Assembly: GCA_002269645.1 (NCBI GenBank)
Contig: NIVC01000206.1
Coordinates: 610,803-674,802, forward strand
Reading direction: 5' to 3'
DNA: 64,000 nt
From: Macrostomum lignano
Taxonomy: Eukaryota
In this document: positions 1 through 64,000 of the stretch, piece after piece
How positions within the stretch are numbered: position 1 is the stretch's first letter
Layout of the letters: the number at the start of each line of letters is the position of its first letter
Program-made: the position numbers and the translations under genes
The notes under the pieces: model-generated
What the model saw: only the letters and a program-made list of their open reading frames with translations
The model's database searches: none
What the model was told of the DNA's origin: nothing

Positions 1-2041
1 TCTAGTGCCCCCCTTTGAGGTGTGCAATAAACAAGGAGCAAAAATATTTGTGGAAAACAATTAAAAAGGCACATTTTCCTAAAAACCAATTCTTTTTTCA
101 GTTTTATAAAAGACTATATAAAAACAATCTATCCCTACATGGGAGAACAAACAATTTTGGCTAAGCACACCTACTGTATATTTAAAGAGAATACAACATG
201 CTTTAATTAAAGCATGTGCTCTAATTTAAAATGTTCAGAAAAGCAAATCTGTAAATCTGGTCTACCTTTCCCAATAAACTTATACTAGAGTTTATAGTCA
301 AACAAAAGCTGCTTGATCATGTGAGATAAGATTTGCTGGCAGTCTTTTCCTCCTAACATGCATAGCTCTTTTGTGTATCTGTGGAAAGCCAAGATATTAT
401 ACCTATATAGTACATATATATATGATGAGTTTATTCAGAGCATTCAAACAACTGATTAGACCAATTTGCTAGAAAAACTATAGCACTTAAACTAAACTAT
501 AAGATACAAACTGAAATGTACATGTTTGTATAATATTCATATATTAATTAAGACTTATATGTTTTTGCCAATCTTGCCACCTATGATTCTAGTATGCATA
601 TGTCATATAGACTATTGATATAAATATATGATGATTTAGTGGATGCAGCAAGTTGTCCAATGCTGAGATAATAATAAGACAATTTAGTTGTTTTTCTTAT
701 AACCATTTTTTAGTATGACAACTTTGGCTAGAGCTATCAAAATGCCTGTATTTAGGCTATACTCTTAAAGAAGCCAACATCCTTAGTCAGACTTAGAACA
801 GAGCTTTGTTAAACCTTTGAAGCATCTAAGGATAATGTATGATTTACCTTTAAACTTGTCTTTATAGGCCTTATGCCATTCATAATTATAATTTATTTAA
901 TGGCTTATAGCAGTGACTCTTTGACTAGTTGGTATGGCCTGCTAGCCTATTCATAAGTTGCCTCTTAGATAGCCACTTAAAAAGCTATATTAGGCAAGCC
1001 GTCATATAGAGTAGAATGTTGGATTTTATATGGTTTAACTAAAAAGCATTTTTTGCAAGCTTTTTGTAAATTTAGGCATTTGAGACCCTAGCTAAAAAAA
1101 GACATTAAATATTTATGCTTTTCTATACTGTTTTGATATTTAACTATTTTTTTATTTGCAAAGCTGTCTAGACTCTTATAAACACAAGTAATTAATCTTA
1201 TAATGCATAGATACATAGCACATAGTACCAAAATCTCCATGTTTCATTTTCATAAATCTCACAAGAGACACAGAAAAGAAAAGAAAACCAGTGCCTTGCT
1301 TTACTTTCTTTTGTTCATCAACCCTACTGTACGAAAATGATTTTTCAATCCTTTCTACTATTAGTAGGCTCATTTGCTTTTTTAGAAAATTCATGTTGAA
1401 TTCGATTCAAATATAAAGCCTGGCTGTGCAGAGCCAGCCAACCAGCAACCCCTGCATAAATCGTATCTCTTTCCTTTTCACCCATTTTTGACAGCGTTCG
1501 TCCTACCACTTTGGCGTCATCAACTGTAGGCTCAGGCCATCAAATAGGGCAACAGCAGTTGATGACTTTAGCATCTTCTTCATCAGCTTCTGCAGTTAAA
1601 ACTAAACCGCCGTTAGCGCTTAGTAACTGCGAGGAGGTAAGCGTGTGCGCAGAGTGTACACGCAGTGCTGTGCAGGGCCTAAACTCGTTTGGCTAGAAAG
1701 AGAGAGAGGGGGAGAGAGGATAGAGCCATAGGGGGCAGGGGTGGATCGAACGGCGGACCCCTGCCCCTGAAGCAGCAGCAGCCAAGCAAAATCAGCCCCC
1801 ATTTCCATCCTTCTTCGAACCCTCCTCCCCCATCAGCCTCTCCCTGAAGCATCGAGCCTCGCCCCTCGAGAAAGTATGTACACAGTACAGTCCAGTCCAG
1901 TACAGTCCTAGTATTGCATGCACACTGGCGGATCGCACAGTTTATAATTAGACTGCTGATGAAATTGAATTTGCCCCCATGTTGAATCGAATCGAAGAGT
2001 GAAAACACGCTCAAAATATTGTGCTATTGATCAGCTCAGAC

Positions 2042-5000
2042 ATGACTAGTCTACATGCCGATTTCGATAGCGACTATTATTCGACAGAGCAGGATTTGTC
2101 TTCTTATTCTTCGGTTTTAAGTCCTACTACTATTCGAATAAATAATAATCAGGCTAATTCTTGTCCGAATTGCAATTGCAATGGTCAGTGTCGTAGGCTT
2201 GCTGCTGCTGCTGCTGAACAGGGACCAAGTCAAACTGGTGCCAACATCGATTTGCAGCACGCTGTTGAGGTCAGAATGTTGAATAATCGTGTCAGCTTGG
2301 GTCATAGGCGGCCTAAGTCACGGTTTCATGATCAGTTTGAGCTCATTTTTTGTTGTTGGTAGATTGCGTCATAGACAGTTTCAGTTGTTGCCAGATTGAG
2401 TCATAGACAGTTTCAGTTGTTGCCAGATTGAGTCATAGACAGTTTCAGTTGTTGCCAGATTGAGCCATAGACAGTTTCAGTTGTTACCAGATTGAGCCAT
2501 ATACAGTTTCAGTTGTGGGCAGATTGAGCCATAGACAGTTTCAGTTGTGGGCAGATTGAGCCATAGACGGTTTCAGTTGTTGGCAGATTGAGCCATAGAC
2601 GGTTTCAGTTGTTGGCAGATTGAGCCATAGACGGTTTCAGTTGTTGGCAGATTGAGTCATAGACAGTTTCAGTTGTTGGCAGATTGAGTCATATACAGTT
2701 TCAGTTGTGGCAGATTGAGCATAGACGGTTTCAGTTGTTGGCAGATTGAGCCATAGACGGTTTCAGTTGTTGGCAGATTGCGTCATAGACAGTTTCAGTT
2801 GTTGGCAGATTGAGTCATAGACGGTTTCAGTTATGGCAGATTGAGTCATAGACGGTTTCAGTTATGGGCAGATTGAGTCATAGACAGTTTCAGTTGTTGG
2901 CAGATTGAGTTATATACAGTTTCAGTTGTGGGCAGATTGAGTCATAGACGGTTACAGTTATGGGCAGATTGAGTCATAGACGGTTTCAGTTGTTGCCAGA
3001 TTGAGTCATAGACAGTTTCAGTTGTGGGCAGATTGAGTCATAGACGGTTTCAGTTGTTGCCAGATTAGTCATAGACGGTTTCAGTTGTTGCCAGATTGAG
3101 TCATAGACAGTTTCAGTTGTGGCTTGTGGGCAGATTGAGCCATAGATTGAGTTATACGCATTATAAAAATCTTCTCATAATTTTGATTTCAACTTTCTAA
3201 ACAGAAAATGGTGAAATTGAACCAAGAGAACTTCGATCTTCGCTTGCACTGCTATCACCTGAAAGAGAAACTGGACAGATTAGGCCAAAGTCAGAGCAGA
3301 TCGGCCGAACTAGATTCTGTAAGTTTTGATTTATTAATTAATGTATTAATTTAGATTCTTTGTTTATCAATTCGATTCACCAGTGAGAGCAGAATTTGTC
3401 AGTTTTTGAATTATGGGGCCCTGGATTTATGCCGCTGAATTTGTGTCGGAAATAGTTTATTTATGGTGCCGTTTCCTCTGTTATTATTATTATTACTATT
3501 TGATGTGTGATATTTGCGTCGGGTGATTCTATATTCGGTTTTATTACTGCGCGTGCCCAGCTAGTTTAGCCACAACTTTTATTCCGCTTGCGATGCAAGT
3601 TATATGCTGTGGGTCAGAATATTTTGGGATCGTAATATTGGCTTGCTAATCCGTCTATCTTTTATCTCACTGTGTTCCCATCTCCCCTCCTGTCTTCCCA
3701 TCTCCCCTTCTGTCTTCCTATCTCCTATTCTGTCTTTCCATCTCCCCACCTGTCTTCCCATCTCCCCTTCTGTCTTCCTATCTCCCATTCTGTCATCCTA
3801 TCTCCCCTTCTGTCTTCCTATCTCCCCACCTGTCTTCCCATCTCCCCACCTGTCTTCCCATCTCCCCTTCTGTCTTCCCATCTCCCCACCTGTCTTCCCT
3901 TCTTCCCTCCTGTCTTCCCATCTCCCCTCCTATCTTCCCGTCTCCCTTTCTGTCTTCCCATCTCCCTTTCTGTCTTCCCATCTCCCCTCCTGTCTTCCCA
4001 TCTCCCCTCCTGTCTTCCCATATCCCCTTCTGTCTTCCCATCTCCCTTCCTGTCTTCCATCTCCCCTCCTGTCTTTCCATATCCTCTTCTTTCTTCCCAT
4101 CTCCCCCTCCTGTCGACTCACCTAGCCTTCCTGTCGAGCCTCCCCATCTGCCATTCCATCCTAATTCGAAATCCCAAACCAAGCCAAAAGTCCCAAATTC
4201 ACCCGCAGAGCCAGCAGGCCTACTGGGAGGAGGAGACCGGCCGGCTGCGGCGCGAGCTTCGCGATCAGGACGGCAAGCTGCGGGAGCTAGCCGCCGAGCG
4301 GGACTCCCTGCAGTCGGATAATTCTCACCTGCGTGACCTGCTGCAGAAGGTTGGCATTGCTTTTTTGGGAACTTAGAATTCTGGGAGATTCTGGCTTCTG
4401 GGAGATCGTACACCTGAAGCTCCAATGAGTAGCTGATGAGGCCACACCTGAAGCTCCAATAAGTAGCTGATGAGGCCACACCTGAGGCTCCAATAAGTAG
4501 CTAATGAGGCCACACCTGAAGCTCCAATGAGTAGCTGATGAGGCCACACCTGAAGCTTCAATGAGTAGCTGATGAGGCCACACCTGAAGCTCCAATGAAC
4601 AGCTGATGAGGTCACACCTGAAGCTCCAATGAGCAGCTGATGAGGCCACACCTGAAGCTCCTATGAGCAGCTGATGAGGCCACACCTGAAGCTCCAATGA
4701 GCAGCTTATTGAGACATCTGAAGTCTCAATTAGTAGCTCAAAATGGCACAGCTAGCTTTAATAAATAGCTGTTTCTATAAAACCCGTTTCTATGCCGTTG
4801 CTATGCTAAATTCCAATTACAGTGGGAGCAGCAGGAGTCGCCATCTGGCCTCGGCGGCGGCTGTTTGCACTATGCGCCCAGCAGCAGCACTCCCTGGTCA
4901 AAGAGCGGCGCCAGCAGTGGCGGAGCTGCTGTAACATCGGCGGCAACAATTGGCGCTTCTGCAACACCCTCTGCTGGGAGCAATCATATTCGACACAATG

Positions 5001-5373
5001 GCGTTGCCGCGTCCGAGTCTGAGCGGCTGCAGCCGGCTCGAATGCTTGTAAGAGCTCATTGGATTGTTGCTTTCTAAATCGCCCATTGGGAATTGCCATT
5101 AGGAATTGGTCATTAGGAATCGCCCATTAGAAATTGGCCATTAAAATCGTTTGCCATTCAAATTTCTTATTATAATTAAAATTATTGGTCAAAGCCAAAA
5201 CGAAGCGTTTGTCAATTGCATGGCTAGTTGCTGATATGTTTACCTAATAATTTGTTTCACTTGGCTTCTACTGACCGACTTTTGATTTTCATTTTTCAAG
5301 ATGCCTTCTATAGCCTGTAGTGAGGCTCCTGTGCTTGGCCAGACTCCATACCCGATGCCCAATGTAGGAATGA

Positions 5374-5423
<50 letters not shown>

Positions 5424-8285
5424 CTGGAGCTATAAAATGCGCTCAAATTCTCAATCGCCGCTCATTCCCGATCCCCCCGTCCCACGCAGCGCGATGGCAG
5501 CTCTCAGACGTCGCCAAACCATCCGACATCGTCTGACGCGGCCACTGAGGCGGAGCTGCTGCCTCTGACCTTAGCTGACCTGGCCGGCCCGCCGCTTGCT
5601 ACAGGCTTGGCGTCCGGCGGCAGCAGCGTCGCGGGCCTCGACGACTCGCCTCAGTGCAACCTCAGCGCTGCCGCCGCTGCCCAAACTCTGCGCCAGCTGA
5701 TGTCCCGCGTGCTGGCCAGCCAGACAGCCCTGCGCATCGCACTGGCCGACGAGGACGCCGCTGTCAGTGAGGTCGTTGACAAGGATGATGAACCAACTGT
5801 TCAACAGTTCAGCGCCGCCAACAACAATGGCACAGCCAATCTGGAGGGCGACACGGGAGAATCGAACCTCCAACGTCAGGTGGCCGACGTTCGATCGGCC
5901 GCTCGACTGCTGTGCCGACAATTGGCTGTCTTTTGGCGGTGAGTCTCGCCCTCTGTAGCTGGCGCCCCCTCTGTAGCTGGCGCCCCCTCTGTAGCTGGCG
6001 CCCCTCTCTGTAGCTGGCGCCCCTCTCTGTAGCTGGCGCCCCCTCTGTAGCTGGCGCCCCTCTCTGTAGCTGGCGCCCCTCTCTGTAGCTGGCGCCCCCT
6101 CTGTAGCTGGCGCCCCTCTCTGTAGCTGGCGCCCCCCCTGTAGCTGGCGCCCCCTCTGTAGCTGGCGCCCCCTCTGTAGCTGGCGCCCCCCTCTGTAGCT
6201 GGCGCCTCCCTCTGCAGCTGGCGCCCCTTCTGTAGCTGGCGCCCCTCTCTGTAGCTGGCGCCCCCTCTGTAGCTGGCGCCCCCCCTCTGCAGCTGGCGCC
6301 CCCTTACTTGCCTACTAAAACAATTCACTGAAGTGAGTGTTACAAACAGTAGCTATTATTTTCCAATTACTCACCACAGAGCGATCCCCTCCATCTGTCG
6401 CGTCCTCAAGCGATTCCGACAACAAGCGCAGCCATCGCAAAGTAAATTTATTAGCCATCAATGCGTCAGTGCAGACTCTATCGTTTGAACGACTGCCGGA
6501 AGTTCAGCAACTATTGAAGAATTGGCTAGACAAAGGTCTCGAGTTGAACAATTCACTGACGCTGTGGAGTCTCGGGCCGATGCCCTGGCTAAGGAGCGAG
6601 TTCAACCATTAGCCAGAGAGTTGGCTAAAGCTGGCTAAGGAGCAGGCGGAAGTGTTGGCTGTGCAGCGAGCCGAAGCCCTGGCCCGTCAGTGGTGCGAGT
6701 CTATGGCCAAAGATCGCGCCGAGATCATCGCCAGGGGACGAGCGGAGGTTCTGGCCGAATCTATCGTGGCGGATAGGGCCGAATCTATTGCCAAGCGTAG
6801 AGCGGAAGTGCTGGCCAGGGAGAAGGCGGAAGTGATAGCTAGAGATCGGCTGGCTGTTCTAACGCGCGGTATGAATGACACTCTAGCTAGGGAGAAGGCC
6901 GAGTTTATGCAGAGAGCCGAGTCGCTTGTCAATGAAAAGGCGCAGTTATTGGAGCGAAATTGGCCAATAATATCGCTAAGGAGAGAGCGGAAGTGCTTGC
7001 TCAACAAAGAGCGGAAGTTCTTGCTCAACAAAGAGCGGAAGTGCTCGCTAATGAGAAAGCGGAAGTTCTTGCTCAACAAAGAGCGGAAGTGCTCGCCAAT
7101 GAGAAAGCGGAAGTGCTTGCTCAACAAAGAGCGGAATTGCTTGCTCAGCAAAGAGTGGAAGTGCTTGCCAACGAGAAAGCGGAAGTTCTTGCTCAACAAA
7201 GAGCGGAAGTGCTTGCCAATGAGAAAGCGGAAGTTCTTGCTCAACAAAGAGCGGAAGTGCTTGCCAATGAGAAAGCGGAAGTTCTTGCTCAGCAAGAGCG
7301 GAAGTGCTCGCCAATGAGAAAGCGGAAGTTCTTGCTCAGCAAAGAGCGGAAGTGCTTGCCAATGAGAAAGCGGAAGTTCTTGCTCAGCAAAGAGCGGAAG
7401 TGCTTGCCAATGAGAAAGCGGAAGTTCTTGCCCAACAAAGAGCGGAAGTGCTTGCCAATGATAAAGCGGAAGTTCTTGCCCAACAAAGAGCGGAAGTGCT
7501 TGCCAATGAGAAAGCGGAAGTTCTTGCCCAACAAAGAGCGGAAGTGCTTGCCAATGAGAAAGCGGAAGTTCTTGCTCAACAAAGAGCGGAAGTGCTTGCC
7601 AATGAGAAAGCGGAAGTTCTTGCCCAACAAAGAGCGGAAGTGCTCGCCAATGAACGAGTTGACTCACTCGCTCGCGACCGGATCGAGGCGCTCGCTAAAG
7701 AGATGCTGGCCTCTTTTAATCGGTCGAAATCGTCCAGCAATTCGCCTCCGCCAGTCACCGACAATCCCCAGCAGCGCTCGTCGCCGGAAGCTGACAGTAG
7801 CACCGATCGACATCGAGTTGAACGTCAGGCCAGACGGCTTCGCTCCGAGTTGGACACGTGGCGCGGCCTGGCGGAACGGTGGAAACTGGAGGCAGCCCAG
7901 TCAGATGATGCCAGAGCGGCTGCTCAGGCCCAGCTGGACAGTCTCCGAGCTGCATCTGAGCAGCTGCGACGTCAGGCTGCTGTTGCCTCATCAGCTAGCA
8001 AGGATCCAGACGCTTCCGCCGCTGTCAAGGCTGAGAACGAGCGACTCAAAAGCGAGCTAGTAGCGGCTGCAGCGTAAGCAGCTACTTTCTTGTACCGGCA
8101 TTTAAGTACATAGGGCACTTTGTGCATACTTATGGTGTCTGATTTTTTATTTCAGTGACGCTTTGAGCAGCCGAGAAGAAGCTCACAGGCTGCACGCAAA
8201 ATTAGCTGCCGTGTCTGAGCAGTGCGAAGCGTTGCGGCTGCAGCTAGAAAGGTATATTTATCTGTTTCTGTCTGTCTATCTGTCT

Positions 8286-8371
<86 letters not shown>

Positions 8372-8384
8372 GTCTGTCTGTCGC

Positions 8385-8438
<54 letters not shown>

Positions 8439-8474
8439 TCTGTCTATCTATATATCTACCTATCTATCCATCTG

Positions 8475-8541
<67 letters not shown>

Positions 8542-8549
8542 GTCTATCT

Positions 8550-8638
<89 letters not shown>

Positions 8639-10430
8639 GTGTCAATCAAATCCCCAGATTCGATTCGGCCACCCCGGCCCGCCTGCTGTCGGCAATTGAG
8701 CAGCTGAACCACCGTCTCGCCGGCATCGCCCAGGCTGCCGACGCATTCGAAGCAGCGGCGGCTCAGGCCGCAGAATCTCCTGTCGCTTCCAGTCCCCGCT
8801 GCGCAGCCGCGGCCAAGACTGCGGCAGGCATCGGCAAGCTGATCAGCCGTGAGCAGTCGCGGCCGCCACCTACTCGTCCCCGTCACGTGAGCATCGAGCC
8901 GCTACGCCGTCCCAGCCCGATGTCCAGCCCCATGAGCCGAGACAGCGGCCTGTCACCTTCTGGCATCGGCCTGCCGCCCTCCGCCGCAGCCGCTGGTGTC
9001 GAGATGTACACCGGTGGCGATGACACATCCTGCTCATCTTCGCTGTCATCTTCCTCTGGTACGTCCACCTCGTCGGGCTCGTACTATTTCAGCCAGTCGC
9101 CATTGGCTCCGGTGCTAGTGGAGTCGTCAACTGCAGCATCGCCATCGAATTCTGGCGCCTCCGTAGCCTTGGCCCGCCTGCGAGCCGGCCTCACCGCCGC
9201 CGTGGTTGACACTGATCGGCTGGTTCGCCGATTGAGATGCATCGACGAAGCTACCGACCGTAAAATTTCTGGAGACAATAACAAGAATAATAAACGAACT
9301 GCGGTTGATGCTACTGGCAGTAATAAAGTGACGATTGGATCGCAGACTGCTAATCAATATGGTGAGTTTCGCTCCTTGTTTTCTATGTTACGCAACATAT
9401 CGGTAGTCTTGGATTTTTTATTGCTTTTTAAGATGCAAGAGTTCGTCTGATTCTATTAAAAGTATAATAGAATGTGTTTTAATAATATAACAATAGAAAG
9501 TGCTTTGCTCCTCTGTGTATGTGGAAAATGATGCTTTGTCTTTATTGTTGCACAACATATCGGTAGTTTTTTGGGTTTATGCAATGGACTCTACAAAATT
9601 TTAGTTATTGTACTACAATTGGAATGCAAAATAGACGTGGATAGGAATGCAATTAAAAAATTCCCCTTTTTTATTTTTTGTGGTCGTAAAACAGTGATTT
9701 GTTTTTTGTTATGCGCAACATATCGGCAGTCGGGCGTTTTTTCAAACTTAAACGTTTAAACCGTGCAAGAGTTCGGATATATTGTTGAGAGTATTGATGA
9801 AAATTTTATTAAATTTTTGAACCGGATTATATGAACTGCTGCAGTTTCCAGTTTTGATCTACTAATAAGCCATAAATCATATCGCTTATCAATACTCTCG
9901 TAGCTACAAAGTCTACCTATGGCAGCAACAACGGCAGCAGTAATATGCTGTGGCTTTACTATCAACGTCTGCCTGACACCCTGAGTAAAGTGTCACCCTC
10001 CGTAGTTGACAGCAGTAGCCCACGCTGCCGCTGCTGTCAATGGAAAAATGCTACTCAATGTTATACTACTGTTAAAGGTATATATATGAGTAGTATAGAA
10101 AAAGTTCAATGTAGAATCTGCTGGCTGTTGTGCAAACTACTGATAGTAATATGTAGCAACTTTTTAGCTTTTTTTTCTCTACCAAAGCTTTCGTGTATTT
10201 ACCCTTACTGATTTTGATTAGTGTAAGGACATGGTGAACTTACAATTGTCTTTTGTACTTATACATGACTTTAGTATGTAAGGACTGCTTGTCGTGTCTT
10301 TCCTTCGAGCTAAATTGCTGGATTTCTGGCCCCTTATTTACTGATTCTAGCTTTGGCTTTCGGTGTTTTGCCTGCTCAAAAGTCGCATGAGCGATTGTAC
10401 ATACAGTGGCTAACCTTAATTTTTATTGCT

Positions 10431-10474
<44 letters not shown>

Positions 10475-10520
10475 TGTCTGTCTGTCTGTGTGTCTGTTTG
10501 TCTGCCTGTCTGTCTGTCTG

Positions 10521-10571
<51 letters not shown>

Positions 10572-11148
10572 GTGTCTGTGTGTCTGTGTGTCTGTCTGTC
10601 TGTCTGTCTGTCTGTGTGTCTGTCTGCCTGTCTGTCTGTCTGTCTGTCTATCTGTCTGTCTGTCTATGTGTCTGTCTGTGTGTCTGTCTGCCTGTCTGTC
10701 TGTCAGCCAATCGGACTACCTATTCATACGCCTATCTGTCATAAATTGGCACTCTAGTGTTGCAATAATCATTTAACCCAAACTCTCCCGTCTCCTAGAA
10801 GCATCGCATAGAAATCAGAAGCAGCAGCAGCAGAAGCCACATCATCACCAGCCTTCCAACTGCCGCAGCGCAGATTTCTACCGCCTCAGCTGTGTCGGCC
10901 GCCTCGAAGACCTGGAGCTGCTCAAACGGCAGAATCGCGAGTGCTGCGCCGAGCTGAACTCCGCCCTGCTGCGCATCGACAACCGCCTGCGGCACTACGC
11001 CAGCCAGTCGGTGCTGCACAGGGCTCAGAGCGCCGATTACAATTTGTTGCGCTCGCTAAGACGCGAATTAGCGGCGTTGCAGTGCTACTCAGAGCAGCGC
11101 AAAGCCATGCTGGATAGGTTCAGTGTTCGAGAGCTGCGGGACGACTGA
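2042..11148 (+). CDS. Centrosomin/CDK5RAP2/myomegalin-like coiled-coil protein A (multi-exon; CM1 at N-terminus, partial CM2 at C-terminus)
   Basis: Phase-compatible GT-AG exons 2042-2269, 3205-3318, 4209-4349, 4823-5047, 5490-5938, 6380-8073, 8156-8251, 8658-9361, 10799-11148. Exon 2 gives [23 protein letters not shown] (CM1-like ENFxLKL). Last exon gives [14 protein letters not shown]...[11 protein letters not shown] (CM2-like). Exon 6 has an in-frame TGA (6486) and several frameshifts. Confidence 0.7.
2370..3150. repeat. 32-bp intronic minisatellite (~24 copies)
   Basis: CATAGACAGTTTCAGTTGTTGGCAGATTGAGT units. Confidence 0.95.
3205..3318 (+). CDS. CM1 (Cnn_1N / gamma-TuRC-binding motif)-like exon
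   Basis: acag|AAAATG...GATTCT|gtaagt, 38 codons, phase 0/0; resembles the KENFxLKLRIYxLEE consensus. Confidence 0.7.
3670..4110. repeat. 21-bp pyrimidine-rich minisatellite
   Basis: CTGTCTTCCCATCTCCCCTTC units. Confidence 0.9.
4410..4730. repeat. 34-bp minisatellite (~9 copies)
   Basis: CTGATGAGGCCACACCTGAAGCTCCAATGAGTAG units. Confidence 0.95.
5950..6302. repeat. 20-22-bp minisatellite
   Basis: CTCTGTAGCTGGCGCCCC(T) units. Confidence 0.95.
6985..7650 (+). repeat. Coding 24/48-bp tandem repeat: ([16 protein letters not shown])n
   Basis: Alternating 24-bp units inside exon 6 of gene A. Confidence 0.85.
8265..8640. repeat. (TCTG)n/(TCTA)n microsatellite intron
   Basis: Direct; similar arrays at 5375-5405, 10430-10705, 57960-58315 and 60280-60545. 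Confidence 0.95.
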
Positions 11149-11339
11149 CTGGACAGGTTCTGGGGTGCTGTGAGCTGTGCAAGTGTACCTGTGTATTTTA
11201 AGTGCAGAGTATTGTTGATGACGGTCTTTAAAGTGATTAATTAGGATTGGTTGATAGAATATATGGTGCTCGTATGATATTGAAAGTTTGGATAGTGTGA
11301 AATGCAAAGGGAGACTTGCATAGGTTGGATGGGATGGGA

Positions 11340-12095
11340 TCAGAAATCAGAGGGTGAGATCAGAGGGGATGAGATCAGAAATCAGAGAGGGTGAGATCAG
11401 AGGGGATGAGATCAGAAATCAGAGAGGGTGAGATCAGAAATCAGAGAGGGTGAGATCAGAAATCAGAGAGGGTGAGATCAGAAATCAGAGAGGGTGAGAT
11501 TAGAAATCAGATAGGGTGAGATCAGAAATCAGAGAGGATAAGATCAGAAATCAGAGAGGGTGAAATCAGAAATCAGAGAGGGTGAGATCAGAAATCAGAG
11601 AGGGTGAGATTAGAAATCAGAGAGGGTGAGATCAGAAATCAGAGAGGGTGAGATCAGAAATCAGACGGTAAGATCAGAAATCAGAGATGATGAGATCAGA
11701 AATCAGAGATGATGAGATCAGAAATCAGAGAGGGTGAGATCAGAAATCAGACGGTGAGATCAGAAATCAGAGATGATGAGATCAGAAATCAGAGATGATG
11801 AGATCAGAAATCAGAGAGAGTGAGATCAGAAATCAGAGAGGGTGAGATTAGAAATCAGAGAGGGTGAGATCAGAAATCAGAGAGTGAGATCAGAAATCAG
11901 ATAGAGTGAGATCAGAAATCAGAGAGGGTGAGATTAGAAATCAGAGATGATGACATCAGAAATCAGAGAGTGAGATCGGAAATCAGAGAGGGTGAGATCA
12001 GAAATCAGAGAGGTGAGATTAGAAATCAGAGAGGGTGAGATCAGAAATCAGAGAGTGAGATCAGAAATCAGAGATGATGAGATTAGAAATCAGAG
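11340..12095. repeat. ~22-bp minisatellite
   Basis: GAGATCAGAAATCAGAGAGGGT units. Confidence 0.95.
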
Positions 12096-13529
12096 GGAAG
12101 ATTGTAAGCGGTTATGTTACAAATAAGCTGAGTCTGTCAGTAAACAGTTTAATTACCAAAATTGCATGATGCATTACTTATCGTTTGACTTCAACTTCTT
12201 CAATGTTTTTTAATTTTCAGGTAGCGTCAGTGTAAAATGCAATTTCTGAGCATCTCGGAATGGACGCCGATTTGAATTGGCAAACAGTGCATTCTATTCT
12301 GTATTAATGATATATTTTGTTCTGTACAAAAAATACTGCAATATTCGAATCGTCTACTGCTAGTAGAAAACACGTGCGCTTTTTTGCATTAGTTATTTTT
12401 GCGTCCTTATTTTTATTTTATTCGACGCCTACAATAATAATTTGAAAAATAATCCAATAAATGCTGCTGAAGTATTAACCTTTTCCCTAATATTTATCTA
12501 ACCTGCCAAATTATTCTTTTTCTTTAATCATGGCATAGAATATTTTTATAAACTTTTTTTCTGCCTAGTAATTAATAAGTCAAATTTAATCAGGCAAAGT
12601 ATTATTAACAATGGTAAATAGTTTCAGTAGTATTATTATTATTAATAAGTTTATGTCAAAGTAGTATGTTTCGCATTTTGCTGAAAATTTAATATTGCAA
12701 ACTTTGTAAACACTGAATTCTTCATGTTGGGAGCTGCGTATGGTCAACTTTTGTGTTACTTTAAAATATTAATACACGTTAAATAAACTGCTGATTGTAA
12801 AATATTATGTTGTAAATCTCTGGCTTGACGTTTTTTGCTGCTGTTTTTGTTCTACATTTTCTGAGTTTATGCATCTGGCCTGATGTACTTTTGATCCCAG
12901 CTCACCTCTTGTTTATCCCATCTGACCTCTTATTTATCCCAGCTCACCCCGTGTCTATCTAATCTCGTTCCCTTGTCTATTTATTATACTCCATCCTGCA
13001 TCAAATCTCACTGCTAGATTTATTTAATCTCAAATATATATAATCTCGCCCCTAATCTAATCTCATATCAGTTTCAATTTTGTTGCAGAATAATAGCAGC
13101 TTATTTTTCATCTAGTCTCACCCTTAATCTTAAAATCTTCAATAGTTATACAACTCTCGTACTTTGACAGCCTGTATTATTATTGTAAAAATCCTTATAA
13201 TAATAATAGGATTTTTTATAACAGCTCAATAATCTCGCATTTTTACTCCCTTGTTAAGCGCAAGCGGTTAATACTATAACTCAATGCTTTTTAATTATGT
13301 TGTAATTGTTTGTCAATGCAAAATAGAGACGTTTATTAAGCGCAGTACAAGTTAGGCTGGCTATGTTTTCAGTTACGTTTTTTGTTGGCCTGTAGGTATG
13401 CGCATTGATGAAGTTCTGCCTAAATTTCAATGACACCTTTTCATTTTCATTAGATTGGTTTTTATTCGGGGAAAGGCGCCGTTTCGTCTAAAGAGGGTGC
13501 CATTTCTTTTTAGCAGCAAGTGATAAAGG

Positions 13530-15105
13530 GAGCGCCAAAGCTACTGATAACGCGGGCGCCAAAGCTACTGATAAATGAGCGCCAAAGCTACTGATAAAGG
13601 GAGCGCCAAAGCTACTGATAAAGGGAGCGCCTAAACTACTGATAAATGAGCGGCAAAGCTACTGATAAAGCGGGCGCCAAAGCTACTGATAAATGAGCGG
13701 CAAAGCTACTGATAAAGCGGGCGCCTAAACTACTGATAAATGAGCGGCAAAGCTACTGATAAAGCGGGCGCCTAAACTACTGATAAATGAGCGGCAAAGC
13801 TACTGATAAAGGGAGCGCCTAAACTACTGATAAATGAGCGGCAAAGCTACTGATAAAGCGGGCGCCTAAACTACTGATAAATGAGCGGCAAAGCTACTGA
13901 TAAAGGGAGCGGCAAAGCTACTGATAAAGGGAGCGCCAAAGCTACTGATAAAGCGGGCGCCTAAACTACTGATAAATGAGCGGCAAAGCTACTGATAAAG
14001 GGAGCGCCTAAACTACTGATAAATGAGCGGCAAAGCTACTGATAAAGCGGGCGCCTAAACTACTGATAAATGAGCGGCAAAGCTACTGATAAAGCGGGCG
14101 CCAAAGCTACTGATAAATGAGCGGCAAAGCTACTGATAAAGGGAGCGCCTAAACTACTGATAAATGAGCGGCAAAGCTACTGATAAAGCGGGCGCCTAAA
14201 CTACTGATAAATGAGCGGCAAAGCTACTGATAAAGCGGGCGCCTAAACTACTGATAAATGAGCGGCAAAGCTACTGATAAAGGGAGCGGCAAAGCTACTG
14301 ATAAAGGGAGCGCCAAAGCTACTGATAAAGGGAGCGCCTAAACTACTGATAAATGAGCGGCAAAGCTACTGATAAAGCGGGCGCCAAAGCTACTGATAAA
14401 TGAGCGGCAAAGCTACTGATAAAGGGAGCGCCTAAACTACTGATAAATTAGCGGCAAAGCTACTGATAAAGCGGGCGCCAAAGCTACTGATAAATGAGCG
14501 GCAAAGCTACTGATAAAGGGAGCGCCTAAACTACTGATAAATGAGCGGCAAAGCTACTGATAAAGCGGGCGCCTAAACTACTGATAAATGAGCGGCAAAG
14601 CTACTGATAAAGCGGGCGCCTAAACTACTGATAAATGAGCGGCAAAGCTACTGATAAAGCGGGCGCCAAAGCTACTGATAAATGAGCGGCAAAGCTACTG
14701 ATAAAGGGAGCGCCAAAGCTACTTATAAAGGGAGCGCCAAAGCTACTGATAAAGGGAGCGCCAAAGCTACTGATAAAGGGAGCGGCAAAGCTACTGATAA
14801 ATGAGCGCCAAAGCTACTGATAAAGGGAGCGCCTAAACTACTGATAAATGAGCGCCAAAGCTACTGATAAAGCGGGCGCCAAAGCTACTGATAAAGGGAG
14901 CGCCAAAGCTACTGATAAAGGGAGCGCCAAAGCTACTGATAAAGGGAGCGGCAAAGCTACTGATAAATGAGCGCCAAAGCTACTGATAAAGGGAGCGCCT
15001 AAACTACTGATAAATGAGCGCCAAAGCTACTGATAAAGCGGGCGCCAAAGCTACTGATAAAGGGAGCGCCAAAGCTACTGATAAAGGGGGCGCCAAAGCT
15101 ACTGA
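13530..15105. repeat. 23/24-bp minisatellite with alternating variants
   Basis: AAAGCTACTGATAAA + (TGAGCGGC / GGGAGCGCC / GCGGGCGCC). Confidence 0.95.
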
Positions 15106-15661
15106 AAGATTGGCGCTGAATCCACTGAGAAAAAAGCGGGCGCCAAATTTCAGGTGCGGGAATAAACTAATCCCGGAGCAATTGTTGGCGTCACCGTTTG
15201 CTGTCATTGCAGGTTAAGAATTCACAGGATTAGCTTTAGCCAACGCCCATCGCAGAGAAAATGTAAAATACTTCTGACTCATCGTCCTGACACTGCTGTG
15301 AGTTTACCTTGTCATCAAGCTCATCAAGGATATTCCATTGTAGAAGTTATGGAGTCCCGCACCCAGAAGACTAAGGGCGTTGTCCAATCGGCAGTCTCCG
15401 GTTGAGTTGACCCTTACTACTTAATAATTAATTAAAACAGGAACTCTCCTTCGGTGGGACAGTTCTAAGTATACGGAGTTTCAGGCTTGGACACAATGCA
15501 ATAAAGTTGGCAGTCTGGCACTCGCTGCAGTTCCAACCACAGCAGGCCTCGGTATATAAGCAAACCAGCTTGGGCGGAAAAGCTGTTGTATGTTTTACTC
15601 AACAATAGTTAAAAGCTTTGTCGGTTCTCTCTGTTATATTATTTCATAATCATTATACCGC

Positions 15662-15919
15662 ATGGCAACAATGGCCCAAGCTAGTATTGAAGAGGTTAGT
15701 TCACAGGAAACTCGACTAATGCACAACGGTTCTTCAACTATTGTTACTGCTGTTGCTGCTGCTGCCGCTGTTGAAGAAGCGCCTGGAACTGATGGACAAG
15801 ATGATGGAGCTGCTGGCGATTCTGTGACTGTTGGGCAGCAGGTGAGCATATTCCCGAAGCTATGTATCTATGTATCTATCTATCCATCTATCCATCTATC
15901 TATCTATTTATCTACCTAC

Positions 15920-15967
<48 letters not shown>

Positions 15968-15968
15968 G

Positions 15969-16033
<65 letters not shown>

Positions 16034-16034
16034 G

Positions 16035-16095
<61 letters not shown>

Positions 16096-16096
16096 G

Positions 16097-16127
<31 letters not shown>

Positions 16128-16176
16128 GTCTGTCTATCGATCTATCTACCTATCTATCTGTCTATCTATCTATCTG

Positions 16177-16212
<36 letters not shown>

Positions 16213-16263
16213 CCTACATCTATCTATCTATTTATCTACCTACATCTATCTATCTATCTATCC

Positions 16264-16295
<32 letters not shown>

Positions 16296-16296
16296 G

Positions 16297-16327
<31 letters not shown>

Positions 16328-16376
16328 GTCTGTCTATCGATCTATCTACCTATCTATCTGTCTATCTATCTATCTG

Positions 16377-16408
<32 letters not shown>

Positions 16409-16483
16409 CCTACATCTATCTATCTATTTATCTACCTACATCTATCTATCTATCTACATCTATCTATCTATCTATCTATCTAG

Positions 16484-16557
<74 letters not shown>

Positions 16558-16872
16558 CGCTTCGCTCGCTCTTTCTCGCTATCTACTATCTATAGCCAGG
16601 ACCTGCATCGGAGCGGTTACGAAAATTAGATTTCTCGGTAGTTGCACGTACTCTTTTGCACTACTTGAGTAATCTGATTTTCGTTCGGCATGGCTGGTTC
16701 CAGCAGGTAGTTCCTCTGGATAAAAGCGCTTACCGCGCCCATTGGCTTTCCAGCTGCCTTAATCGTTTCCGGTGATCTTGTGTGCGTGCTTTCAGCTTGA
16801 TTGGCTGCGGCAAGCAAGCTCGAAAGAGCTCGCTTCGCTCGCTCTTTCTCGCTATCTACTATCTATCTATCC

Positions 16873-16907
<35 letters not shown>

Positions 16908-16924
16908 GATCTATCTATCGATCG

Positions 16925-16983
<59 letters not shown>

Positions 16984-17000
16984 GATCGATCGATCGATCG

Positions 17001-17083
<83 letters not shown>

Positions 17084-17088
17084 GATCG

Positions 17089-17155
<67 letters not shown>

Positions 17156-17182
17156 GATCGATCTATCTACCTATCTATCTAC

Positions 17183-17219
<37 letters not shown>

Positions 17220-17220
17220 G

Positions 17221-17305
<85 letters not shown>

Positions 17306-19263
17306 ACTAACTAACTAACTTTTCCAACTAACCTGAAAAGTCGTGGACTCCTGATATTTGCCCTACTGCTAATTGCTCAAGTAAAGTTCATGATGCACTC
17401 ATATTTGGCACTATTAGACTGACGGTGCTGAGGCAGGCGGCTCCATCGCTCTGGATGCTGCAGTCAGCTGCCAATGCCAGCCACTTGACCAGCTAAGAAC
17501 TCTCCTGCGCGACTATTTGGTGAGAATTTTTTTTACATTTGCGCTAAATATGCTACTGTATGTAGCCTTCTTTAGTAGTATAATGCACAGATGAAATTCA
17601 ATATTCTTTGACATTATCGTATACTTTTTTAGTACCGAAAATATAGTAGTGACGATGCAAATAATGCTATACTGTACATTACCTGTTAGATACACCTGTT
17701 AAACAAGATTATCATCTGTTAGACACGCATGTTAGATAACCACATCGCCTGTTAGAAACACGTGTTAGATAATACCTCGCCTGTTAGACACATGTGTTAG
17801 ATTATTTCTCGCCTGTTAGAGACACTTGTTAGATTATTTCCCGCCTGTTAGACACACATGTTAGATAATACCTCGCCTGTTAGACACATGTGTTAGATTA
17901 TTTCTCGCCTGTTAGACACACGTGTTAGATAATACCTCGCCTGTTAGACACACACGTTAGATAATACCTCGCCTGTTAGACACATGTGTTAGATTATTTC
18001 TCGCCTGTTAGACACACTTGTTAGATTATTTCTCGCCTGTTAGACACACGTGTTAGATAATACCTCACCTGTTAGACACACATGTTAGATAATACCTCGC
18101 CTGTTAGACACATGTGTTAGATTATTTCTCGCCTGTTAGACACACTTGTTAGATTATTTCTCGCCTGTTAGACACACGTGTTAGATAATACCTCGCCTGT
18201 TAGACACACACGTTAGATAATACCTCGCCTGTTAGACACATGTGTTAGATTATTTCTCGCCTGTTAGACACACTTGTTAGATTATTTCTCGCCTGTTAGA
18301 CACACGTGTTAGATAATACCTCACCTGTTAGACACACGTGTTAGATAATACCTCGCCTGTTAGACACACACGTTAGATAATACCTCGCCTGTTAGACACA
18401 TGTGTTAGATTATTTCTCGCCTGTTAGACACACTTGTTAGATTATTTCTCGCCTGTTAGACACACGTGTTAGATAATACCTCACCTGTTAGACACACATG
18501 TTAGATAATACCTCGCCTGTTAGACACTTGTGTTAGATTATTTCTCGCCTGTTAGACACACGTGTTAGATAATACATGTACCTCGCCTGTTAGACACAAA
18601 TGTTAGATAGTCCATCGCTTGTTAGACACACATGTTAGATAACGCCTCGCCTGTTAGACAAGCATTTTATAACCCGAACCCTCTCCCCTCCACAAGTCCG
18701 AAGAGCAGCGTCTCGAACAGGAGCTGCAGCGCCGGCAAGAAGTCCTGGCCGCCGCCGACGCCGCCACCGCCGCCAACGCCGGCCAAGACGACGAAATTGA
18801 ATCGTTGCGCAGCCGGCTGCGGAAGCTCGCCGCGGACTATCAGAGCAGGGAGGAGGCCCTGCTGGCCACCTGCGACCCTGTGCAGGTGTTGGACTTCTAC
18901 GAATTCAAATTGGCCGCTCTGAGCGCCGCCGGCGGCGGCGGCGGCGGAGGCGGTTTCAGTAGCGCGGCAACCTCGCGTCGACAATCCACAGCTTCAAGGA
19001 CTACCACGACTTCCGCAGTTGGAATGGAAACCCGTCATCATCATCAGCAGCAGCAGCCGCCGGCTTTAGATAAGCTGCGACGTCAGATTGACAGCCTGAA
19101 CCAGGCGATGTCGGTGTTCACCGAGGCCAGTCAGCAGTTCAACAGTCTGATGGCGATGGAGGCCCGGCTTTATGACAATGGCGAGAAGCAGACATCGCAG
19201 CATCAGCAGCAGCAGCAGCATCACGGATACGAGGGTAAGGAAATTGAGATGGGTGCTGATTAA
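15662..19263 (+). CDS. Uncharacterised coiled-coil protein (at least 2 exons)
   Basis: Exon 15662-15841 (ATG...CAG|gtgagc, phase 0) and terminal exon 18697-19263 ([17 protein letters not shown]...EIEMGAD*); intermediate exons unresolved. Confidence 0.5.
15860..17310. repeat. Two long (TCTA)n/(TCGA) microsatellite arrays
   Basis: 15860-16560 and 16860-17310. Confidence 0.95.
17690..18660. repeat. ~32-bp minisatellite
   Basis: CGCCTGTTAGACACACGTGTTAGATAATACCT units. Confidence 0.95.
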
Positions 19264-19629
19264 CTGAACCTGAAGATGAAGAATTGATCAAAGGACATCA
19301 GTGAAATACGCAACAGGGTGTCCCTAGTGCCACCCGTTGAAGGTCCAGAAGCTCCGCCTTGGTGAAGGTCGACGTGCTGATGAAATTTGGAGGCTTGGCA
19401 AGGCTGCACTGAGGCGCAGTGCTGATAGGCGCACACGGGTGTACTGAATACACTGACGCTTATGGGAAAAATCCGACCCTCTGGCAAAATCGTTGAATAT
19501 CTCGATGGTCCCGATGACTTGGTGACTTGATTTTTGTTTGAGAAGGTTCGCAACAAAAAGTTTTCTTGTGTTCTTGAATTTCGTGTGCCTGCGTTGCTCC
19601 GTTTATATTACAATAATAATTGACGACAT

Positions 19630-19900
19630 CCGCCCTAATGGCCAGATGTGCAACCGACAGCTCAGCCGCAGCTATTGCGCGGCGCATCTGAAGGCTGCGT
19701 ACGGCTGTTCAGTCCAAGCACTGGGGGGTCGCCACACACAGCCTCAATTACCCATGCTGGCACCCATTTTACAGCTGGGTGAACTGAAGCAATGCAGAGT
19801 TCAGTGTCTTGCTCAAGGACACAGATTGTTTTCAGTGGGATCGGGAATCGAACCCCCGACCTTCAAGTCATGAGTCCGACGCTCTAACCACTAGGCTACA
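19630..19900 (-). mobile_element. tRNA-derived SINE
   Basis: Reverse strand 19900-19833 has a tRNA-like head (tagtggttagagc A-box, ggttcgattcc B-box) with a poorly paired anticodon stem. It is followed by a MIR/CORE-like domain (+ strand CCATTTTACAGCTGGGTGAACTGA...TCTTGCTCAAGGACAC). Confidence 0.6.
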
Positions 19901-20344
19901 ACCCCCAAGAAAAAGAAAGAATTTTTTCAAGAAGAAATATATTTTATTTTATAACCTGAAGTGATTACCGACCAATCGGCTCTCTGAACTACCAGAATCC
20001 ATCATCATCATCATTAATCGACATTTCATGCCGGTATATTTGCATAAAGATCTTTTTTAAAGGGAGCGACAAGTCCAAAAAGGATTCAATATTGTTCTTT
20101 TTGAAAATCAGCGTCCGTGTTATTCGTCAGGTCTGGTGCTTGAGCCATGGACAGCTAAAGCAAAAGGACGTGCTACTCTCACAGAACTCTCACCGAATTA
20201 TCGGAAAATGTGTTTTATCGGGGGTGTACTCATAAGTCTATCTAGTAAGTTCTACTATCTAAGCAAAATTTCTGTGTTTTCTATCTCTATTTTGTGGCGA
20301 AGACCGTCCTTCTGATTTAGCTGTCCTTAGTTTGACCTCTTTAC

Positions 20345-21265
20345 TCAGCACAGCCCCTGCAGCAGAGCAACTTCGGAGTCGCTCAGAGCTCTTTCTGACA
20401 CTCCGAAGCATCTCATGAAGCCTTGGAACACGCGGTTGTGACTGGGATTGCGGCTGACGGCTCCGATCTGCACGCTGCTGCCGAAGTTCGCGCACGAGGT
20501 CAAAGCGGTGGCCGAGCCGCTGGTGGCCTGTCGAGTTCCGTTGACGAGGATCCTGATTTCCGGTGTCTGCTTGTCGTACACCGAGGCAATGTGGGTCCAA
20601 CCGCTGGCCGTGTCGGTGGGTCCGGAAAATATGAGCTTCGCATCCGGGTACAAAACTACGAAGTGTATGGTTGTACTTGTGGGGTGGAGCCAAAACCGAG
20701 TGTGGCATGAAGAAGGCATTGTGAGGCCCTCCAGCAGAGGCATCGCACCTCTCGCTGGGTTGGTGACCTTGACCCACACTGACATGGTGAGGCTGGTGAG
20801 ACACACCGAAGTCAGCTCGTCAATGTTGAACCTCTCTGACACACCCGACTGACCAGTGAAGTTGACGGCGCTGTCCGTGTACTGCATCGGGATGTTCTCC
20901 TGCAGGTCGAGATGGCCGCTGTTCGAGACCGCATTGCGAGTCCGAGTGGCGTTGCTCATGGGCCAGAAGGCGACGAGGCCGAGCTGGTGCAGGGCGCTCC
21001 ACGACTGGCAGTCGGTGTCGTTCGTCAGACTGGCGGTCTGGAGGCTGTCCGACATGTTGCAGACGCCTGCGCGGTGGCTCCAGGCGATGCAGGGACGACG
21101 GAGCTGAGAGCACAGGAAGGCGCACATGCGGGCGCTCGAGGCCGTCAGCGAGTGCTGCGGAGTCTGCGGCACCACGCAGCCGCCGAGCGAGATGCTGCTG
21201 TGCAGCTCGGCGTTCGCACCGAGGCAGAAAAGCAGGCCGAGAAGCAGCGGCAGAAGCAGAAGCAT
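20345..21265 (-). CDS. Secreted PAN/Apple + LamG/pentraxin-like (ConA-fold) lectin, copy 1
   Basis: Intronless 306-aa ORF: hydrophobic signal peptide, CAFLC...CIAW...C Apple-like motif, LVAFWPM, LTMSVWVK, WTHIASVYD, ILVNG, FQGFMRCFGVSERALS. Confidence 0.85.
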   Translation of the reverse strand: MLLLLPLLLGLLFCLGANAELHSSISLGGCVVPQTPQHSLTASSARMCAFLCSQLRRPCIAWSHRAGVCNMSDSLQTASLTNDTDCQSWSALHQLGLVAFWPMSNATRTRNAVSNSGHLDLQENIPMQYTDSAVNFTGQSGVSERFNIDELTSVCLTSLTMSVWVKVTNPARGAMPLLEGLTMPSSCHTRFWLHPTSTTIHFVVLYPDAKLIFSGPTDTASGWTHIASVYDKQTPEIRILVNGTRQATSGSATALTSCANFGSSVQIGAVSRNPSHNRVFQGFMRCFGVSERALSDSEVALLQGLC

Positions 21266-21669
21266 TGTTGCTTTGGAATTTCGACACGATCTACAGAAGT
21301 GAGGATGGAAAGGCAGATTGCATGCTATATTAAGCTAGTCTTGATTTGTCAATAGAATCCTACACCATTACCTGGCTTGTTTGCTCTGTTTTCCCAATAT
21401 TTGACGGCACGAAAAAGCTAATGGAACGCAGATGAAACTCTAGAAAGAAGTTACACAATCTCCGGATGTTTCTATTTTTGTTGCATTCGTATTGACATAC
21501 TAAATATGCCAGAAATTTGACTTATCAATTTTACGCGCTGCTTTGCAACCGAATTGTATTTGTTGAGTGCTTCAGCACTTCTACTGCTAGTAGTGTGATA
21601 CGCTTGTTTGGATAAAAATAATAAAAAGGACTCTCGGAGCCTGACCCTATAGTCTATAGCAATACCACC

Positions 21670-22235
21670 TTCTTGTCTATGGTCAATACTCCCAACTTGT
21701 CTATGGTCAATACTCCCAACTTGTCTATGGTCAATACTCCCAACTTGTCTATGGTCAATACTCCCAACTTGTCTATGGTCAATACTCCCAACTTGTCTAT
21801 GTTCAATACTCCCAACTTGTCTATGGTCAATACTCCCAACTTGTCTATGGTCAATACTCCTTTTTTGTCTATGGTCAATACTCCCAACTTGTCTATGGTC
21901 AATACTCCCAACTTGTCTATGGTCAATACTCCCAACTTGTCTATGGTCAATACTCCCAACTTGTCTATGGTCAATACTCCCAACTTGTCTATGTTCAATA
22001 CTCCCAACTTGTCTATGGTCAATACTCCCAACTTGTCTATGGTCAATACTCCTTTTTTGTCTATGGTCAATACTCCCAACTTGTCTATGGTCAATACTCC
22101 CAACTTGTCTATGGTCAATACTCCCAACTTGTCTATGGTCAATACTCCCAACTTGTCTATGGTCAATACTCCCAACTTGTCTATGGTCAATACTCCCAAC
22201 TTGTCTATGGTCAATACTCCTTTTTTGTCTATGGT
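21670..22235. repeat. 24-bp minisatellite with higher-order periodicity
   Basis: TTGTCTATGGTCAATACTCCCAAC units; variants recur every 192 bp. Confidence 0.95.
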
Positions 22236-23029
22236 CCTGCGAAAAAATACTCGTATTTTCCTTTGATAAAATTCTCCAACGCAGCACCACAGGCCATAAA
22301 ATTTCTATGTTCAAAGACTGCAGCGGATCGTTAGGGAAAAAAGTTTAAAATGCTTTTTAGCCTAAGCTGCATCCCATGCTCAGAGCCTGGCTGATTGACA
22401 CGAATTCCACTATCTATTGTGTATAGCTGCTAGCGTGTTAAAACGAGTGCTGGATGTCTAACCAACCTGTCTCATAAAAAAGATAGATAGTGCATAGCTC
22501 TATTTGCAGACTTTTACAGCAACTTATACGTACCTCCCAGAACCATTCTTTCCCTCCCTTATCTCAACAGCCTGGCAACCTCGCCCCCCCCCAACTGCAT
22601 TAAGCCGTATTCAGGTGTACTAGACTGCGATCGATAATAAATAAGAAATTCTCGGCATCTGTCGATACAAGGCTTTGCGCGCACACACAAAATGCTACCA
22701 ACCTAGCTTTAATCCCGTTTCCAATTGAGTTAGTGCACTAATTCAGGGTTAATAATGGGTAGGCTCTCTTTTTCATTCAGCAGGAAATTAACCACTGCCT
22801 CTCTCATCCCATTTTTCTTTTTTAAATATTTTTCCTTTTCTTATTGAATTGATTTTTAAGCCATCGTCTGTGAAGCTTCTTTGTTAATTGACCGACCGGC
22901 ATTCAGAATTATCCTGGACGGCTGTCAGTGCGCTGGGTTCACGGGCAGGGAAATCATTTCGTCTGTGGCTGCTGCCTGCCTCACTCCCAACTGGCTCCTC
23001 ACCTCTCACCCTCCTTCACCCCACTCCCA

Positions 23030-23385
23030 TCTCCCTTCTCAAATCTTCACTCTCCCTTCTCCCCTCCCCCTCTCACCTCTCTCCTCTCCCTTCCTTCTCC
23101 CCAGTTATTTTCTCTCTTGTCCCCTCACACTTCTCCCATCTCCCCTCTCTCTTCTCCCTTCTCTCCTCTCACTTCTCTTCTCTTCCCTCTCCCTTTTCCT
23201 CTCTCCCTTCTCCCATCTCCCCTCTCTCTTCTCCCTTCTCTCCTCTCACTTCTCTTCTCTTCCCTCTCCCTTCTCCTCTCTCCCTTCTCCCATCTCCCCT
23301 CTCCCTTCTCACCTCCCTCTTCTTCCCTCCCCCTTCTCCCCACTTCTATCTCTCTCATCTCCACCCTCTCTCCCCGTCTCCTCCA
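23030..23385. repeat. CT-rich low-complexity tract
   Basis: Almost pure pyrimidine. Confidence 0.9.
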
Positions 23386-23557
23386 ATCCATAATCAGCCA
23401 TAAACCAATCCAATTACACTCGCTTCAGCAAGTCCTTGATGTTTCGCATTGTGATGTTTCGTGATGTTTCGCATTGACTTGTTTTTGCCAACACTGCGCT
23501 CAGTGGTTCTCAAGTATTTTAATACTCTAAAAGCAAAAAACTTGTAACGCCTTTCAG

Positions 23558-24446
23558 GAGCGGCCAGTGAGAGTTCGGCTGCTGGCTTTTCGAACCGGCA
23601 CTCGCCAGTGATGTACAGTTCGGCTAGTAGGGCTGCTTCGGTTGCTGGGGGAAGCTCGGTGCACCATTCGCCAGGTGAGCATCTGTTACTCTTTGAAAAC
23701 TTTACCCACTAAGCTTCACCTATCAAGCAGAACCTTCACCAAAACCAGAACCTCCACCAAAATCAGAACCTACACCAAAATCAGAACCTTCACCAAAACC
23801 GGAACCTTCACCAAAACCGGAACCTTCACCAAAACTAGAACCTACACCAAAATCAGAACCTACACCAAAATCAGAACCTTCACCAAAATCAGAACCTTCA
23901 CCAAAACCGGAACCTTCACCAAAACCGGAACCTTCACCAAAACCGGAACCTTCACCAAAACCGGAACCTTCACCAAAATCAGAACCTTCACCAAAACCGG
24001 AACCTTCACCAAAATCAGAACCTTCACCAAAACCGGAACCTTCACCAAAACTAGAACCTACACCAAAATCAGAACCTACACCAAAATCAGAACCTTCACC
24101 AAAATCAGAACCTTCACCAAAACCGGAACCTTCACCAAAACTAGAACCTACACCAAAATCAGAACCTACACCAAAACTGGAACCTTCACCAAAACGGAAA
24201 CCTTCACCAAAATCAGAACCAAAACCGGAACCTTCACCAAAACCGGAACCTTCACCAAAATCAGAACCTTCACCAAAAACACAACCTTCACCAAAACCGG
24301 AACCTTCACCAAAACCGGAACCTTCACCAAAACCGGAACCTTCACCAAAACTGGAACCTTCACCAAAATCAGAACCTTCACCAAAACCGGAACCTTCACC
24401 AAAATCAGAACCTTCACCAAAACCGGAACCTTCACCAAAACCAGAA
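23558..24446 (+). CDS. Two exons, the second encoding a ~39x (PSPKPE/PSPKSE/PTPKSE) hexapeptide repeat
   Basis: Exon 23558-23674 (phase 1/1), 56-nt intron gtgagc...ctaag...caagcag, then a phase-1 exon from 23731 whose 18-bp repeat is stop-free in the PSPKPE frame (not the frame shown in the ORF track). Confidence 0.55.
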
Positions 24447-24917
24447 GATCTGCACTCAGACCTTTTAAGTGAAGCATTGCCTTTATCTGTCTATCTGTGC
24501 GCCAGAGTAACCAACCGTATTGGCTAAAAAAGAGAGATAGGGGAAGAGAGCAAGAGCAGCGCCAAGTCCGAGCGAGGAACACAACTTGTGCTCATCTAGT
24601 CCAGAGTGCAGTGGTGAGTCCTGCCTCCCTGATGAAGATGGCACTCTCTAGCGGTGCGTGTCCTGTCCAATCCTGTGGAGGGTAGAGCTGTCGGAGGGTA
24701 GGGATAGGGAGCTGGGGCTGACAGGTAGGAAGAGGGGATGCCGTGAGGACTGAAGGGAAGAGAGAAGTGTCCATCCTGTTCCTCCCTGAGTTCACAGCTC
24801 GCACGATTCTCTCAACCTAAAATTCATCAGCCGATCCAAGTCGAAATTCGAAAACAAAAAGCAGGTCAATGCCGACTAAATTACTGCTACTAGAAGAAGA
24901 TTCTCTAGAGAACAAAC

Positions 24918-27900
24918 ATGGAATCAGAAGAGAACAGCAGCAGTAGTATCATTATTGACGTGAATTCGTCAGACAGCAGCCAGCTGTCCTGACTGCACGT
25001 GTACATCGGGGGCGAACGGTTCAATGGTGACGTCACCTCAGATACCGACTCCGCTCTCGCAGGTTGTCAGGCCGCATCGTCGCAAACCAACTTCACAAAG
25101 CGGCAGCAGCATCAGCAGCTTCAGCAATACTCTACGAGTCTGCAGGCGGATGCTGGACAGTCTCAGCATCATCAGCATCGAGTTTGCGAGCTCACTATCG
25201 CCGGACTCAAGGCCGCCCTGGCCGACGCCGAGCACGCAGTCGGGCGTCGGTCAGCAGCTCGCACAGAGGAGATCCGCCAGCTGACGTTCGAGCTGCGCGG
25301 GGTGCAAGCCAGACTGGCGGCGAGTCAGGCTGATGAAGCTCGGATGCGGGAGGAGAGAAGGAAGCTGAGCGTGAGGCTGGGCTCATGGGGACAATCTAAT
25401 ACTATGTTGAGAGGCTGTGGTGTTCGTTGCTAAGGGGATTCGCTTTTGGGACTCAGTTGGGATTCATTTGGGATTCATATGGGATTCAGTTGGGATTCAG
25501 TTGGGATTCATTTGGGATGCAGTTGGGATTCATTTGGGACTCAGTTGGGACCCAGTTAGGATTCATCTGGGATTCATTTGGGATTTAGTTGATAAAAATT
25601 TTGGATTCATTAGGGATCCATTAGGTATTCAGTTGGGATTCAGTTTGGGATTATTTTGGGATTATTTTGGGATTCAGTTGGGATTCCTTTGGGAATTTTT
25701 TAGCACTGTACTCCAATAATGTACTTTAACCAACGTACATGTACTTAAAACAGTGTAGCTTAAACAATGTACTGTATGTAACAATGTAATCTTAAAATCT
25801 ATTCAAAGTGTACTTTTTAATGTACTTTACCGATGTACTTTAATTTTTTACACTTATAATTTAATTTTTTACTGTACTTTAAAAGTGCTTCAAACTCTGA
25901 GCTATTACCAATCAAAAGAATCAATTCCGGATGGGTCCTCACAAAAAGAACGCGCCCGCAAAAAACTCCCCCCCGTCCCTCAGGAGGCCAACGAGCGCCT
26001 CGTTGGCGAATCCTCCGAGCTCCGCCGCCAGCTAGACCGGGCTCGCGCCGAGGCCGCCGAGGCCGCTGACGCCGGACGCGAACTCCGTACCTCGCTAACC
26101 GACTTACAATCCGACAAAGCCGAACTGCTGGCTGGGCTCGAGGCTGTCTGCTCCGAGAAAAACCGTCTGCATGAGCGATTGAGCTGCCTGGAGGCTGAGC
26201 GAGCTCGACTGGCTGAGGTGTCGGCGGAGGCCTCGGCGGAGCTGTCGGCGCTGCGTCAGGAACGCGCGGAGCTGCGGCAGCGGCTGCAACAGGCGGAGTC
26301 GGCGGCTGCGTCCGTTGAAGCGTCCAAGGCTCGATGCGTTGAGCTGACTGAGCAGCTGCGGATGACGGAGCGAAGGGCGGAGAGTCTGATGGAGGCCCGG
26401 GACGCCGCTCAGGTTGGTTCCTTTGACCTTCTTTGACCTCTCTTGTTTTGATTTGAGGGTTTCACGGAAAGACGTTCCGAGTGACGCATAAGTTGTCCTT
26501 GGATTAATAATCTACTTGTCCATTGTCTCTTAATTTTTTTAAAGAAGAAAAACTATTTTTAGTACTTTGTTTTCTTAGAAACTATTTTTTTCATTGTGGC
26601 CTTTTAATTTGTCAAAGCCTAATTTTTATTCAATTATTTTCTTATTTAACGGTTATTTTATTTTGTATTATCGAGGCCACGATGTATTTGCATCATAATT
26701 TCTTAGAAAGACGGACATTATGTACGATATAATGTTCAGGAAAATCAATCATTTCATCTTTTATAACTTCCTAAAAATTCAGTCATTTTATAGGACATAA
26801 TTTCCTAGAAAATCAGAATTTTAAACGATTTAATTTCTTAGAAAATCAATCAATTTCATTCTTGTTTTGTTATTAATATTTAATTTAATTTATTCTTGTT
26901 TCTAAGAAATCAGGTCATTTTCTTTTTTCTTAGAAAAGTATACTTCTACGAATTCAATTCGTACAAAAAATAATAAGCATCCCAAACCAATCCGCAGGAA
27001 TCACTAGAAAAGTGCCGATCATACCAATCACAACGCGACCGCGACTACCAAGCGGCACTTGACGCAACCGCCGCCCTGGAGGAGTCGCTGTCAGTTCAGC
27101 AGGTGTCAGTAGCCCGGCTGAGTAGCCACTCGGCAGAATTGGAGCGTCAGAAACTTCAACTAGCCGACGCCTGCGTTCGTTGGAGCGATCAGCACGCCGA
27201 GACTCAGGCAGCTCTGGACACCGCCGAGTCAAGGATCCAGCAGCTCAGCGCGGAGAGAGATCAGCTTAAGTCGCGTCTGGATGACCTGACCGACGCTTGG
27301 GATGAGGTTGGGGTTGCGGCCTTTGCTTTTGCTGCTTCGGTTGGAAACTGGGGGGTTAGACCTGTGATATGTTAGACACACCTGTGATATGTTAGACACA
27401 CCTGTGATATGTTAGACACACCTGTGATATGTTAGACAAACCTGTGATATGTTAGACACACCTGTGATATGTTAGACACACCTGTGATATGTTAGACACA
27501 CCTGTGATATGTTAGACACACCTGTGATATGTTAGACACACATGTAACCTGTTAGACACACCTGTGATATGTTAGACACACCTGTGATATGGTAGACACA
27601 CCTGTGACCTGTTAGACACACCTGTGATATGTTAGACACACCTGTAACCTGTTAGACACACCTGTGATATGTTAGACACACCTGTGATATGTTAGACACA
27701 CCTGTGATATGTTAGACACACCTGTGATATATTAGACACACCTGTAACCTGTTAGACACACCTGTGATATGGTAGACACACCTGTAACCTGTTAGACACA
27801 CCTGTGATATGGTAGACACACCTGTGATATGTTAGACACACCTGTGATATGTTAGACACACATGTAACCTGTTAGACACACCTGTGATATGTTAGACACA

Positions 27901-30900
27901 CCTGTGATATGGTAGACACACCTGTGACCTGTTAGACACACCTGTGATATGTTAGACACACCTGTAACCTGTTAGACACACCTGTGATATGTTAGACACA
28001 CCTGTGATATGTTAGACACACCTGTGATATGTTAGACACACCTGTGATATATTAGACACACCTGTAACCTGTTAGACACACCTGTGGTATGGTAGACACA
28101 CCTGTAACCTGTTAGACACACCTGTGATATGGTAGACACACCTGTGATATGTTAGACACACCTGTGATATATTAGACACACCTGTAACCTGTTAGACACA
28201 CCTGTGATATGGTAGACACACCTGTAACCTGTTAGACACACCTGTGATATGGTAGACACACCTGTGATATGTTAGACACACCTGTAACCTGTTAGACGGA
28301 CCTGTAGTTATCTGTTAGACACACCTGTTAGACACAGCCCCGATAAAAATCAGATCGATCAAAATTTCTTACCAACTTTATTCTTCTTTTGTAAATAAAT
28401 CACGGAAAATTTTGTTATTTCTACTTTCTATCACAAATCAGTAGTATAAAAAGCAAATTAGAATTCAACAACAGAAAATCCAACAACTTGCCAGGTTCGC
28501 GGCGAAGTGGAAACCGGCTACGGAGCCCGGGCCAGGCTGCAGTCCGAGCTGCGCGAGTCGCAGGCCGAGGCGGCCACCTGGCGAGCCAGCTGCCTGCAGC
28601 TGGAGGAGGAGCGCCGCGGCCTGGAGCATCGGCGAGAAACCTTGGAAATTGAGCGAACTCGGCTGCAGACTGAACTGGCCGAACTGCGCTCTGAGCTGCA
28701 GAATCGAGAGACTGCGACTTCTAGGCTGGCCTGGGAGAAGGAGCAGGTAGATCTTGGGAATTTACTGTCGGCTTTTTATAACAAAACATAAAAAAATTTT
28801 TATCTTCGATATAGCTTATAATTTAGCTAGTTATGGAAAGATTACAACTGTTAATATTTTTAAGATTTACGAGCGTAGCACTTTCTTAGAAATAACTATC
28901 AGGAGTCTTCTAAAAAATTTGATTTCTTGGAAAATTCATCCTGATAGCTATTCTAAGAAATATAGCATACGATTCTAAGAAACTTCTTTCCAAGAAATAA
29001 AATCTGTTTTAGTAATTTTATTTATTTTTAACTTAAACGGCACTTTCATTCTCCGTGGAAAAATGCACTTTTGTATTTCTTGGAAAAATTCGATAGAACT
29101 TTTAAAAACTAAGAATTCTAATTTTGTAAATTTTAGCCTTTGAGCAAAGCTAAAGAGAGCTGAATTGACTTGGACTTTTCTACTTTCGCGATTTTCAGCT
29201 TACTTTCAGATTCTAAAGTAGCTTAAGATACGCTGACTGACTACAAAGCCTATCGAATTCTATTGTCAGTAGTAGGTTGTGTTTTCTTTAAATTTTTTTA
29301 TTAAAACAAAGAGAAAAACTATTGTTTATCTTCTTCTTTTCAACGCACGCAGCCGACTGGACCAGTGCATGGCTGAGAATGCCCGTCTTCGGGACCTGCT
29401 GCGCAAAGGCCAGCAGAGCAGCTCTCGCATGGCCATCGAGTTCGGTTCCAACACCAGCGGATTCAGTGAAACAACAGTCTCCGAAACGTGAGCAATATGC
29501 TACTGAAGCAGCTTTTTTCTTAGAACACATAGGAAGCTTTCTTAGAAATCTGTTTTTCCTATAAACTTAACCATGAAAAAGTGATTTTCCTAGAAACTTA
29601 ACTATGAAAAAGTGATTTTCTTAGAACCTTAACCATGAAAAAGTGATTTTCTTAGAAACTTAACTATGAAAACGTGATTTTCTTAGAAACCATGCAATCA
29701 CGTGTATTTTATACATAGAAACCCTTTTTGGACACTTAGTATAAAAAATACATGAAGGTTTTATAGATAGAACTGATAGTAAAAAGTTCCCCATTGAACT
29801 AATTTACTAAGGTACCCTCCCACTAATTGTTCTTTGCAGCATCCTGGAAGAGAAGAACCGCCACATCCAGAGGCTTCTGGCTCAGATCAGCCGGTTGACA
29901 AGTGTGCTGAAATCTACCAGTTCGCTTGGCGGCTCAGCCTCCGAGCTGCATCAGCAGAGCCTGTCCGACAGTCGGCCAGCCACTCCGTCTCCAAAGTTTG
30001 CAGCTTCATCGGAGGCTGTGTCGGCAGCGGCGGCTGTCACCTCGTCAGCGTCTAGCGTTGTTGGCTGGCGAGGCAGTCAGGCAGAACATTTGAGAACTCG
30101 TGTTTTGCAGGTGAGCACCTTTCTGGATCAATATGTCAGCGTTTTCTCAAGTTCAATTTTTTAGGTTTGTGAGGCTTGGCGCTTTGTGAGGTTTGGTGCT
30201 TTGTGAGGCTTGGTGCTTTGTGAGGCTTGGCGCTTTGTGAGGCTCTGTGAAAGTGATCGATTGGGTAGAATGCTCTATTAATTATATCTACCCACACACT
30301 ACGAATATATTAGCGCAAACAAGGATCTGGAATACTAAAGTAATGTTTTAGCGGTCCTTGTATTAGACTTCTAAAATCTAGGAACTGCATGTAAAATTTG
30401 CTGTCATTTAAAATGGTTTTAATGTAGGACTTTCTTAAATTACTATTCTCTTCGTTATATACACTACTATAAGTAGTTTTCACTAGTCAACTATGTACTT
30501 TGAAATTTTCTATAATTCTGCATACATACACTACTAATTAGAAAGCTGCTAAAAGTAGTGTTATGGCTTATAAATAGCTTTAATTATGCGACAATCTACA
30601 GGCTTTAGTCGAGGCTCTTCAAGCCGAGCTCTCATTAAAGGAGGACCTGTCTCAGCTGATAGCCGACCTGCCAGCAGACTGGCAGGCCACCCTGACCCGG
30701 CGAGTCACCGAACTCGCCGATCTGCGTCGTCGACTTGGCGACGTGCTGTCGGATATTGAGCTGGCGGCGAGGCGGCTGCGCGACCGAGGCGGCGAACTGG
30801 CCGCCCAGCTGCACCGCCTGGAGCGGGAGAATGCCGGCCTGCGGGATCGGCTGCGGACTGGCGGCGGCTCTGCCGGAATTTCCGCTCCGTTGACCCGTGA

Positions 30901-33900
30901 GTTTCTTAGAAACATCAACCGCTAAGAGAGTACGCGCAGGATTTTTTTTGAAATAGTAAAACAAATTTTGGATGCCGTGTAGCCCAGTGGTCTGGCGCGG
31001 CGCTCTGATGCCGATTCCAAGTGCAGTCACATAAATTTGGGGCTAAATTGGAATCTGTCAGAGGAGTCAGCGAAATAGGCAGTAATGCCTTCTCGCCCGG
31101 CTGTGTGACAATGTCGCTTCTTAAAGTGCGCCAGGGTGCCCGATGAAATCGGTACCGAGGCCAAGAAGCGTCCCTCAGTCACTTGCGTCCAGGCGCGTCA
31201 CCACCGGGTGGGGGGGGGGCACAGGGGGACATGCCAATGCTTTTTCCCCCCAACCCCACCTTGTGAGTCGTTGTGGTAATAAAATCAATGTGGTAACCTG
31301 CGGCGCCAAAATGAGTTCCTGCGGCGCCAAAATGAGTGCCTGCGGCGCTAAAATGAGTGCCTGCGGCGCCAAAATGAGTGCCTGCGGCGCTAAAATGAGT
31401 GCCTGCGGCGCTAAAATGAGTGCCTGCGGCGCTAAAATGAGTGCCTGTGGCGCTAAAATGAGTGCCTGCGGCGCTAAAATGAGTGCCTGTGGCGCTAAAA
31501 TGAATGCCTGCGGCGCTAAAATGTGTGCCTCCGGCGCTAAAATGAGTGCCTCCGGCGCTAAAATGAGTGCCTGCGGCGCTAAAATGAGTGCCTGCGGCGC
31601 CAAAATGAATGCCTGCGGCGCTAAAATGAGTGTCTGCGGCGCTAAAATGAGTGCCTGCGGCGCTAAAATGAGTGCCTGCGGCGCTAAAATGAGTGCCTGT
31701 GGCGCTAAAATGAGTGCCTGCGGCGCTAAAATGAATGCCTGCGGCGCTAAAATGAGTGCCTGTGGCGCTAAAATGAGTGCCTGCGGCGCCAAAATGAGTG
31801 CCTGCGGCGCTAAAATGAGTGCCTGCGGCGCTAAAATGAATGCGTAAATGAGGGCCAAAATTTAGTCATGTACATGTTGAATTCTTGGCTTTGTCCCCCC
31901 TCAGATCCGTTTTCGCGATTTTAAAATTATTTTATGTAGAAAATAGAAAATAGCTTGGAAACCTTGTGTACCTGAGTACACTCCTAATCTGGAACCTTAA
32001 TTATTACTAGTGGCGGAAGAGCCTGCTCAATGGCTGAGGCGCCGAATTACTTATTTAGTTTAGTTTTAGTTAGTACACCATTGTTGTAAAATATCTTTCG
32101 GAAACAATGCGTTTAATGTCGATACGCCTACTTAGAGTAGACACTTAGCAATCTAGACGAAAAATTTGCGAATTATCTCCAATCAGGACGCCGCAGCGTA
32201 GGTCCCACCACCGAGTCCACCGATCTGCTGCTGCACGCCGTCTGCCGGCTGGACGACTTCGAGCTGCTCAGAAAAGAGTCGCGCGAAAATCTCCGAGAAA
32301 TACGCAGCGCCAAAAATCGAGTAGACGAACGCGCTACGCACTATAGAAGCCTGGGCGTGCTGGAGCGATCGCAGAGTGTGGATTACAGCTTGTTAAAGCA
32401 TCTGGCCAGAGAGCTGGCGGGAATCCAGTTCTATGCTGAGGAGCGCGAGCGGCTGCTCAATAAATTCTGGATTTGCGAGCTGCCGCCATGGGCTGTTCAT
32501 AGTCGGCAGGTGCGAATTCATTAGCAAAATGTGTCCCCCTGAATCCAATCTGCAATTCCTAAAATCGAATCCCTAATTCCTAGAATCGAATCCCCAATTC
32601 CTAGAATCGAATCGCCAATTTCTAGAATCGAATCCCCAATTCCTAGAATCGAATCCCCAATTCCTAGAATCGAATCCCCAATTCCTAGAATCGAATCCCC
32701 AATTCCTAGAATCGAATCCCCAATTCCTAGAATCGAATCCCCAATTCCTAGAACCGAATCCCCAATTCCTAGAATCGAATCCCAAATCCTAGAATCGAAT
32801 CGCCAATTCCTAGAATCGAATCCTCAATTCCAATAATCGAATCCCCAATTCCTAGAATCGAATCCCCAATTCCTAGAATCAAAAAATCGCCAATTCCTAG
32901 AATCAAATCGCCAATTCCTAGAATCTAATCCCAATTCCTAGAATCGAATCGCCAATTCTTAGAATCGAATCCTCCTAGAATCGAATTCATAATTCCTAGA
33001 ATCGAATCCCCAATTCCTAGAATCGAATCCCCAGTTCCTAAAATCGAATACCCAATTCCTAGAATCGAATCCCCAATTCCTAGAATCGAATCGCCAATTC
33101 CAAGAATCGAATCCCCAATTTCTAGAATCGAATCGCCAATTCCTAGAATCGAATCCCCAATTCCTAGAATCGAATCGCCAATTCCTAGAATCGAATCCCC
33201 AATTCCTAGAATCGAATCCCTAATTCCTAGAATCGAATCCCCAATTCCTAGAATCGAATCGCCAATTTCTAGAATCGAATCCCCAATTCCTAGAATCGAA
33301 TCGCCAATTGCTAGAATCGAATTCATAATTCCTAGAATCGAATCCCCAATTCCTAGAATCGAATCCCCAATTCCTAGAATCGAATCCCCAATTCCTAGAA
33401 TCGAATCGCCAATTCCTAGAATCGAATCCCCAATTCCTAGAATCGAATCGCCAATTGCTAGAATCGAATTCATAATTCCTAGAATCGAATCCCCAATTCC
33501 TAGAATCGAATCCCCAAATCCTAGAATCGAATCGCCAATTCCTAGAATCGAATCCTCAATTCCAATAATCGAATCCCCAATTCCTAGAATCGAATCCCCA
33601 ATTCCTAGAATCAAAAAATCGCCAATTCCTAGAATCAAATCGCCAATTCCTAGAATCTAATCCCAATTCCTAGAATCGAATCGCCAATTCTTAGAATCGA
33701 ATCCTCCTAGAATCGAATTCATAATTCCTAGAATCGAATCCCCAATTCCTAGAATCGAATCCCCAGTTCCTAAAATCGAATACCCAATTCCTAGAATCGA
33801 ATCCCCAATTCCTAGAATCTAATCCCAATTCCTAGAATCGAATCGCCAATTCTTAGAATCGAATCCTCCTAGAATCGAATTCATAATTCCTAGAATCGAA

Positions 33901-35078
33901 TCCCTAATTCCTAGAATCGAATCCCCAATTCCAAGAATCGAATCCCCAATTCCTAGAATCCATTCGCCAATTCCTAGAATCGAATCCCCAATTCCTAGAA
34001 TCGATTCGCCAATTTCTAGAATCGAATCCCCAATTCCTAGAATTGAATTCATCCCCAATTCCTAGAATCGAATCCCCAATTCCTAGAATCGAATCCCAAA
34101 TCCTAGAATCGAATCCCCAATTCCAAGAATCGAATCCCCAATTCCTAGAATCCATTCGCCAATTCCTAGAATCGAATCCCCAATTCCTAGAATCGAATCG
34201 CCAATTTCTAGAATTGAATTCATCCCCAATTCCTAGAATCGAATCCCCAATTCCTAGAATTGAATTCATCCCCAATTCCTAGAATCGAATCCCCAATTCC
34301 TAGAATCGAATCCCAAATCCTAGAATCGAATCGCCAATTCCTAGAATCGAATCCCCAATTCCAAGAATCGAATCCCCAATTCCTAGAATCCATTCGCCAA
34401 TTCCTAGAATCGAATCCCCAATTCCTAGAATCGATTTGCCAATTTCTAGAATCGAATCCCCAATTCCTAGAATTGAATTCATCCCCAATTCCTAGAATCG
34501 AATTCCCAATTCCTAGAATCGAATCCCCAATTCCTAGAATCGAATCCCCAATTCCTAGAATCGAATCCCCAATTCCTAGAATCGAATTTATCCCCGATTC
34601 CTAGAATCGAATCCCTTATTCCTAGAAACGAATCTTTAATTTCTAGAATGGAATCCACGATTCCTAGAATCGAATCCCGAATTCCTAGAATTGAAAGTAA
34701 CCCTAGAAACGAATGTAGTTTTCTTAGAAATGAAATGGAATTCCTGGAAATTCAAAACTATCTTCCAAAATCGTAATTCGAATTCTCAGACGCAACTAAT
34801 CGAAAGCCCCGATCTCCCATCCCATCCCGTTATCAAAGGCCCGCTATTATCACCAGTACCTGCACCAGGGCTCAGCCAAGCCCAACCTTGAAGCGGAGCG
34901 CTGGAAAGGTCGCTACGCGGCTCTCAAAGAAATGCTCGAACAGCGACTATCAAGCGACGAGGCCCGATCGGTGTTCAATGAGAATTTCTCCGGAGCCGAG
35001 ACGCTGCTTTCGGTTGCCAGACACAATCTCGAACCAGCCTCATCTCCGGCTGAAAGCGCGTACACCGTGCACTTTTGA
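24918..35078 (+). CDS. Centrosomin/myomegalin-like coiled-coil protein B with complete CM2 domain
   Basis: Coiled-coil exons 24918-25370, 25984-26412, 26998-27306, 28495-28746, ~29353-29488, 29838-30111, 30602-30898, 32187-32509 (AVCRLDDFELLRKE...LLNKFWICELP) and 34790-35078 (...ETLLSVARHNLEP, cf. myomegalin LRKARGNLE). In-frame TGA at 24990 and unresolved phase breaks. Confidence 0.6.
25435..25700. repeat. Degenerate GGGATTCA(T/G)TT repeat
   Basis: ~11-bp units. Confidence 0.8.
27358..28320. repeat. 20-bp minisatellite (~48 copies)
   Basis: CCTGTGATATGTTAGACACA units. Confidence 0.95.
31300..31845. repeat. 21-bp minisatellite (~26 copies)
   Basis: GCCTGCGGCGCTAAAATGAGT units. Confidence 0.95.
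32540..34690. repeat. 21-bp minisatellite (~100 copies)
   Basis: AATTCCTAGAATCGAATCCCC units. Confidence 0.95.
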
Positions 35079-35279
35079 ACCCTGGCGAATCCTATAGAAT
35101 AAGTCAATTAGTTGGCCACTACTTCAAGTGAATTGATATTTTCTGCTTTCTCTGTCACGCGCGCGGCTTCTCTGCACTACACCAGTGACTGCGCGTACGC
35201 GGAGGTATGGCCGGCCTCGCCCCGATTGAAAACCCACGATTTGGTAGCCTATAAAGCGCCTCTAAGACGGCCTGTCATC

Positions 35280-35630
35280 GCCCCCTATGGCGCCCCCTCA
35301 GCGCCCTCTTTGGCGCACCCTCAGCACCCCTATGGCACCCCCTCAGCGCCCTCCACGGCTCACCCCAGCACCCCTATGGCGCCCCCTCAGTGCCCTTTAT
35401 GGCGCACCCTCAGCACCCCTAAAGCACCTCTTCAGCACCCTCTATGGCGCCCCCCACAGCACCCCTATGGCGCCCCCCACAGCACCGTATGGCACCCCCC
35501 ACAGCACCTCTGTGGCACCCCCCACAGTATCCCTGTGGCACCCCCTCAGCGCCCTCTATGGCGCACCCCACAACACCCCTATAGAACCTCTTCAGCACCC
35601 CTATGGCGCCACACCTTCAGCGCCCCTATG
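35280..35630. repeat. Degenerate GC-rich repeat
   Basis: CACCCCTATGGCGCCCCCTCAG-like units. Confidence 0.75.
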
Positions 35631-36763
35631 ACAAATGCGAGCGTTATCACGGATTCACTTTTGCCTATTTTGCGTATTTATTGCATCTACGAGTACTTAT
35701 AGTTTCAATTTCCATTCTTCGTATTCACAGAAGAAAAAAGTTTAAATTGCCGTGTTGTTGTTTCTATCAGCCAAAATTTCATATAAAAATATACAGGTAG
35801 CTGATTACTGGGCTTTACTGGAGACACTTATCACAGATTTACTAAACGGTCACAAATTTTTGTTTTATTAATTTATATACGAGTACAGTATAGGAGTTAT
35901 AACTATAAGATCTAACATTTTCATGTACATGTATTTGGACTAATTTGTACTGTTTGTTACTATAGTACGAAATATACGAGTATGTACATGTATAGTAAAT
36001 GCATATTATGCTGGCTGCTTGTTCTTCGCACATACATGTACTATACTAGTAGGCTTTTATTTGCCTTTCACGCGCGTTTGTCGAATGTCGATGTGAAATA
36101 AAATTCAAACAGGCAGTTTACGTGGATCACAACTGTTTTTGGGAGTTATTAAAAATACCCTAGTTTTCTGCATCTGCTAGCCTTCGAAGCAATCATTGAA
36201 ATGAGAGTAGAATGATCGAGAAGTACACACATGTACATTTACATACATGTACAGCTTTACTTGGTATGTACATGTAGAGCTCAAAGTAAAGAGGTACAGA
36301 GTACAGTAAAGGTGCAGCTAGGTAGGATGACTATAGATGAGAAGCACACATGTTGCAATTATGTCTCGATCGGATCTACCCATTTCAAATACTGCTACAA
36401 AAAAAGACTTTCGGTGTAGCTGTAGTAGTAGCTATACACTGTGCATGTATGTATTATTTGAGCCAGTGAAGTACTTTGTAAAATTTAATTTGGTAGTTAT
36501 CTGAAGGCGCCTGCTTCCTAGAGTGCTTGCGTGACAATGATGATTTTACTTCTGGTGTTTTTTATATATTTTGCAATGTACATGTACAATCCAAATTATG
36601 CTTGAACCTCGCATTTATATATATGCTTATAATAGTGCAGTGTTAAAATTGTATACGCATTTTTAACTGCATGGTCGCTAGTAAATAAACTTATATTAAT
36701 CGATATCACAAAGCCTATACATGTACAATTAGTTTAAAGCTCAACACGACGCAAAATCAAATA

Positions 36764-36800
36764 ACTCTCTCTCGGCATCGCTCTCTAACAGTAATCTGTC
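36764..36800 (+). promoter_or_regulatory. Candidate TCT/5'TOP start site for the snoRNA host gene
   Basis: Pyrimidine tract ctctctctcggcatcgctctct, DRE-like aatcgata ~60 bp upstream, GC-richer patch and possible donors nearby. The link to the host gene is inference. Confidence 0.25.
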
Positions 36801-38117
36801 TCCCAGAAGCGCCCCGGCCCCCTGGCCTGGTCTCTAAGTTGGGCGCCATCGTCTCCCTCTCTCAGTAGGTATTTCCACGCGATGCTTTGTAGTTGGCTCA
36901 AACTGCATACAAGGAAGGTACAGTACGTGGGATACATGGCCATTTTACTGTTATTCATATTGAGCTTTCGTGGTGAATTTTTCCCTTTCGTTTTGGGCGG
37001 GCGCAATTTACGGAAAATTGCATGGTATTGTACATCGGGCTTGCAGGAAACTATATATATTAGGCATTGTGAGAGCTTCTAGTGGTATAAATTCAAAATT
37101 CAAATTCAAATTCAAATTAAAAATTCAAAAAAATAATGGCAAAAAATTGGTTATACAAGACTATCAAAAATATAATGCTACATATAATTTTACCGTATTA
37201 ATTTTGTACCGCATGGCTTTTCTAGTCTTCTTGGCAAAATTGCTTGTAACATTTGTTTAAATTTGTAAAGTTAAATTGCATTGACAAAAAATTTACGCAT
37301 TTTTAAAAGATGTTCTCCCTCAAGCCCGCTCCATAAACTGGCACTGACAGGCAGGAGAGCGTGGTCACTAGGCCTAACCTTAGTATAGCCTACTTGGTCT
37401 ACTTAAACAACTGTGTATCTGTGGAAAAAAAGTTTTTTGCCTTGTTTGGCTTCGCTTCCCTTTTAATTGTAACTCCCCACCACCTAGCCCTCTGATCTAT
37501 GTCTAAATCTGTTTTTTATTTTAGTCTAGCCTAGCCTAGCTTGCCTTAGCTTAGGCCTACTTTGTCTATGCTCGACCTGCCCATAGCTAATTTCCTAGAC
37601 CTGCCTGGCCCTTAGCAAAGAAGAGCAATGCTTTGTCTTTAGTATAGGGCCTACTTCTAACAGAGGCATGGAGTTCCCATGGACACTGCTAGGGCTAGTA
37701 TACCGCAAGCCGGTACTAGCCCTAATCTATATCAGATCAGATTGAAATGTTAAATGTAAGTATCCTAGGCTAGGCAGCCTAGCAAACATCCTTCGACTAC
37801 GGGCCTATGACTAGACTACATGTCTTAAGAGTTATAAGGCAAATGGTTTAAGCTGCAGTAAAGTAGGCCTAAGTGAGCTGGCTAGGCCTAGTTCTTGTTG
37901 TAGTATTAGGCGAGGCCTAACTCTAAACTAGGGCTAGGCCTAGTTTCAATTTTGAATGTACTAGGGGCCTACTAGCCTACTAGGTCTAGGGTACATGACT
38001 AAGACTGCCACAGCTATTACTGGCTACTGGTATTGAGAAGAGCTACCAATCTTCTAGGCGCTAGCATTGCTATTCCTCTCCTAGACCTAGGTTCCTCTTT
38101 TGCAGCCTTGTCCTACT

Positions 38118-38781
38118 CCATAGTCAGGAAGGTGGCAGAGTGTGCGCCGGAACAAATTTTGGCCTCTCCCAAAATTGTGCGCCGTGCGCCGACACAAAAA
38201 CCCTCGTGTGCGCCGTTGTGCGCCCGCCACTACCTGCCTTGCGACAATAAAAGACCTTTTTTTACAACATAGCAACATTTTTTGTGCGCCAATATACGGG
38301 ACAGTTACGGGCTATCTATATTATATTATGAGAAATTGAGATCGTTAAACCAAAAATAGAAATTTAAAAAATTTTTAATTTAATTTCTAATTTTTAAAAC
38401 AAAACAAACATAAAAAGTAAGCAAATGGCAAAAACAAAGGTAAAAAGGAAAAGGAAAATATTTTATTTTATTTTTTATTTTTTGGTAGAATGCAGTGTTA
38501 CATTAGATAGAACAGTGAATAGTGTACTGTAACAAGTAACGACTTACATCGTTACATGGGATCGCCACAAGGGTAACGCTGCATGTGGCGCGGCGCCCGC
38601 CGCGCCACGCCGCCATGCGCCGGTGTCCTCTGGTGTGCGCCGTTGTGCGCCGCTGTGCGCCAGTGCGCCGCTGTGCGCTGTTGTGGCGCGCCGCTGTGCG
38701 CCGTTGTGCGCCGTTGTGTGCCCAAAAAGGGCTTGTGTGCGCCGGAATTTTCCGACCAAACTGCCACCTTCCTGACTATGG
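38118..38781. mobile_element. Non-autonomous DNA transposon (MITE), 21-bp TIR, 8-bp TSD
   Basis: TIR CCATAGTCAGGAAGGTGGCAG at 38118-38138 and 38761-38781; TSD GTCCTACT at 38110-38117 and 38782-38789; subterminal GTGCGCCG repeats. Confidence 0.9.
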
Positions 38782-38943
38782 GTCCTACTGGCTCTCCTAC
38801 CTACTCATCTCTTTAGCACCATGCCACCATCCAATAACATATTAAGCCAAATTCCTCCCTTAGCTCCTCAAGTGTGGCCATTGTGGTATGTAGCAGTCTT
38901 GGTCCTATACCATGTTATAGGGGCCTATCTTAGTACTAGAAAT

Positions 38944-39544
38944 GGCTTCCAGACAATCTGGCGACAAGATGATCCGGTGACAGACAATCTGGTGACAGTC
39001 AATCTGGCAACAGACAATCCGGTGACAAATATTAAATCAATATATATTAGCATATATACAGATTAGTTGAGCTACTATTTTTAGCTCTTTATACTTGTAC
39101 TTAAATACTTTGATAACAATTACTTAAACTACAATTGTTGCAATTATTACTGCTGTACTTATAGCTGTTGATTTTCAAAATGTCATTCAAATTTTCAAAT
39201 TGCTCTTTGAATGCAATTCGAAGGTAACGTTTTTGGGTAACTGGGTAACTTTTTACACTTTACCCCTATTTTTATAGAGGTAGCTTTCTTTGAAAATGAC
39301 ATTTTGAAAATCAACAGCTATAAGTACAGCAGTAAGAGTAATAACTGCAACAATTGTAGTGTAAGTAATTGTTATCAAAGTATTTAAGTACAAGTACAAA
39401 GAGCTAAAAATAGTAGCTCAACTAATCCGTATATATGCTAATATATGTTGATTTAATATCTGTTGCCAGATTGTCTGTCACCAGATTGACTGTTGCCGGA
39501 TTGTCTGTCGCTGGATTGTCTTGTCGCCAGATTGTCTAGAAGCC
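38944..39544. mobile_element. Foldback MITE with ~240-bp inverted arms, 8-bp TSD
   Basis: Ends GGCTTCCAGACAATCTGGCGACAA / TTGTCGCCAGATTGTCTAGAAGCC; TSD CTAGAAAT at 38936-38943 and 39545-39552. Confidence 0.9.
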
Positions 39545-40817
39545 CTAGAAATAGTCTAGTAACCTACCTAGGCAAACTGGACTTAGTATTTAGGCCTAAC
39601 ATATGATCTTGTGATTTTTTACTACTTTAGCCTAACTTTCAATTATATGTAGCTTTTTAAAATTATATTTATCCCTATTGGAATAGAATCAGCAAAGCCT
39701 ACAAATGCTGCATTGAGCATTACGAAAGATAGGCTCTACTTCAAGTTCAAAGGGTGAAAGCAGTTGTTATTTGTCCAATGACTGGACAAATAACCTTTTG
39801 CTATTCAGGTTTTTCTTTTTTGCCAAAGACAAGATGCAAAATCGCACCTTTGGCTTTACTCATTTTCATTGTGCAATTTTAAGGCTCAAAGTGCAATTTC
39901 TCTTTTTCTTATTTTAAGGCAGTGCAAATAAGTTTTTAACAGAAAAATAGGTTGAGACCGCAGCTACATTTAAATTTCAGGGTGCAATTTTTCAATTTAA
40001 GGTGCATACATATTCTATGCACAAAAATAAACCCAGTTGCTATTTGTCTAGTTAAATTGCTAACATGAATATCTATTTGTTTAGTGATAAATATTCTAGA
40101 TTTTTAAGACCTTTTCTAGTATCCTGATTAATATTTTGTTATACTAGTGCAAGCAAAGCAGATATGTAATGCATGCGCAATTTGGTATAATTTGGTATAC
40201 AAGACAAATATTAATATAACATAATAATCAAGATACAAGTAAAAGTCTTTAAAGTCTAGGAATATTCACCCTTGGAGTTTTCGTAAAATAGAATATAAAT
40301 TTAACTAGACAAATAACAAAATGTCTATTTGTCCAGTATTAACTAGATGAATAAAGAAAGATAGCTATTATGCAGTAACCAGACAAATAACCACATTGCT
40401 TTTTGTCTGGTCACCAAACAAATAACAGTTGCCAAGGGTGAAAACCTAAAGATGTGTGCTTGAAGATAGTGTCAATTTATTATATAATATATTGCACTTT
40501 ATACCTTTAGCATTATTAAAAAATATTCCAAAAGAGCATTTTTGTCATAAATCAAAATTTGCTAATTTTTTAAAACTCTAAATTTTGACTGTTTTATTGC
40601 ATATTTATTTGAAAAAGTTTTTTTTGATTTGATATAAATTTATTTGATTTAATAAATTTATATCTCATTCCCATTACTTGTATTAGTCTCTATTGCAAAC
40701 CAAAATTGACTAAATTTTGACTAAAAAGCTTGAGGAAACTCATTTTAGGCAAATTTGTAGCTACTTAAGGTACCAATGTAAGATAAGATGCAACAGTCAT
40801 GATTGCAAAATAAAAAT

Positions 40818-41133
40818 ATCAGAGTATTATGATGATAGTATTAATCCATTCTCTGACCAAGTTTATGTGTGAAGACTGGCTTATCATCTATTATATAAGT
40901 CTTGTCTTTTGCACTAAGTTGGTGTGCGCGCCACCTTGGAAGGCTTCTCTATTTGTGCTGCTAATTTATTGTCACTTGGATATCTGGCAACCTATTCTAG
41001 CATTACAGGTTGTTAGTTTTCTGTCCTTTTTAAACAGAAACACCTGTTTTGTATGCCTGATAATCCAATATGACTGCATGCATATTTGGAGATTGCTGTT
41101 AAGATGTTAAATTTGGATCTGAATGACTCTGAT
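40818..41133 (+). ncRNA. SNORD17: Long C/D snoRNA, SNORD17/snR65-like, copy 1
   Basis: C box 40829-40835; TTAATCCATTCT+CTGA (D') complementary to 28S GAAUGGAUUAA (human U3797/yeast U2347 site); D box 41119-41122; terminal stem atcagagt/actctgat; 5' layout matches human SNORD17. Confidence 0.8.
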
Positions 41134-41245
41134 AAACTTGATAGTATCTGTAAATTTTCATATTGCAATTGTATTTAACAATATTATCAAACTAATTATC
41201 AAAAATGCTTGTTTAATTATCAAAAAACCCCAGCCTATTTGAATG

Positions 41246-41320
41246 TATAAATGATGCTACTCAACGTGTTTCGAGTCACAATGACTATGAATTAATAAAA
41301 AGAAACGATAACTGATCAAT
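41246..41320 (+). ncRNA. Weak C/D snoRNA candidate
   Basis: ATGATGC 41251, CTGA 41312; element AAGAAACGATAA loosely complementary to the 18S UUAU(C/G)GUU region; C box imperfect. Confidence 0.35.
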
Positions 41321-41507
41321 GTAATTTTGTGTGCTTATTTACAACTTAATTAATATTTGCAACTATGTCCCTCTAAATATTGTTCTTTGTTTACACACAT
41401 TTGCAGACTTGCTGTTTTTCCCTTGTCACGAGCAATTAACAAAAGCAAATCTGCTTCTGAAAATGTAAGTTCTAAAACATCTTGTACTTTAACAATTTGC
41501 TTTTTTA

Positions 41508-41587
41508 ATTTAATGATGAATACTTGACAAGCATATGTCGGAATGCACTCTTGTGCTTTCTGTAGATACTATTTTCATTCTGAATTT
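41508..41587 (+). ncRNA. SNORD27: C/D snoRNA U27/snR74-like (18S Am27 equivalent)
   Basis: C 41513-41519; GACAAGCATATG (41526-41537) + T + D' CGGA, same register as human U27; D 41580-41583. Confidence 0.8.
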
Positions 41588-41756
41588 TAAATTTATTCAA
41601 TCAACTTTTAGGCATTGGCGCTGTCTCATGTATGGCTTGACTTTGCGAATTTTATTTCAACTAACTTTGCAAATTTCAGGAGCTGGCATACAAAAATCGC
41701 CTACAAAGTCTTACAACATTTATTCGGTGAGTTTTTCTTCGAAGCTGTGAAACATT

Positions 41757-42148
41757 TGTCAGAGAAACGATGATGAATGCTTTAATCCATTCTCTGACTG
41801 AGCTTTTCAAATGTGCTTGAATAGTTATAAAAGGTCTTCCAAATTGGGGTTCTCTTTTTGCCTCTATTTGTTAACCTTTTCTTTCAGGCACAAATTTGAT
41901 TTGCTGGTGTGCGCGCCAGCTGGCTTGAACAGGCTCTCTTAGTGAAGTGCTGACTATTATTGTCACTTTAGGGTTTGCTTCAAGGGTGCTCGCTAAATTC
42001 CTCTTTATAGTCAGAGACTGATTATTTATTATACCGCCTTTGACTTGTTAGTGAGCACTTTAGAAGCGTGACCCGAAAAACGAGTGCTTGCACTTCTTTT
42101 TTGCAGAGCCGTTTGGATGTAAATTATGGTTCTGAGCGTTCTCTGACA
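41757..42148 (+). ncRNA. SNORD17: Long C/D snoRNA, SNORD17-like, copy 2
   Basis: C 41770-41776; same TTAATCCATTCT-CTGA guide; D 42132-42135; stem tgtcagagaa(a)cg / cgttctctgaca. Confidence 0.8.
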
Positions 42149-42201
42149 GCGATTATTAGTATATGGTTAGTTTTTATAGCCTAATTAACGCACCAGTTTG
42201 T

Positions 42202-42282
42202 CATCCACAAATGATGATCAATTTTACACCGTCATGCTGTTTGATTCGCCTGATAATAAAACTATGGCAGCTGATGTGGATG
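42202..42282 (+). ncRNA. C/D snoRNA, TACACCGTCATGCTGT family, copy a
   Basis: C 42211-42217, D' TTGA, D 42271-42274, stem catccaca/tgtggatg. Confidence 0.85.
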
Positions 42283-42399
42283 CTATCAATGTCCTTATGA
42301 CACTATTTAAAATCTAGAATATCGATTTTAAGTTTTATATCAGATTCAGAATCCTTAGAGATAAGGTTAGGTTGTGGCTTGGTTTAAAAAACTGGCTGT

Positions 42400-42477
42400 C
42401 AAAAATGATGATAATTATTCACAAATGTTTGTTTTGAGTTAACATGACAATTTCACATGCATCACCATCTGATGTAG
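42400..42477 (+). ncRNA. SNORD33: C/D snoRNA U33/snR55-like (18S Um1326 equivalent), copy a
   Basis: C 42405-42411; CATGCATCACCAT 42456-42468 + CTGA, complementary to 18S GUGGUGGUGCAUG. Confidence 0.85.
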
Positions 42478-42720
42478 TTTATTGAGTACATTTTAATGAA
42501 CATGTAAGCTATGCTTGCCATTTTATAAAAAGTACAACCTGTCGCCCAAAAACTCTACTTTCATAGGTACTGGTAGTAGATCATTAACAAGTTCTCAAGT
42601 CTACCGGTCCAGTGTTTCATTTTCTAAATTTAAGGTAATTATTAGTTTTGACTGTATTTTGCTTTTTGTGATCATACATAAACATAGCCTGAAATTTTCA
42701 TTTAAGCATGTACGTCGCTT

Positions 42721-42813
42721 GTATTCACCAAAAATGATGACCAATTTTTATACACCGTCATGCTGTTTGACACACTTTTGATAATTAAAAACAATGGCAG
42801 CTGAGGTGAATAC
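42721..42813 (+). ncRNA. C/D snoRNA, TACACCGTCATGCTGT family, copy b
   Basis: C 42734-42740, D 42801-42804, 9-bp stem gtattcacc/ggtgaatac. Confidence 0.85.
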
Positions 42814-43004
42814 AATAGGCATTTCCCTTAACACCTTTGCTGCTCATCATCATTCAGAATCATCGTTTATCTCCATTTTACTAACGAAAGTCTTTGTTCT
42901 TAAATCGATCTTTTAATTAAAAGCAGTCTGAAAAAATCCGAAGCAAATAGTTCTCTTTAGTACGAGTAGAGTCAGTAGCAAGCAAGCAACGTGTCCTCAG
43001 AAAT

Positions 43005-43090
43005 GTAATATGATGTTTGTTATCCCTGGCTTAGTGCAATAAGCTCTATGTAGTAAATACTTTATGCCAACTTCAATGGCTGCTGATTAC
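43005..43090 (+). ncRNA. SNORD1: C/D snoRNA snR38/SNORD1-like (28S Gm4362 equivalent)
   Basis: C ATGATGT 43010; GTTATCCCTG (43019-43028) + G + D' CTTA in snR38 register; D 43083-43086; stem gtaat/attac. Confidence 0.7.
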
Positions 43091-43207
43091 AGTTCTGTAT
43101 ACATACAATGATACGACACTTGCTGCTTTTTTGGTATTCAATTTTTAATTAGGACAATATATACTTTTTTTACTAATACTTAGGACTAGGTCTATTAACT
43201 GCAACTT

Positions 43208-43303
43208 GGGCGTTTTCAATGATGATTGGAATTACCGTCGGAAGTTGGTGTACCAATTTGTGTACGCTGGCGATTCTTTGAAGAAAATTTGCTGTCTGAG
43301 CCC
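43208..43303 (+). ncRNA. SNORD65: C/D snoRNA SNORD65/snR77-like (18S Um627 equivalent)
   Basis: C 43219-43225; TGGAATTACCG + T + D' CGGA, complementary to 18S CGGUAAUUCCA; D 43296-43299; stem gggc/gccc. Confidence 0.85.
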
Positions 43304-43363
43304 TTGATTTGCCATTTTTATGCCTATATTCTATAGTGTAGATAGCCTTGCGTATAAGCCTAC

Positions 43364-43447
43364 TTTTTATGATGATAAATACGTTTGCTTACCTTATCTG
43401 TGATCTCTTAAAGGGACGTGATAAGACACTACAGCGCTCTGATGTAT
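43364..43447 (+). ncRNA. SNORD48: C/D snoRNA U48-like (28S Cm1868 equivalent), copy a
   Basis: C 43369-43375; CTACAGCGCT+CTGA (43439), cf. human U48 CCGCAGCGCTCTGA; upstream TTTGCTTACC pairs with adjacent 28S GGUAAGCAGA. Confidence 0.8.
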
Positions 43448-43635
43448 ATATGTTGATCAGAAGTGTTTTTATATTGTAGAATATTTTATAAATTTCTCTA
43501 ACAATGCCACTTTCTCTTAATTACTACAGGCCTAAGCTGTCCTGGGGCCTTTTAAAATCAATATAAAAGTAAGTGAATTCAAAACCAATAACCAACTCAA
43601 TTTTTGCAGTAATAAGCTAAGCTCTACTATTATGT

Positions 43636-43710
43636 TTTTAATGATGACTATTTCCTTACCTACTATGATTTATTACTAATGTGAATGCAATATTTCCCGA
43701 ATCTGAAATG
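43636..43710 (+). ncRNA. C/D snoRNA to 28S GUAGGUAAGG (+ U50-like D guide), copy a
   Basis: C 43641; TTCCTTACCTACT + D' ATGA (43665); TTTCCCGAAT + D CTGA (43703) in U50/Gm2863 register. Confidence 0.75.
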
Positions 43711-43899
43711 CTAGTCTAAATTACATATATGTAAGCTTAAATTTTAAGAAGTTAATTAAAAAATAAATTTTGTCACTAATTATTTTCAGATTTAGCGATC
43801 CAGTTTGACTCTGATCTAAATTTAAGGTAAGCTTCAATTCACTTTTTTCATATTACTTTGATTTATGTATAACTTTTGTTACCAGCAATAGATTGGCTT

Positions 43900-43977
43900 C
43901 ATTCATGATGACTCAGATTTTACACCGTCATGCTGTATGATCTCGCATGAGTTTAGTTCTATTTGTCTCTGAGTTTT
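43900..43977 (+). ncRNA. C/D snoRNA, TACACCGTCATGCTGT family, copy c
   Basis: C 43905-43911, D' ATGA, D 43969-43972. Confidence 0.8.
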
Positions 43978-44114
43978 AAAGCCTTTATTAATACCTTACA
44001 AACTCTTTAAAACCCCCGGATTTTAAACCCACCGTATTCCAATCCCCGGAACTATTTATTGCATACATCCTTAAATTAAAGTCATACTGAAACAAAAAAT
44101 TTAAAGTTAGCATA

Positions 44115-44184
44115 GAGGTTTGATGAATGTAGTAAATTCGTGTTAAATAAAGATTTAAGACAAGCATTGATTGATCTGACTAAG
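44115..44184 (+). ncRNA. Weak C/D snoRNA candidate
   Basis: TTGATGA 44120, CTGA 44176; TTTAAGACAAGCAT (44154-44167) matches 13/14 to 18S AUGCUUGUCUCAAA, but box spacing is atypical. Confidence 0.25.
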
Positions 44185-44317
44185 CGATAAGATGAGAGAT
44201 TAATGAGCGGCACAAACACCAGAAAAAGCAGACAAACTTCACATGCTTACAGTTACTGTCCTGATTGAGTTACAGAGTTGAGACTTGATATCGAGACACA
44301 AAATAATTCTAAAGAAT

Positions 44318-44468
44318 GGTAGGGTGGCAAGTCAATAGAATTTCAGGTGGGGTGGCAGGTCAATAGAATTTCAGGTAGGGTGGCAGGTCAATAAAATCTC
44401 AGGTAGGTTAGCAGTCAACAGAATTTCAGGTAGGGTGGCAGGTCAATTGAATTTCAGGTAGGGTGGCA
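44318..44468. repeat. 28-bp minisatellite (~5 copies)
   Basis: GGTAGGGTGGCAGGTCAATAGAATTTCA units. Confidence 0.85.
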
Positions 44469-44479
44469 ATTAATCAAAT

Positions 44480-45075
44480 TCTAATACTAATCAAACCCGA
44501 GCAGCACGAGGCAAGACATTATCGTGATGGTGAATCTGACTTCTCTAAGCCACCCGCCATCCGAGGACGCCAACCCAACCAGTTTGAGACCGCCAGATGT
44601 TGGAGGAGGGAATGAGCGACTGATCGTTCGGCAACAAACTTGATGCTAGCGTTAAGCAAAGTTACGGCAGCCAAAGGTTAGTCAATTTTAAAACCGCTTT
44701 TACACATCTCGCCAGATAAGGGAAGGAGAGAGAGGCGAGGGTTGTTACGTCGACAAAGCAGACTAGCTTTAAAAGTGCACAGTGCCGTTCAGGATTGACT
44801 TTATGACTCGAAATTTTACACGCTTGTGTCGGAATAGCTAGAGATTGTTTGTGTCAAATTTTAGTAGGGTTGGTAAAAGTGGAGCGCCGCTATGGAGGAT
44901 TAAGTAAAAAATCCCGCTTTCTTTGCAGCAACTTTGCACTTTAAGGTGGGAATACTGGGAAGACGCTCTCCGTAGTGAGGTTAGGGTGGGTGCAAAACGG
45001 TGTCATTTGGTTGAGCGGTTTGAGAGTCCATGGCGAACAAAATTGGCCACAGACACAGTTTACAGATTTAAGGTA
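44480..45075 (+). mobile_element. Possible non-autonomous Helitron/Helentron-like insertion in a host-gene intron
   Basis: GC-richer island in an AT-rich intron; ends resemble rolling-circle elements (ctaatactaat...aaacccgagcagcacg; ttggttgagcggtttgagag...acagacacag). Confidence 0.3.
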
Positions 45076-45155
45076 TAAATGATGATAGAATATTGACACC
45101 TCTTGTCTGATATTTACTAAGTAAATGCGGAGTTTATTAGCTCTATCTGATCAAG
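45074..45155 (+). ncRNA. SNORD44: Dual-guide C/D snoRNA: U44-like (18S Am166) + snR48-like (yeast 25S G2791 equivalent), copy a
   Basis: C 45079; TGACACCTCTTGT + CTGA (45107); TATTAGCTCTAT + CTGA (45147). Confidence 0.88.
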
Positions 45156-45328
45156 TATTAAGCTCTTTTGTCCTAATAGAAATCGTTAAGAATCGATGCA
45201 AGTTTTCATATTCACTTATTTCATTTTAGAGGACGCTAAAATCCAGCTGGAAAATTGTAAGCCTTCTTAACAGTGCTTCAGGTCAGTTAGCAATGCTTAA
45301 GTATTTTTCCCCATCCTTATTTTACTTT

Positions 45329-45412
45329 TTACAATGATGAATTAATTATAGCATAGTTCATATGAACTGTACCCAGTGTACGGCATGTACAGAATTTTCA
45401 AGCCTGATATTT
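45329..45412 (+). ncRNA. SNORD77: C/D snoRNA U77-like (28S Am1521 equivalent)
   Basis: C 45334; GCATAGTTCA (45351-45360) + T + ATGA; D 45404-45407. Confidence 0.85.
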
Positions 45413-45592
45413 TATCTACCTATTAGCTACCTATTAGTTGTACCTATTTGATAAAACTACATCTTTTTTACAAGTCAGATATTTTTTTAATTTCTTTCCA
45501 GTTTGCCGCGTCAATGAAGTTTCACTGCTACATCCATCCAAGGTAATTTTTATTGCTCAGCTCTATTTAAATATATAACATATCTATAAATG

Positions 45593-45663
45593 CAGTGGCG
45601 GATCCGGGATTTTTTCCGTGAGGTCAGCCGACCCCCTTGATCCCCCTTCTGGATCCGATAGTG
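45593..45663. mobile_element. Degenerate 71-bp hAT-type MITE
   Basis: CAGTGGCGGATCC...GGATCCGATAGTG; flanks tataaatg / tatagata (6/8 TSD match). Confidence 0.55.
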
Positions 45664-45667
45664 TATA

Positions 45668-45743
45668 GATAAGTGATGAAAATAACACATCCGTGTTTGA
45701 TTTGGTCATGATATATAATTTCCATGCATCACCATCTGATTTG
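45668..45743 (+). ncRNA. SNORD33: C/D snoRNA U33-like, copy b
   Basis: GTGATGA 45673; CATGCATCACCAT + CTGA 45736. Confidence 0.85.
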
Positions 45744-45911
45744 CTTTTTTATTGGTATTAATAAAAAAATATGTGCTTTTAAAAAACTCGTCTCTACTGT
45801 AGCCATATTTTCACTTGCCCATTTTAGTGCATTTTTCCCTGGTTGGATATCAAGTCAAGTGTTAACTTGCAAAGTCAGGTAGGCTTGCACTCTTGAACTT
45901 GTGTTTTTGTT

Positions 45912-46079
45912 AGTTGCGACTTTCTCGTTTCAATCACCGACACGCAAAAAATATCTTATTGGTGACTGATTCATTTAGTCGCTAGATTACACTGACAACC
46001 GCATAAAATCCAGAAGCAGAGTAGAGATCTTTTGTTTATCTCCCAAAGTGTCTGCTTTTGATGAGCGCGGATTACATTA
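45912..46079 (+). ncRNA. Candidate box H/ACA snoRNA
   Basis: Hairpin 1 (gcgact/agtcgc; tcaccga/ttggtga), H box AGATTA 45984-45989, hairpin 2 (aaccgc/gcggatt; cagaagcaga/tctgcttttg), ACA at 46074 followed by 3 nt. Confidence 0.45.
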
Positions 46080-46143
46080 CTATTAATAGTAGTATTTAAC
46101 AAAACCGCCCTTTTATAATGGCAGAAATGGCACGCAATGTTAT

Positions 46144-46222
46144 AAATAATGATGATAACCCATAATTCTTCACTTTGAACTGAACAAAAACCAACTGATG
46201 TTAGCACTGGGTTCTGAACTAT
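46144..46222 (+). ncRNA. SNORD37: Dual-guide C/D snoRNA: U37-like (28S Am3697) + SNORD88/snR76-like (28S Cm3680), copy a
   Basis: C 46149; ATTCTTCACTTTGA + A + CTGA (46180); AGCACTGGGTT + CTGA (46214). Confidence 0.9.
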
Positions 46223-46262
46223 CATAATCATGGCTGCCACCTATATTTGTTTAGATTCTTGT

Positions 46263-46350
46263 TAATTATGATGAAATTTTAATTTCCACAGTTCAATCGT
46301 CCGATAATGCTTGATTAGATGCGGACTATTATTAGCTCTACCTGATGATT
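46263..46350 (+). ncRNA. SNORD44: U44-like C/D snoRNA, copy b (D' guide replaced)
   Basis: C 46268; D' CCGA 46301 preceded by CAGTTCAATCGT; TATTAGCTCTAC + CTGA 46342. Confidence 0.85.
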
Positions 46351-46511
46351 AAACAGTTGTTTTGTTATTTAAGTGAGTTTTTGCATCTTTAATTGCAATT
46401 TTCATGTTATTTTTTATTTCAGATGTCTTCTACCGACCAATGTCATCTCGGGGCTTTGAGGGGTAAGGCGTCTTTTTTATCTACTATTAGTAGTATAATT
46501 TTCACTTTCTA

Positions 46512-46617
46512 TTTACATGATGATCTCTATTGATTAGTCTTTCTGAGCTTTATAATTAGTTAATAAACATTTTAACCAATTACAAAACTGCTGACTAACG
46601 CCCCTATCTGATGTGAA
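46512..46617 (+). ncRNA. SNORD80: U80/snR60-like C/D snoRNA (28S Gm1612 equivalent), copy a
   Basis: C 46517; GATTAGTCTTT + CTGA (46543); CGCCCCTAT + CTGA (46608). Confidence 0.85.
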
Positions 46618-46817
46618 TCAGAAAGTGTTAGTTGAAACTTTCATATGGTATTGAAGTATTTCATAAGACACCCGTCTTAAGAAATTCATCCATTCTTTGT
46701 TTTAACACTGTTTTAGAATCCGATTCGTTTTTATGGCAAAATGGCACTGGTTCAACAAGTCTACAGAGCCAACAGGTGAGTTAATAGCCAGAATTATTTT
46801 TATCCGTCCTATGCTGG

Positions 46818-46901
46818 CTGTTATGATGATATTGATCACCTTTGGCTTTTGATAGGTTTCTTTAAATGAAAATTATCTACCATGCATCACCATCTGAGAA
46901 A
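46818..46901 (+). ncRNA. SNORD33: C/D snoRNA U33-like, copy c
   Basis: C 46823; CATGCATCACCAT + CTGA 46894. Confidence 0.85.
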
Positions 46902-47075
46902 TTTTTCTAACATTAACCAAAATCTGAGCCAATGCCAACTCCTTATGTGTCCAGAAATTCTACAGAAATTCTCCATCTCTACTCTGCATTCCAGTTGGCC
47001 CGGTCAAATTTCAAACAAGAGTTAACAGGTAAAACTGACATTGTTTTAGTTTCTAACATCCCATATACAATTCAG

Positions 47076-47162
47076 CATCCATTAATGATGATTTCATTTT
47101 ACACCGTCATGCTGTTTGATTTCAATAATGAAATTTAACCATATTGGCAGCTGAGATGGATG
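47076..47162 (+). ncRNA. C/D snoRNA, TACACCGTCATGCTGT family, copy d
   Basis: C 47085, D 47151, stem catcca/tggatg. Confidence 0.85.
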
Positions 47163-47361
47163 CTCTACGGTGTACATTTGGTCTTATAGCATATTTAAGA
47201 AAATTATACTCGTAGATAGCTAATTTGACTGCGTGTGTTCTAAGACGAATTTCTCTAAGTTTCTTCTTATCGTGTAACTTATAAATGGATAGTTTTGAGC
47301 AAACAAGCTGGCAATGGTGTAATAATCTTATCTATCAGATAGAATACACGCTTGGCTATTT

Positions 47362-47443
47362 TTATCATGACGATCCAGCAATTTAGTATCAACCTTATCA
47401 GTGTATTGGATACAATATAAAGCACTACAGCGCTCTGTCGTCT
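47362..47443 (+). ncRNA. SNORD48: U48-like snoRNA, copy b, degenerate boxes (possible pseudo-snoRNA)
   Basis: CACTACAGCGCT guide retained, but C = ATGACGA (47367) and D = CTGT (47435). Confidence 0.5.
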
Positions 47444-47642
47444 AGATAAAGCTGGTATTTTAGCTCCTATTCGAGGCCTAAGTGTTTTGCTTAACGTATC
47501 TTCCTTATTTTATGTTGGTGCCTCCCTAAAATCCTCAGATTATGTGACGCACCTGATGCTGCATGATTCAGTTTACTTGTAAGTGACTGCCAATATGCTC
47601 GTAATATAATTAAATAAATCTATAATTTGTATACCAGAAACT

Positions 47643-47730
47643 AATTAGTGATGAATAATTCCTTACCTACTATGATAATGTTTTAGAAAACTCCAGTTGT
47701 GATTAAAAAATATCCCTAATCTGACTTTAT
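47643..47730 (+). ncRNA. C/D snoRNA to 28S GUAGGUAAGG, copy b
   Basis: GTGATGA 47648; TTCCTTACCTACT + ATGA; D 47721 (U50-like guide diverged to TATCCCTAAT). Confidence 0.75.
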
Positions 47731-47902
47731 TACTAATTATAGTATTTTACGCTACTATCTTAGGCATTTTTTTCAATTACTTTAAGTAGTCACTTTCCTC
47801 TCAAAATTTTAGTACATATTCTTGCTTGGCTGGCTAGTGCTGCAACTAATTTAGCAAGGTAAGATCAGTAGGACCTTCTGTAGAGGCTTATGTTATATTA
47901 AG

Positions 47903-47980
47903 AATCCGTGATGATAACTCAGAATTCTTCACTTTGACCTGATTATTGACAATGTGATGATAGCACTGGGTTCTGAATTG
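47903..47980 (+). ncRNA. SNORD37: Dual-guide U37 + SNORD88-like snoRNA, copy b
   Basis: GTGATGA 47908; D' CTGA 47939; C' GTGATGA; AGCACTGGGTT + CTGA 47973. Confidence 0.9.
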
Positions 47981-48033
47981 TTTTTAATATAACTAGCCTC
48001 TAGTTTTTTTAAATCAGATTGCTTTTTTAATTA

Positions 48034-48118
48034 GCTACATGATGACAAAAACAATTTGACACCTCTTGTCCGATGTAAATAACATAAATGCGGACTGTTA
48101 TTAGATATACCTGAGAAA
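48034..48118 (+). ncRNA. U44/snR48-type snoRNA, copy c (18S guide decayed)
   Basis: C 48039; TGACACCTCTTGT + CCGA 48070; D guide TATTAGATATAC (2 changes) + CTGA 48111. Confidence 0.85.
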
Positions 48119-48303
48119 TCATTTCTAGGACTCTAGTAAAATGCGCAAATAATAAGCTACTATTGTTTAAGTCAATCAATTAAATCTTTTCAGCAGCGAA
48201 TGCGGCTGATTGCTTCAAAATATGTCGAATTCAATTTTTTTCGCAGGTAAGCGTCTCTTATCAGTTGTTTGATTCTGAACTCTTAAGCAAGCTACTCTAC
48301 CAC

Positions 48304-48378
48304 ATGTAATGATGATTTATATGGATTAGTCTTTCTTAGTTCTCAAATGTGCAGACAAGCGCCCCTATCTGACTACTG
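48304..48378 (+). ncRNA. SNORD80: U80-like snoRNA, copy b
   Basis: C 48309; GATTAGTCTTT + CTTA; CGCCCCTAT + CTGA 48369. Confidence 0.85.
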
Positions 48379-48557
48379 TCAATTATAACTATGCAAATTA
48401 GCTCATTTAAGTAGTGTGCCAGACCTTTTATTGTCTGATTGTTAATTTACCATTTTATTTTTGCAGGAGTTCAATCAACTCCAGTTTGTGCGTTAAGATC
48501 TGCAGCTTTGAGGTGAGACAATGCTATTTCTAACCCAATAAATCAGGAGTTCACGTT

Positions 48558-48649
48558 GTAAAATGATGAGACATTTTTTGATCAACCATATGAGTCAATG
48601 TAGCTATTGGCTAAATGAATTGCGTTTTTTAAACTTCTCTCTGATTTAT
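48558..48649 (+). ncRNA. SNORD7: mgU6-47-like snoRNA with extra 18S 5'-end guide, copy a
   Basis: C 48563; GATCAACCA + T + ATGA (48590); TTAAACTTCTCT + CTGA (48641), one mismatch to U6. Confidence 0.75.
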
Positions 48650-48682
48650 TGCCCCTTTCCAATATCCTACTAACCAGCTGTA

Positions 48683-48770
48683 CATCAATGATGAGACATT
48701 TCCTGGATCAACCATATGAGCCTGACTATTGTTAGGTCTATGAATGGTTTCTAATCTTCTCTCTGAATGA
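48683..48770 (+). ncRNA. SNORD7: mgU6-47-like snoRNA with extra 18S 5'-end guide, copy b
   Basis: C 48688; GGATCAACCA + T + ATGA (48716); CTAATCTTCTCT + CTGA (48763), 12/12 to U6 AGAGAAGAUUAG, fifth nt pairs with A47. Confidence 0.88.
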
Positions 48771-49319
48771 TAGCAAATATCTACTAGGTCTGTTACTACA
48801 GGATTAAGCTGGGTAACTTTTAAGCGTCACTTGCTTCTCTTTACATTTCAGAGCCTCGAAATTGCTTCTGGAGATTTCCTTTTTTATATTATCCGGCTCT
48901 ACAAAACAATTGTGATAGACATTTTATTTGATTTGATTTGATTAAAGTCAAATTTTGACAGCAAATTGTAACTAATTTCTGTTATAATATATTTATTTAC
49001 TGAGCCTATACGCTTGCTAACAAACGGTCTTTCTCTGTTTTCGCTGTTTCATGCATTTAAAGAGTTTATTAAATACAAATACGTAATATGATCTTGAAAT
49101 CATGATATTCGTGATTTGATTACACCCTGAGAACATTCTGTCACTTTCAATAAATTTAAGGCATATTAGGATAGAGGATAGAAAAATGCAAGGCCCGTAA
49201 CAGAAACTAAATATGTACAGAACGTGAAGGATTGTGCAGTTCTGAAAGCTAGTGTGTGAGGGAGCTGTAGTCGGGTAGTAGGTAGTAAGGGTGGAAAATG
49301 TAGGTTAGTAGTCATACAT

Positions 49320-49471
49320 GCGCAACCTTGGGAATCACTCGGCCGTTTCTATTGGCAACACATGTAAGTCGCTATTGGCTGAGAGCAGTCGCGTGACTAC
49401 TATTCCGTCCAATAGCGGCTTACATGTGTGTGTTGCCAATAGAAACGGCCGGGTGAATCCCTAGGTTGCGC
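49320..49471. repeat. ~60-bp-arm inverted repeat (hairpin, MITE-like)
   Basis: 49320-49378 is the reverse complement of 49409-49471; ~30-nt loop; no clear TSD. Confidence 0.8.
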
Positions 49472-49508
49472 CCAAGCATGGTAGTAGTGTTAAAGACGCA
49501 GGTTTAGG

Positions 49509-49660
49509 GTAGCAGTGTAAAGGGAGGCAGGTGTATGTAGCAGTGTAAAGGGAGGCAGGTGTATGTAGCAGTGTAAAGGGAGGCAGGTGTAGGGTAGCAG
49601 CGTGAAGGGAGGCAGGTGTAGGTAGCAGTGTAAAGGGAGGCAGGTGTAGGTAGCAGCGTT
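49509..49660. repeat. 28-bp minisatellite (~5 copies)
   Basis: TAGCAGTGTAAAGGGAGGCAGGTGTA(T/G)G units. Confidence 0.85.
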
Positions 49661-49750
49661 AAGAGCTACGAACTTACTACTTTCGTTTCTACTTATATTC
49701 AGTCTTGCTTGATAATAATTTAAACAAATCACTGCAACCTTCCCACAGCC

Positions 49751-50299
49751 ATGTTTCGCAAATTCGACGACAAAGAGAACATCTCGTCCGTAAACAACGC
49801 CAAGAACAGTGTCCAGAAGGGTATCAGAAACACCATCCTGACGCAGTATCCGGGATGCGCAGATTACGTTGACCAGATTCTACCCAAGAAGGAAACGCTC
49901 AGCGTTGTCAAATGCCACGAGCACATCGAGCTGTACGCCAACCCGGCTGGCGAGGTGCTGTTCTTCAGGCAGCGCGACTCGCCGCTGTATCCCAGCTTGA
50001 AACTGCTGCACAGATATCCGTTCATGCTGCCGCACATGCAGGCGGACAAGGGCGCTATCAAATTCCTGCTGAACGGGTCCAATGTGATGTGCCCGGGCCT
50101 GACCACGCCTGGCGGCCGGCTGTCCCAGGTGCCAGCTAGCACAGTTGTTGCCGTCATGGCCGAAGGCAAACAGCACGCGTTAGCAATCGGCTTGACGGCG
50201 ATGAGCGCGGACGAGATTGCCAGCAAGAACAAAGGAGTTGGCATCGAGACTGTGCACTGTTTAAATGACGGCCTGTGGCGGCTGCGTTCTGTCAAGTAG
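49751..50299 (+). CDS. MCTS1: Malignant T-cell-amplified sequence 1 (MCT-1/Tma20; PUA-domain ribosome recycling/reinitiation factor)
   Basis: 182-aa intronless ORF: MFRKFDDKEN...VKCHEHIEL...DKGAIKFLLNGSNVMCPGLT...GKQHALAIG...HCLNDGLW. Confidence 0.97.
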   Translation: MFRKFDDKENISSVNNAKNSVQKGIRNTILTQYPGCADYVDQILPKKETLSVVKCHEHIELYANPAGEVLFFRQRDSPLYPSLKLLHRYPFMLPHMQADKGAIKFLLNGSNVMCPGLTTPGGRLSQVPASTVVAVMAEGKQHALAIGLTAMSADEIASKNKGVGIETVHCLNDGLWRLRSVK

Positions 50300-51913
50300 A
50301 TTTTCATTTGCGCTTTTTCCCCTACTCATATCGTGTTAACTTGGAAGCTCAGAAATATAATTATTTAAGATAAGCCTTAATTGACGGGTATTAGTAAGAT
50401 GTTTTACTGTGTAAAATATTTCAACTACAAATATTTAATGACGTGTTAGTTATCCAGTCTTAATTACGATCGTATTTGATACAGAGGTACAAATCTTGTG
50501 GTGTAACTTGTCATGTCATATAGACGCTTCTAAAAAGCTGAATTAAAGTAAACAGAAGGCATGTATCGCAGCAATGAAGCGAATGTGTCATCCAGTCTTG
50601 TAATAAATGGCAGATCGGCAGGCTGTACAGTATTTTAGACACCCGTTACAGAATTGAATGCCCGTACAATCACTGATTCATAACAGCATTTCGAAAATTT
50701 TATTACAAAAAATTGCCGCAGTACATCGGTACATGCATGCTACCTTCAACTAGTAAAAGTAAAAGTAAATCTGCTTACTATATGTACTTATACGAGTAAT
50801 CCGATAAATGAGAAGAACTAATATCAGTCTACCACTAAATCGATGTCTTCTGCCGTGCTCTGTAGTCTCACAATTGAGATCGCCGCGGTTGGCTCTATTT
50901 TCTGTAATTAAACTTGAACTCAAAAAACTTGCAGACTGAATTGTGTAAGCAAACTGAGAAAAAAGAATCGGAGAAGAGATCGAATTTCGTCCCATGCGGT
51001 CTATGGGGTGGGATCTCACATGGTTAACAATGGCAGGGTTTATACAAATAGAGCATGAGAACTAACTCTAGACCTGCATTGGTTGCTACGGGGGGCGAGG
51101 GTTAGGCGGTTAGGCTCCTCAGTTTTACAGTACACATACTCTGGTTGCGTTGGAGTATCTGGGAGAGGTTCAGTCCAAGTTCTTTTGCTGTTCTCTTGTG
51201 CGGGCCGCGGTCCGCGCGTCCATCCCTCGGTTGCCACGCCACTCGGGGTTGGGCGTCGGTCCTGGGCGTGCCCGCAGCTCCTCCCCAAGAGCTTCGTCTT
51301 GCGCTGCTGGGCACAATTGTGTTGCTGGGCACTATTGTTTTTATTCTTTGGCACAACGAACGCTCAAATTTCCTCTATCTTTGCCTTTCTTTCTGTCTCT
51401 AAGCTTTAGTTTCTATTTAAGTTTATTCTGCCGAATTTCTAAGCCCTATATAGTAAGTACTTTGACTCAACTTTTATGCTAACCCAATAAAATTATCTAA
51501 TATATGATTTTACCAAATAATGAAACTGCCTAGAATAGATTGATTCGTTATTGCACTATTAATAAGTGTTCAAAGCTTTCACCTTTAATTCTACTTGTGT
51601 TTGTCCATCAACACATGGATTTTTGTCTGTCCGCGTCAACTTTATTTTTGTAGGATTCGCAAAGGCTGTACAAATAGAATAACTCAGTCTCGTTAATTCC
51701 ATTCACAGTGATCTTTCTTCATCAATACTATTAAGCTGAAGCTGCAATCGTGATGGGGATGAGAGGAAGTCATATCGAGCACTAGTCCCCTAATTTCATA
51801 ATACTATAATTTATCTCATTTATCACCATATGGAGAATGTTCGACAAAGATTACACTTTCGTACAAGGAGTCAGGAGTTTTCCTTACACTTTCGTATAAG
51901 GAAAAAAGCCAGT

Positions 51914-51919
<6 letters not shown>

Positions 51920-51944
<25 letters not shown>

Positions 51945-52215
51945 ACAGGGACTGAGACTGGGACTGGGACTGGGGACAGAGACTGGGACAGGGACAGGGA
52001 CTGGGGCTGGGACGGGACTGGGACAGGGACTGGGACAGGGACTGGGACTGGGACTGGGACTGGGGACAGAGACTGGGACAGGGACTAGGACAGGGACAGG
52101 GACTGGGACAGGGACATGGACTGGGACTGGGACTGGGGACAGAGACTGGGACAGGGACTAGGACAGGGACAGGGACAGGGACTGGGACAGGGACATGGAC
52201 TGGGACTGGGACAGG
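51920..52215. repeat. (GGGACW)n hexamer repeat
   Basis: Direct. Confidence 0.9.
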
Positions 52216-52744
52216 GACAAGCAAAATTTTGACTGTAAAATCCCAGTGTCGGGCAGGTAAGGCCAGTAGTGCTGTCAAGTAGATCGAAAAGCTATAGTCG
52301 TGAGGTCGAGTCCGGCAATTCTTCGTCTCCTCCATCAGCCAAGCCAGCGATGTGCTGCATTGCGCTGCACTGGCTGCCAAGGACCTGCTCGCTCACCAGC
52401 TGCTGGTCTTCATCCCACGAGACGGTGCTCAGCAGCCCCTATGCATCGTGGGACGTGAGTCCTGGCTGCATTGGTGTTGCTGGGAAGTGTCCCTGTCGGT
52501 CTCACATTGTCTGCTGTGTGTGAGCAATCAGACACTCACTGCACGAATGGAATTTGAAAAGAACATTATGATTGTAATAACAAATATGATCTTATTTTTT
52601 CTTTAATCTGATTAGCTTTGTTCATTTCTCATAATGCTTCTGACATAGTGACAATTAGTATAGTCGTTTTTATGGCAAGTTTGAGCACAAAAGTCTAGAT
52701 AATATGGAATTGAAGGCTTTTAAAATGTGAGTCATGGATGAATT

Positions 52745-52935
52745 GGCGGTGAATAGTGGGTGAATCATGGATTAATCAGGGGTGAATAGTGGGTGAATCA
52801 TGAATGAATCAGGGGGTGAATAGTGGGGTGAATCATGGATTAATCAGGGGGTGAATAGTGGGTGAATCATGGATTAATCAGGGGTGAATAGTGGGTGAAT
52901 CATGGATTAATCAGGGAGTCAGTGGTGGGTGAATC
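52745..52935. repeat. ~32-bp minisatellite
   Basis: GTGAATCATGGATTAATCAGGGGTGAATAGTGG units. Confidence 0.85.
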
Positions 52936-53396
52936 AATGCTAATTGGAGGGTGAGTTGTTTGCGACAGGCTAAAATACTTTCCTACATGCTACATGCTAC
53001 GAGCTAATTTTGACAAAGGGTGGCGACAGAAGTTGGGCATTTATTCTTGGGCTTGAGAATTCGAGCAAGACAATGGGTCCTGACCAGAATTTCACTATTA
53101 CTGCATTCGCTGTGTCATGGTAGCCGGCCACTGTCTTCAGACGAAATTTCTGTCATTCAGACAGCGAGTTTGAACTCGCCAAGCAACTCAATTGGGAGGC
53201 TGGCTCATTTTCTTCCTCATTTTTCTCCAATGGGAGATTCAGGCTCAAAAAGGCAGCCTTAGCCAACTAGAGCAACACAAGAGCAGAGGGAAAGCATTAA
53301 AATACAAAAAGCTGCTGAGAAGCTTCAGTCTGCAGCTGCATTGCAATTGTCAAAACTGATTTAAAAGCAAGAACGAGTCTACAGCGTCACCAAGGC

Positions 53397-54323
53397 ATGA
53401 GTTCCAGCATCTTAACTGGACTGACTGCGGCGATGCTGCTGCCACTCCTGGTGCACTGCGGCAATGGAACCATGCACAGCAGCATCTCGCTCGGCGGCTG
53501 CGTGGTGCCGCAGACTCCGCAGCACTCGCTGGCGGCCTCGAGCGCCCGCATGTGCGCCTTCCTGTGCTCTCAGCTCCGTCGTCCTTGCATCGCCTGGAGC
53601 CACCGCGCAGGCGTCTGCAACATGTCGGACAGCCTCCAGACCGCCAGTCTGACGAACGACACCGACTGCCAGGCGTGGAGCGCCCTGCGCCAGCTCGGCC
53701 TCGTCGCCTTCTGGCCCATGAGCAACGTCACTCGGACTCGCAATGCGGTCTCGAACAGCGGCCATCTCGACCTGCAGGAGAACATCCCGATGCAGTACAC
53801 GGACAGCGCCGTCAACTTCACTGGTCAGTCGGGTGTGTCAGAGCGGTTCAACATTGACGAGCTGACTTCGGTGTGTCTCACCAGCCTCACCATGTCAGTG
53901 TGGGTCAAGGTCACCAACCCAGCGAGAGGTTCGATGCCTCTGCTGGAGGGCCTCACAATGCCTTCTTCATACCACACTCGGTTTTGGCTTCATCCTACAA
54001 CTACCGACATCGAGTTCACCGTTGCATTCAAGGTCCGAGTGTCCGGACCCACCGACACGGCCAGCGGTTGGACCCACATCGCCGCGGTGTACGACAAGCA
54101 GACACCGGAAGTCAGGATCCTCGTCAACGGAACTCGACAGGCCACCAGCGGCTCGGCCACCGCTTTGACCTCGTGCGCGGACTTCGGCAGCAGCGTGCAG
54201 ATCGGAGCCGTCAGCCGCAATGCCGATCACAAACGCGTGTTCCAAGGCTTCATGAGATGCTTCGGAGTGTCAGAGAGAGCTCTGAGCGACTCTGAAATTG
54301 CCGCTTTGATCCAGCTGTGCTAA
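53397..54323 (+). CDS. Secreted PAN/Apple + LamG/pentraxin-like lectin, copy 2
   Basis: 308-aa intronless ORF, near-identical to copy 1 except the signal peptide and one central segment. Confidence 0.85.
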   Translation: MSSSILTGLTAAMLLPLLVHCGNGTMHSSISLGGCVVPQTPQHSLAASSARMCAFLCSQLRRPCIAWSHRAGVCNMSDSLQTASLTNDTDCQAWSALRQLGLVAFWPMSNVTRTRNAVSNSGHLDLQENIPMQYTDSAVNFTGQSGVSERFNIDELTSVCLTSLTMSVWVKVTNPARGSMPLLEGLTMPSSYHTRFWLHPTTTDIEFTVAFKVRVSGPTDTASGWTHIAAVYDKQTPEVRILVNGTRQATSGSATALTSCADFGSSVQIGAVSRNADHKRVFQGFMRCFGVSERALSDSEIAALIQLC

Positions 54324-56253
54324 GCTGGGTGCCAGCAGACTTAGAAAACGATTCAATCTAATGTTAGACGTCCAATGTACTCAGGTCTCCAAACATTCCT
54401 ACCAACAGCTTATCCATCTGAATGCAAGTCAGTTACATTGCTGTAAGCAGCTGGCTACAGAACCAGCATTCAAGGGGTGTTTCACTATAACGTACGGTCT
54501 GTTTCGCGGTCACTTCGGCTGTCTGCAGATTTCCAGATATTTTTACTATCTACATGTACTTCTAGAAGGACCCCCTACTCACTTACAGTAAGCAATTGGG
54601 AATTAACGTGCAATTGACGCGATATTTTTTGGATTTTAAATAAACAGTTCAGATTTGAAGGACTAAAATACAACTATACCAATCAGAAGCGTTACTGTCA
54701 TTTTTTACCCTTGCAGAAGTTCAGTAAGCAATATTGCCTCAGTTTATAATATACATATCACATGTACAACATATCCAAGCAAAGAGACTTTACTACGAGT
54801 AATAACAGAATGCGCTCAAACATGTGGCATCCGTGAAGGAAAGATTTGCACCAGCTGCCTAACAGGTGACCCCCCCCCCCTAAATAGATGCCTGGCTGGT
54901 GCTAAACAGCTACCGCGCCACTGCGTTTTCACAGCCCTAGGGATGAAAATATGTACATGTAGGCAGGTGTGATCACAAAATTATTGGCTTAATTTGTGTG
55001 AACGAGCCTCAAGCAGGCTAACTGCCCTTAGTGCAAGACAATCCTTATGGTGCTCGTTGATTTTGAAGTAGGTGCAGGCCAGCGCGCCTTTGCGACTGCT
55101 GGCTATGACGATTTCAGAAACAAGTTGATTGGTACTCTCGTTAATTTTTAATGATGTTTTTACTCCTCTATTTAAAATAAAAAAGCGATATTTCTAACAT
55201 ATAAGGTGCAATTGATTCTTTTAATATGTATGAAATCCTTCCATTTGTTTAAACGCAAAGAGCCAATGTCAACAAACGTTTAATTTTGCAGGTCGCAGAT
55301 TGAATTTTAAAAGTTATCGCGTCGTGATAATTTTTTATTGGTCCATAGCTTTCATGTACCCAATAGGCAAATGGCTGACTAAAATAATTCAGTTATGAAA
55401 GAAGCATATGGAATAATTCTTACTAGAGAGAATTCAATCCCATGATTTGTCACTGATTGAACTAAGTTTTTGTCGCCCCCATCTCCAAGACAAGAGTTGC
55501 ACTGCATGTACATGTACGTTTTTATTTAGAAGTTTCTAAATGACCTTTAACTACAGTATCACTACTCAAGGTTTGTTCGTTGCTAACTTAACCTTTCTTG
55601 TTTTTATACTCACAGAAGTTGTTTTTATAGCATTAGTTGGTTTTTTATTTAAATTTTTTGTGGCGATTTTTATATCACATAAATTGCGCATTACTAATGA
55701 TAACATCTTAATTATTTCCTTTTATGCGTGGTTATTATATAGTTGTTTTTATAGGAAAAAATATAAAAGCAGGATAAAACTTTGATATATTTTATCATTA
55801 TGAATTCTATTTGTCATTTTTACCTCATTGAACTTCTTTAGTAACAGAAAGTATTAAAATAAAATGGAACATTTATTTATGAATTAAAGTAAACTTTTGA
55901 TTCTGAAAAACTTTGTTCATTCAAATTTTTATAACTGTACAATAATTTTACTGACTATGCAACTTTTAATAAGTAACGAAATAATTCTTATTTAATTCTT
56001 AATAACTAAATAAAATATGGTGTAGCAAATCCATAAACTGTTATCATTATTAAACAGTTGTCTAAGTGCAGTTAGCCAACCTAATTTGATGATGGGTTTC
56101 ATTTTCTCACTCAATTATTTGTGTATACACTTACAGTGGAGTTCTTATCAAGCATATAATATTAAAGGTATATTAAGTTAAGTTCGTACATATACATAGA
56201 AACTCTTTAGGTTTTTAGTTTTTGACAAGGCATAATACGATCTTGCTACTGAA

Positions 56254-56439
56254 CAGTGGCGTAGGGAGGGGGATCAGGGGGGATGTATCCCCCCCCGAAG
56301 AGCCTGACCAAAACTTTTTTGTTGCACTTTTTCGCTATACATGCTACCATGTGAGCACTTTTACCTTGGTGTATCCCCCCCGTAGGAAATTCACCTTGGT
56401 GTATCCCCCCCCCGTAGGAAATTCCTGGCTACGCCCCTG
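56254..56439. mobile_element. hAT-type MITE
   Basis: TIR CAGTGGCGTAG / CTACGCCCCTG; 8-bp TSD CTACTGAA at 56246-56253 and 56440-56447. Confidence 0.9.
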
Positions 56440-56771
56440 CTACTGAAAGTAGATCAGCTGTCATCCAAAAATATTTTTGCTTCTTAGCAACAATTTTGCC
56501 GCCATGCATCATCCATGACCTTAGAAAAAGTATACGAGCCATGTGTTCTCAATCCATCCATTATAGTTTAAGTAGAAAAAAAATCCCGCACAACTTGCAC
56601 AACTTGCATGTTCAGTGATTTCATGAAAAATTTCGTACATCAATTTACCAGAACTGGACACAAGAGTGGAGCATGGTTAATGGAGTTCTGCATGTTGACA
56701 GCCAGCCAAGATAAATTTGCTGACTAAAATCTCAGTCTCACTTTGGGTCTTCGATTTTTGTTTGGATTGCG

Positions 56772-57345
56772 ATGCTTCTGCTTCTGCCGCTGCTTCTCGG
56801 CCTGCTTTTCTGCATCGGTGCGAACGCCGAGCTGCACAGCACTCGCTGGCGGCCTCGAGCGCCCGCATGTGCGCCTTCCTGTGCTCTCAGCTCCGTCGTC
56901 CCTGCATCGCCTGGAGCCACCGCGCAGGCGTCTGCAACATGTCGGACAGCCTCCAGACCGCCAGTCTGACGAACGACACCGACTGCCAGTCGTGGAGCGC
57001 CCTGCGCCAGCGCGGTCTCGTCGCCTTCTGGCCCATGAGCAACGCCACTCGGACTCGCAATGCGGTCTCGAACAGCGGCCATCTCGACCTGCAGGAGAAC
57101 ATCCCGATGCAGTACACGGACAGCGCCGTCAACTTCACTGGTCAGTCGGGTGTGTCAGAGCGGTTCAACATTGACCAGCTGACTTCGGTGTGTCTCGACA
57201 GTCTCACCATGTCAGTGTGGGTCAAGGTCACCAATGCGTCAAGGGGTTCGATGCCTCTGCTGGAGGGCCTCACAATGCCTTCTTCATACCACACTCGATT
57301 GTGCTTCGTCCTTCAACTGCCGACATCATGTTCGCCCGAATGCAT
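56772..57345 (+). pseudogene. PAN + LamG lectin, copy 3 (pseudogene)
   Basis: 43-nt frameshifting deletion at CAGCA microhomology after ELHS, 1-nt deletion near 57303, C-terminal third missing. Confidence 0.8.
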
Positions 57346-57961
57346 ATCACTTTTATATTGTTTTAAGCAGTCGTCTTCAGAACCAAGCATACATCTACAT
57401 GTACATCACTAGAACTATAACGCCTTTATGTACACGTCTATGTTTTGGCTTCGTCTGTCTGCCCATTTCCAGATATGATTATCTATCTGCTTCTAAAAAG
57501 ACATTTAGACGCGATCGTACGCCCGAGAAGGGCTCATGACGTTGAAAGTTAAAAATTTAGTAGTGTAGCATAAAATCACTATATATTTTTTAGTTTTATT
57601 CGTCAGACCCTACTTACAGAAAGCAATGAGAATTTAATAAAATCGCAATCAATTATTTTATGCTTGGATTTGGAGCATAGCATTCAACTATTAGGTAGTA
57701 TTCTATAATATTAATCAGAAGCATCAATACGACAGCTCCCTCAAACAGGATAAAAACCGACACCGTACAAACGCAAGCGGTCCCTTTTGAGTACAAAATT
57801 CTTTTTCGCCTCAGTTTACACGTCTCAAAGCAATTTGAGACTTTAATGACTAACAATATATGCACGAATAACAGTGACACTCGTCAGACTGACAGATGGC
57901 ATGCACCTCTCCAACAGGTGACCCTCATCTGTCTGGCTTGAGCTAAACATCCATCTGTCCA

Positions 57962-58156
<195 letters not shown>

Positions 58157-58202
58157 GGTGTCTGTCTGTCTGTCTGTCTGTCTTAGTGTCTGTCTGTCTG
58201 TG

Positions 58203-58235
<33 letters not shown>

Positions 58236-58238
58236 TGG

Positions 58239-58316
<78 letters not shown>

Positions 58317-59099
58317 GATTCCCACCCGAATCCCACACCCCAATCGACCCCGAATTCCATTTTTGCAAAGCTACGCTTCTCTTTGTCTCGCTTTCCCGTT
58401 TTCTCGCTTCCTCCAACCCCTCTCTACCCTCTTTTCGCGCTCTATCCCTCTCGCCTTTTCCAAGAGGGGGCCGTTGCGATGGCAACCTGGGGGATGAGAT
58501 TGCGGTGGGGGGGGGGGTTGGCCACCCGCCGCGGCCGTACTGCAGCATTGTTGTATTAACGTTGAGCCCTAAATGAAACAAAAAACCCAAAGCCCCAAAA
58601 GCCAGTTTGCTGTGCAGGCGCAGGAGTAGCAAGAGACGGTCTAGAAGAGCCTGCATGATTGGGTTGATGGGACAGAGAGCTTAGGAGATGTGGCAGCGGA
58701 TGTCCCATGCACACACAGAGGCGGTGACTGCAGTCAAATAGTGGAAGAGTTTGAGGCATGAACGGATGCTTTGCGTCATTCAGAAATATTTTAATTATAG
58801 ATATGATTTTTAGTATATGGAAGGAAGAATTGTTTTTTATGAACACTAATTGACTGGCGTTTGATTGACGTCAAAAATAATAGTCTGCCAGCTATATCAG
58901 TCTGACAGCAGGTTCTCCATTATCTTGTGCTTTGACTTTTTAAACTCTGCAACAGTTATTGTCAAGAGGCTTGGTTAGAGCATTGTTGCAAGGTAAGCTT
59001 ATCCATATATTATTCTTATGCATTTTTTGCTGTTTGTTTGTAAATCAAGTTCTATTGTGGTACAGGGCTCACAGGAGTTTTTCCTATATACCTTCTGCA

Positions 59100-59595
59100 A
59101 CGGAGAATATGGACAGTGTTGTCTATGGCAGCGGGGAATATGGACAGTGTTGTCTATGGCAGCGGGGAATATGGACAGTGTTGTCTATGGCAGCGGTGAA
59201 TATGGACAGTGTTGTCTATGGCAGCGGGGAATATGGACAGTGTTGTCCATGGCAACGGGTAATATGGACAGTGTTGTCTATGGCAACGGGTAATATGGAC
59301 AGTGTTGTCTATGGTAACGGGGAATATGGACAGTGTTGTCTATGGCAGCGGGGAATATGGACAGTGTTGTCCATGGCAACGGGTAATATGGACAGTGTTG
59401 TCTATGGCAACGGGAAATATGGACAGTGTTGTCTATGGCAACTAAGGGAATATGGACAGTGTTGTCCATGGCAACGAAGGGAATATGGACAGTGTTGTCT
59501 ATGGCAACGAAGGGAATATGGACAGTGTTGTCTATGGCAACTAAGGGAATATGGACAGTGTTGGCCATGGCAACTAAGGGAATATGGACAGTGTT
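59100..59595. repeat. 31-32-bp minisatellite
   Basis: GGAATATGGACAGTGTTGTCTATGGCA... units. Confidence 0.9.
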
Positions 59596-59662
59596 TTCTA
59601 CGGCCAGTTGACCATTTCATCTGCCGAGGCCAACATAATATTTTCAGCACCCTCAGCTGAAA

Positions 59663-60948
<1,286 letters not shown>

Positions 60949-60999
60949 GTGCTGTCTTGCTAAGGGAATTTCTAAGAAGATTAAGGGGAGATCCGTGTG

Positions 61000-63900
61000 A
61001 GGGGAGATTTTTGGAGGGCGGAGAGACTAGAGGAGGGGAGACTCTGAGAGGGGAGACTCGAAGAGGGGAGACTCGGGAGGAGGAGATTCGGGAGGGGAGA
61101 CTCAGGGAGGGGAGACTGGGAGGAGAGACTCGGAAGAGGGGAGACTCGGGAGGAGGAGATTCGGGGAGGGGAGACTCAGGGAGGGGAGACTCGGGGAGGG
61201 GAGACTCGGAAGAGGGGAGACTCGGGAGGAGGAGATTCGTGAGGTGGAGATTCGGGGAGGGGAGACTCGGGAGGAGGAGATTCGTGAGGTGGAGATTCGG
61301 GGAGGGGAGACTCGGAAGAGGGTGAGACTCGGGGAGGGGAGACTCGGAGGAGGGGAGACTCGGGGGGGAGGAGAGACTCGGGGAGGGAGACTCGGGAGGG
61401 AGACTCGGGAAGGGGAGAATCGGGGAGGGAGAATCGGGGAGGAGAGACTTGAGGAGGGGAGACTCGGGGAGGGGAGACTCGGGGAGGGGAGACTCGGGAG
61501 GAGGAGATTCGGGGAGGGGAGACTCGGAGGAGGGAGACTCGGAGGAGAGGAGACTCGGGAGGGGAGACTCGGAGGAGGGGAGACTCGGGGAGTGAGACTC
61601 GGGAGGGGAGACTTGGAGGAGGGGAGACTCGGAGGAGGGGAGACTCGAGGAGGGGAGACTCGGAGGAGGGGAGACTCGGAGGAGGGGAGACTCGGGGAGG
61701 GGAGAATCGGGAGGGGAGAATCGGGGAGGAGAGACTTGAGGAGGGGAGACTCAGGGAGGGGAGACTCGGGGGGAGGAGAGACTCGGGAGGGGAGACTCGG
61801 GGAGGGGAGACTTGGAGGAGGGAGACTCGGAGGAGGGGAGACTCGAGGAGGGGAGACTCGGAGGAGGGGAGACTCGGGGAGGGGAGAATCGGGGAGGAGA
61901 GACTTGAGGAGGGGAGACTCGGGGAGGGGAGACTCGGGAGGGGAGACTCGGAGGAGGGGAGACTTGGAGGAGGGGAGACTCGGGGAGGGGAGAATCGGGG
62001 AGGGGAGAATCGGGGAGGAGAGACTTGAGGAGGGGAGACTCGGGGAGGGGAGACTCGGGGAGGGGAGACTCGGGAGGAGGAGATTCGGGGAGGGGAGACT
62101 CGGAGGAGGGGAGACTCGGAGGAGAGGAGACTCGGGGAGGGGAGACTCGGAGGAGGGGAGACTCGGAGGAGAGGAGACTCGGGGAGGGGAGACTTGGAGG
62201 AGGGAGACTCGGAGGAGGGGAGACTCGAGGAGGGAGACTCGGAGGAGGGGAGACTCGGAGGAGGGGAGACTCGGGGAGGGGAGAATCGGGGAGGGGAGAA
62301 TCGGGGAGGAGAGACTTGAGGAGGGGAGACTCGGGAGGGGAGACTCGGGGGGAGGAGAGACTCGGGAGGGGAGACTCGGGGAGGGGAGACTTGGAGGAGG
62401 GGAGACTCGGAGGAGGGGAGACTCGGGGAGGGGAGACTCGGAGGAGGGAGACTCGGGGAGGGGAGAATCGGGGAGGGAGAATCGGGGGGAGAGACTTGAG
62501 GAGGGGAGACTCGGGGAGGGGAGACTCGGGGAGGGGAGACTCGGAGGAGGGGGAGACTTGGAGGAGGGGAGACTCGGAGGAGGGGAGACTCGAGGAGGGG
62601 AGACTCGAGAGGGGAGACTCGGAGGAGGGGAGACTCGAGGAGGGGAGACTCGGAGGAGGGGAGACTCGGGGAGGGGAGAATCGGGGAGGGGAGAATCGGG
62701 GAGGAGAGACTTGAGGAGGGGAGACTCGGGGAGGGGAGACTCGGGGAGGGGAGACTCGGAGGAGGGAGACTTGGAGGAGGGGAGACTCGGAGGAGGGGAG
62801 ACTCGAGGAGGGGAGACTCGAGGAGGGGAGACTTGGAGGAGGGGAGACTCGGAGGAGGGGAGACTCGAGGAGGGAGACTCGGAGGAGGGGAGACTCGGAG
62901 GAGGGGAGACTCGGGGAGGGGAGAATCGGGGAGGGAGAATCGGGGAGGAGAGACTTGAGGAGGGGAGACTCGGGGAGGGGAGACTCGGGGGGGAGGAGAG
63001 ACTCGGGGAGAGGAGACGGGGAGGGGAGACTTGGAGGAGGGGAGACTCGGAGAGGGGAGACTCGAGGAGGGGAGACTCGGAGGAGGGGAGACTCGGGAGA
63101 GGGGAGACTCGGGGGGGGAGACTCGCGGGAGGAGAGACTTGAGGAGGGGAGACTCGGGGAGGGGAGACCGGGAGAGGGGAGACTCGGAGGAGGGGAGACT
63201 TGGAGGAGGGGAGACTCGGAGGAGGGGAGACTCGAGAGGGGAGACTCGAGGAGGGGAGACTTGGAGGAGGGGAGACTCGGAGGAGGGGAGACTCGAGGAG
63301 GGGAGACTCGGAGGAGGGGAGACTCGGAGGAGGGGAGACTCGGGGAGGGAGAATCGGGGAGGGGAGAATCGGGGAGGAGAGACTTGAGGAGGGAGACTCG
63401 GGGAGGGGAGACTCGGGGGGGAGGGAGAGACTCGGGGAGGGGAGACTCGGGGAGGGAGGACTTGGAGGAGGGGAGACTCGGAGGAGGGGAGACTCGAGGA
63501 GGGGAGACTCGGAGGAGGGGAGACTTGGAGGAGGGAGAGACTCGGAGGAGGGGAGACTCGAGGAGGGGAGACTCGAGGAGGGGAGACTCGGAGGAGGGGA
63601 GACTCGAGGAGGGGAGACTCGAGGAGGGAGACTCGCGGACGAGGGAGGACTCGAAGAGGGGAGACTCGGGAGGAGGAGATTCGGGAGGGGAGACTCGAGG
63701 AGGGGGAGATCGGAGGGGAGACTCGGAAGGGGAGAATCGGAGGAGGGGAGACTCGAGGAGGGAAGACTTGGAGGAGGGAGACTCGGAGGAGGGGAGACTC
63801 TGGGAGGGGAGACTCTGGGAGGGGAGACTCGGGGAGGGGAGACTCGGGGAGGGGAGACTCGGAGGAGGGGAGACCCGGGGAGGGAGACTCGGGGGGGAGA
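61000..63900. repeat. Purine-rich ~15-bp satellite (intronic)
   Basis: GGGGAGACTCGG(A/G)GAG units. Confidence 0.95.
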
Positions 63901-64000
63901 TCGTGGAGGGAAGATTTGAGGGGAGACTCGGGCACGAATGTTTTAGAGTCAGGGAGGAGAGATTTGAGGGGAGATTCTTGGGAAGAAGATATTGAGAGAA

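What the first reader, a model, noticed from the sequence alone, without database searches (positions are those of the whole stretch)
40749..49170. Very dense non-coding snoRNA host gene: ~26 C/D guides in 8 kb
Seen in sequence: about 19 short exons with no ORF (exon 43530-43568 has stops in all three frames) and about 26 RTGATGA...CTGA units, most with terminal stems and 9-16-nt antisense elements in the +5 register. Established knowledge: the recognisable guides are spread over many vertebrate hosts (GAS5: U44/U77/U80; SNHG1: U27; RPL13A: U33; EEF2: U37; SNX5: SNORD17; C6orf48: U48), and GAS5 holds about 10. Inference: a lineage-specific 'super-host' pools guides for 18S, 28S and U6 in one transcript, and is probably missed or mis-annotated by gene predictors.
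Basis: partly seen in the sequence, partly recalled or inferred. Interest (0 to 1): 0.92.

Follow-up and report, generated by a model that had tools for sequence, protein, structure and literature searches.

The report
Flatworm multi-snoRNA non-coding host gene
An 8.5-kb stretch of the flatworm Macrostomum lignano genome carries about 27 small RNA genes that guide chemical marking of ribosomal and spliceosomal RNA, apparently in the introns of one non-coding gene; this layout is already known from flies and mammals.

Summary
On the + strand of 40749-49170 there are 25 RTGATGA C boxes, against 1.8 expected and 2 on the - strand. I delimit 27 C/D units: 25 canonical, plus u02 and u08 with a near-canonical C box. 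Of these, u21 is degenerate and u26 is decaying. There is also one candidate H/ACA snoRNA.

Box-adjacent antisense elements, in the +5 register, hit known methylation sites:
- 18S A27, A166, U627 and U1326
- 28S C3680, A3697 and U3797, and the SNORD38-type site
- U6 A47

The units fall into 14 sequence families. They evolve about half as fast as the surrounding intron across four genomic copies.

A chain of 19 consensus-flanked short exons with no ORF over 60 aa is predicted. The last unit of every intron ends 88±9 nt upstream of the 3' splice site. Six introns hold 2-4 units.

The source is M. lignano Mlig_3_7. No Rfam hit reaches gathering score, and I could obtain neither RNA data nor the species' own rRNA.

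The architecture matches UHG/GAS5-type hosts. Drosophila Uhg1 has 16 snoRNAs in 4.2 kb, the same density. This is a new, unusually large member of a known kind, not a new kind. Interest is moderate to low.

The parts
40664..49172 (+). Predicted non-coding snoRNA host gene. The 5' end is uncertain: either a TATAAAT at 40633 followed by the pyrimidine-rich CTCATTCCC at 40664, or an AG acceptor at 40748. The 3' end is set by AATAAA at 49150.
   Evidence: corresponds to NIVC01000206.1 about 651,466-659,974
40824..41065 (+). u01, long C/D unit (about 240 nt), SNORD17-like. D' guide ttaatccattc targets 28S GAAU*GGAUUAA (human U3797).
41246..41320 (+). u02, weaker C/D candidate (C box ATGATGC). D guide aaacgataa targets 18S near nt 110. 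No constraint signal between copies.
41508..41588 (+). u03, SNORD27-like. D' (CGGA) guide gacaagcatatg targets 18S A27.
41765..42026 (+). u04, long C/D unit, paralogue of u01. Same D' guide. D box at 42018 lies 85 nt before the 3' splice site.
42202..42282 (+). u05, member of the four-copy family with conserved guide ttacaccgtcatgctgt. This pairs with 28S ACAGCAGGACGGUG with 1 mismatch. 8-bp terminal stem.
42400..42477 (+). u06, SNORD33/snR55-like. D guide catgcatcaccat targets 18S U1326.
42722..42812 (+). u07, paralogue of u05. 8-bp terminal stem.
43004..43091 (+). u08, C/D unit (C box ATGATGT). 5-bp stem. Target unresolved.
43208..43304 (+). u09, SNORD65/snR77-type. D' (CGGA) guide tggaattaccg targets 18S U627.
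43364..43447 (+). u10, C/D unit. Target unresolved. Paralogue of u21.
43636..43711 (+). u11, C/D unit. D' guide ttccttacctact resembles the antisense of 28S GUAGGUAAGG. Paralogue of u22.
43900..43977 (+). u12, divergent member of the u05 family. Both guide substitutions seen in other copies are C-to-T, which would keep pairing with a G as a G-U wobble.
45074..45155 (+). u13, SNORD44-type. D guide tattagctcta targets 18S A166.
45329..45412 (+). u14, C/D unit. D' guide agcatagttcat targets 28S GGUGAA*CUAUGC. Weak snR60/Z15 hit.
45668..45744 (+). u15, snR55/SNORD33-like. Targets 18S U1326.
45914..46078 (+). Candidate H/ACA snoRNA: hairpin, AGAUUA, hairpin, ACA, then 3 nt. Both hairpins are invariant in the 4 copies. 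The H box stays ANANNA in L122 (AGAUCA).
   Evidence: no target found
46144..46222 (+). u16, SNORD37+SNORD88-type. D' guide targets 28S A3697. D guide targets 28S C3680.
46262..46352 (+). u17, D guide tattagctcta targets 18S A166. 6-bp stem.
46511..46618 (+). u18, SNORD38/snR61-type. D' guide gattagtcttt targets 28S AAAGA*CUAAUC. D guide cgcccctat targets the adjacent AUAGGGGCG.
46818..46902 (+). u19, SNORD33-like. Targets 18S U1326.
47074..47164 (+). u20, paralogue of u05. 10-bp terminal stem.
47362..47443 (+). u21, degenerate paralogue of u10 (ATGACGA, CTGT). Probable pseudogene.
47643..47729 (+). u22, paralogue of u11.
47897..47988 (+). u23, best Rfam hit (SNORD37, 38.2 bits against a gathering score of 45). 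14-nt guide targets 28S A3697. D guide targets C3680.
48034..48119 (+). u24, paralogue of u13. The shared D' guide ttgacacctcttgt is kept. The D guide is degraded.
48304..48377 (+). u25, paralogue of u18 (D' box CTTA).
48558..48649 (+). u26, paralogue of u27 with a degraded U6 guide. The C box is destroyed in L122 (ATAATAA).
48683..48771 (+). u27, mgU6-47/SNORD7/Z30-type. D guide ctaatcttctct is a perfect 12-nt complement of U6 nt 43-54, with +5 = A47. The guide is invariant in 4 copies.
40749..40777 (+). Predicted exon 1, 3' part. Donor at 40778 GTAAGA, or 40770 GTACCA.
41407..41464 (+). predicted exon 2
41680..41726 (+). predicted exon 3
42107..42165 (+). predicted exon 4
42344..42365 (+). 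predicted exon 5
42567..42634 (+). predicted exon 6
43530..43568 (+). Stops in all three frames.
43790..43826 (+). predicted exon 8
45230..45281 (+). Predicted exon 9. Further small exons may lie in 44084-45072.
45502..45542 (+). predicted exon 10
45828..45878 (+). predicted exon 11
46423..46462 (+). predicted exon 12
46717..46775 (+). Predicted exon 13 (donor scores 9/9).
46995..47028 (+). predicted exon 14
47539..47578 (+). predicted exon 15
47813..47858 (+). predicted exon 16
48194..48246 (+). predicted exon 17
48467..48512 (+). predicted exon 18
48852..49172 (+). Predicted terminal exon, with AATAAA at 49150-49155.

Best explanation
The region is a UHG/GAS5-type non-coding snoRNA host gene of the flatworm Macrostomum lignano, about 8.5 kb long, + strand.

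Proposed mechanism (inferred from the family, not shown here):
1. RNA polymerase II makes one precursor.
2. About 19 short exons are spliced into a roughly 1.15-kb RNA with no meaningful reading frame.
3. The excised introns are debranched and trimmed by exonucleases back to the snoRNPs.
4. The snoRNPs (Snu13, Nop56, Nop58, fibrillarin) assemble on the C/D kink-turns, releasing 65-110-nt box C/D snoRNAs and two units of about 240 nt.
5. Through the 10-14 nt upstream of box D or D', these RNAs direct 2'-O-methylation of the nucleotide paired to the fifth position.

Sites identified:
- 18S A27, A166, U627 and U1326
- 28S C3680, A3697 and U3797, the SNORD38-type A, and at least two more 28S sites
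- U6 A47

The array grew by repeated local duplication: 27 units in 14 families. It is now partly redundant, and a few copies are decaying.

What is shown: boxes, guides, register, strand bias, paralogy, and constraint between genomic copies.
What is inferred: transcription as one unit, splicing, the processing route, and the methylation itself.
For: Boxes and strand bias:
- 25 C boxes on the + strand against 1.8 expected and 2 on the - strand.
- All sub-threshold Rfam C/D hits in the 64-kb window fall on the + strand of this region. Their family names agree with the guides found: SNORD27, SNORD33/snR55, SNORD37, SNORD88, Z30, SNORD17.

Guides:
- Box-adjacent 12-mers complementary to rDNA of unrelated eukaryotes: 9 observed against 1.0±1.1 for shuffled guides. 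For 11-mers: 15 against 4.0±1.7, and 0 for reversed guides.
- The +5 nucleotide falls exactly on 18S A27, A166, U627 and U1326 in human numbering.
- The two 28S sites of u16/u23 and u01/u04 are exactly 100 nt apart, as are human A3697 and U3797. The u16/u23 D guide points 17 nt upstream of A3697, which is C3680.
- The u27 guide is a perfect 12-mer against U6, with +5 = A47. This is the mgU6-47 site (PMC5855946).

Paralogy and constraint:
- Paralogues conserve the boxes and guides while the rest diverges.
- Substitution rate against three other genomic copies: units 1.38%, predicted exons 1.06%, remaining intron 2.55%. Fisher p = 2e-7 for units and 3e-7 for exons, each against intron.

Host gene:
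- 19 exons with GT/AG consensus. The longest ATG ORF in the spliced model is 60 aa. No Pfam domain is found in any genomic ORF of 55 aa or more.
- The distance from the D box to the 3' splice site is 88±9 nt (range 69-105) in all 18 introns. This positional constraint is known for intronic snoRNAs (PMC2780460).
Against: - No Rfam family reaches its gathering score; the best is 38.2 bits against 45.
- No RNA-seq or small-RNA data were available, so the exons, the single transcript and the mature ends are predictions.
- The species' own rRNA and U6 were not available. Ten units (u02, u05, u07, u08, u10, u11, u12, u20, u21, u22) have no perfect target in foreign rDNA.
- Six introns contain 2-4 units. 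This breaks the vertebrate rule of one snoRNA per intron and needs either unrecognised micro-exons or endonucleolytic processing.
- Only 14 of 27 units have a terminal stem of 4 bp or more.
The recalled 18S has the correct length of 1869 nt and reproduces four known sites, which supports it.
Confidence: 0.8

Rival explanations
1. The snoRNAs lie in 5'-UTR introns of the downstream protein-coding gene MCTS1/Tma20 (49751-50299). Alternatively, the host and MCTS1 form one polycistronic precursor that spliced-leader trans-splicing resolves. Either way the host would not be an independent lncRNA.
For: - MCTS1 lies 580 nt downstream on the same strand. It is intronless and has an AG acceptor (ttcccacag) directly before its ATG.
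- The arrangement is kept in all four genomic copies.
- Translation-related genes are typical snoRNA hosts (established knowledge; PMC11014333).
Against: - The last predicted exon carries AATAAA at 49150 and has no good donor before it.
- A palindrome and a 28-bp tandem repeat fill the gap between the two genes.
- Nineteen 5'-UTR exons would be unprecedented.
Confidence: 0.1
2. The array is a splicing-independent polycistronic snoRNA cluster of the plant, trypanosome or yeast type. It would be cut by an endonuclease, and the 'exons' would be chance matches to splice consensus.
For: - Six inter-exon intervals hold 2-4 units with only 35-185 nt between them.
- A candidate H/ACA sits among the C/D units, as in plant and trypanosome clusters (PMC2780460).
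Against: - Every interval that ends at a predicted 3' splice site has its last D box 69-105 nt upstream.
- Donor and acceptor consensus are good, one donor scoring 9/9.
- Predicted exons diverge less than half as fast as the remaining intron.
Confidence: 0.08
3. Most units are non-expressed duplicates (snoRNA pseudogenes or retro-copies). Only a minority would be functional guides.
For: - u21 has both boxes mutated.
- The u26 C box is destroyed in L122 and its U6 guide is degraded.
- The u24 D guide is degraded.
- u02 shows no constraint.
- One genomic copy (L125) has lost u05-u12 completely, the 3' part of u04 (from window 41918) and all but the last ~25 nt of u13 (deletion = window 41918-45181).
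Against: - 14 of 27 units are identical between the window and L122, where the surrounding sequence differs by 2.3-4.4%.
- Paralogues that are only about 80% identical overall keep boxes and guides intact.
- BLAST similarity between paralogues stops at the unit borders, so these are old duplicates kept by selection.
Confidence: 0.1

Closest known systems
Drosophila melanogaster Uhg1 and the other Uhg lncRNAs
   Same: A non-coding, multi-exon host whose introns carry box C/D guides for 18S and 28S. The density is the same: 16 snoRNAs in about 4.2 kb, against 27 in 8.4 kb here. It contains paralogous isoforms. Guides that sit in different hosts in vertebrates are pooled in one host (PMC4430873; PMC11014333).
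   Different: - More units here (27 C/D plus 1 candidate H/ACA).
- A U6 guide is included.
- It is in a flatworm; I found no paper on flatworm snoRNA host genes.
- No E-box (CACGTG) was found in 40201-40850, unlike the Myc-bound Uhg1 promoter.
Mammalian GAS5, SNHG1 and other SNHG lncRNAs
   Same: Short, poorly coding exons, with snoRNAs in the introns about 70-90 nt upstream of the 3' splice site. Guide families are shared (SNORD44 in GAS5, SNORD27 in SNHG1).
   Different: - The mammalian hosts carry at most about 10 snoRNAs and follow one snoRNA per intron. Here six introns hold 2-4 units.
- 5'TOP status is not established here.
Intronic snoRNA gene clusters of rice and Drosophila
   Same: Several snoRNAs within a single intron of a host gene (PMC2780460).
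   Different: Here multi-unit introns are mixed with 12 single-unit introns in the same gene.
Imprinted mammalian arrays (SNORD116/115 in SNHG14; SNORD113/114 in MEG8)
   Same: Tens of tandemly duplicated C/D units, one host transcript and non-coding exons (established knowledge).
   Different: Those are near-identical orphan snoRNAs without rRNA targets. Here there are 14 different families with canonical rRNA or snRNA targets.
Neurospora crassa UHG-like C/D clusters
   Same: Non-coding hosts with only short ORFs, C/D snoRNAs in successive introns, and a conserved distance to the 3' splice site (PMC2780460).
   Different: The fungal clusters hold only a few snoRNAs each.

Membership tests
Box C/D snoRNA (2'-O-methylation guide) | C box RUGAUGA near the 5' end and D box CUGA near the 3' end, 60-100 nt apart (longer in a few families) | tested here: met
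   25 of 27 units are canonical. u02 and u08 have one C-box mismatch. u21 is degenerate.
Box C/D snoRNA (2'-O-methylation guide) | An antisense element of 10 nt or more ending 0-2 nt before box D or D', with the nucleotide opposite position 5 being a modifiable target | tested here: met
   At least 17 units meet this. The +5 nucleotide equals 18S A27, A166, U627 and U1326; 28S C3680, A3697 and U3797; and U6 A47. The enrichment exceeds shuffled guides. Foreign rDNA was used, not the species' own.
Box C/D snoRNA (2'-O-methylation guide) | A terminal stem bringing the C and D boxes together (kink-turn) | tested here: inconclusive
   14 of 27 units have a flanking stem of 4 bp or more, including stems of 8-10 bp for u05, u07, u20 and u23. 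The others have 1-3 bp.
Box C/D snoRNA (2'-O-methylation guide) | A match to a curated Rfam covariance model at its gathering score | tested here: not met
   No hit at gathering score. The best is SNORD37 at 38.2 bits against 45. This is expected for short, fast-evolving guides from a distant phylum.
Box C/D snoRNA (2'-O-methylation guide) | A stable 60-250-nt RNA bound by fibrillarin, Nop56 and Nop58, with methylation at the predicted site | not testable with these tools
   No expression, RIP or RiboMeth data are accessible.
Non-coding multi-snoRNA host gene (UHG/GAS5/SNHG type) | snoRNAs lie in introns, on the same strand, at a constrained distance upstream of the 3' splice site | tested here: met
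   There are 18 predicted introns. The last D box lies 88±9 nt before the AG. The splice sites are predicted from consensus only.
Non-coding multi-snoRNA host gene (UHG/GAS5/SNHG type) | The spliced product lacks a conserved ORF | tested here: met
   The longest ATG ORF is 60 aa in a 1.15-kb model. Stops are frequent in all frames, and no Pfam hit passes its cut-off.
Non-coding multi-snoRNA host gene (UHG/GAS5/SNHG type) | A spliced, polyadenylated pol II transcript spans all exons | not testable with these tools
   Only an AATAAA at 49150 and a TATAAAT at 40633 can be seen.
Non-coding multi-snoRNA host gene (UHG/GAS5/SNHG type) | 5'TOP/TCT initiator | tested here: inconclusive
   CTCATTCCCATTACTT lies 31 nt after TATAAAT, but it is interrupted by A and the transcription start site is unknown.
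Non-coding multi-snoRNA host gene (UHG/GAS5/SNHG type) | One snoRNA per intron (the vertebrate rule) | tested here: not met
   Six introns hold 2-4 units: u01+u02; u07-u10; H/ACA+u16+u17; u20+u21; u23+u24; u26+u27. This is as in the Drosophila and rice intronic clusters.
Box H/ACA snoRNA (the candidate at 45914-46078) | Hairpin, H box ANANNA, hairpin, then ACA 3 nt from the 3' end; pockets about 14-16 nt from the H or ACA box | tested here: met
   The layout is AGAUUA plus ACA-UUA. Hairpin z-scores are -3.4 and -1.9. The 3' pocket lies about 13-15 nt from ACA. Both hairpins are invariant in 4 copies.
Box H/ACA snoRNA (the candidate at 45914-46078) | Bipartite pocket complementarity flanking a target U in rRNA or snRNA | tested here: not met
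   No conserved target was found in foreign rDNA. There is no Rfam hit. It remains a candidate only.

The most novel reading that the evidence does not exclude
This may be the largest constitutive (non-imprinted) snoRNA host described in an animal. One precursor would supply about 14 different guide specificities for 18S, 28S and U6, plus an H/ACA. A third of its introns carry several snoRNAs and so would need a splicing-independent, endonucleolytic release step. The precursor might also be co-transcribed with the downstream translation re-initiation factor gene MCTS1 and separated from it by spliced-leader trans-splicing. That would couple ribosome modification and a translation factor in one operon-like unit.
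Probability: 0.1. Interest if true: 0.55.

Novelty: new member of a known kind. Interest (0 to 1): 0.35.

Why it matters
It gives a first, fairly complete look at how a flatworm organises its methylation-guide snoRNAs. I found no paper on flatworm snoRNA host genes in the library searched.

It shows that the UHG architecture, known from flies, mammals and fungi, can be scaled to nearly 30 units. It also supplies ready-made predictions of conserved methylation sites in 18S, 28S and U6 of a regeneration model organism.

Practically, it flags an 8.5-kb gene that protein-based predictors will leave empty. It also shows how Rfam gathering thresholds miss real snoRNAs in distant phyla. It does not reveal a new mechanism.

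Tried and rejected
1. Rfam at gathering scores found only a tRNA elsewhere in the window, so I moved to E-value mode.
2. My first terminal-stem filter was too strict and dropped most units.
3. Complementarity screens that allowed G-U pairs or one mismatch against 118 metagenomic rDNA contigs were too noisy (in controls ran at about half the real counts). Only 11-12-mers allowing at most one G-U pair, in box-adjacent register, separated signal from noise.
4. An automatic H/ACA scan with strict hairpin borders found nothing on the + strand. The candidate was found by eye and then folded. Its pocket search gave no conserved target.
Only U6 matched.
6. I could not obtain M. lignano rRNA.
7. The 1.1-kb GC-richer insert at 43977-45073 has no copy elsewhere in the window and no ORF.
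8. No E-box was found near the 5' end.
9. Literature searches for flatworm snoRNA host genes returned nothing relevant.
10. I considered an assembly artefact and rejected it. Internal paralogues are only 74-85% identical, and the locus is present in four separate scaffolds.

Full report
SOURCE. The MCTS1-like ORF just downstream (49751-50299) has its best named relatives in molluscs and flatworms, at 60-66% identity. Exact look-up places it on GCA_002269645.1 scaffold NIVC01000206.1, and the returned locus is 100% identical to the window. That assembly is Macrostomum lignano Mlig_3_7 (PMC10733133). Window position p corresponds to record position p + 610,802, and the window is the last 64 kb of the scaffold.

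Three further genomic copies of the locus exist in this neopolyploid assembly:
- L122 (NIVC01004669.1)
- L125 (NIVC01000218.1)
- L126 (NIVC01004954.1)

They are 96-98% identical where they align.

THE OBSERVATION.
- RTGATGA occurs 25 times on the + strand of 40749-49170. A first-order Markov model gives 1.8±1.4, and the - strand has 2.
- Each C box is followed by CTGA at a C-to-D span of 64-95 nt. Two long units span 232 and 252 nt.
- I delimit 27 units, u01-u27. Twenty-five are canonical. u02 (ATGATGC) and u08 (ATGATGT) have one C-box mismatch. u21 (ATGACGA, CTGT) is degenerate.
- Rfam at gathering scores reports no snoRNA.
- In E-value mode over the whole window, all 12 C/D-family hits are on the + strand between 41508 and 47959. 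None lies in the other 55 kb or on the - strand.
- On the region alone about 30 sub-threshold C/D hits appear, all but one (sR7, 44397-44451, - strand) on the + strand. They include SNORD37 (38.2 bits), SNORD33 (36.3), snR55 (35.6), SNORD27, Z102/R77, SNORD34, SNORD88, Z30 and SNORD17.

The feature is therefore real and far beyond chance.

GUIDES AND TARGETS. I had no M. lignano rRNA. I fetched 120 eukaryotic rDNA contigs from metagenomes through a 5.8S motif and used the 118 that could be oriented as surrogate targets.
- Loose criteria were noisy.
- Complementary 12-mers (one G-U pair at most) ending 0-2 nt before a D or D'-like box and present in at least 5 loci: 9 observed, against 1.0±1.1 (maximum 4) for shuffled guides and 0 for reversed guides.
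- For 11-mers: 15 observed against 4.0±1.7.

Numbering used my recollection of human 18S. The recalled sequence has the correct length of 1869 nt. On it, the nucleotide opposite guide position 5 is:

| Units | Box used | Site | Human family |
|---|---|---|---|
| u03 | D' | 18S A27 | SNORD27 |
| u13, u17 | D | 18S A166 | SNORD44 |
| u09 | D' | 18S U627 | SNORD65 |
| u06, u15, u19 | D | 18S U1326 | SNORD33 |

These are all known human sites.

In 28S:
- The u16/u23 D' guide (13-14 nt) and the u01/u04 D' guide (11 nt) point to nucleotides exactly 100 nt apart in intron-free loci. Human A3697 (SNORD37) and U3797 (SNORD17) are also 100 nt apart.
- The u16/u23 D guide points 17 nt upstream of A3697, which is C3680 (SNORD88). 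These site numbers are from my own knowledge.
- u18/u25 pair with AUAGGGGCG and GAAAGACUAAUC, which is the SNORD38/snR61 region.
- u14 pairs with GGUGAACUAUGC.

A47 is the mgU6-47 site, conserved as far as fission yeast (PMC5855946). The weak Rfam Z30 hit lies on its paralogue u26.

At least 17 of the 27 units thus carry a convincing guide.

The four-copy family u05/u07/u12/u20 keeps ttacaccgtcatgctgt invariant. This pairs with the universal 28S ACAGCAGGACGGUG except at one position. It needs the species' own rRNA to settle. Ten units remain without a firm target: u02, u05, u07, u08, u10, u11, u12, u20, u21 and u22.

PARALOGY AND CONSTRAINT. BLAST and family alignments give 14 families:
- u05/07/12/20
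- u06/15/19
- u13/24, with u17 sharing the D guide
- u16/23
- u18/25
- u26/27
- u11/22
- u10/21
- u01/04
- singletons u02, u03, u08, u09, u14

Similarity stops at the unit borders. Within units it is concentrated in the boxes and guides. This is the signature of old duplicates under selection for guide function.

Against L122, units differ at 0.96% of sites and the rest of the gene at 2.26% (Fisher p = 1.8e-5). Counting indels, the figures are 1.0% and 4.4%. Fourteen C/D units are identical.

Pooled over three copies the substitution rates are:

| Class | Rate | Fisher p against intron |
|---|---|---|
| snoRNA units | 1.38% | 2e-7 |
| predicted exons | 1.06% | 3e-7 |
| remaining intron | 2.55% | n/a |

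Signs of decay and retention:
- u21 has both boxes mutated.
- The u26 C box is ATAATAA in L122, and its U6 guide varies between copies.
- The u27 U6 guide is invariant in all four copies.
- The u24 D guide is degraded.
- Both guide substitutions in u12 are C-to-T, which keeps a G-U pair.
- L125 lacks window 41918-45181 altogether (u05-u12, the 3' part of u04 and nearly all of u13).

HOST GENE.
- Consensus scoring gives a chain of 19 exons. They are 21-67 nt long, plus a 321-nt last exon with AATAAA at 49150.
- The spliced model is about 1.15 kb. Stops are frequent in all frames, and the longest ATG ORF is 60 aa.
- The genomic region has only seven ORFs of 55 aa or more in six frames. None has a Pfam domain above its cut-off.
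- In all 18 predicted introns the last D box ends 69-105 nt (88±9) before the acceptor AG. This is the positional constraint known for splicing-dependent processing of intronic snoRNAs (cited in PMC2780460). It also supports placing the u04 D box at 42018.
- Six introns hold more than one unit: u01+u02; u07-u10; H/ACA+u16+u17; u20+u21; u23+u24; u26+u27. This departs from the vertebrate rule of one snoRNA per intron. It matches the 'intronic gene clusters' of rice and Drosophila (PMC2780460). Small unrecognised exons cannot be excluded.
- The 5' end is uncertain. A TATAAAT at 40633 precedes a pyrimidine-rich CTCATTCCC at 40664. No E-box was seen.

EXTRA ELEMENT. Region 45914-46078 folds as hairpin, AGAUUA, hairpin, ACA, then 3 nt. 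Hairpin z-scores are -3.4 and -1.9. Both hairpins are invariant in the four copies, and the only changes lie in the linker. The H box stays ANANNA. No rRNA target was found with foreign rDNA and there is no Rfam hit. It is a candidate H/ACA snoRNA, which would make this a mixed host.

MECHANISM. By analogy with characterised UHG/GAS5 hosts, I infer the following steps:
1. Pol II transcribes one precursor.
2. The precursor is spliced.
3. Excised introns are debranched and trimmed by exonucleases back to the assembled snoRNPs (Snu13, Nop56, Nop58, fibrillarin).
4. The spliced RNA is probably unstable.

Upstream units in multi-unit introns would need endonucleolytic separation or alternative splicing. 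None of these steps was testable here.

RIVALS.
- The exons could be 5'-UTR exons of, or co-transcribed with, MCTS1. MCTS1 lies 580 nt downstream on the same strand, with an AG acceptor directly before its ATG. About 10%.
- The array could be a splicing-independent polycistron. About 8%.
- Most copies could be silent. About 10%; the constraint data argue against this.

COMPARISON AND NOVELTY.
- Drosophila Uhg1 encodes 16 snoRNAs within about 4.2 kb (PMC4430873). That is 3.8 per kb, against 3.2 per kb here.
- Seven Uhg lncRNAs host 42% of the fly's non-intergenic C/D snoRNAs (PMC11014333).
- Fungal UHG-like clusters and the mammalian GAS5 and SNHG genes share the design (PMC2780460).
- Mammalian imprinted arrays exceed this number of units, but their snoRNAs are orphans (own knowledge).

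This locus is a large new member of a known kind in a phylum whose snoRNAs are essentially undescribed. It is not a new category.

Noticed in passing
window 45914-46078 (+): Candidate box H/ACA snoRNA (hairpin, AGAUUA, hairpin, ACA) in the same intron as u16 and u17. Both hairpins are invariant in four genomic copies. No target was found.
   Followed up: partly
L125 4767-7632 and L126 4764-7632 (inserted at window ~47520): A 2.87-kb ORF-less element with terminal inverted repeats of about 470 nt (96-98% complementary), probably a non-autonomous DNA transposon. It sits in a host-gene intron in two of the four genomic copies.
   Followed up: partly
L125 2224-2430 versus window 41918-45181: One genomic copy lacks 3.26 kb of the array (u05-u12, the 3' part of u04 and nearly all of u13). 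The number of units per copy therefore varies between subgenomes or haplotypes.
   Followed up: partly
window 49751-50299 (+): Intronless MCTS1/Tma20 (PUA-domain translation re-initiation factor) gene 580 nt downstream of the host gene. An AG acceptor (ttcccacag) lies directly before the ATG, suggesting spliced-leader trans-splicing. The 182-aa protein is identical in at least two other scaffolds.
   Followed up: partly
window 49320-49471 and 49480-49663; also 44318-44468: A 150-nt palindrome gives sub-threshold miRNA-family hits on both strands. It is followed by 6.5 copies of a 28-bp G-rich tandem repeat. A different 28-bp repeat (5.4 copies) lies inside the 1.1-kb insert in the host intron, and its copy number differs between genomic copies.
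   Followed up: no
window 20345-21265 (-), 53397-54323 (+), 56717-57412 (+): Three paralogous single-exon ORFs of about 306 aa with a signal-peptide-like N terminus and a Laminin_G_3/ConA-like domain (Pfam E = 4e-16). The third is truncated.
   Followed up: partly
window 415-520 (+): An isolated C/D-like unit (ATGATGA, internal CTGA, terminal CTGA, 6-bp outer stem GTACAT/ATGTAC). A 10-nt complement to 28S UGCUCUGAAU is present but not in register with a box. Unverified.
   Followed up: partly
window 19836-19905 (-): A tRNA gene, the only Rfam hit at gathering score in the window (34.6 bits).
   Followed up: no
window 3600-4400, 8200-8700, 10350-10780, 15860-17310, 58150-58560, 60100-63990: Very abundant micro- and minisatellites, such as (TCTA)n, (CTGT)n and G/A-rich repeats at the scaffold end. 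They produce long spurious ORFs in several frames.
   Followed up: no
L073, L084, L033 (metagenomic rDNA): Some 28S genes carry insertions of 65-345 nt between CCCAGUGCU and GUCAAAGUG, or further downstream. These are probably group I introns, at the very site targeted by the SNORD88/SNORD37-type guides.
   Followed up: no

What the first reader, a model, noticed from the sequence alone, without database searches (positions are those of the whole stretch)
40818..42148. Two oversized SNORD17-like RNAs (~294 and ~366 nt) with conserved internal blocks
Seen: C-to-D lengths exceed the ~240-nt human SNORD17. The diverged inserts share GGTGTGCGCGCCA (40921, 41906) and TTATTGTCACTT (40966, 41957) at similar spacing. 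Established: TGCGCGCC and TTATTGTCACT are complementary to 18S GGCGCGCA and (yeast-type) AGUGACAAUAA, which are near each other in the 18S 5' domain; human U3797 is doubly modified (pseudouridine + 2'-O-methyl). Inference: the insert is a functional domain, either an 18S chaperone element or an embedded H/ACA-like module.
Basis: partly seen in the sequence, partly recalled or inferred. Interest (0 to 1): 0.7.

Follow-up and report, generated by a model that had tools for sequence, protein, structure and literature searches.

The report
Two oversized flatworm methylation-guide snoRNAs
Two neighbouring genes in the flatworm Macrostomum lignano encode unusually long (about 316 and 390 nt) box C/D snoRNAs that aim the same conserved 28S rRNA uridine as human SNORD17. 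They share a small letter-perfect core inside otherwise unrelated inserts, and what that core does is still open.

Summary
Window 40818-41133 and 41758-42147 (+) each carry a C box, the D' guide UUAAUCCAUUC plus CUGA, a D box and an 8-9 bp terminal stem. C-to-D lengths are 293 and 365 nt.

The window is Macrostomum lignano (Mlig_3_7). The RNAs lie in a cluster of ordinary-sized C/D snoRNAs. The guide pairs over 11 nt with 28S GAAUGGAUUAA and selects the U equivalent to human Ψm3797. These are functional counterparts of SNORD17 and of C. elegans sn2417, but both fail the Rfam thresholds.

Both inserts fold alike: a variable hairpin, a 5-bp UGCG-capped hairpin (block 1), a closing helix with block 2 at its top, and a second variable hairpin. 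I read the conserved core mainly as architecture or a protein-binding site.

The 18S idea is not excluded. It is significant only against fungal/plant-type 18S (3/350 permutations), not against the one bilaterian-type 18S available (35/200). I could not obtain the M. lignano 18S.

The H/ACA idea is not supported. Homologues from other eukaryotes (about 74-262 nt) lack the blocks. This is a new variant of a known kind.

The parts
40818..41133 (+). Copy 1, whole predicted box C/D snoRNA (316 nt)
   Evidence: The terminal stem AUCAGAGU (40818-25) / ACUCUGAU (41126-33) encloses the C and D boxes. MFE z-score is -5.0 and -5.5 in my own control run.
40830..40856 (+). Copy 1: C box UGAUGA (40830-35), D' guide UUAAUCCAUUC (40841-51), D' box CUGA (40853-56)
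   Evidence: The guide is an exact 11-nt complement of 28S GAAUGGAUUAA in rDNA contigs. The 5th nucleotide upstream of D' (A40848) faces the U of GAAU*GG.
40866..40913 (+). Copy 1: variable hairpin A
   Evidence: The haplotype change G40871A keeps the pair with U40909.
40914..40939 (+). Copy 1: hairpin B. Block 1 is 40920-33 (UGGUG-UGCG-CGCCA), on a lower stem CUAAG/CUUGG.
   Evidence: Stem nucleotides are unpaired with probability <=0.15 and loop nucleotides with probability about 1.0.
40942..40977 (+). Copy 1: 5' strand of closing helix P2 (40942-61, GGCUUCUCUA..UGUGCUGC), then block 2 UUAUUGUCACUU (40966-77)
   Evidence: UUAUU is unpaired with p>=0.97. GUCA pairs with 41071-74 in the MFE.
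41000..41052 (+). Copy 1: variable hairpin C
41076..41122 (+). Copy 1: 3' strand of P2 (41076-97), candidate C' box AGAUGU (41102-07), 11-nt D spacer (41108-18), D box CUGA (41119-22)
   Evidence: The C' assignment is inferred from GAUGU being conserved at the same distance from D in both copies.
41758..42147 (+). Copy 2, whole predicted box C/D snoRNA (390 nt)
   Evidence: Terminal stem GUCAGAGAA (41758-66) / UUCUCUGAC (42139-47). MFE z-score is -6.3 and -6.9.
41771..41797 (+). Copy 2: C box (41771-76), D' guide UUAAUCCAUUC (41782-92), D' box CUGA (41794-97)
41812..41892 (+). Copy 2: variable hairpin A
   Evidence: The haplotype change A41829G keeps the pair.
41903..41920 (+). Copy 2: hairpin B. 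Block 1 is 41905-18, and the stem is extended by GC/GC.
41932..41968 (+). Copy 2: 5' strand of P2 (41932-50, GGCUCU..GAAGUGC), then block 2 (41957-68)
   Evidence: GGCUCU/AGAGCC and GAAGUGC/GCACUUC appear once the boxes and guides are held single-stranded.
41971..42074 (+). Copy 2: variable hairpin C, with a 14-bp helix AGGGUGCUCGCUAA/UUAGUGAGCACUUU
   Evidence: The haplotype changes at 42013/14 (AG>GA) keep both pairs.
42090..42135 (+). Copy 2: 3' strand of P2 (42090-42110), candidate C' box GGAUGU (42115-20), 11-nt D spacer (42121-31), D box CUGA (42132-35)

Best explanation
**What they are.** These are two paralogous box C/D snoRNAs of Macrostomum lignano. They lie in a same-strand cluster of snoRNA genes, with short exons between some of them.

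**Shown.** Each has a C box, a D box and an 8-9 bp terminal stem. Each has a D' guide that pairs over 11 nt with 28S GAAUGGAUUAA. That guide places the U equivalent to human 28S Ψm3797 at the methylation position, so they do the job of SNORD17 and of C. elegans sn2417.

**Inferred.** About 245 nt (copy 1) and 317 nt (copy 2) between D' and a degenerate C' box (RGAUGU, 11 nt before D) form a lineage-specific folded expansion. Its plan is the same in both copies:

- a variable hairpin A;
- a short hairpin B, which is block 1: 5 bp capped by a UGCG (UNCG-type) tetraloop;
- a long-range helix P2 that closes the rest of the insert and ends next to C';
- block 2 at the top of P2;
- a variable hairpin C.

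I read the conserved core (hairpin B, P2 and block 2) as the architectural junction. It brings C' back to D' so that the internal methylation module can assemble. It probably also offers a sequence-specific binding site for a protein, or for a tertiary contact. I do not read it primarily as an antisense element.
For: - **Boxes, guide and stems.**
- **Terminal stems.** The two differ by two double compensatory changes around a shared UCAGAG/CUCUGA core: A-U becomes G-C on the outside and U-A becomes A-U on the inside (read).
- **Guide target.** The guide is an exact complement of 28S in rDNA contigs. The flank is identical in 108/117 rDNA contigs.
- **Same register as known families.** Rfam's SNORD17 and sn2417 consensus sequences align over the guide in the same register.
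- **Structure.** z-scores are -5.0 and -6.3 for the whole RNAs. The inserts alone score -4.9 and -6.9. Twelve neighbouring 317-nt controls average -1.4, with a minimum of -4.95.
- **Block 1 equals a hairpin.** Block 1 plus the preceding U is exactly a 5-bp hairpin in both copies, with pairing probability about 1. Different flanking sequences extend it: CUAAG/CUUGG in copy 1 and GC/GC in copy 2.
- **Common plan.** With boxes and guides held single-stranded, both copies give the same domain plan. The other conserved stretches (GGCU(U)CUCU, GUGCUG, and the 3' UGCA..GAG..GC) are the two strands of P2.
- **Haplotype changes.** Five of seven haplotype substitutions that fall in predicted helices keep the pair.
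- **Second haplotype.** The blocks are intact in a second haplotype or homeologue, L073, which is 94% identical over this stretch.
Against: - **Too perfect for structure alone.** Pure architecture does not explain why 14 + 12 nt are letter-perfect with no covariation, while hairpins A and C have turned over completely.
- **Block 2 half unexplained.** The UUAUU half of block 2 is predicted single-stranded and has no structural role in my model. The pairing partner of its GUCAC half differs between the two predicted folds.
- **Thin comparative base.** There are only two diverged sequences, so helix support rests on few changes.
- **Haplotype divergence is uninformative.** Inside the cluster it is 1.4% in snoRNAs against 1.9% in spacers.
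- **No direct data.** I had no expression or size data, and no candidate protein.
- **18S remains suggestive.**
Confidence: 0.45

Rival explanations
1. **The reader's first option.** The two blocks form a bipartite antisense clamp for the 18S 5' domain. Block 1 pairs with GGCGCGCA (plus UACC after a 3-nt bulge). Block 2 pairs with AGUGACAAUAA, 34 nt downstream. One snoRNP would then both methylate 28S and hold or chaperone 18S.
For: - In whole rDNA units the best joint site of the two blocks is this 18S region, both in yeast-type L087 and in bilaterian-type L124.
- Against L087 only 3 of 350 block permutations do as well. Block 2 alone scores 15/350.
- The flanks add pairing in one copy each. 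Copy 1 has a 13-nt exact complement, AUUUAUUGUCACU. Copy 2 has UGCGCGCCAGCUG against CAGCAGGCGCGCA, 12 of 13 paired.
- The UUAUU half of block 2 is predicted accessible.
- Precedents exist for C/D snoRNAs with extra antisense elements: snR190 (PMC8536666) and the extra base-pairing of PMC3116282.
Against: - Against the only bilaterian-type 18S at hand (GACGAAAAAU) the joint score is ordinary: 35/200. Block 1 alone scores 121/200 and block 2 alone 156/200.
- Block 1 alone is not significant even against yeast-type 18S (75/350).
- Block 1 is a stable hairpin whose ends coincide with the block.
- The sno 5' element pairs with the target 5' element, so the two duplexes are crossed, not nested.
- No other homologue of this guide family carries the blocks.
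- The M. lignano 18S itself was not available.
Confidence: 0.22
2. The blocks provide 'extra base-pairing' to 28S immediately 5' of the methylation site. This would be the mechanism of van Nues et al. 2011: it stabilises the 11-bp guide duplex. Block 1 UGUGCGCG would pair with CGCGCAUG, and block 2 UGUCACU with AGUGACG. The order would be collinear with the guide.
For: - The 28S flank CUAAUUAGUGACGCGCAU is verified in 108/117 rDNA contigs.
- The snoRNA order 5'-guide, block 1, block 2-3' is antiparallel-collinear with a contiguous 28S stretch.
- RNAcofold of copy 1 with a 28S fragment pairs GUGCGCGCCAC with GUGACGCGCAU, 10 bp, next to the guide duplex.
- The mechanism is documented (PMC3116282).
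Against: - The energies are ordinary. Block 1 scores -13.5 kcal/mol, which is only in the top 4-15% of rDNA windows. Block 2 scores -8.5, in the top 2-3%. The joint score is in the top 7-14%.
- Copy 2 shows no such pairing in cofolding (ddG 0).
- The two putative sites overlap.
- UUAU of block 2 is left unexplained.
- No comparable element exists in other homologues.
Confidence: 0.08
3. **The reader's second option.** The insert is an embedded H/ACA-like module that would pseudouridylate the same U. That would make a composite C/D-H/ACA RNA like the scaRNA U85.
For: The human equivalent position is Ψm (PMC6182160). Composite C/D-H/ACA RNAs of about 330 nt exist (from my own knowledge of U85).
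Against: - No H/ACA family matched at E<=10 in three permissive Rfam scans.
- No ACA or ANANNA is conserved at aligned positions.
- There is no pocket whose two strands complement GCGCAUGAA and GAUUAACG. Copy 1 has UAAUCCA (41061-67) and CAUGC only 10 nt apart, and copy 2 has neither.
Confidence: 0.02
4. The long forms are not the mature RNAs, or the copies are decaying. Only a short product would accumulate. The shared blocks would be intronic processing or splicing elements, or leftovers of gene conversion.
For: - I had no expression data.
- Haplotype divergence does not separate snoRNA from spacer within the cluster.
- The 5' strand of the terminal stem can also pair with the D' region. TTCTCTGAC occurs at 41789-97 and again at 42139-47.
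Against: - The 8-9 bp terminal stems, with two compensatory double changes, join the extreme ends of the long forms.
- A C-to-D' unit of about 40 nt is too short for a snoRNP.
- The inserts are far more structured than most neighbouring sequence.
- Long members (about 205-262 nt) recur in this guide family, and the vertebrate model is 238 nt.
Confidence: 0.07

Closest known systems
Vertebrate SNORD17 (HBI-43; Rfam RF00567)
   Same: It is a box C/D RNA. The D' guide AUCCAUUC-N-CUGA is in the same register, so it selects the same 28S uridine (human U3797). It has an unusually long D'-to-C' region (model length 238).
   Different: Rfam scores are 17.4 and 10.0 bits against a gathering score of 45. 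Only the 5' 40-70 nt align, and the inserts share no sequence. The flatworm RNAs are 1.3-1.6 times longer. The host is a multi-snoRNA gene cluster, not SNX5.
C. elegans sn2417 (Rfam RF01222)
   Same: It gives the best Rfam match to the 5' part: UGAUGA..CUAAUCCAUUCUCUGA is identical over guide and D' (24.5 and 18.2 bits).
   Different: The model is 123 nt and its gathering score is 80 bits. It has no counterpart of the insert or the blocks.
Uncharacterised homologues from environmental eukaryote contigs (introns of RPS3A- and RPL10-like genes, and others)
   Same: They have the same C box and D' guide. Many are long: about 138-158, 185, 205, 222 and 262 nt.
   Different: None carries block 1 or block 2. 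Their lengths are my own estimates from D boxes and short stems.
C/D snoRNAs with accessory antisense elements (yeast snR190; the 'extra base-pairing' snoRNAs snR70/75/76)
   Same: They have a canonical guide plus a further conserved element between D' and C', often presented on a stem (PMC3116282, PMC8536666).
   Different: In those cases the extra element pairs next to the methylation site, or within the same subunit rRNA. Here the adjacent-site pairing is weak, and the better match is to the other subunit's rRNA.

Membership tests
Box C/D snoRNA | C box RUGAUGA near the 5' end and D box CUGA near the 3' end, joined by a terminal stem | tested here: met
   AUGAUGA is at 40829-35 and 41770-76. 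CUGA is at 41119-22 and 42132-35. The stems are 8 and 9 bp, with two double compensatory changes.
Box C/D snoRNA | Guide of >=10 nt complementary to rRNA that ends next to D or D', with the target opposite the 5th nucleotide | tested here: met
   UUAAUCCAUUC is an exact 11-nt complement of 28S GAAUGGAUUAA in contaminant rDNA contigs. A40848 and A41789 face the U.
Box C/D snoRNA | Internal C' box paired with D' | tested here: inconclusive
   Only a degenerate RGAUGU is present, conserved 11 nt upstream of D in both copies. No UGAUGA is found.
Box C/D snoRNA | Accumulates as a stable RNA bound by fibrillarin, Nop56, Nop58 and Snu13 | not testable with these tools
   No expression or RNA-protein data were available.
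SNORD17 (RF00567) | Score at or above the Rfam gathering threshold (45 bits) | tested here: not met
   17.4 bits (copy 1) and 10.0 bits (copy 2). There was no match in the gathering-threshold scan.
SNORD17 (RF00567) | Guides 2'-O-methylation of the 28S U equivalent to human U3797 | tested here: met
   The guide register matches the Rfam consensus. The SNORD17-U3797 assignment comes from PMC5025248. The methylation itself was not tested.
sn2417 (RF01222) | Score at or above the Rfam gathering threshold (80 bits) | tested here: not met
   18.2 and 24.5 bits. Only the C box, guide and D' align.
H/ACA snoRNA or composite C/D-H/ACA RNA | Hairpin-hinge (ANANNA)-hairpin-ACA, with a bipartite pocket complementary to the target flanks | tested here: not met
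   There are no H/ACA matches at E<=10. No conserved ACA or H box exists in the paralogue alignment, and no pocket for the 28S site.
rRNA-processing or chaperone snoRNA (U3/U14/snR190 type) | Conserved single-stranded element complementary to the organism's own pre-rRNA | tested here: inconclusive
   The best joint site is 18S GGCGCGCA...AGUGACAAUAA. It scores 3/350 against yeast-type rDNA but 35/200 against bilaterian-type. Block 1 is base-paired. The species' own rRNA was not available.
'Extra base-pairing' C/D snoRNA (van Nues 2011) | Conserved element complementary to rRNA adjacent to the methylation site | tested here: inconclusive
   Collinear 6-8 bp matches exist, but their energies fall only in the top 7-14% of rDNA windows. 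Cofolding support is seen in copy 1 only.

The most novel reading that the evidence does not exclude
One snoRNP carries both a canonical 28S methylation guide and a conserved two-part clamp for the 18S 5' domain. The clamp would pair with GGCGCGCA(AAU)UACC and AGUGACAAUAA, which flank one 18S hairpin. The RNA would then touch both subunit rRNAs in the primary transcript, or act as an 18S folding chaperone. This reading predicts that M. lignano 18S keeps the GACAAUAA form found here in fungal/plant-type rDNA at this site.
Probability: 0.2. Interest if true: 0.7.

Novelty: new variant of a known kind. Interest (0 to 1): 0.4.

Why it matters
To my knowledge flatworm snoRNAs are essentially undescribed; a full-text search for Macrostomum plus snoRNA found only passing mentions.

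This guide family aims a universally conserved 28S uridine, which is Ψm in human. It repeatedly carries long D'-to-C' inserts whose purpose is unknown in any organism. Two diverged paralogues in one genome isolate a roughly 60-nt core that selection has kept letter-perfect. That gives a concrete handle (a 14-nt hairpin and a 12-nt motif) for asking what the long inserts of SNORD17-type RNAs do.

If the core binds 18S, it would be an unusual cross-subunit snoRNA. If it is architectural, it shows how a C'/D' module can be assembled across a 250-320 nt insert.

Tried and rejected
1. **Rfam.** At gathering thresholds the whole window gave only a tRNA. Permissive scans gave only 5'-end matches to SNORD17 and sn2417.
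2. **RNAalifold on a MAFFT alignment of the two copies.** The diverged hairpins are not alignable by sequence, so the consensus was uninformative. I used constrained single-sequence folds instead.
3. **Haplotype divergence as a test of constraint.** The first count (1.4% against 4.3%) was misleading. The whole cluster is low (1.6%), and snoRNA and spacer do not differ. I dropped it.
4. **Orthologues through synteny with the MCTS1 gene.** The protein search found no other Macrostomum species; the next hits are 66% identical molluscs. Look-ups returned only M. lignano contigs: the window's own contig and two other contigs of the same locus (L001, L073), plus L002, which starts downstream of both copies.
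5. **rDNA in viral contigs.** None was found. Prokaryote assemblies yielded 120 contaminant eukaryote rDNA stretches, used as proxies.
6. **M. lignano 18S.** I found no route with these tools. No ORF crosses the site, so protein look-ups cannot reach it. I ran no further search on a long shot.
7. **My own 28S-flank idea.** The order looked attractive, but the statistics are weak.
8. **Two exact matches discarded as chance.** A 14-nt complement to a bilaterian-type 18S at 40664-77 lies in the most variable 100-nt bin. An 11-nt complement to the 28S flank at 43772-82 is a polypyrimidine tract at a splice acceptor.
9. **An 11-nt complement to the same 18S site in one environmental homologue (L017).** It is absent from its own paralogue and the stretch is AT-rich, so I treat it as chance.
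Full report
**1. Where the window comes from.** The intronless MCTS1/TMA20-like ORF at 49751-50299 is encoded on contigs of assembly GCA_002269645.1. A paper identifies that assembly as Mlig_3_7 of the flatworm Macrostomum lignano (PMC10733133). Locus L072 (contig NIVC01000206.1) is 100% identical to the window from 39757 onward. Two further contigs cover the locus:

- L001 is 97% identical over copy 1. It breaks into a run of N inside copy 2.
- L073 is 94% identical over 39752-44468. It carries both long RNAs with every block intact.

| Feature | Copy 1 | Copy 2 |
|---|---|---|
| C box UGAUGA | 40830-35 | 41771-76 |
| D' guide UUAAUCCAUUC | 40841-51 | 41782-92 |
| D' box CUGA | 40853-56 | 41794-97 |
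| D box CUGA | 41119-22 | 42132-35 |
| Terminal stem, 5' strand | AUCAGAGU, 40818-25 | GUCAGAGAA, 41758-66 |
| Terminal stem, 3' strand | ACUCUGAU, 41126-33 | UUCUCUGAC, 42139-47 |
| C-to-D length | 293 nt | 365 nt |
| Length with stems | 316 nt | 390 nt |

Around a shared UCAGAG/CUCUGA core, the two stems differ by two double compensatory changes. This is good evidence that the ends of the long forms belong together (read).

Block 1 is in fact 14 nt, because a U precedes it in both copies. A 14-mer plus a 12-mer shared in the same order and at similar spacing was never seen in 300 shuffles of the inserts. The rest of the inserts is largely unalignable.

**3. What kind of RNA.** No Rfam family reaches its threshold. 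In permissive scans only the first 40-70 nt match SNORD17 (17.4 and 10.0 bits; threshold 45) and C. elegans sn2417 (18.2 and 24.5 bits; threshold 80). These matches run through the C box, guide and D'.

To check the target with data rather than memory, I fetched contaminant eukaryotic rDNA from prokaryote assemblies.

- The guide is an exact 11-nt complement of 28S GAAUGGAUUAA.
- The 5th nucleotide upstream of D' faces the U of GAAU*GG.
- The 5' flank CUAAUUAGUGACGCGCAU is identical in 108 of 117 contigs.
- The register is the same as in the Rfam SNORD17 consensus.
- SNORD17 is assigned to human 28S U3797 (PMC5025248), and that position is Ψm at 100% (PMC6182160).

So these RNAs do what SNORD17 does, but they are not members of RF00567 by its own criterion.

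They lie in a same-strand cluster of ordinary 75-95 nt C/D snoRNAs running from about 40.8 to 46.2 kb. Members include SNORD27-, SNORD33- and SNORD34-like RNAs, several with exact 11-14 nt rRNA complements. Short putative exons bounded by AG and GT lie between some of them, for example 41407-41464, 41680-41726 and 43790-43826. No protein-coding ORF is nearby.

**4. Is the long insert peculiar to this species?** One scan of metagenome contigs with 'C box + D' guide' gave 69 loci. About half are chance hits in bacterial genes. The others are plausible eukaryotic homologues, some inside introns of RPS3A- and RPL10-like genes.

By D-box position and stems, their C-to-D lengths run from about 74 to about 262 nt. 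Several are above 200 nt. These are my estimates.

A long D'-C' region therefore recurs in this guide family. The flatworm RNAs are the longest seen here. None of the homologues carries block 1 or block 2, and the displayed Rfam SNORD17 consensus does not either. The blocks are lineage-specific.

**5. Structure.** Both RNAs fold far better than shuffles: z = -5.0 and -6.3. The inserts alone score -4.9 and -6.9. Twelve neighbouring 317-nt controls average -1.4, and the best control reaches -4.95.

Block 1 plus its preceding U is exactly a hairpin, UGGUG-UGCG-CGCCA, in both copies. Stem pairing probability is about 1, and the loop is of UNCG type. It is extended by different sequences in each copy: CUAAG/CUUGG across a 1x1 loop in copy 1, and GC/GC in copy 2.

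When boxes and guides are kept single-stranded, as they would be in a snoRNP, the two copies give the same plan:

1. D';
2. variable hairpin A;
3. hairpin B (block 1);
4. a long-range helix P2, formed by GGCU(U)CUCU..GUGC with GCA..GAG..GC;
5. block 2 at the top of P2;
6. variable hairpin C;
7. the 3' strand of P2, ending 3-4 nt before a conserved RGAUGU, which I take as a degenerate C' box;
8. an 11-nt spacer, then D.

The remaining conserved stretches of the paralogue alignment are the two strands of P2. Five of seven haplotype substitutions that fall in predicted helices keep the pair.

The D spacers differ at 4 of 11 positions. They have no exact complement of 10 nt or more in the rDNA proxies apart from one chance 10-mer that includes the D box. 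I assign no target to them.

**6. The 18S hypothesis.** In fungal and plant-type rDNA, 18S reads CAGCAGGCGCGCAAAUUACCC...GGUAGUGACAAUAAAU.

An unbiased RNAduplex scan of whole rDNA units puts the best site of block 1 and the best site of block 2 34 nt apart, at exactly this place. It is also the best joint 70-nt window in both a yeast-type unit (L087) and the only bilaterian-type unit available (L124).

| Test (block permutations doing as well or better) | L087, yeast-type | L124, bilaterian-type (GACGAAAAAU) |
|---|---|---|
| Both blocks jointly | 3/350 | 35/200 |
| Block 1 alone | 75/350 | 121/200 |
| Block 2 alone | 15/350 | 156/200 |

Each copy extends the match on one side. Copy 1 has a 13-nt exact complement at block 2. 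Copy 2 pairs 12 of 13 positions at block 1.

Four points count against the hypothesis:

- Block 1 is sequestered in a stable hairpin whose ends coincide with the block.
- The two duplexes would be crossed (5' element with 5' site).
- From my own knowledge, bilaterian 18S usually reads GACGAAAAAU at this site.
- I could not obtain the M. lignano 18S.

I put this reading at about 0.2.

**7. Other readings.** Extra base-pairing next to the methylation site (PMC3116282) is attractive. The snoRNA order guide, block 1, block 2 is collinear with the contiguous 28S stretch AGUGAC-GCGCAUG-(A)AUGGAUUAA. But the energies are ordinary: the joint score is only in the top 7-14% of windows. Cofolding supports it in copy 1 only.

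An H/ACA-like module is not supported. There are no H/ACA matches, no conserved H or ACA box, and no pocket for the target.

The possibility that only short products accumulate cannot be excluded without RNA data. The covarying terminal stems and the strong structure argue against it.

**8. Verdict.** These are two paralogous, very long SNORD17-type box C/D snoRNAs. The guide function is well supported by sequence.

The insert is a folded, lineage-specific expansion. I read its conserved core mainly as the architectural junction that closes the insert and returns C' to D', probably doubling as a sequence-specific binding site. This explains all conserved segments. The 18S reading explains only the two blocks.

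What remains unexplained is the letter-perfect conservation of 14 + 12 nt and the single-stranded UUAUU of block 2. One alignment to the species' own 18S would largely settle the matter.

This is a new variant of a known kind, of moderate interest.

Noticed in passing
window 40800-46250 (+): A same-strand cluster of ordinary-sized box C/D snoRNA candidates surrounds the two long RNAs: 41246-41326, 41508-41586 (SNORD27-like), 42203-42281, 42398-42478 (SNORD33-like, 36.3 bits), 42723-42811, 43002-43093, 43213-43290 and about 46148-46222. Short AG/GT-bounded putative exons lie at 41407-41464, 41680-41726 and 43790-43826. It looks like a non-coding multi-snoRNA host gene.
   Followed up: partly
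window 19836-19905 (-): This is the only Rfam gathering-level hit: a tRNA with a CAU (Met) anticodon loop and a 3-nt deletion in the T arm (34.6 bits). It may be a pseudogene or a tRNA-derived repeat.
   Followed up: no
window 20345-21265 (-), 53397-54323 (+), 56717-57412 (+): Three paralogous ORFs of 306, 308 and 231 aa have hydrophobic N termini and near-identical cores. This is a locally duplicated gene family of unknown function.
   Followed up: no
window 41789-41797 and 42139-42147; 40851-40856 and 41127-41132: The sequence around D' (UUCUCUGAC in copy 2, CUCUGA in copy 1) is repeated as the 3' strand of the terminal stem. The 5' end could therefore pair with either place. This could be an alternative fold, or a trace of how the long form arose.
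   Followed up: partly
window 41061-41067: Copy 1 repeats UAAUCCA, part of its own D' guide, in the 3' part of the insert. Copy 2 does not.
   Followed up: partly
L001 2225-2429 (equivalent to window 41918 onward): The other Mlig_3_7 contig covering this locus breaks into a run of N exactly within block 1 of copy 2. It resumes at window 45182, so copy 2 and several snoRNAs are missing from that contig.
   Followed up: partly
window 49751-50299 (+): An intronless MCTS1/TMA20 (PUA-domain) gene. It is 66% identical to mollusc orthologues, and the protein collection held no other Macrostomum species.
   Followed up: yes
window 3600-4400, 6700-8000, 15800-17300, 21500-22300, 31100-31900, 32900-34300, 61000-64000: Very dense microsatellite and tandem-repeat tracts. 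The last 3 kb is 62-67% G+C with a strong purine and G skew.
   Followed up: no
L017 1224-1420 (+): One of two paralogous SNORD17-type snoRNAs lies in an RPL10-like gene of an unidentified environmental eukaryote. It has an 11-nt complement (UAUUUAUUGUC) to the same 18S site as block 2, 15 nt after D'. Its sister copy lacks it, so it is probably chance in AT-rich sequence.
   Followed up: partly

What the first reader, a model, noticed from the sequence alone, without database searches (positions are those of the whole stretch)
42202..47162. Four-copy snoRNA family with an invariant 16-nt guide, probably to the 28S GTPase centre
Seen: copies at 42202, 42721, 43900 and 47076 diverge elsewhere but keep TACACCGTCATGCTGT before D'; three also keep TGGCAG before D. 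Established: the best match I can recall is 13/14 to metazoan 28S ACAGCAGGACGGUG (H42-43, uL11/GTPase-associated centre), predicting Cm in ACAG(C)AG. I do not know this as a human/yeast site. The mismatch and the non-pairing 5' TA are invariant, so the true target may be a divergent rRNA or a non-rRNA (orphan guide).
Basis: partly seen in the sequence, partly recalled or inferred. Interest (0 to 1): 0.72.

Follow-up and report, generated by a model that had tools for sequence, protein, structure and literature searches.

The report
Four-copy flatworm box C/D snoRNA family
Four diverged copies of a small nucleolar guide RNA in the flatworm Macrostomum lignano share one invariant 16-base guide whose best rRNA match is the large subunit's GTPase-associated centre; this is an ordinary kind of gene aimed at a site not reported as modified in human rRNA.

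Summary
TACACCGTCATGCTGT occurs exactly four times on the + strand (0 of 100 shuffles). Each copy sits in a unit with box C, a D'-like (U/A)UGA, a C'-like box and box D. Copies 1, 2 and 4 have 8-10 bp terminal stems of different sequence. Outside boxes and guide the copies are 37-65% identical. The window is from Macrostomum lignano. The units are four of about 25 box C/D-like units in a multi-intron array (about 40.8-48.8 kb) with other paralog sets. Against two homeologous contigs, units diverge 1.6% versus 4.9% for flanks; copies 2 and 4 are unchanged, and copy 3 looks like it is decaying. No Rfam family reaches its threshold (best SNORD34, 24.7 vs 38 bits, different guide). I verified that it is the 5' strand of the closing stem plus H43 of the GTPase-associated centre (E. 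coli 1051-1108 domain). The mismatch lies in the core pairing zone, and a Fasciola 28S keeps the canonical G. I could not reach M. lignano rRNA, so the target stays probable, not shown. Verdict: a new member of a known kind, of moderate interest.

The parts
42202..42282 (+). Copy 1. 5' stem CATCCACA 42202-42209; box C ATGATGA 42211-42217; guide 42225-42240; D' TTGA 42241-42244; C' TGATAA 42251-42256; TGGCAG 42265-42270; box D CTGA 42271-42274; 3' stem TGTGGATG 42275-42282.
   Evidence: The fold keeps an 8-bp terminal stem (-18.5 kcal/mol, z -1.2). This copy is absent from homeolog L001, and L002 starts downstream of it.
42720..42814 (+). Copy 2. 5' stem TGTATTCACC 42720-42729; box C 42734-42740; guide 42751-42766; D' TTGA 42767-42770; C' TGATAA 42779-42784; TGGCAG 42795-42800; box D 42801-42804; 3' stem GGTGAATACA 42805-42814.
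   Evidence: Terminal stem in the fold, z -2.1. It shows 0 differences from L002 over 42721-42812, while the flanks differ by 4.9%.
43895..43982 (+). Copy 3, the weakest. GGCTT 43895-43899; box C 43905-43911; guide 43921-43936; D' ATGA 43937-43940; C'-like TGAGTT 43948-43953; box D 43969-43972; AAGCC 43978-43982; no TGGCAG.
   Evidence: The fold of 43897-43979, which excludes most of the outer GGCTT/AAGCC pairing, shows no terminal stem (z -0.14). The L002 homeolog has the guide as TACACCGTCATGtTGT (43933 C>T). It is probably a decaying copy.
47075..47163 (+). Copy 4. 5' stem GCATCCAT 47075-47082; box C 47085-47091; guide 47100-47115; D' TTGA 47116-47119; C'-like TGAAAT 47129-47134; TGGCAG 47145-47150; box D 47151-47154; 3' stem ATGGATGC 47156-47163.
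   Evidence: It has the best fold (-24.5 kcal/mol, z -2.8). It is identical in L001 and L002 and is the only copy kept in L001.
40826..48770 (+). Array of about 25 box C/D-like units on the + strand, separated by short exon-like segments with GT...AG borders (inferred multi-snoRNA host gene or genes). Other paralog sets: SNORD33/snR55-like x3 (42398, 45669, 46816), SNORD37-like x2 (46148, 47907), Z102/R77-like x3 (45072, 46263, 48036), a SNORD27-like unit (41508), and others.
   Evidence: Sub-threshold Rfam hits. There are 11-14 nt exact antisense matches to heterologous 18S/28S directly upstream of D'/D boxes. No ORF of 110 aa or more lies between 35702 and 49751. Units are conserved relative to flanks. 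Splicing and expression were not tested.

Best explanation
The four units are paralogous, intron-encoded box C/D snoRNAs of Macrostomum lignano. They lie in a multi-snoRNA, apparently non-coding host-gene array. After splicing, each intron would be trimmed to a 75-95 nt RNA held by its terminal stem and C/D kink-turn and bound by Snu13, Nop56, Nop58 and fibrillarin; this is inferred from the class. The invariant 16 nt upstream of the D' box is the antisense element. Its cognate site is most likely the 5' strand of the closing stem plus H43 of the GTPase-associated centre of 28S rRNA (ACAGCAGGACGGUG in other eukaryotes). There the 5th-nucleotide rule predicts 2'-O-methylation of the C in ACAG[C], equivalent to E. 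coli 23S C1051/1052 and roughly human 28S C1952-1953. The invariant A opposite the canonical G is best explained if the M. lignano base pair at that position is U-A instead of G-C. That pair is A-U in E. coli, so it does covary. This would give a perfect duplex of at least 14 bp. Copies 1, 2 and 4 look functional, copy 3 looks like it is decaying, and the multiplicity comes from tandem duplication within the array, as for its neighbours.
For: - Exact 16-mer x4, against 0 of 100 shuffles.
- Box order, spacing and different-sequence terminal stems.
- Only 37-65% identity outside boxes and guide.
- Units diverge 1.6% against 4.9% for flanks relative to L002 (p = 7e-10); copies 2 and 4 have zero differences.
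- Neighbouring units carry 11-14 nt exact antisense matches to rRNA next to D'/D boxes.
- The best rRNA site in two rDNAs is the GTPase-centre strand at 13/14, with 56 of 20000 shuffles reaching that.
- No other site has 9 or more contiguous pairs anchored at D'.
- The mismatched duplex is still -22.3 kcal/mol, stronger than the perfect duplexes of neighbouring guides at -12.9 to -19.1.
- Site identity was verified against the annotated E. coli 23S 58-mer and by a consensus fold; the mismatch pair is G-C in eukaryotes and A-U in E. coli.
Against: - M. lignano rRNA was never seen.
- The only flatworm datum, Fasciola 28S primers, has the canonical G.
- The mismatch is at position 7, inside the 3rd-11th core pairing zone (PMC7229835).
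- The invariant 5' UA, and conservation beyond position 11, are not explained by the canonical site.
- This family is the only one in the array whose guide lacks an exact match of 11 nt or more to heterologous rRNA.
- The first 120 metagenome matches to the exact complement were not rRNA.
- No expression, fibrillarin-binding or methylation data were available.
- L001 and L002 share one haplotype over 45.2-49.7 kb, so they are not independent witnesses for copy 4.
Confidence: 0.6

Rival explanations
1. These are real, expressed box C/D snoRNAs, but the true target is elsewhere, and the GTPase-centre resemblance is coincidental or ancestral. Candidates are a lineage-specific rRNA segment (expansion segment, ETS or ITS), an snRNA, the spliced-leader RNA, a tRNA or an mRNA that carries the perfect 16-nt complement. 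On this reading the family is an orphan or retargeted guide.
For: All 16 nt, including the mismatch A and the 5' UA, are invariant in four old paralogs. The mismatch sits in the core pairing zone. Fasciola keeps the canonical G. Every other guide in the array that was matched has 11-14 exact nt.
Against: A 13/14 match in rRNA arises in only 0.28% of shuffled guides. No complement occurs elsewhere in the window within 2 mismatches. No snRNA match could be recalled from memory (not tested). Most conserved guides in such host genes target rRNA (general knowledge).
Confidence: 0.2
2. The snoRNAs bind the canonical GTPase-associated centre with the built-in A.G mismatch, and they act mainly as a folding chaperone or timer for this three-way junction during pre-60S assembly, with little or no methylation. 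TGGCAG might help by pairing with CUGCCG on the opposite strand of the same stem.
For: The mismatched duplex is very stable (-22.3 kcal/mol). Conservation extends beyond the 10-bp window used in catalysis. UGGCAG is complementary to CUGCCG at LSU 1389, the partner strand of the closing stem.
Against: The hexamer match is not significant: 15% of random hexamers find a site in the 70-nt domain. The hexamer also matches 18S position 14 and pairs internally with the guide's 3' end. There is no precedent at this site, and there is no direct evidence.
Confidence: 0.12
3. The units are non-functional relics of duplicated introns, and the shared 16-mer has been kept by gene conversion rather than selection.
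For: Copy 3 lacks a terminal stem in the fold and TGGCAG, and it has a guide SNP in L002. Homeolog L001 has lost copies 1-3 without obvious consequence.
Against: Boxes, spacing and compensatory stems are intact in copies 1, 2 and 4. Copies 2 and 4 have zero substitutions against 4-5% in flanks. Conversion limited to exactly the guide, between 37-65% identical paralogs, is implausible.
Confidence: 0.04

Closest known systems
SNORD34 / U34 (Rfam RF00147; yeast counterpart snR62, from memory)
   Same: It is the best Rfam hit for copies 1 and 2. It has the same layout, with the guide in the 5' half ending in ...UGU directly before a UUGA D' box, a similar length and a terminal stem (alignment).
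   Different: Scores are 24.7 and 21.7 bits against a gathering score of 38. The SNORD34 consensus guide, ACCUACAUUGU, differs from ACACCGUCAUGCUGU and pairs with a different 28S segment. Separate units with a CCTTACCTAC guide lie at about 43638 and 47650; I recall, but did not test, that this pairs next to the U34 target region.
Multi-snoRNA non-coding host genes (vertebrate GAS5, UHG/SNHG1 type; from general knowledge)
   Same: There is one C/D unit per short intron, tiny exons, no long ORF, many units on one strand, and several paralog sets.
   Different: This is a flatworm locus with no sequence relationship to the vertebrate genes. Exon structure, transcription and any trans-splicing were not examined.
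Orphan box C/D snoRNAs, such as the tandemly repeated SNORD115/116 type
   Same: It is a multi-copy family with an invariant antisense element and no perfect rRNA complement in the rRNAs examined.
   Different: Here there is a statistically supported near-perfect rRNA site, only four copies, and they are embedded among ordinary rRNA guides.

Membership tests
Box C/D snoRNA (class) | Box C (RUGAUGA) near the 5' end and box D (CUGA) near the 3' end | tested here: met
   ATGATGA and CTGA are present in all four units at the expected ends.
Box C/D snoRNA (class) | Short terminal stem bringing boxes C and D together | tested here: met
   Stems of 8, 10 and 8 bp with different sequences in copies 1, 2 and 4. 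Copy 3 has only a 5-bp distal GGCTT/AAGCC pairing.
Box C/D snoRNA (class) | Internal D' and C' boxes with a 3-9 nt loop between them | tested here: met
   D' is UUGA (AUGA in copy 3). C'-like boxes are TGATAA, TGATAA, TGAGTT and TGAAAT, 6-9 nt downstream. They are degenerate, as is usual in eukaryotes.
Box C/D snoRNA (class) | Antisense element of at least 10 nt directly upstream of D or D', pairing without mismatch over positions 3-11 with a cellular RNA | tested here: inconclusive
   The best site in heterologous rRNA is 13/14 with the mismatch at position 7. M. lignano rRNA was not available.
Box C/D snoRNA (class) | Stable expression and association with fibrillarin, Nop56, Nop58 and Snu13 | not testable with these tools
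   No transcript or RNP data could be reached. Purifying selection relative to the homeologs is indirect support.
SNORD34 (Rfam RF00147) | Score at or above the curated gathering threshold (38 bits) | tested here: not met
   24.7 bits for copy 1 and 21.7 bits for copy 2.
SNORD34 (Rfam RF00147) | Guide matching the family consensus ACCUACAUUGU | tested here: not met
   The guide here is ACACCGUCAUGCUGU. The cmscan alignment needs a substitution pair and a 2-nt insertion.
Any other Rfam 15 family | Gathering-score match anywhere in 42202-47163 | tested here: not met
   Only a tRNA at 19836-19905 passes gathering in the whole window. All C/D hits in the array are below threshold.

The most novel reading that the evidence does not exclude
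M. lignano 28S keeps the canonical GTPase-associated-centre sequence, and this family engages it through a selected, mismatched 6+7 bp duplex. That would give either a lineage-specific Cm in the closing stem of the uL11/P-stalk rRNA domain, made by a guide that breaks the core-pairing rule, or a methylation-independent snoRNA chaperone of that domain. A further alternative is that the family is a true orphan guide with a non-rRNA target.
Probability: 0.2. Interest if true: 0.6.

Novelty: new member of a known kind. Interest (0 to 1): 0.35.

Why it matters
If the prediction holds, a free-living flatworm 2'-O-methylates, or at least contacts with a snoRNA, the closing stem of the GTPase-associated centre, the rRNA platform for uL11 and the P-stalk that translational GTPases use. 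No such site is named in the main text of the human survey I checked, and I recall none in the yeast maps (not checked). That would add a lineage-specific modification in a functionally central rRNA element. It would also give a natural test of how strictly core pairing is required. M. lignano is a transgenic, RNAi-amenable model, so the prediction can be tested directly. Otherwise, the locus is a useful first annotation of a large flatworm snoRNA host-gene array. I found no paper describing Macrostomum snoRNAs: the eight papers that contain both words are on other topics, judging by title and abstract.

Tried and rejected
- Exact-complement scan of JGI metagenome contigs. The scan was truncated, so this is a weak negative.
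- L105, where a C-box-like ATGATG sits upstream of the same 16-mer. Rejected: the contig is 63% GC and has no D box.
- Fishing for M. lignano rDNA through the spurious 28S antisense ORF (RRT15, 'senescence-associated protein'). It gave 4845 hits, with the top 120 mostly fungal and none from Macrostomum. L001's gene table shows that only deposited annotation is indexed for this assembly, so I dropped further ORF baits. A bait spanning the GTPase centre would in any case hide the key G>U change, which is synonymous in the only open frame.
- Literature string searches for the guide, its complement and the canonical-site guide found only unrelated primers, apart from the Fasciola 28S set. Searches for Macrostomum + snoRNA and for GTPase-associated centre + snoRNA + RiboMeth-seq found nothing relevant.
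- TGGCAG as a second guide or clamp: not significant.
- A memory-based idea that the target might be the L1-stalk-side GGUGUAGAAUAAG region or the post-sarcin-ricin-loop GGUGUA region: not supported by scans of real rDNA.
- The 2.9-kb extra segment in L001 and L002: no snoRNA-like hit and no meaningful ORF.
Full report
OBSERVATION. The 16-mer TACACCGTCATGCTGT occurs four times, always on the + strand, at 42225, 42751, 43921 and 47100. Nothing else in the window comes within two mismatches on either strand, and none of 100 dinucleotide-preserving shuffles gave four matches. Reading the sequence and aligning the four units shows the same architecture each time:
- a 5' stem arm, then ATGATGA (box C);
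- a 7-10 nt A/T-rich spacer, then the 16-mer;
- TTGA (ATGA in copy 3) as the D' box;
- 6-9 nt further on, a degenerate C' box (TGATAA, TGATAA, TGAGTT, TGAAAT);
- a 14-17 nt spacer, CTGA (box D), and a 3' stem arm.

TGGCAG immediately precedes box D in copies 1, 2 and 4. The terminal stems differ in sequence: CATCCACA/TGTGGATG, TGTATTCACC/GGTGAATACA and GCATCCAT/ATGGATGC. Folding recovers them. Outside boxes and guide the copies are 37-65% identical.

ORGANISM AND LOCUS. An intronless MCTS1-like ORF at 49751-50299 is encoded identically on two contigs of NCBI assembly GCA_002269645.1. The literature identifies that assembly as Macrostomum lignano Mlig_3_7. Neither contig is collinear with the window, so they are homeologous or allelic versions, 94-97% identical across the snoRNA region. 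L001 lacks window 41918-45181, which includes copies 1-3. L002 starts inside the array and carries copies 2, 3 and 4. Both carry an extra 2.9 kb after window position 47526, with no snoRNA-like or coding signal.

The four units sit among about 25 box C/D-like units on the + strand between about 40.8 and 48.8 kb, separated by short exon-like pieces with GT...AG borders. Sub-threshold Rfam hits name several of them: SNORD27-, SNORD33/snR55-, SNORD37- and Z102/R77-like. Many carry 11-14 nt exact antisense matches to heterologous 18S/28S directly upstream of a D'/D box. Several of these families are also present in two or three copies, so a multi-copy family with a fixed guide is the norm in this locus, not an exception.

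SELECTION. Against L002, the units differ at 1.6% of positions and the rest of the region at 4.9% (Fisher p = 7e-10). Against L001 the figures are 2.0% and 3.2% (p = 0.03). Copies 2 and 4 show no difference at all. Copy 3 has one difference, inside the guide (C>T at 43933). It also lacks TGGCAG, and the fold of 43897-43979, which excludes most of its outer GGCTT/AAGCC pairing, shows no terminal stem (z -0.14). I read copy 3 as decaying. L001 and L002 share a haplotype over 45.2-49.7 kb, so they count as one witness for copy 4.

KNOWN FAMILIES. At gathering thresholds Rfam 15 finds only a tRNA in the whole window. For these units the best hit is SNORD34, at 24.7 and 21.7 bits against a threshold of 38. 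The alignment shows shared boxes and a shared ...UGU|UUGA junction but a different guide. Literature searches for the guide and its complement found only unrelated primers, and the eight papers that contain both 'Macrostomum' and 'snoRNA' are on other topics, judging by title and abstract.

TARGET. I obtained real rDNA through the spurious 28S antisense ORF. One source is a wasp contig (L123). The other is complete rDNA units of an unidentified eukaryote (L124-L126), which Rfam annotates as LSU, 5.8S and SSU. Scanning both strands, the best site for the guide in each is ACAGCAGGACGGTGGC followed by CATGGAAGTCGG. That is 13 Watson-Crick pairs, arranged as 6 + 7 around one A.G mismatch, with the guide's 5' UA unpaired.

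Only 56 of 20000 shuffled guides reach 13/14 anywhere in 18S, 5.8S or 28S. No other site offers 9 or more contiguous pairs anchored at D'. The mismatched duplex (-22.3 kcal/mol) is more stable than the perfect duplexes of neighbouring guides (-12.9 to -19.1).

To place the site, I located the classical L11-binding 58-mer in an annotated E. coli 23S gene, at positions 1050-1107, and aligned and folded it with the eukaryotic segment. Eukaryotic GCAGG pairs with CCUGC as the closing stem of that domain. The guide would cover ACA, this 5' strand, and the 5' strand of H43. The 5th-nucleotide rule, with D' = UUGA as in SNORD34, selects the C of ACAG[C]. That C is equivalent to E. coli C1051/1052. 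It lies 94-95 nt 3' of the SNORD38 site, at roughly human 28S C1952-1953. A human survey names no site in the 19xx-22xx range in its main text.

THE MISMATCH. The mismatch lies at position 7 from D'. A published analysis places the selected core of snoRNA-rRNA duplexes at positions 3-11 and finds that pairing outside it is not selected (PMC7229835). So with a canonical 28S this would be an atypical methylation guide, and the invariance of positions 12-16 would also be unusual. The mismatched G pairs with C64 of the alignment, and that pair is A-U in E. coli, so a U-A pair in M. lignano is conceivable and would give a perfect 14-mer. Against this, the Fasciola hepatica '28S/IGS' LAMP primers read CCAGACAGCAGGACGGTG|GCCATGGAAGTTGGAATCCGCT, which has the canonical G. 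The first 120 metagenome matches to the exact complement were not rRNA. I could not obtain M. lignano rRNA with the available collections.

TGGCAG. The hexamer is complementary to CUGCCG on the opposite strand of the same closing stem (LSU 1389 in L126). However, 15% of random hexamers find a Watson-Crick or G.U site within the 70-nt domain. It also matches CTGCCA at 18S position 14. In the predicted folds of copies 1, 2 and 4, GGCAGC pairs with GCUGUU at the 3' end of the D' guide. Its role is unresolved.

VERDICT. This is a genuine, selected, previously undescribed box C/D snoRNA family, and thus a new member of a known kind. Its cognate site is probably the GTPase-associated centre of 28S rRNA. 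Whether it methylates there, through a lineage-specific U-A pair or despite a core mismatch, or instead serves another RNA, needs the species' rRNA sequence, RiboMeth-seq and expression data. Confidence that these are functional C/D snoRNAs is about 0.9. Confidence in the full model including the target is about 0.6.

Noticed in passing
window 40826-48770 (+): The array holds about 25 C/D-like units in several paralog sets, each with its own invariant guide. Sets: CATGCATCACCAT|CTGA x3 (42398, 45669, 46816); TTCTTCACTTTGA(C) x2 (46148, 47907); TATTAGCTCTA x2 plus a third R77-like unit (45072, 46263, 48036); TTAATCCATTC x2 (40829, 41769); GATTAGTCTTTC x2 (46518, 48308); CCTTACCTAC x2 (43638, 47650); and a pair at 48564/48689. 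None reaches an Rfam gathering score.
   Followed up: partly
window 41918-45181 and 47526, versus L001 and L002: The locus varies structurally between homeologs or alleles. L001 replaces 3.26 kb, containing ten units including family copies 1-3, with about 205 nt. L001 and L002 both have a 2.9-kb insertion in the intron after copy 4, with no snoRNA-like hit or sizeable ORF.
   Followed up: yes
window 42235-42241 with 42266-42271 (same register in copies 2 and 4): [quoted passage not shown] It is seen in the three copies that keep TGGCAG and not in copy 3. It could explain the hexamer's conservation, or it could be a folding artefact.
   Followed up: partly
window 40920-40990 and 41905-42060: A repeated motif, GGTGTGCGCGCCA...(A)TTATTGTCACT, lies outside any C/D unit. 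The second half is an 11-13 nt exact antisense match to SSU 461-473 of L126. It may be another kind of small RNA, such as H/ACA or U14-like.
   Followed up: no
window 19836-19905 (-): The only Rfam gathering-level hit in the window is a tRNA (34.6 bits) whose T-arm is shortened in the alignment.
   Followed up: no
window 49751-50299 (+): An intronless 182-aa MCTS1-like ORF (Pre-PUA and PUA domains) lies immediately downstream of the snoRNA array. It is identical on two other contigs of the assembly.
   Followed up: partly
window 20345-21265 (-), 53397-54323 (+), 56717-57412 (+): There are three copies (306, 308 and a truncated 231 aa) of an ORF with a signal-peptide-like N-terminus that share long identical stretches. 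One is inverted relative to the other two, so a gene family is duplicated across the window.
   Followed up: no
window 44300-44480, 49480-49660 and 49300-49470: There are tandem repeats of about 31 nt (GGTAGGGTGGCAGGTCAATAGAATTTCA-like) and about 30 nt (GCAGTGTAAAGGGAGGCAGGTGTA-like), plus a long inverted repeat just upstream of the MCTS1-like ORF. Much of the rest of the window is microsatellite-rich, GC-rich repeat.
   Followed up: no

What the first reader, a model, noticed from the sequence alone, without database searches (positions are those of the whole stretch)
48558..48770. Tandem mgU6-47 homologues carry a second guide aimed at 18S U8
Seen: both copies have a U6 A47 guide at box D (12/12 in copy b) and conserve (G)GATCAACCA-T-ATGA at box D'. 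Established: this is complementary to 18S UGGUUGAUCC, and the +5 rule points at U8, in the 5' helix/central-pseudoknot region that U3 chaperones. I do not recall Um8 in human or yeast 18S, nor this element in human SNORD7. Inference: one snoRNA links spliceosomal U6 methylation to SSU 5'-end modification or folding.
Basis: partly seen in the sequence, partly recalled or inferred. Interest (0 to 1): 0.78.

Follow-up and report, generated by a model that had tools for sequence, protein, structure and literature searches.

The report
Flatworm snoRNA guiding U6 and 18S
Two tandem intronic box C/D snoRNA genes of a flatworm carry the classic guide for methylating U6 snRNA at A47. They also carry a second, conserved guide matching bases 5-14 of 18S rRNA and aimed at U8; the same guide, in the same register, occurs in a ciliate snoRNA and many archaeal sRNAs, so the target is probably real but remains unproven.

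Summary
At 48558-48649 (copy a) and 48683-48771 (copy b, + strand) lie two box C/D snoRNA genes in one intron of a multi-snoRNA host gene. The assembly is one I know as Macrostomum lignano.

- **Copy b** is intact in all three haplotypes or homeologues I could fetch. It has box C, GGATCAACCA-T-ATGA (D' guide and box), an internal hairpin, a C'-like box, a 12/12 U6 guide placing A47 at +5, and box D.
- **Copy a** is decaying. Its U6 guide is degenerate, its D' guide is 9 nt in this window, and box C is destroyed in one homeologue.

The D' guide is a perfect 10-bp complement of 18S nt 5-14, with U8 at +5. It is as conserved between a and b as the boxes, while the spacers have diverged.

The same UGGAUCAACCA + 1 nt + D' arrangement occurs in Tetrahymena TtnuCD24 (Rfam) and in an environmental eukaryote's tandem snoRNA cluster. 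The archaeal version (GGAUCAACCGG) occurs in at least 36 archaeal loci.

Linking U6 and rRNA guides on one snoRNA is already known (mgU6-77, Neurospora CD11). What is new is the target, which lies in the 18S 5'-end and central-pseudoknot region.

Not tested: the species' own 18S and U6 sequences, expression, methylation, and orthologues.

The parts
48683..48771 (+). Copy b: the intact box C/D snoRNA (mgU6-47-type double guide), including a short terminal stem AUCA/UGAU
   Evidence: Boxes and both guides are identical in all three haplotypes. Box D ends 85 nt upstream of the intron's 3' splice site (cag|ag at 48851/48852).
48688..48694 (+). Copy b box C, ATGATGA
48705..48714 (+). Copy b D' guide GGATCAACCA, a perfect complement of 18S nt 14-5. 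The A at 48714-4 (fifth nt upstream of D') lies opposite U8.
   Evidence: 18S 5' end; -17.2 kcal/mol. Invariant in the window, L001/L002 and L007.
48716..48719 (+). Copy b D' box, ATGA (non-consensus; the consensus is CUGA)
   Evidence: It is separated from the guide by one unpaired nt (T 48715), the same spacing as in TtnuCD24 and L005.
48720..48737 (+). Copy b internal hairpin between D' and C' (GCCUGAC-UAUU-GUUAGGU)
   Evidence: A hairpin of different sequence sits at the same place in copy a. The A-to-G change at 48734 in L007 keeps pairing as a U-G wobble.
48740..48745 (+). Copy b C'-like box, ATGAAT (only the UGA core is retained)
   Evidence: identical in copy a
48751..48762 (+). Copy b D guide CTAATCTTCTCT, 12/12 complement of U6 nt 43-54, with A47 at +5
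   Evidence: unique in the window; -19.6 kcal/mol. It matches the snoZ30 consensus UAAUCUUCUCU-CUGA.
48763..48766 (+). Copy b box D, CTGA
48558..48649 (+). Copy a: a decaying paralogue. Parts: box C 48563-48569; D' guide GATCAACCA 48580-48588; D' ATGA 48590-48593; hairpin 48593-48612; C' 48615-48620; degenerate U6 guide 48629-48640; box D 48641-48644.
   Evidence: The U6 guide differs and is imperfect in every haplotype (-10.8 and -11.2 kcal/mol). Box C is ATAATAA in L007. Box D lies 207 nt from the 3' splice site.
48514..48851 (+). Host intron containing both copies (gtgagac ... tttcag)
   Evidence: Splice signals read; inference, with no RNA data.
44900..49090 (+). Apparently non-coding multi-snoRNA host gene with about 13 intronic C/D snoRNAs. 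It ends at an ATTAAA signal upstream of the intronless MCTS1 gene.
   Evidence: Sub-threshold Rfam hits: SNORD37 (38.2 and 30.1 bits), snR55/Z10 (35.6), Z102/R77, SNORD18, SNORD33, SNORD12.

Best explanation
Copy b is a canonical intron-encoded double-guide box C/D snoRNA. Copy a probably once was too.

The guide upstream of box D pairs with U6 snRNA nt 43-54 and directs fibrillarin to 2'-O-methylate A47, the last A of ACAGAGA. That is the SNORD7/mgU6-47/Z30 function.

The guide upstream of the D' box pairs with nt 5-14 of 18S rRNA, which covers the 5' strand of helix 1 and the 5' strand of the central pseudoknot. It places U8 at the methylation position. The pairing must occur on nascent pre-rRNA, either before U3 box A occupies the overlapping site or after U3 is released.

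The two functions share one RNA by the ordinary modularity of C/D guides, not because they are mechanistically coupled.

Shown: the architecture, both complementarities and their register, conservation among paralogues and haplotypes, and recurrence of the same SSU guide in other lineages. Inferred: expression, that the species' 18S and U6 have the universal sequences, and that methylation actually happens.
For: 1. Full C / guide / D' / hairpin / C' / guide / D architecture is present twice, against none in shuffles.
2. The U6 guide is 12/12 with A47 at +5. It is unique in the window and matches the Rfam Z30 consensus.
3. The D' guide forms 10 perfect bp with 18S 5-14 at -17.2 kcal/mol, comparable with the U6 duplex at -19.6. 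None of 5000 shuffles does as well. The 18S 5' end is taken from published probes.
4. An internal calibration: in other duplicated snoRNAs of the same host gene, guides with recognised targets stay identical while spacers and some D' regions diverge. The a/b D' guide behaves like a conserved guide.
5. Copy b is unchanged in boxes and guides across three haplotypes, whereas copy a accumulates hits in box C and the guides. Copy b also sits 85 nt from the 3' splice site.
6. A hairpin sits between D' and C' in both copies with different sequence.
7. The identical UGGAUCAACCA + 1 nt + D' occurs in Tetrahymena TtnuCD24 and in 5 tandem snoRNA copies on an environmental contig.
8. 37 archaeal sRNA matches carry (G)GAUCAACCG(G) in an exact 12-nt guide slot in the same register. 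All 37 have the unspecified G that extends the pairing, and 33 of the 37 parse with a full second box set. One, Ignicoccus sR155, is RNA-seq verified.
Against: - D' is AUGA and C' is AUGAAU, both off consensus.
- The duplex is only 10 bp, near the lower limit for guided methylation.
- The site overlaps the U3 box A pairing region, and U3 is already tethered to the 5' ETS when the 18S 5' end emerges (established knowledge). The time window for a snoRNP there is therefore narrow.
- No Um8 is reported for any eukaryote in the searchable literature, nor, to my knowledge, in the complete yeast and human maps.
- The haplotypes differ by only about 3% locally, so their invariance has little power.
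- The a/b conservation also covers GACATTT, which has no known role, so partial gene conversion cannot be excluded.
- No orthologue from another flatworm could be obtained.
- Rfam scores are far below gathering thresholds.
Confidence: 0.55

Rival explanations
1. The D' element does pair with the 18S 5' end but acts without methylating. It would be a transient chaperone or placeholder that keeps nt 5-14 single-stranded, delaying helix 1 and the central pseudoknot or competing with U3 box A, as proposed for some archaeal double-guide sRNAs.
For: - Degenerate D' (AUGA) and C' (AUGAAU) boxes could weaken fibrillarin positioning.
- The target is exactly the segment that must be kept unfolded.
- TtnuCD24's two guides together cover 17S nt 5-14 and 15/16-23, like a clamp.
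- In 10 archaeal loci, and in N. equitans sR25, the SSU-5'-end guide is partnered with UUCAGCCUUG. Dennis et al. list 16S U857 and G884 for M. kandleri sR32, which carries that guide; I read G884 as its target. By my own knowledge that lies next to the 3' strand of the pseudoknot.
- Dennis et al. 2015 explicitly propose chaperone roles for such sRNAs.
Against: - The register relative to D' is exactly the canonical +5 in every lineage, which is not required for mere pairing.
- Archaeal versions have perfect CUGA boxes and 12-nt spacers, typical of active guides.
- The M. lignano RNA has no second 18S element in register. CUAUUG in the spacer gives only 6 bp in copy b.
Confidence: 0.15
2. The D' complementarity has no present function. 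It would be a relic or a chance match preserved because the duplication or a gene-conversion tract is recent, and only the U6 guide matters.
For: - The conserved tract also includes GACATTT, which has no assigned role.
- Boxes D' and C' are off consensus.
- Divergence among haplotypes is low.
- Many eukaryotic C/D snoRNAs have one orphan guide, as the Tetrahymena paper itself notes.
- For a 10-mer in a fixed register, the chance of hitting about 7 kb of rRNA and snRNA is about 0.7% per guide. That is not negligible across the roughly 26 guide slots in this host gene.
Against: - Flanks and the D'-C' spacer of a and b have diverged beyond alignment while the guide has not.
- Chance does not explain the same 11-mer, spacing and register recurring in a ciliate, an environmental eukaryote and 36 archaeal loci.
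- Within the same host gene, D' regions do diverge between paralogues, for example in the snR55/SNORD33-like pair.
Confidence: 0.2
3. The D' guide is functional but aimed at another RNA that contains UGGUUGAUCC, such as a site in 28S rRNA, a spacer, or another small RNA of this species.
For: No M. lignano rRNA or snRNA set could be scanned here, so alternative targets are not excluded.
Against: The archaeal counterpart changes CCA to CCGG exactly as the SSU 5' end changes from CUGG to CCGG. That co-variation points to the SSU 5' end as the shared target.
Confidence: 0.05

Closest known systems
SNORD7 / mgU6-47 / Z30 (Rfam RF00288; S. pombe form snoZ30a RF01196)
   Same: An intronic box C/D snoRNA whose box-D guide (..UAAUCUUCUCU-CUGA) pairs with the U6 ACAGAGA-AGAUUAG region and places A47 at +5.
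   Different: The vertebrate consensus has another D' guide, GUGAAGUAuaGu-CUGA, and no 18S 5'-end complementarity. Scores are 21.5 and 18.5 bits against a gathering score of 50.
Multi-target U6/rRNA guides: Neurospora crassa CD11 (U6-Am47 + 18S-Am793 + 26S-Am356) and human mgU6-77/SNORD10
   Same: One C/D snoRNA serves both U6 and rRNA (mgU6-77 is named, and its 28S target is my own knowledge).
   Different: The rRNA targets are internal sites, not the 18S 5' terminus. In CD11 the U6 guide is assigned to D'.
Tetrahymena thermophila TtnuCD24 (Rfam RF02300; Andersen & Nielsen 2011, PMC3273799)
   Same: It has the identical 11-mer UGGAUCAACCA, one unpaired nt, then D', with U8 at +5. It is the best-scoring snoRNA family hit over the first 60 nt of both copies (22.8 and 20.6 bits).
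   Different: TtnuCD24 is 58 nt, has no U6 guide, and its D guide (CUACUGGC) also pairs with the SSU 5' end (nt 16-23). The scores are far below its gathering score of 75. Its published target table is in a supplement I could not read.
Archaeal C/D sRNAs with an SSU 5'-end guide (Thermococcus sR14-type, Rfam RF01145; Ignicoccus hospitalis sR155; about 36 loci found here)
   Same: The same target segment and the same register: (G)GAUCAACCG(G) followed directly by CUGA, with the A opposite U8 at position 5.
   Different: These are archaeal 12-nt guides matching CCGGUUGAUCC, are free-standing genes, and have other partner guides. Iho sR155 is listed with no predicted target in Dennis et al. 2015.
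U3 snoRNA box A/A' pairing with the 18S 5' end
   Same: It pairs with an overlapping stretch of the 18S 5' end and thereby blocks premature central-pseudoknot formation (established knowledge).
   Different: U3 is not a methylation guide. It has boxes A/A'/B/C and 5'-ETS hinges, and nothing of that kind is present here (no U3 hit).

Membership tests
SNORD7 / mgU6-47 / Z30 | Box C (RUGAUGA) and box D (CUGA) with a short terminal stem | tested here: met
   Both copies in the window. Copy a's box C is mutated to ATAATAA in homeologue L007.
SNORD7 / mgU6-47 / Z30 | A guide of at least 10 nt directly upstream of box D, complementary to U6, with A47 at the fifth position | tested here: met
   Copy b is 12/12 (48751-48762) at -19.6 kcal/mol. 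Copy a has only 7 contiguous bp (-10.8 kcal/mol). The U6 sequence is from my own knowledge; no U6 gene is in the window or loci.
SNORD7 / mgU6-47 / Z30 | Sequence/structure score at or above the Rfam gathering threshold (50 bits) | tested here: not met
   21.5 bits (copy a) and 18.5 bits (copy b). This is usual for snoRNAs across phyla, where only boxes and guide are kept. Membership therefore rests on guide identity only.
SNORD7 / mgU6-47 / Z30 | U6 A47 is 2'-O-methylated and depends on this RNA; nucleolar localisation | not testable with these tools
   No RNA or modification data were available.
TtnuCD24 (RF02300) | D' guide UGGAUCAACCA followed by one nt and box D' | tested here: met
   alignment. 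Copy a in this window has U instead of the first G.
TtnuCD24 (RF02300) | A second guide (CUACUGGC) upstream of box D pairing with SSU nt 16-23, in an RNA of about 58 nt | tested here: not met
   Copy b has only CUAUUG in the spacer, out of register with any D box. Copy a has CUAUUGGC, but that would put C17, not C18, at +5. The RNA continues with a U6 guide.
TtnuCD24 (RF02300) | Score at or above the gathering threshold (75 bits) | tested here: not met
   22.8 and 20.6 bits, E = 0.67 and 2.
Archaeal SSU-5'-end C/D sRNAs (sR14-type) | A 12-nt guide slot between C/C' and D'/D carrying GGAUCAACCG(G), in an archaeal genome | tested here: not met
   The window is metazoan, the spacer is 20-21 nt, and the guide ends CCA not CCGG. 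It works like them but is not a member.
U3 snoRNA | Boxes A/A', B, C, C', D and hinge complementarity to the 5' ETS | tested here: not met
   No U3 match in the Rfam scans. The architecture is a plain C/D'/C'/D guide RNA.

The most novel reading that the evidence does not exclude
A C/D guide against SSU rRNA nt 4/5-14 (U8 at +5) may be an ancient function shared by Archaea and scattered eukaryotes and lost in the yeast and vertebrate lineages.

Its primary role would be to hold the SSU 5' end unpaired until the central pseudoknot can form, a U3-like or pre-U3 chaperone step, with methylation as a by-product. In many archaea it is partnered with a guide to the helix-27 side of the pseudoknot. 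In Tetrahymena it is partnered with a second 5'-end guide.

In Macrostomum this guide has been grafted onto the U6-A47 snoRNA, which would make the flatworm a tractable animal model for it.
Probability: 0.2. Interest if true: 0.85.

Novelty: new variant of a known kind. Interest (0 to 1): 0.6.

Why it matters
If Um8, or merely the pairing, is real, it would be the first animal example of a snoRNA acting on the extreme 5' end of 18S rRNA. That is the stretch U3 must hold open and that later forms helix 1 and the central pseudoknot. It raises a concrete, testable question of how a modification snoRNP and U3 share one binding site in time.

RiboMeth-seq-type maps are, to my knowledge, usually weak for the first nucleotides of an rRNA. 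A modification there could therefore have been missed in many organisms.

The cross-domain recurrence found here suggests an overlooked, possibly ancient SSU 5'-end guide. It appears in a ciliate, an environmental eukaryote and at least 36 archaeal loci, including an RNA-seq-verified Ignicoccus sRNA published with no predicted target. That could bear on how archaea, which lack U3, chaperone pseudoknot formation.

Tried and rejected
1. **Metagenome scan for the dual guide** (TGATGA..GATCAACCA..CTTCTCTCTGA). Three hits. L003 and L004 are coding-like chance matches without a D' box. L005 matched only because a chance CTTCTCTCTGA follows one repeat; it has the 18S guide but no U6 guide.
2. **Synteny route to other flatworms.** MCTS1 lies 1 kb downstream, but the protein search returned only M. 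lignano itself at 100% identity and then molluscs and trematodes at 66% or less. With no congeners available, I did not pursue it.
3. **Viral-contig scan** for TGATGA..GGATCAACCA-NNTNA. It returned 53 hits, all phage coding sequence. This is noise.
4. **A second 18S pairing by the conserved CTATTG in the D'-C' spacer**, by analogy with TtnuCD24's D guide. It gives 8 bp in copy a but only 6 in the intact copy b, is out of register with any box, and the motif sits in different parts of the hairpin in a and b. I give it low weight.
5. **Intramolecular pairing of AACCA with TGGTT downstream of C' in copy b.** It is not conserved in L001, L007 or copy a, so I rejected it.
6. **Literature.** I found no Macrostomum snoRNA work and no '18S Um8' in any notation tried. 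The TtnuCD24 target table is in an unheld supplement, and the S. pombe mgU6-47 paper is not held.
7. **Checking an archaeal 16S in the fetched loci.** None contains a 16S gene, so the archaeal target assignment rests on the standard Arch21F-region sequence (my own knowledge).
8. **Whole-region homeologue divergence**. The figures are unreliable outside about 48200-48900 because of large indels, so I used only the local differences.

Full report
**Where the window comes from.** The intronless ORF at 49751-50299 encodes an MCTS1/Tma20 protein with Pre-PUA and PUA domains. Its exact sequence is encoded on contigs of assembly GCA_002269645.1 with NIVC01 accessions. I know that assembly as the Mlig_3_7 assembly of the flatworm Macrostomum lignano; this is my own knowledge, as the tool does not name the organism (taxonomy). 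Locus L006 (NIVC01000206.1) is identical to the window across the finding. L001 and L002 are one second haplotype or homeologue, and L007 is a third. M. lignano is known to be a hidden polyploid, so three versions of the locus are not surprising.

**The observation.** The sequence shows two box C/D units on the + strand.
- Copy a (48558-48649): ATGATGA - GACATTTTTT GATCAACCA T - ATGA - 21-nt spacer - ATGAAT - TGCGTTTTTTAAACTTCTCT - CTGA.
- Copy b (48683-48771): ATGATGA - GACATTTCCT GGATCAACCA T - ATGA - 20-nt spacer - ATGAAT - GGTTT CTAATCTTCTCT - CTGA.

A composite pattern with both guides and all boxes occurs exactly at these two places and never in 100 shuffles. The 12-mer complement of U6 AGAGAAGAUUAG occurs once in 64 kb, at 48751-48762 in copy b. 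Both copies have short terminal stems and a hairpin between D' and C' whose sequence differs between them.
- Copy a's U6 guide is degenerate.
- Copy a's D' guide is one base shorter in this window.
- The internal boxes are off consensus (AUGA and AUGAAU).

**Targets and register.** With U6 numbered as in human (my own knowledge; the U6 review lists Am47 and mgU6-47), CUAAUCUUCUCU pairs with nt 43-54, and the fifth base upstream of box D faces A47. Rfam's Z30 family is the mgU6-47 family. Its consensus ends ..UUAAUCUUCUCUCUGA and is one of only three snoRNA families hit here, although at 21.5 and 18.5 bits against a gathering score of 50.

The human 18S 5' end, read from two published antisense probes, is UACCUGGUUGAUCCUGCCAGUAG. 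GGAUCAACCA pairs perfectly with nt 14-5. One unpaired U follows, then AUGA, so the fifth base faces U8. The predicted duplex is -17.2 kcal/mol, against -19.6 for copy b with U6 and about -11 for copy a with U6. None of 5000 shuffles of the 12-mer does as well on the 18S 5' end.

I could not obtain M. lignano's own 18S or U6. The window and loci contain neither. The 5'-terminal 18S sequence is the universal eukaryotic primer site, also used for rhabditophoran flatworms, so I treat its presence as very likely but untested.

**Is the D' guide under constraint?** Between copies a and b the segment from box C through D' is about 91% identical. The D'-C' spacer is about 48% identical and the flanks do not align.

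The same host gene provides a calibration. It contains duplicated SNORD37-like, Z102/R77-like, SNORD18-like and snR55/SNORD33-like snoRNAs. In those pairs the guides with recognised targets are identical, while the spacers diverge. Some D' regions diverge too, for example in the snR55/SNORD33-like pair. The a/b D' element behaves like a retained guide.

Among the three haplotypes, copy b differs only at 48734 and at 48749-48750. The first change is in the hairpin and keeps pairing as a wobble. The second lies just 5' of the U6 guide. Copy a has lost the first G of the D' guide in this window. It carries different defects in the U6 guide in each haplotype, and in L007 its box C is ATAATAA.

Copy b's box D lies 85 nt from the intron's 3' splice site and copy a's lies 207 nt away. 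In vertebrates the productive distance is about 65-85 nt (Hirose & Steitz 2001, cited; my own knowledge). I conclude that copy b is the working gene and copy a a decaying duplicate.

Caveats: local haplotype divergence is only about 3%, and the conserved tract includes GACATTT, for which I have no role. Gene conversion therefore cannot be excluded.

**Relatives of the guide.** The best Rfam hit over the first 60 nt of both copies is Tetrahymena TtnuCD24, at 22.8 and 20.6 bits, which is not significant on its own. The printed consensus is GAUUGAUGAUACAUUUGGAUCAACCACCUGAUU.CUGAUGUUCUACUGGCGACUGAAU. It has the same UGGAUCAACCA, one unpaired base and then D'. Its D guide CUACUGGC is complementary to SSU nt 16-23 (-14.8 kcal/mol), so that RNA would clamp the first 23 nt of the SSU rRNA. 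The published target table is in a supplement I could not read.

My one metagenome scan for the dual guide found no true dual-guide relative. It did bring in contig Ga0136589_1032368 (L005), which carries five tandem copies of a 70-nt C/D snoRNA: UGCC-AAUGAUGA-GUCAAAAGCAAAUGGAUCAACCAC-CUUA-CUCUGC-UGGUGA-GAACUCUGCUG-CUGA-GGCA. This again has UGGAUCAACCA and one base before a D'-like box, and it has no U6 guide.

Because archaeal 16S begins AUUCCGGUUGAUCC (the Arch21F region; my own knowledge), I scanned the prokaryotic genome collection for TGATGA-N1-4-GATCAACCG-N-CTGA.
- 44 matches have the 2-nt spacing that makes a 12-nt archaeal guide slot, and 37 of those lie in 36 archaeal loci. The taxa include Thermococci, Desulfurococcales, Sulfolobales, Hyperthermus, Bathyarchaeia, Methanomethylicia/Culexarchaeia, thermophilic Nitrososphaeria and Aenigmatarchaeota.
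- All 37 carry the unspecified G that extends pairing to C14, and 23 carry the G that pairs with C4.
- 33 of the 37 parse with a complete second box set and partner guide. The SSU guide serves as the D guide in 23 of these and as the D' guide in 10 (a looser classification gives 25 and 11).
- The seven bacterial matches at that spacing lack the G and lie in coding-like sequence.
- The Thermococcus copy scores 52.4 bits on Rfam sR14.

Ignicoccus hospitalis sR155, an RNA-seq-verified sRNA in Dennis et al. 2015, carries GAGGGAUCAACCGG-CUGA and is listed there with no predicted target. The same supplement predicts 16S C4 and U12 methylation in Methanopyrus.

The change of the guide from ..CCA in eukaryotes to ..CCGG in archaea tracks the change of the SSU 5' end from CUGG to CCGG. 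That argues the SSU 5' end is the shared target. Whether this reflects common descent or convergence on an early-transcribed, invariant sequence cannot be decided here.

**Mechanism.** The best-supported reading is an ordinary double-guide snoRNP. The D guide directs U6 Am47, and the D' guide directs 18S Um8. The U6 part is close to certain in silico. The 18S part I put at a little over one half.

The main mechanistic difficulty is that nt 5-14 overlap the U3 box A pairing site and later form helix 1 and the pseudoknot (established knowledge). The snoRNP must therefore act in a narrow window or on a sub-population.

A pairing-only chaperone role is a serious rival. It is encouraged by TtnuCD24's double 5'-end complementarity. 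It is also encouraged by the archaeal pairing of this guide with UUCAGCCUUG in 10 loci and in N. equitans sR25. Dennis et al. list 16S U857 and G884 for Mka sR32, which carries that guide. I read G884 as its target, beside the 3' strand of the pseudoknot by my recollection of the 16S sequence. No function, or another target, remain possible.

**Comparison with the known.** U6 guides sharing a snoRNA with rRNA guides are known: Neurospora CD11 targets U6-Am47 + 18S-Am793 + 26S-Am356, and mgU6-77 is another case by my own knowledge.

What is new is the target. The vertebrate Z30 consensus lacks the element. No paper in the library mentions 18S Um8, and no Macrostomum snoRNA work exists there. 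The yeast and human maps, as I know them, start at Am28 and Am27.

I class the finding as a new variant of a known kind, with moderate-to-good interest. Most of that interest comes from the cross-domain recurrence of the guide, which needs experimental mapping of the SSU 5' end to be taken further.

Noticed in passing
window 44900-49090 (+): An apparently non-coding snoRNA host gene with about 13 intronic C/D snoRNAs, usually one per intron. It contains a duplicated block of SNORD37-like, Z102/R77-like and SNORD18-like units at 46148-46612 and again at 47907-48375. A pyrimidine-rich possible 5'TOP start lies near 44913, and an ATTAAA signal near 49070.
   Followed up: partly
L009, L011-L013, L017, L020, L022, L024, L025, L028, L031, L057, L058, L063, L065, L068, L069, L073, L074, L080, L082, L089, L091, L095, L097, L098, L101, L102, L104, L106, L107, L109, L112, L115, L122, L123: A widespread archaeal C/D sRNA guide, (G)GAUCAACCG(G), sits in an exact 12-nt slot and is complementary to 16S nt 4-14 with U8 at +5. 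Ignicoccus sR155, which carries this guide, is published with 'no predicted target' (Dennis et al. 2015 supplement).
   Followed up: partly
L020, L058, L073, L097, L101, L102, L106, L112, L115, L123; N. equitans sR25 in the PMC4644070 supplement: In Bathyarchaeia, Methanomethylicia/Culexarchaeia and a Thermoprotei MAG, the 16S-5'-end guide is partnered on the same sRNA with UUCAGCCUUG. The same pair occurs in swapped positions in Nanoarchaeum. The second guide seems to target helix 27 next to the central pseudoknot's 3' strand, a possible U3-like clamp. The 16S position rests on Mka sR32 (16S U857 and G884 listed; I read G884 as this guide's target) and on my memory of the 16S sequence.
   Followed up: partly
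L005 1-1472 (metagenome contig Ga0136589_1032368): Five tandem copies, plus degenerate ones, of a 70-nt C/D snoRNA from an unidentified, presumably eukaryotic organism. Each has UGGAUCAACCA-C-CUUA as D' guide and box and GAACUCUGCUG as D guide. Copy 3 has lost box D (CTGT).
   Followed up: partly
Rfam RF02300 consensus as printed: Both guides of Tetrahymena TtnuCD24 are complementary to the first 23 nt of SSU rRNA (nt 5-14 and 15/16-23), predicting U8 and C18 as targets. I could not check whether the authors reported this.
   Followed up: partly
window 48570-48576 and 48695-48701: GACATTT directly after box C is identical in copies a and b, and ACAUUU is also present in TtnuCD24. No role is known. 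GACAU could pair with the conserved 18S AUGUC near nt 53-57, but that is only 5 bp.
   Followed up: no
window 49328-49463: A long, near-perfect inverted repeat between the host gene and MCTS1. It gives spurious sub-threshold hits to miRNA and HIV stem-loop models (34 bits against a gathering score of 57) and looks like a MITE-type element.
   Followed up: no
window 20345-21265 (-), 53397-54323 (+), 56717-57412 (+): Three paralogous ORFs of about 300 aa with a signal-peptide-like N-terminus and a Laminin_G_3 / concanavalin-A-like domain (Pfam E = 4e-16 for the second). The third looks truncated.
   Followed up: partly
window 19836-19905 (-): Rfam calls a tRNA just above threshold (34.6 bits) with a broken T-arm, while ARAGORN finds no tRNA in the window. 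It is probably a tRNA pseudogene or a tRNA-derived repeat.
   Followed up: partly
window 3600-8700, 15600-17300, 21400-24500, 31100-34300, 58100-64000: Very abundant micro- and minisatellite arrays, which generate long artefactual ORFs in several frames. GC content and GC skew jump sharply in the last 4 kb (GC 0.64, skew +0.53).
   Followed up: no
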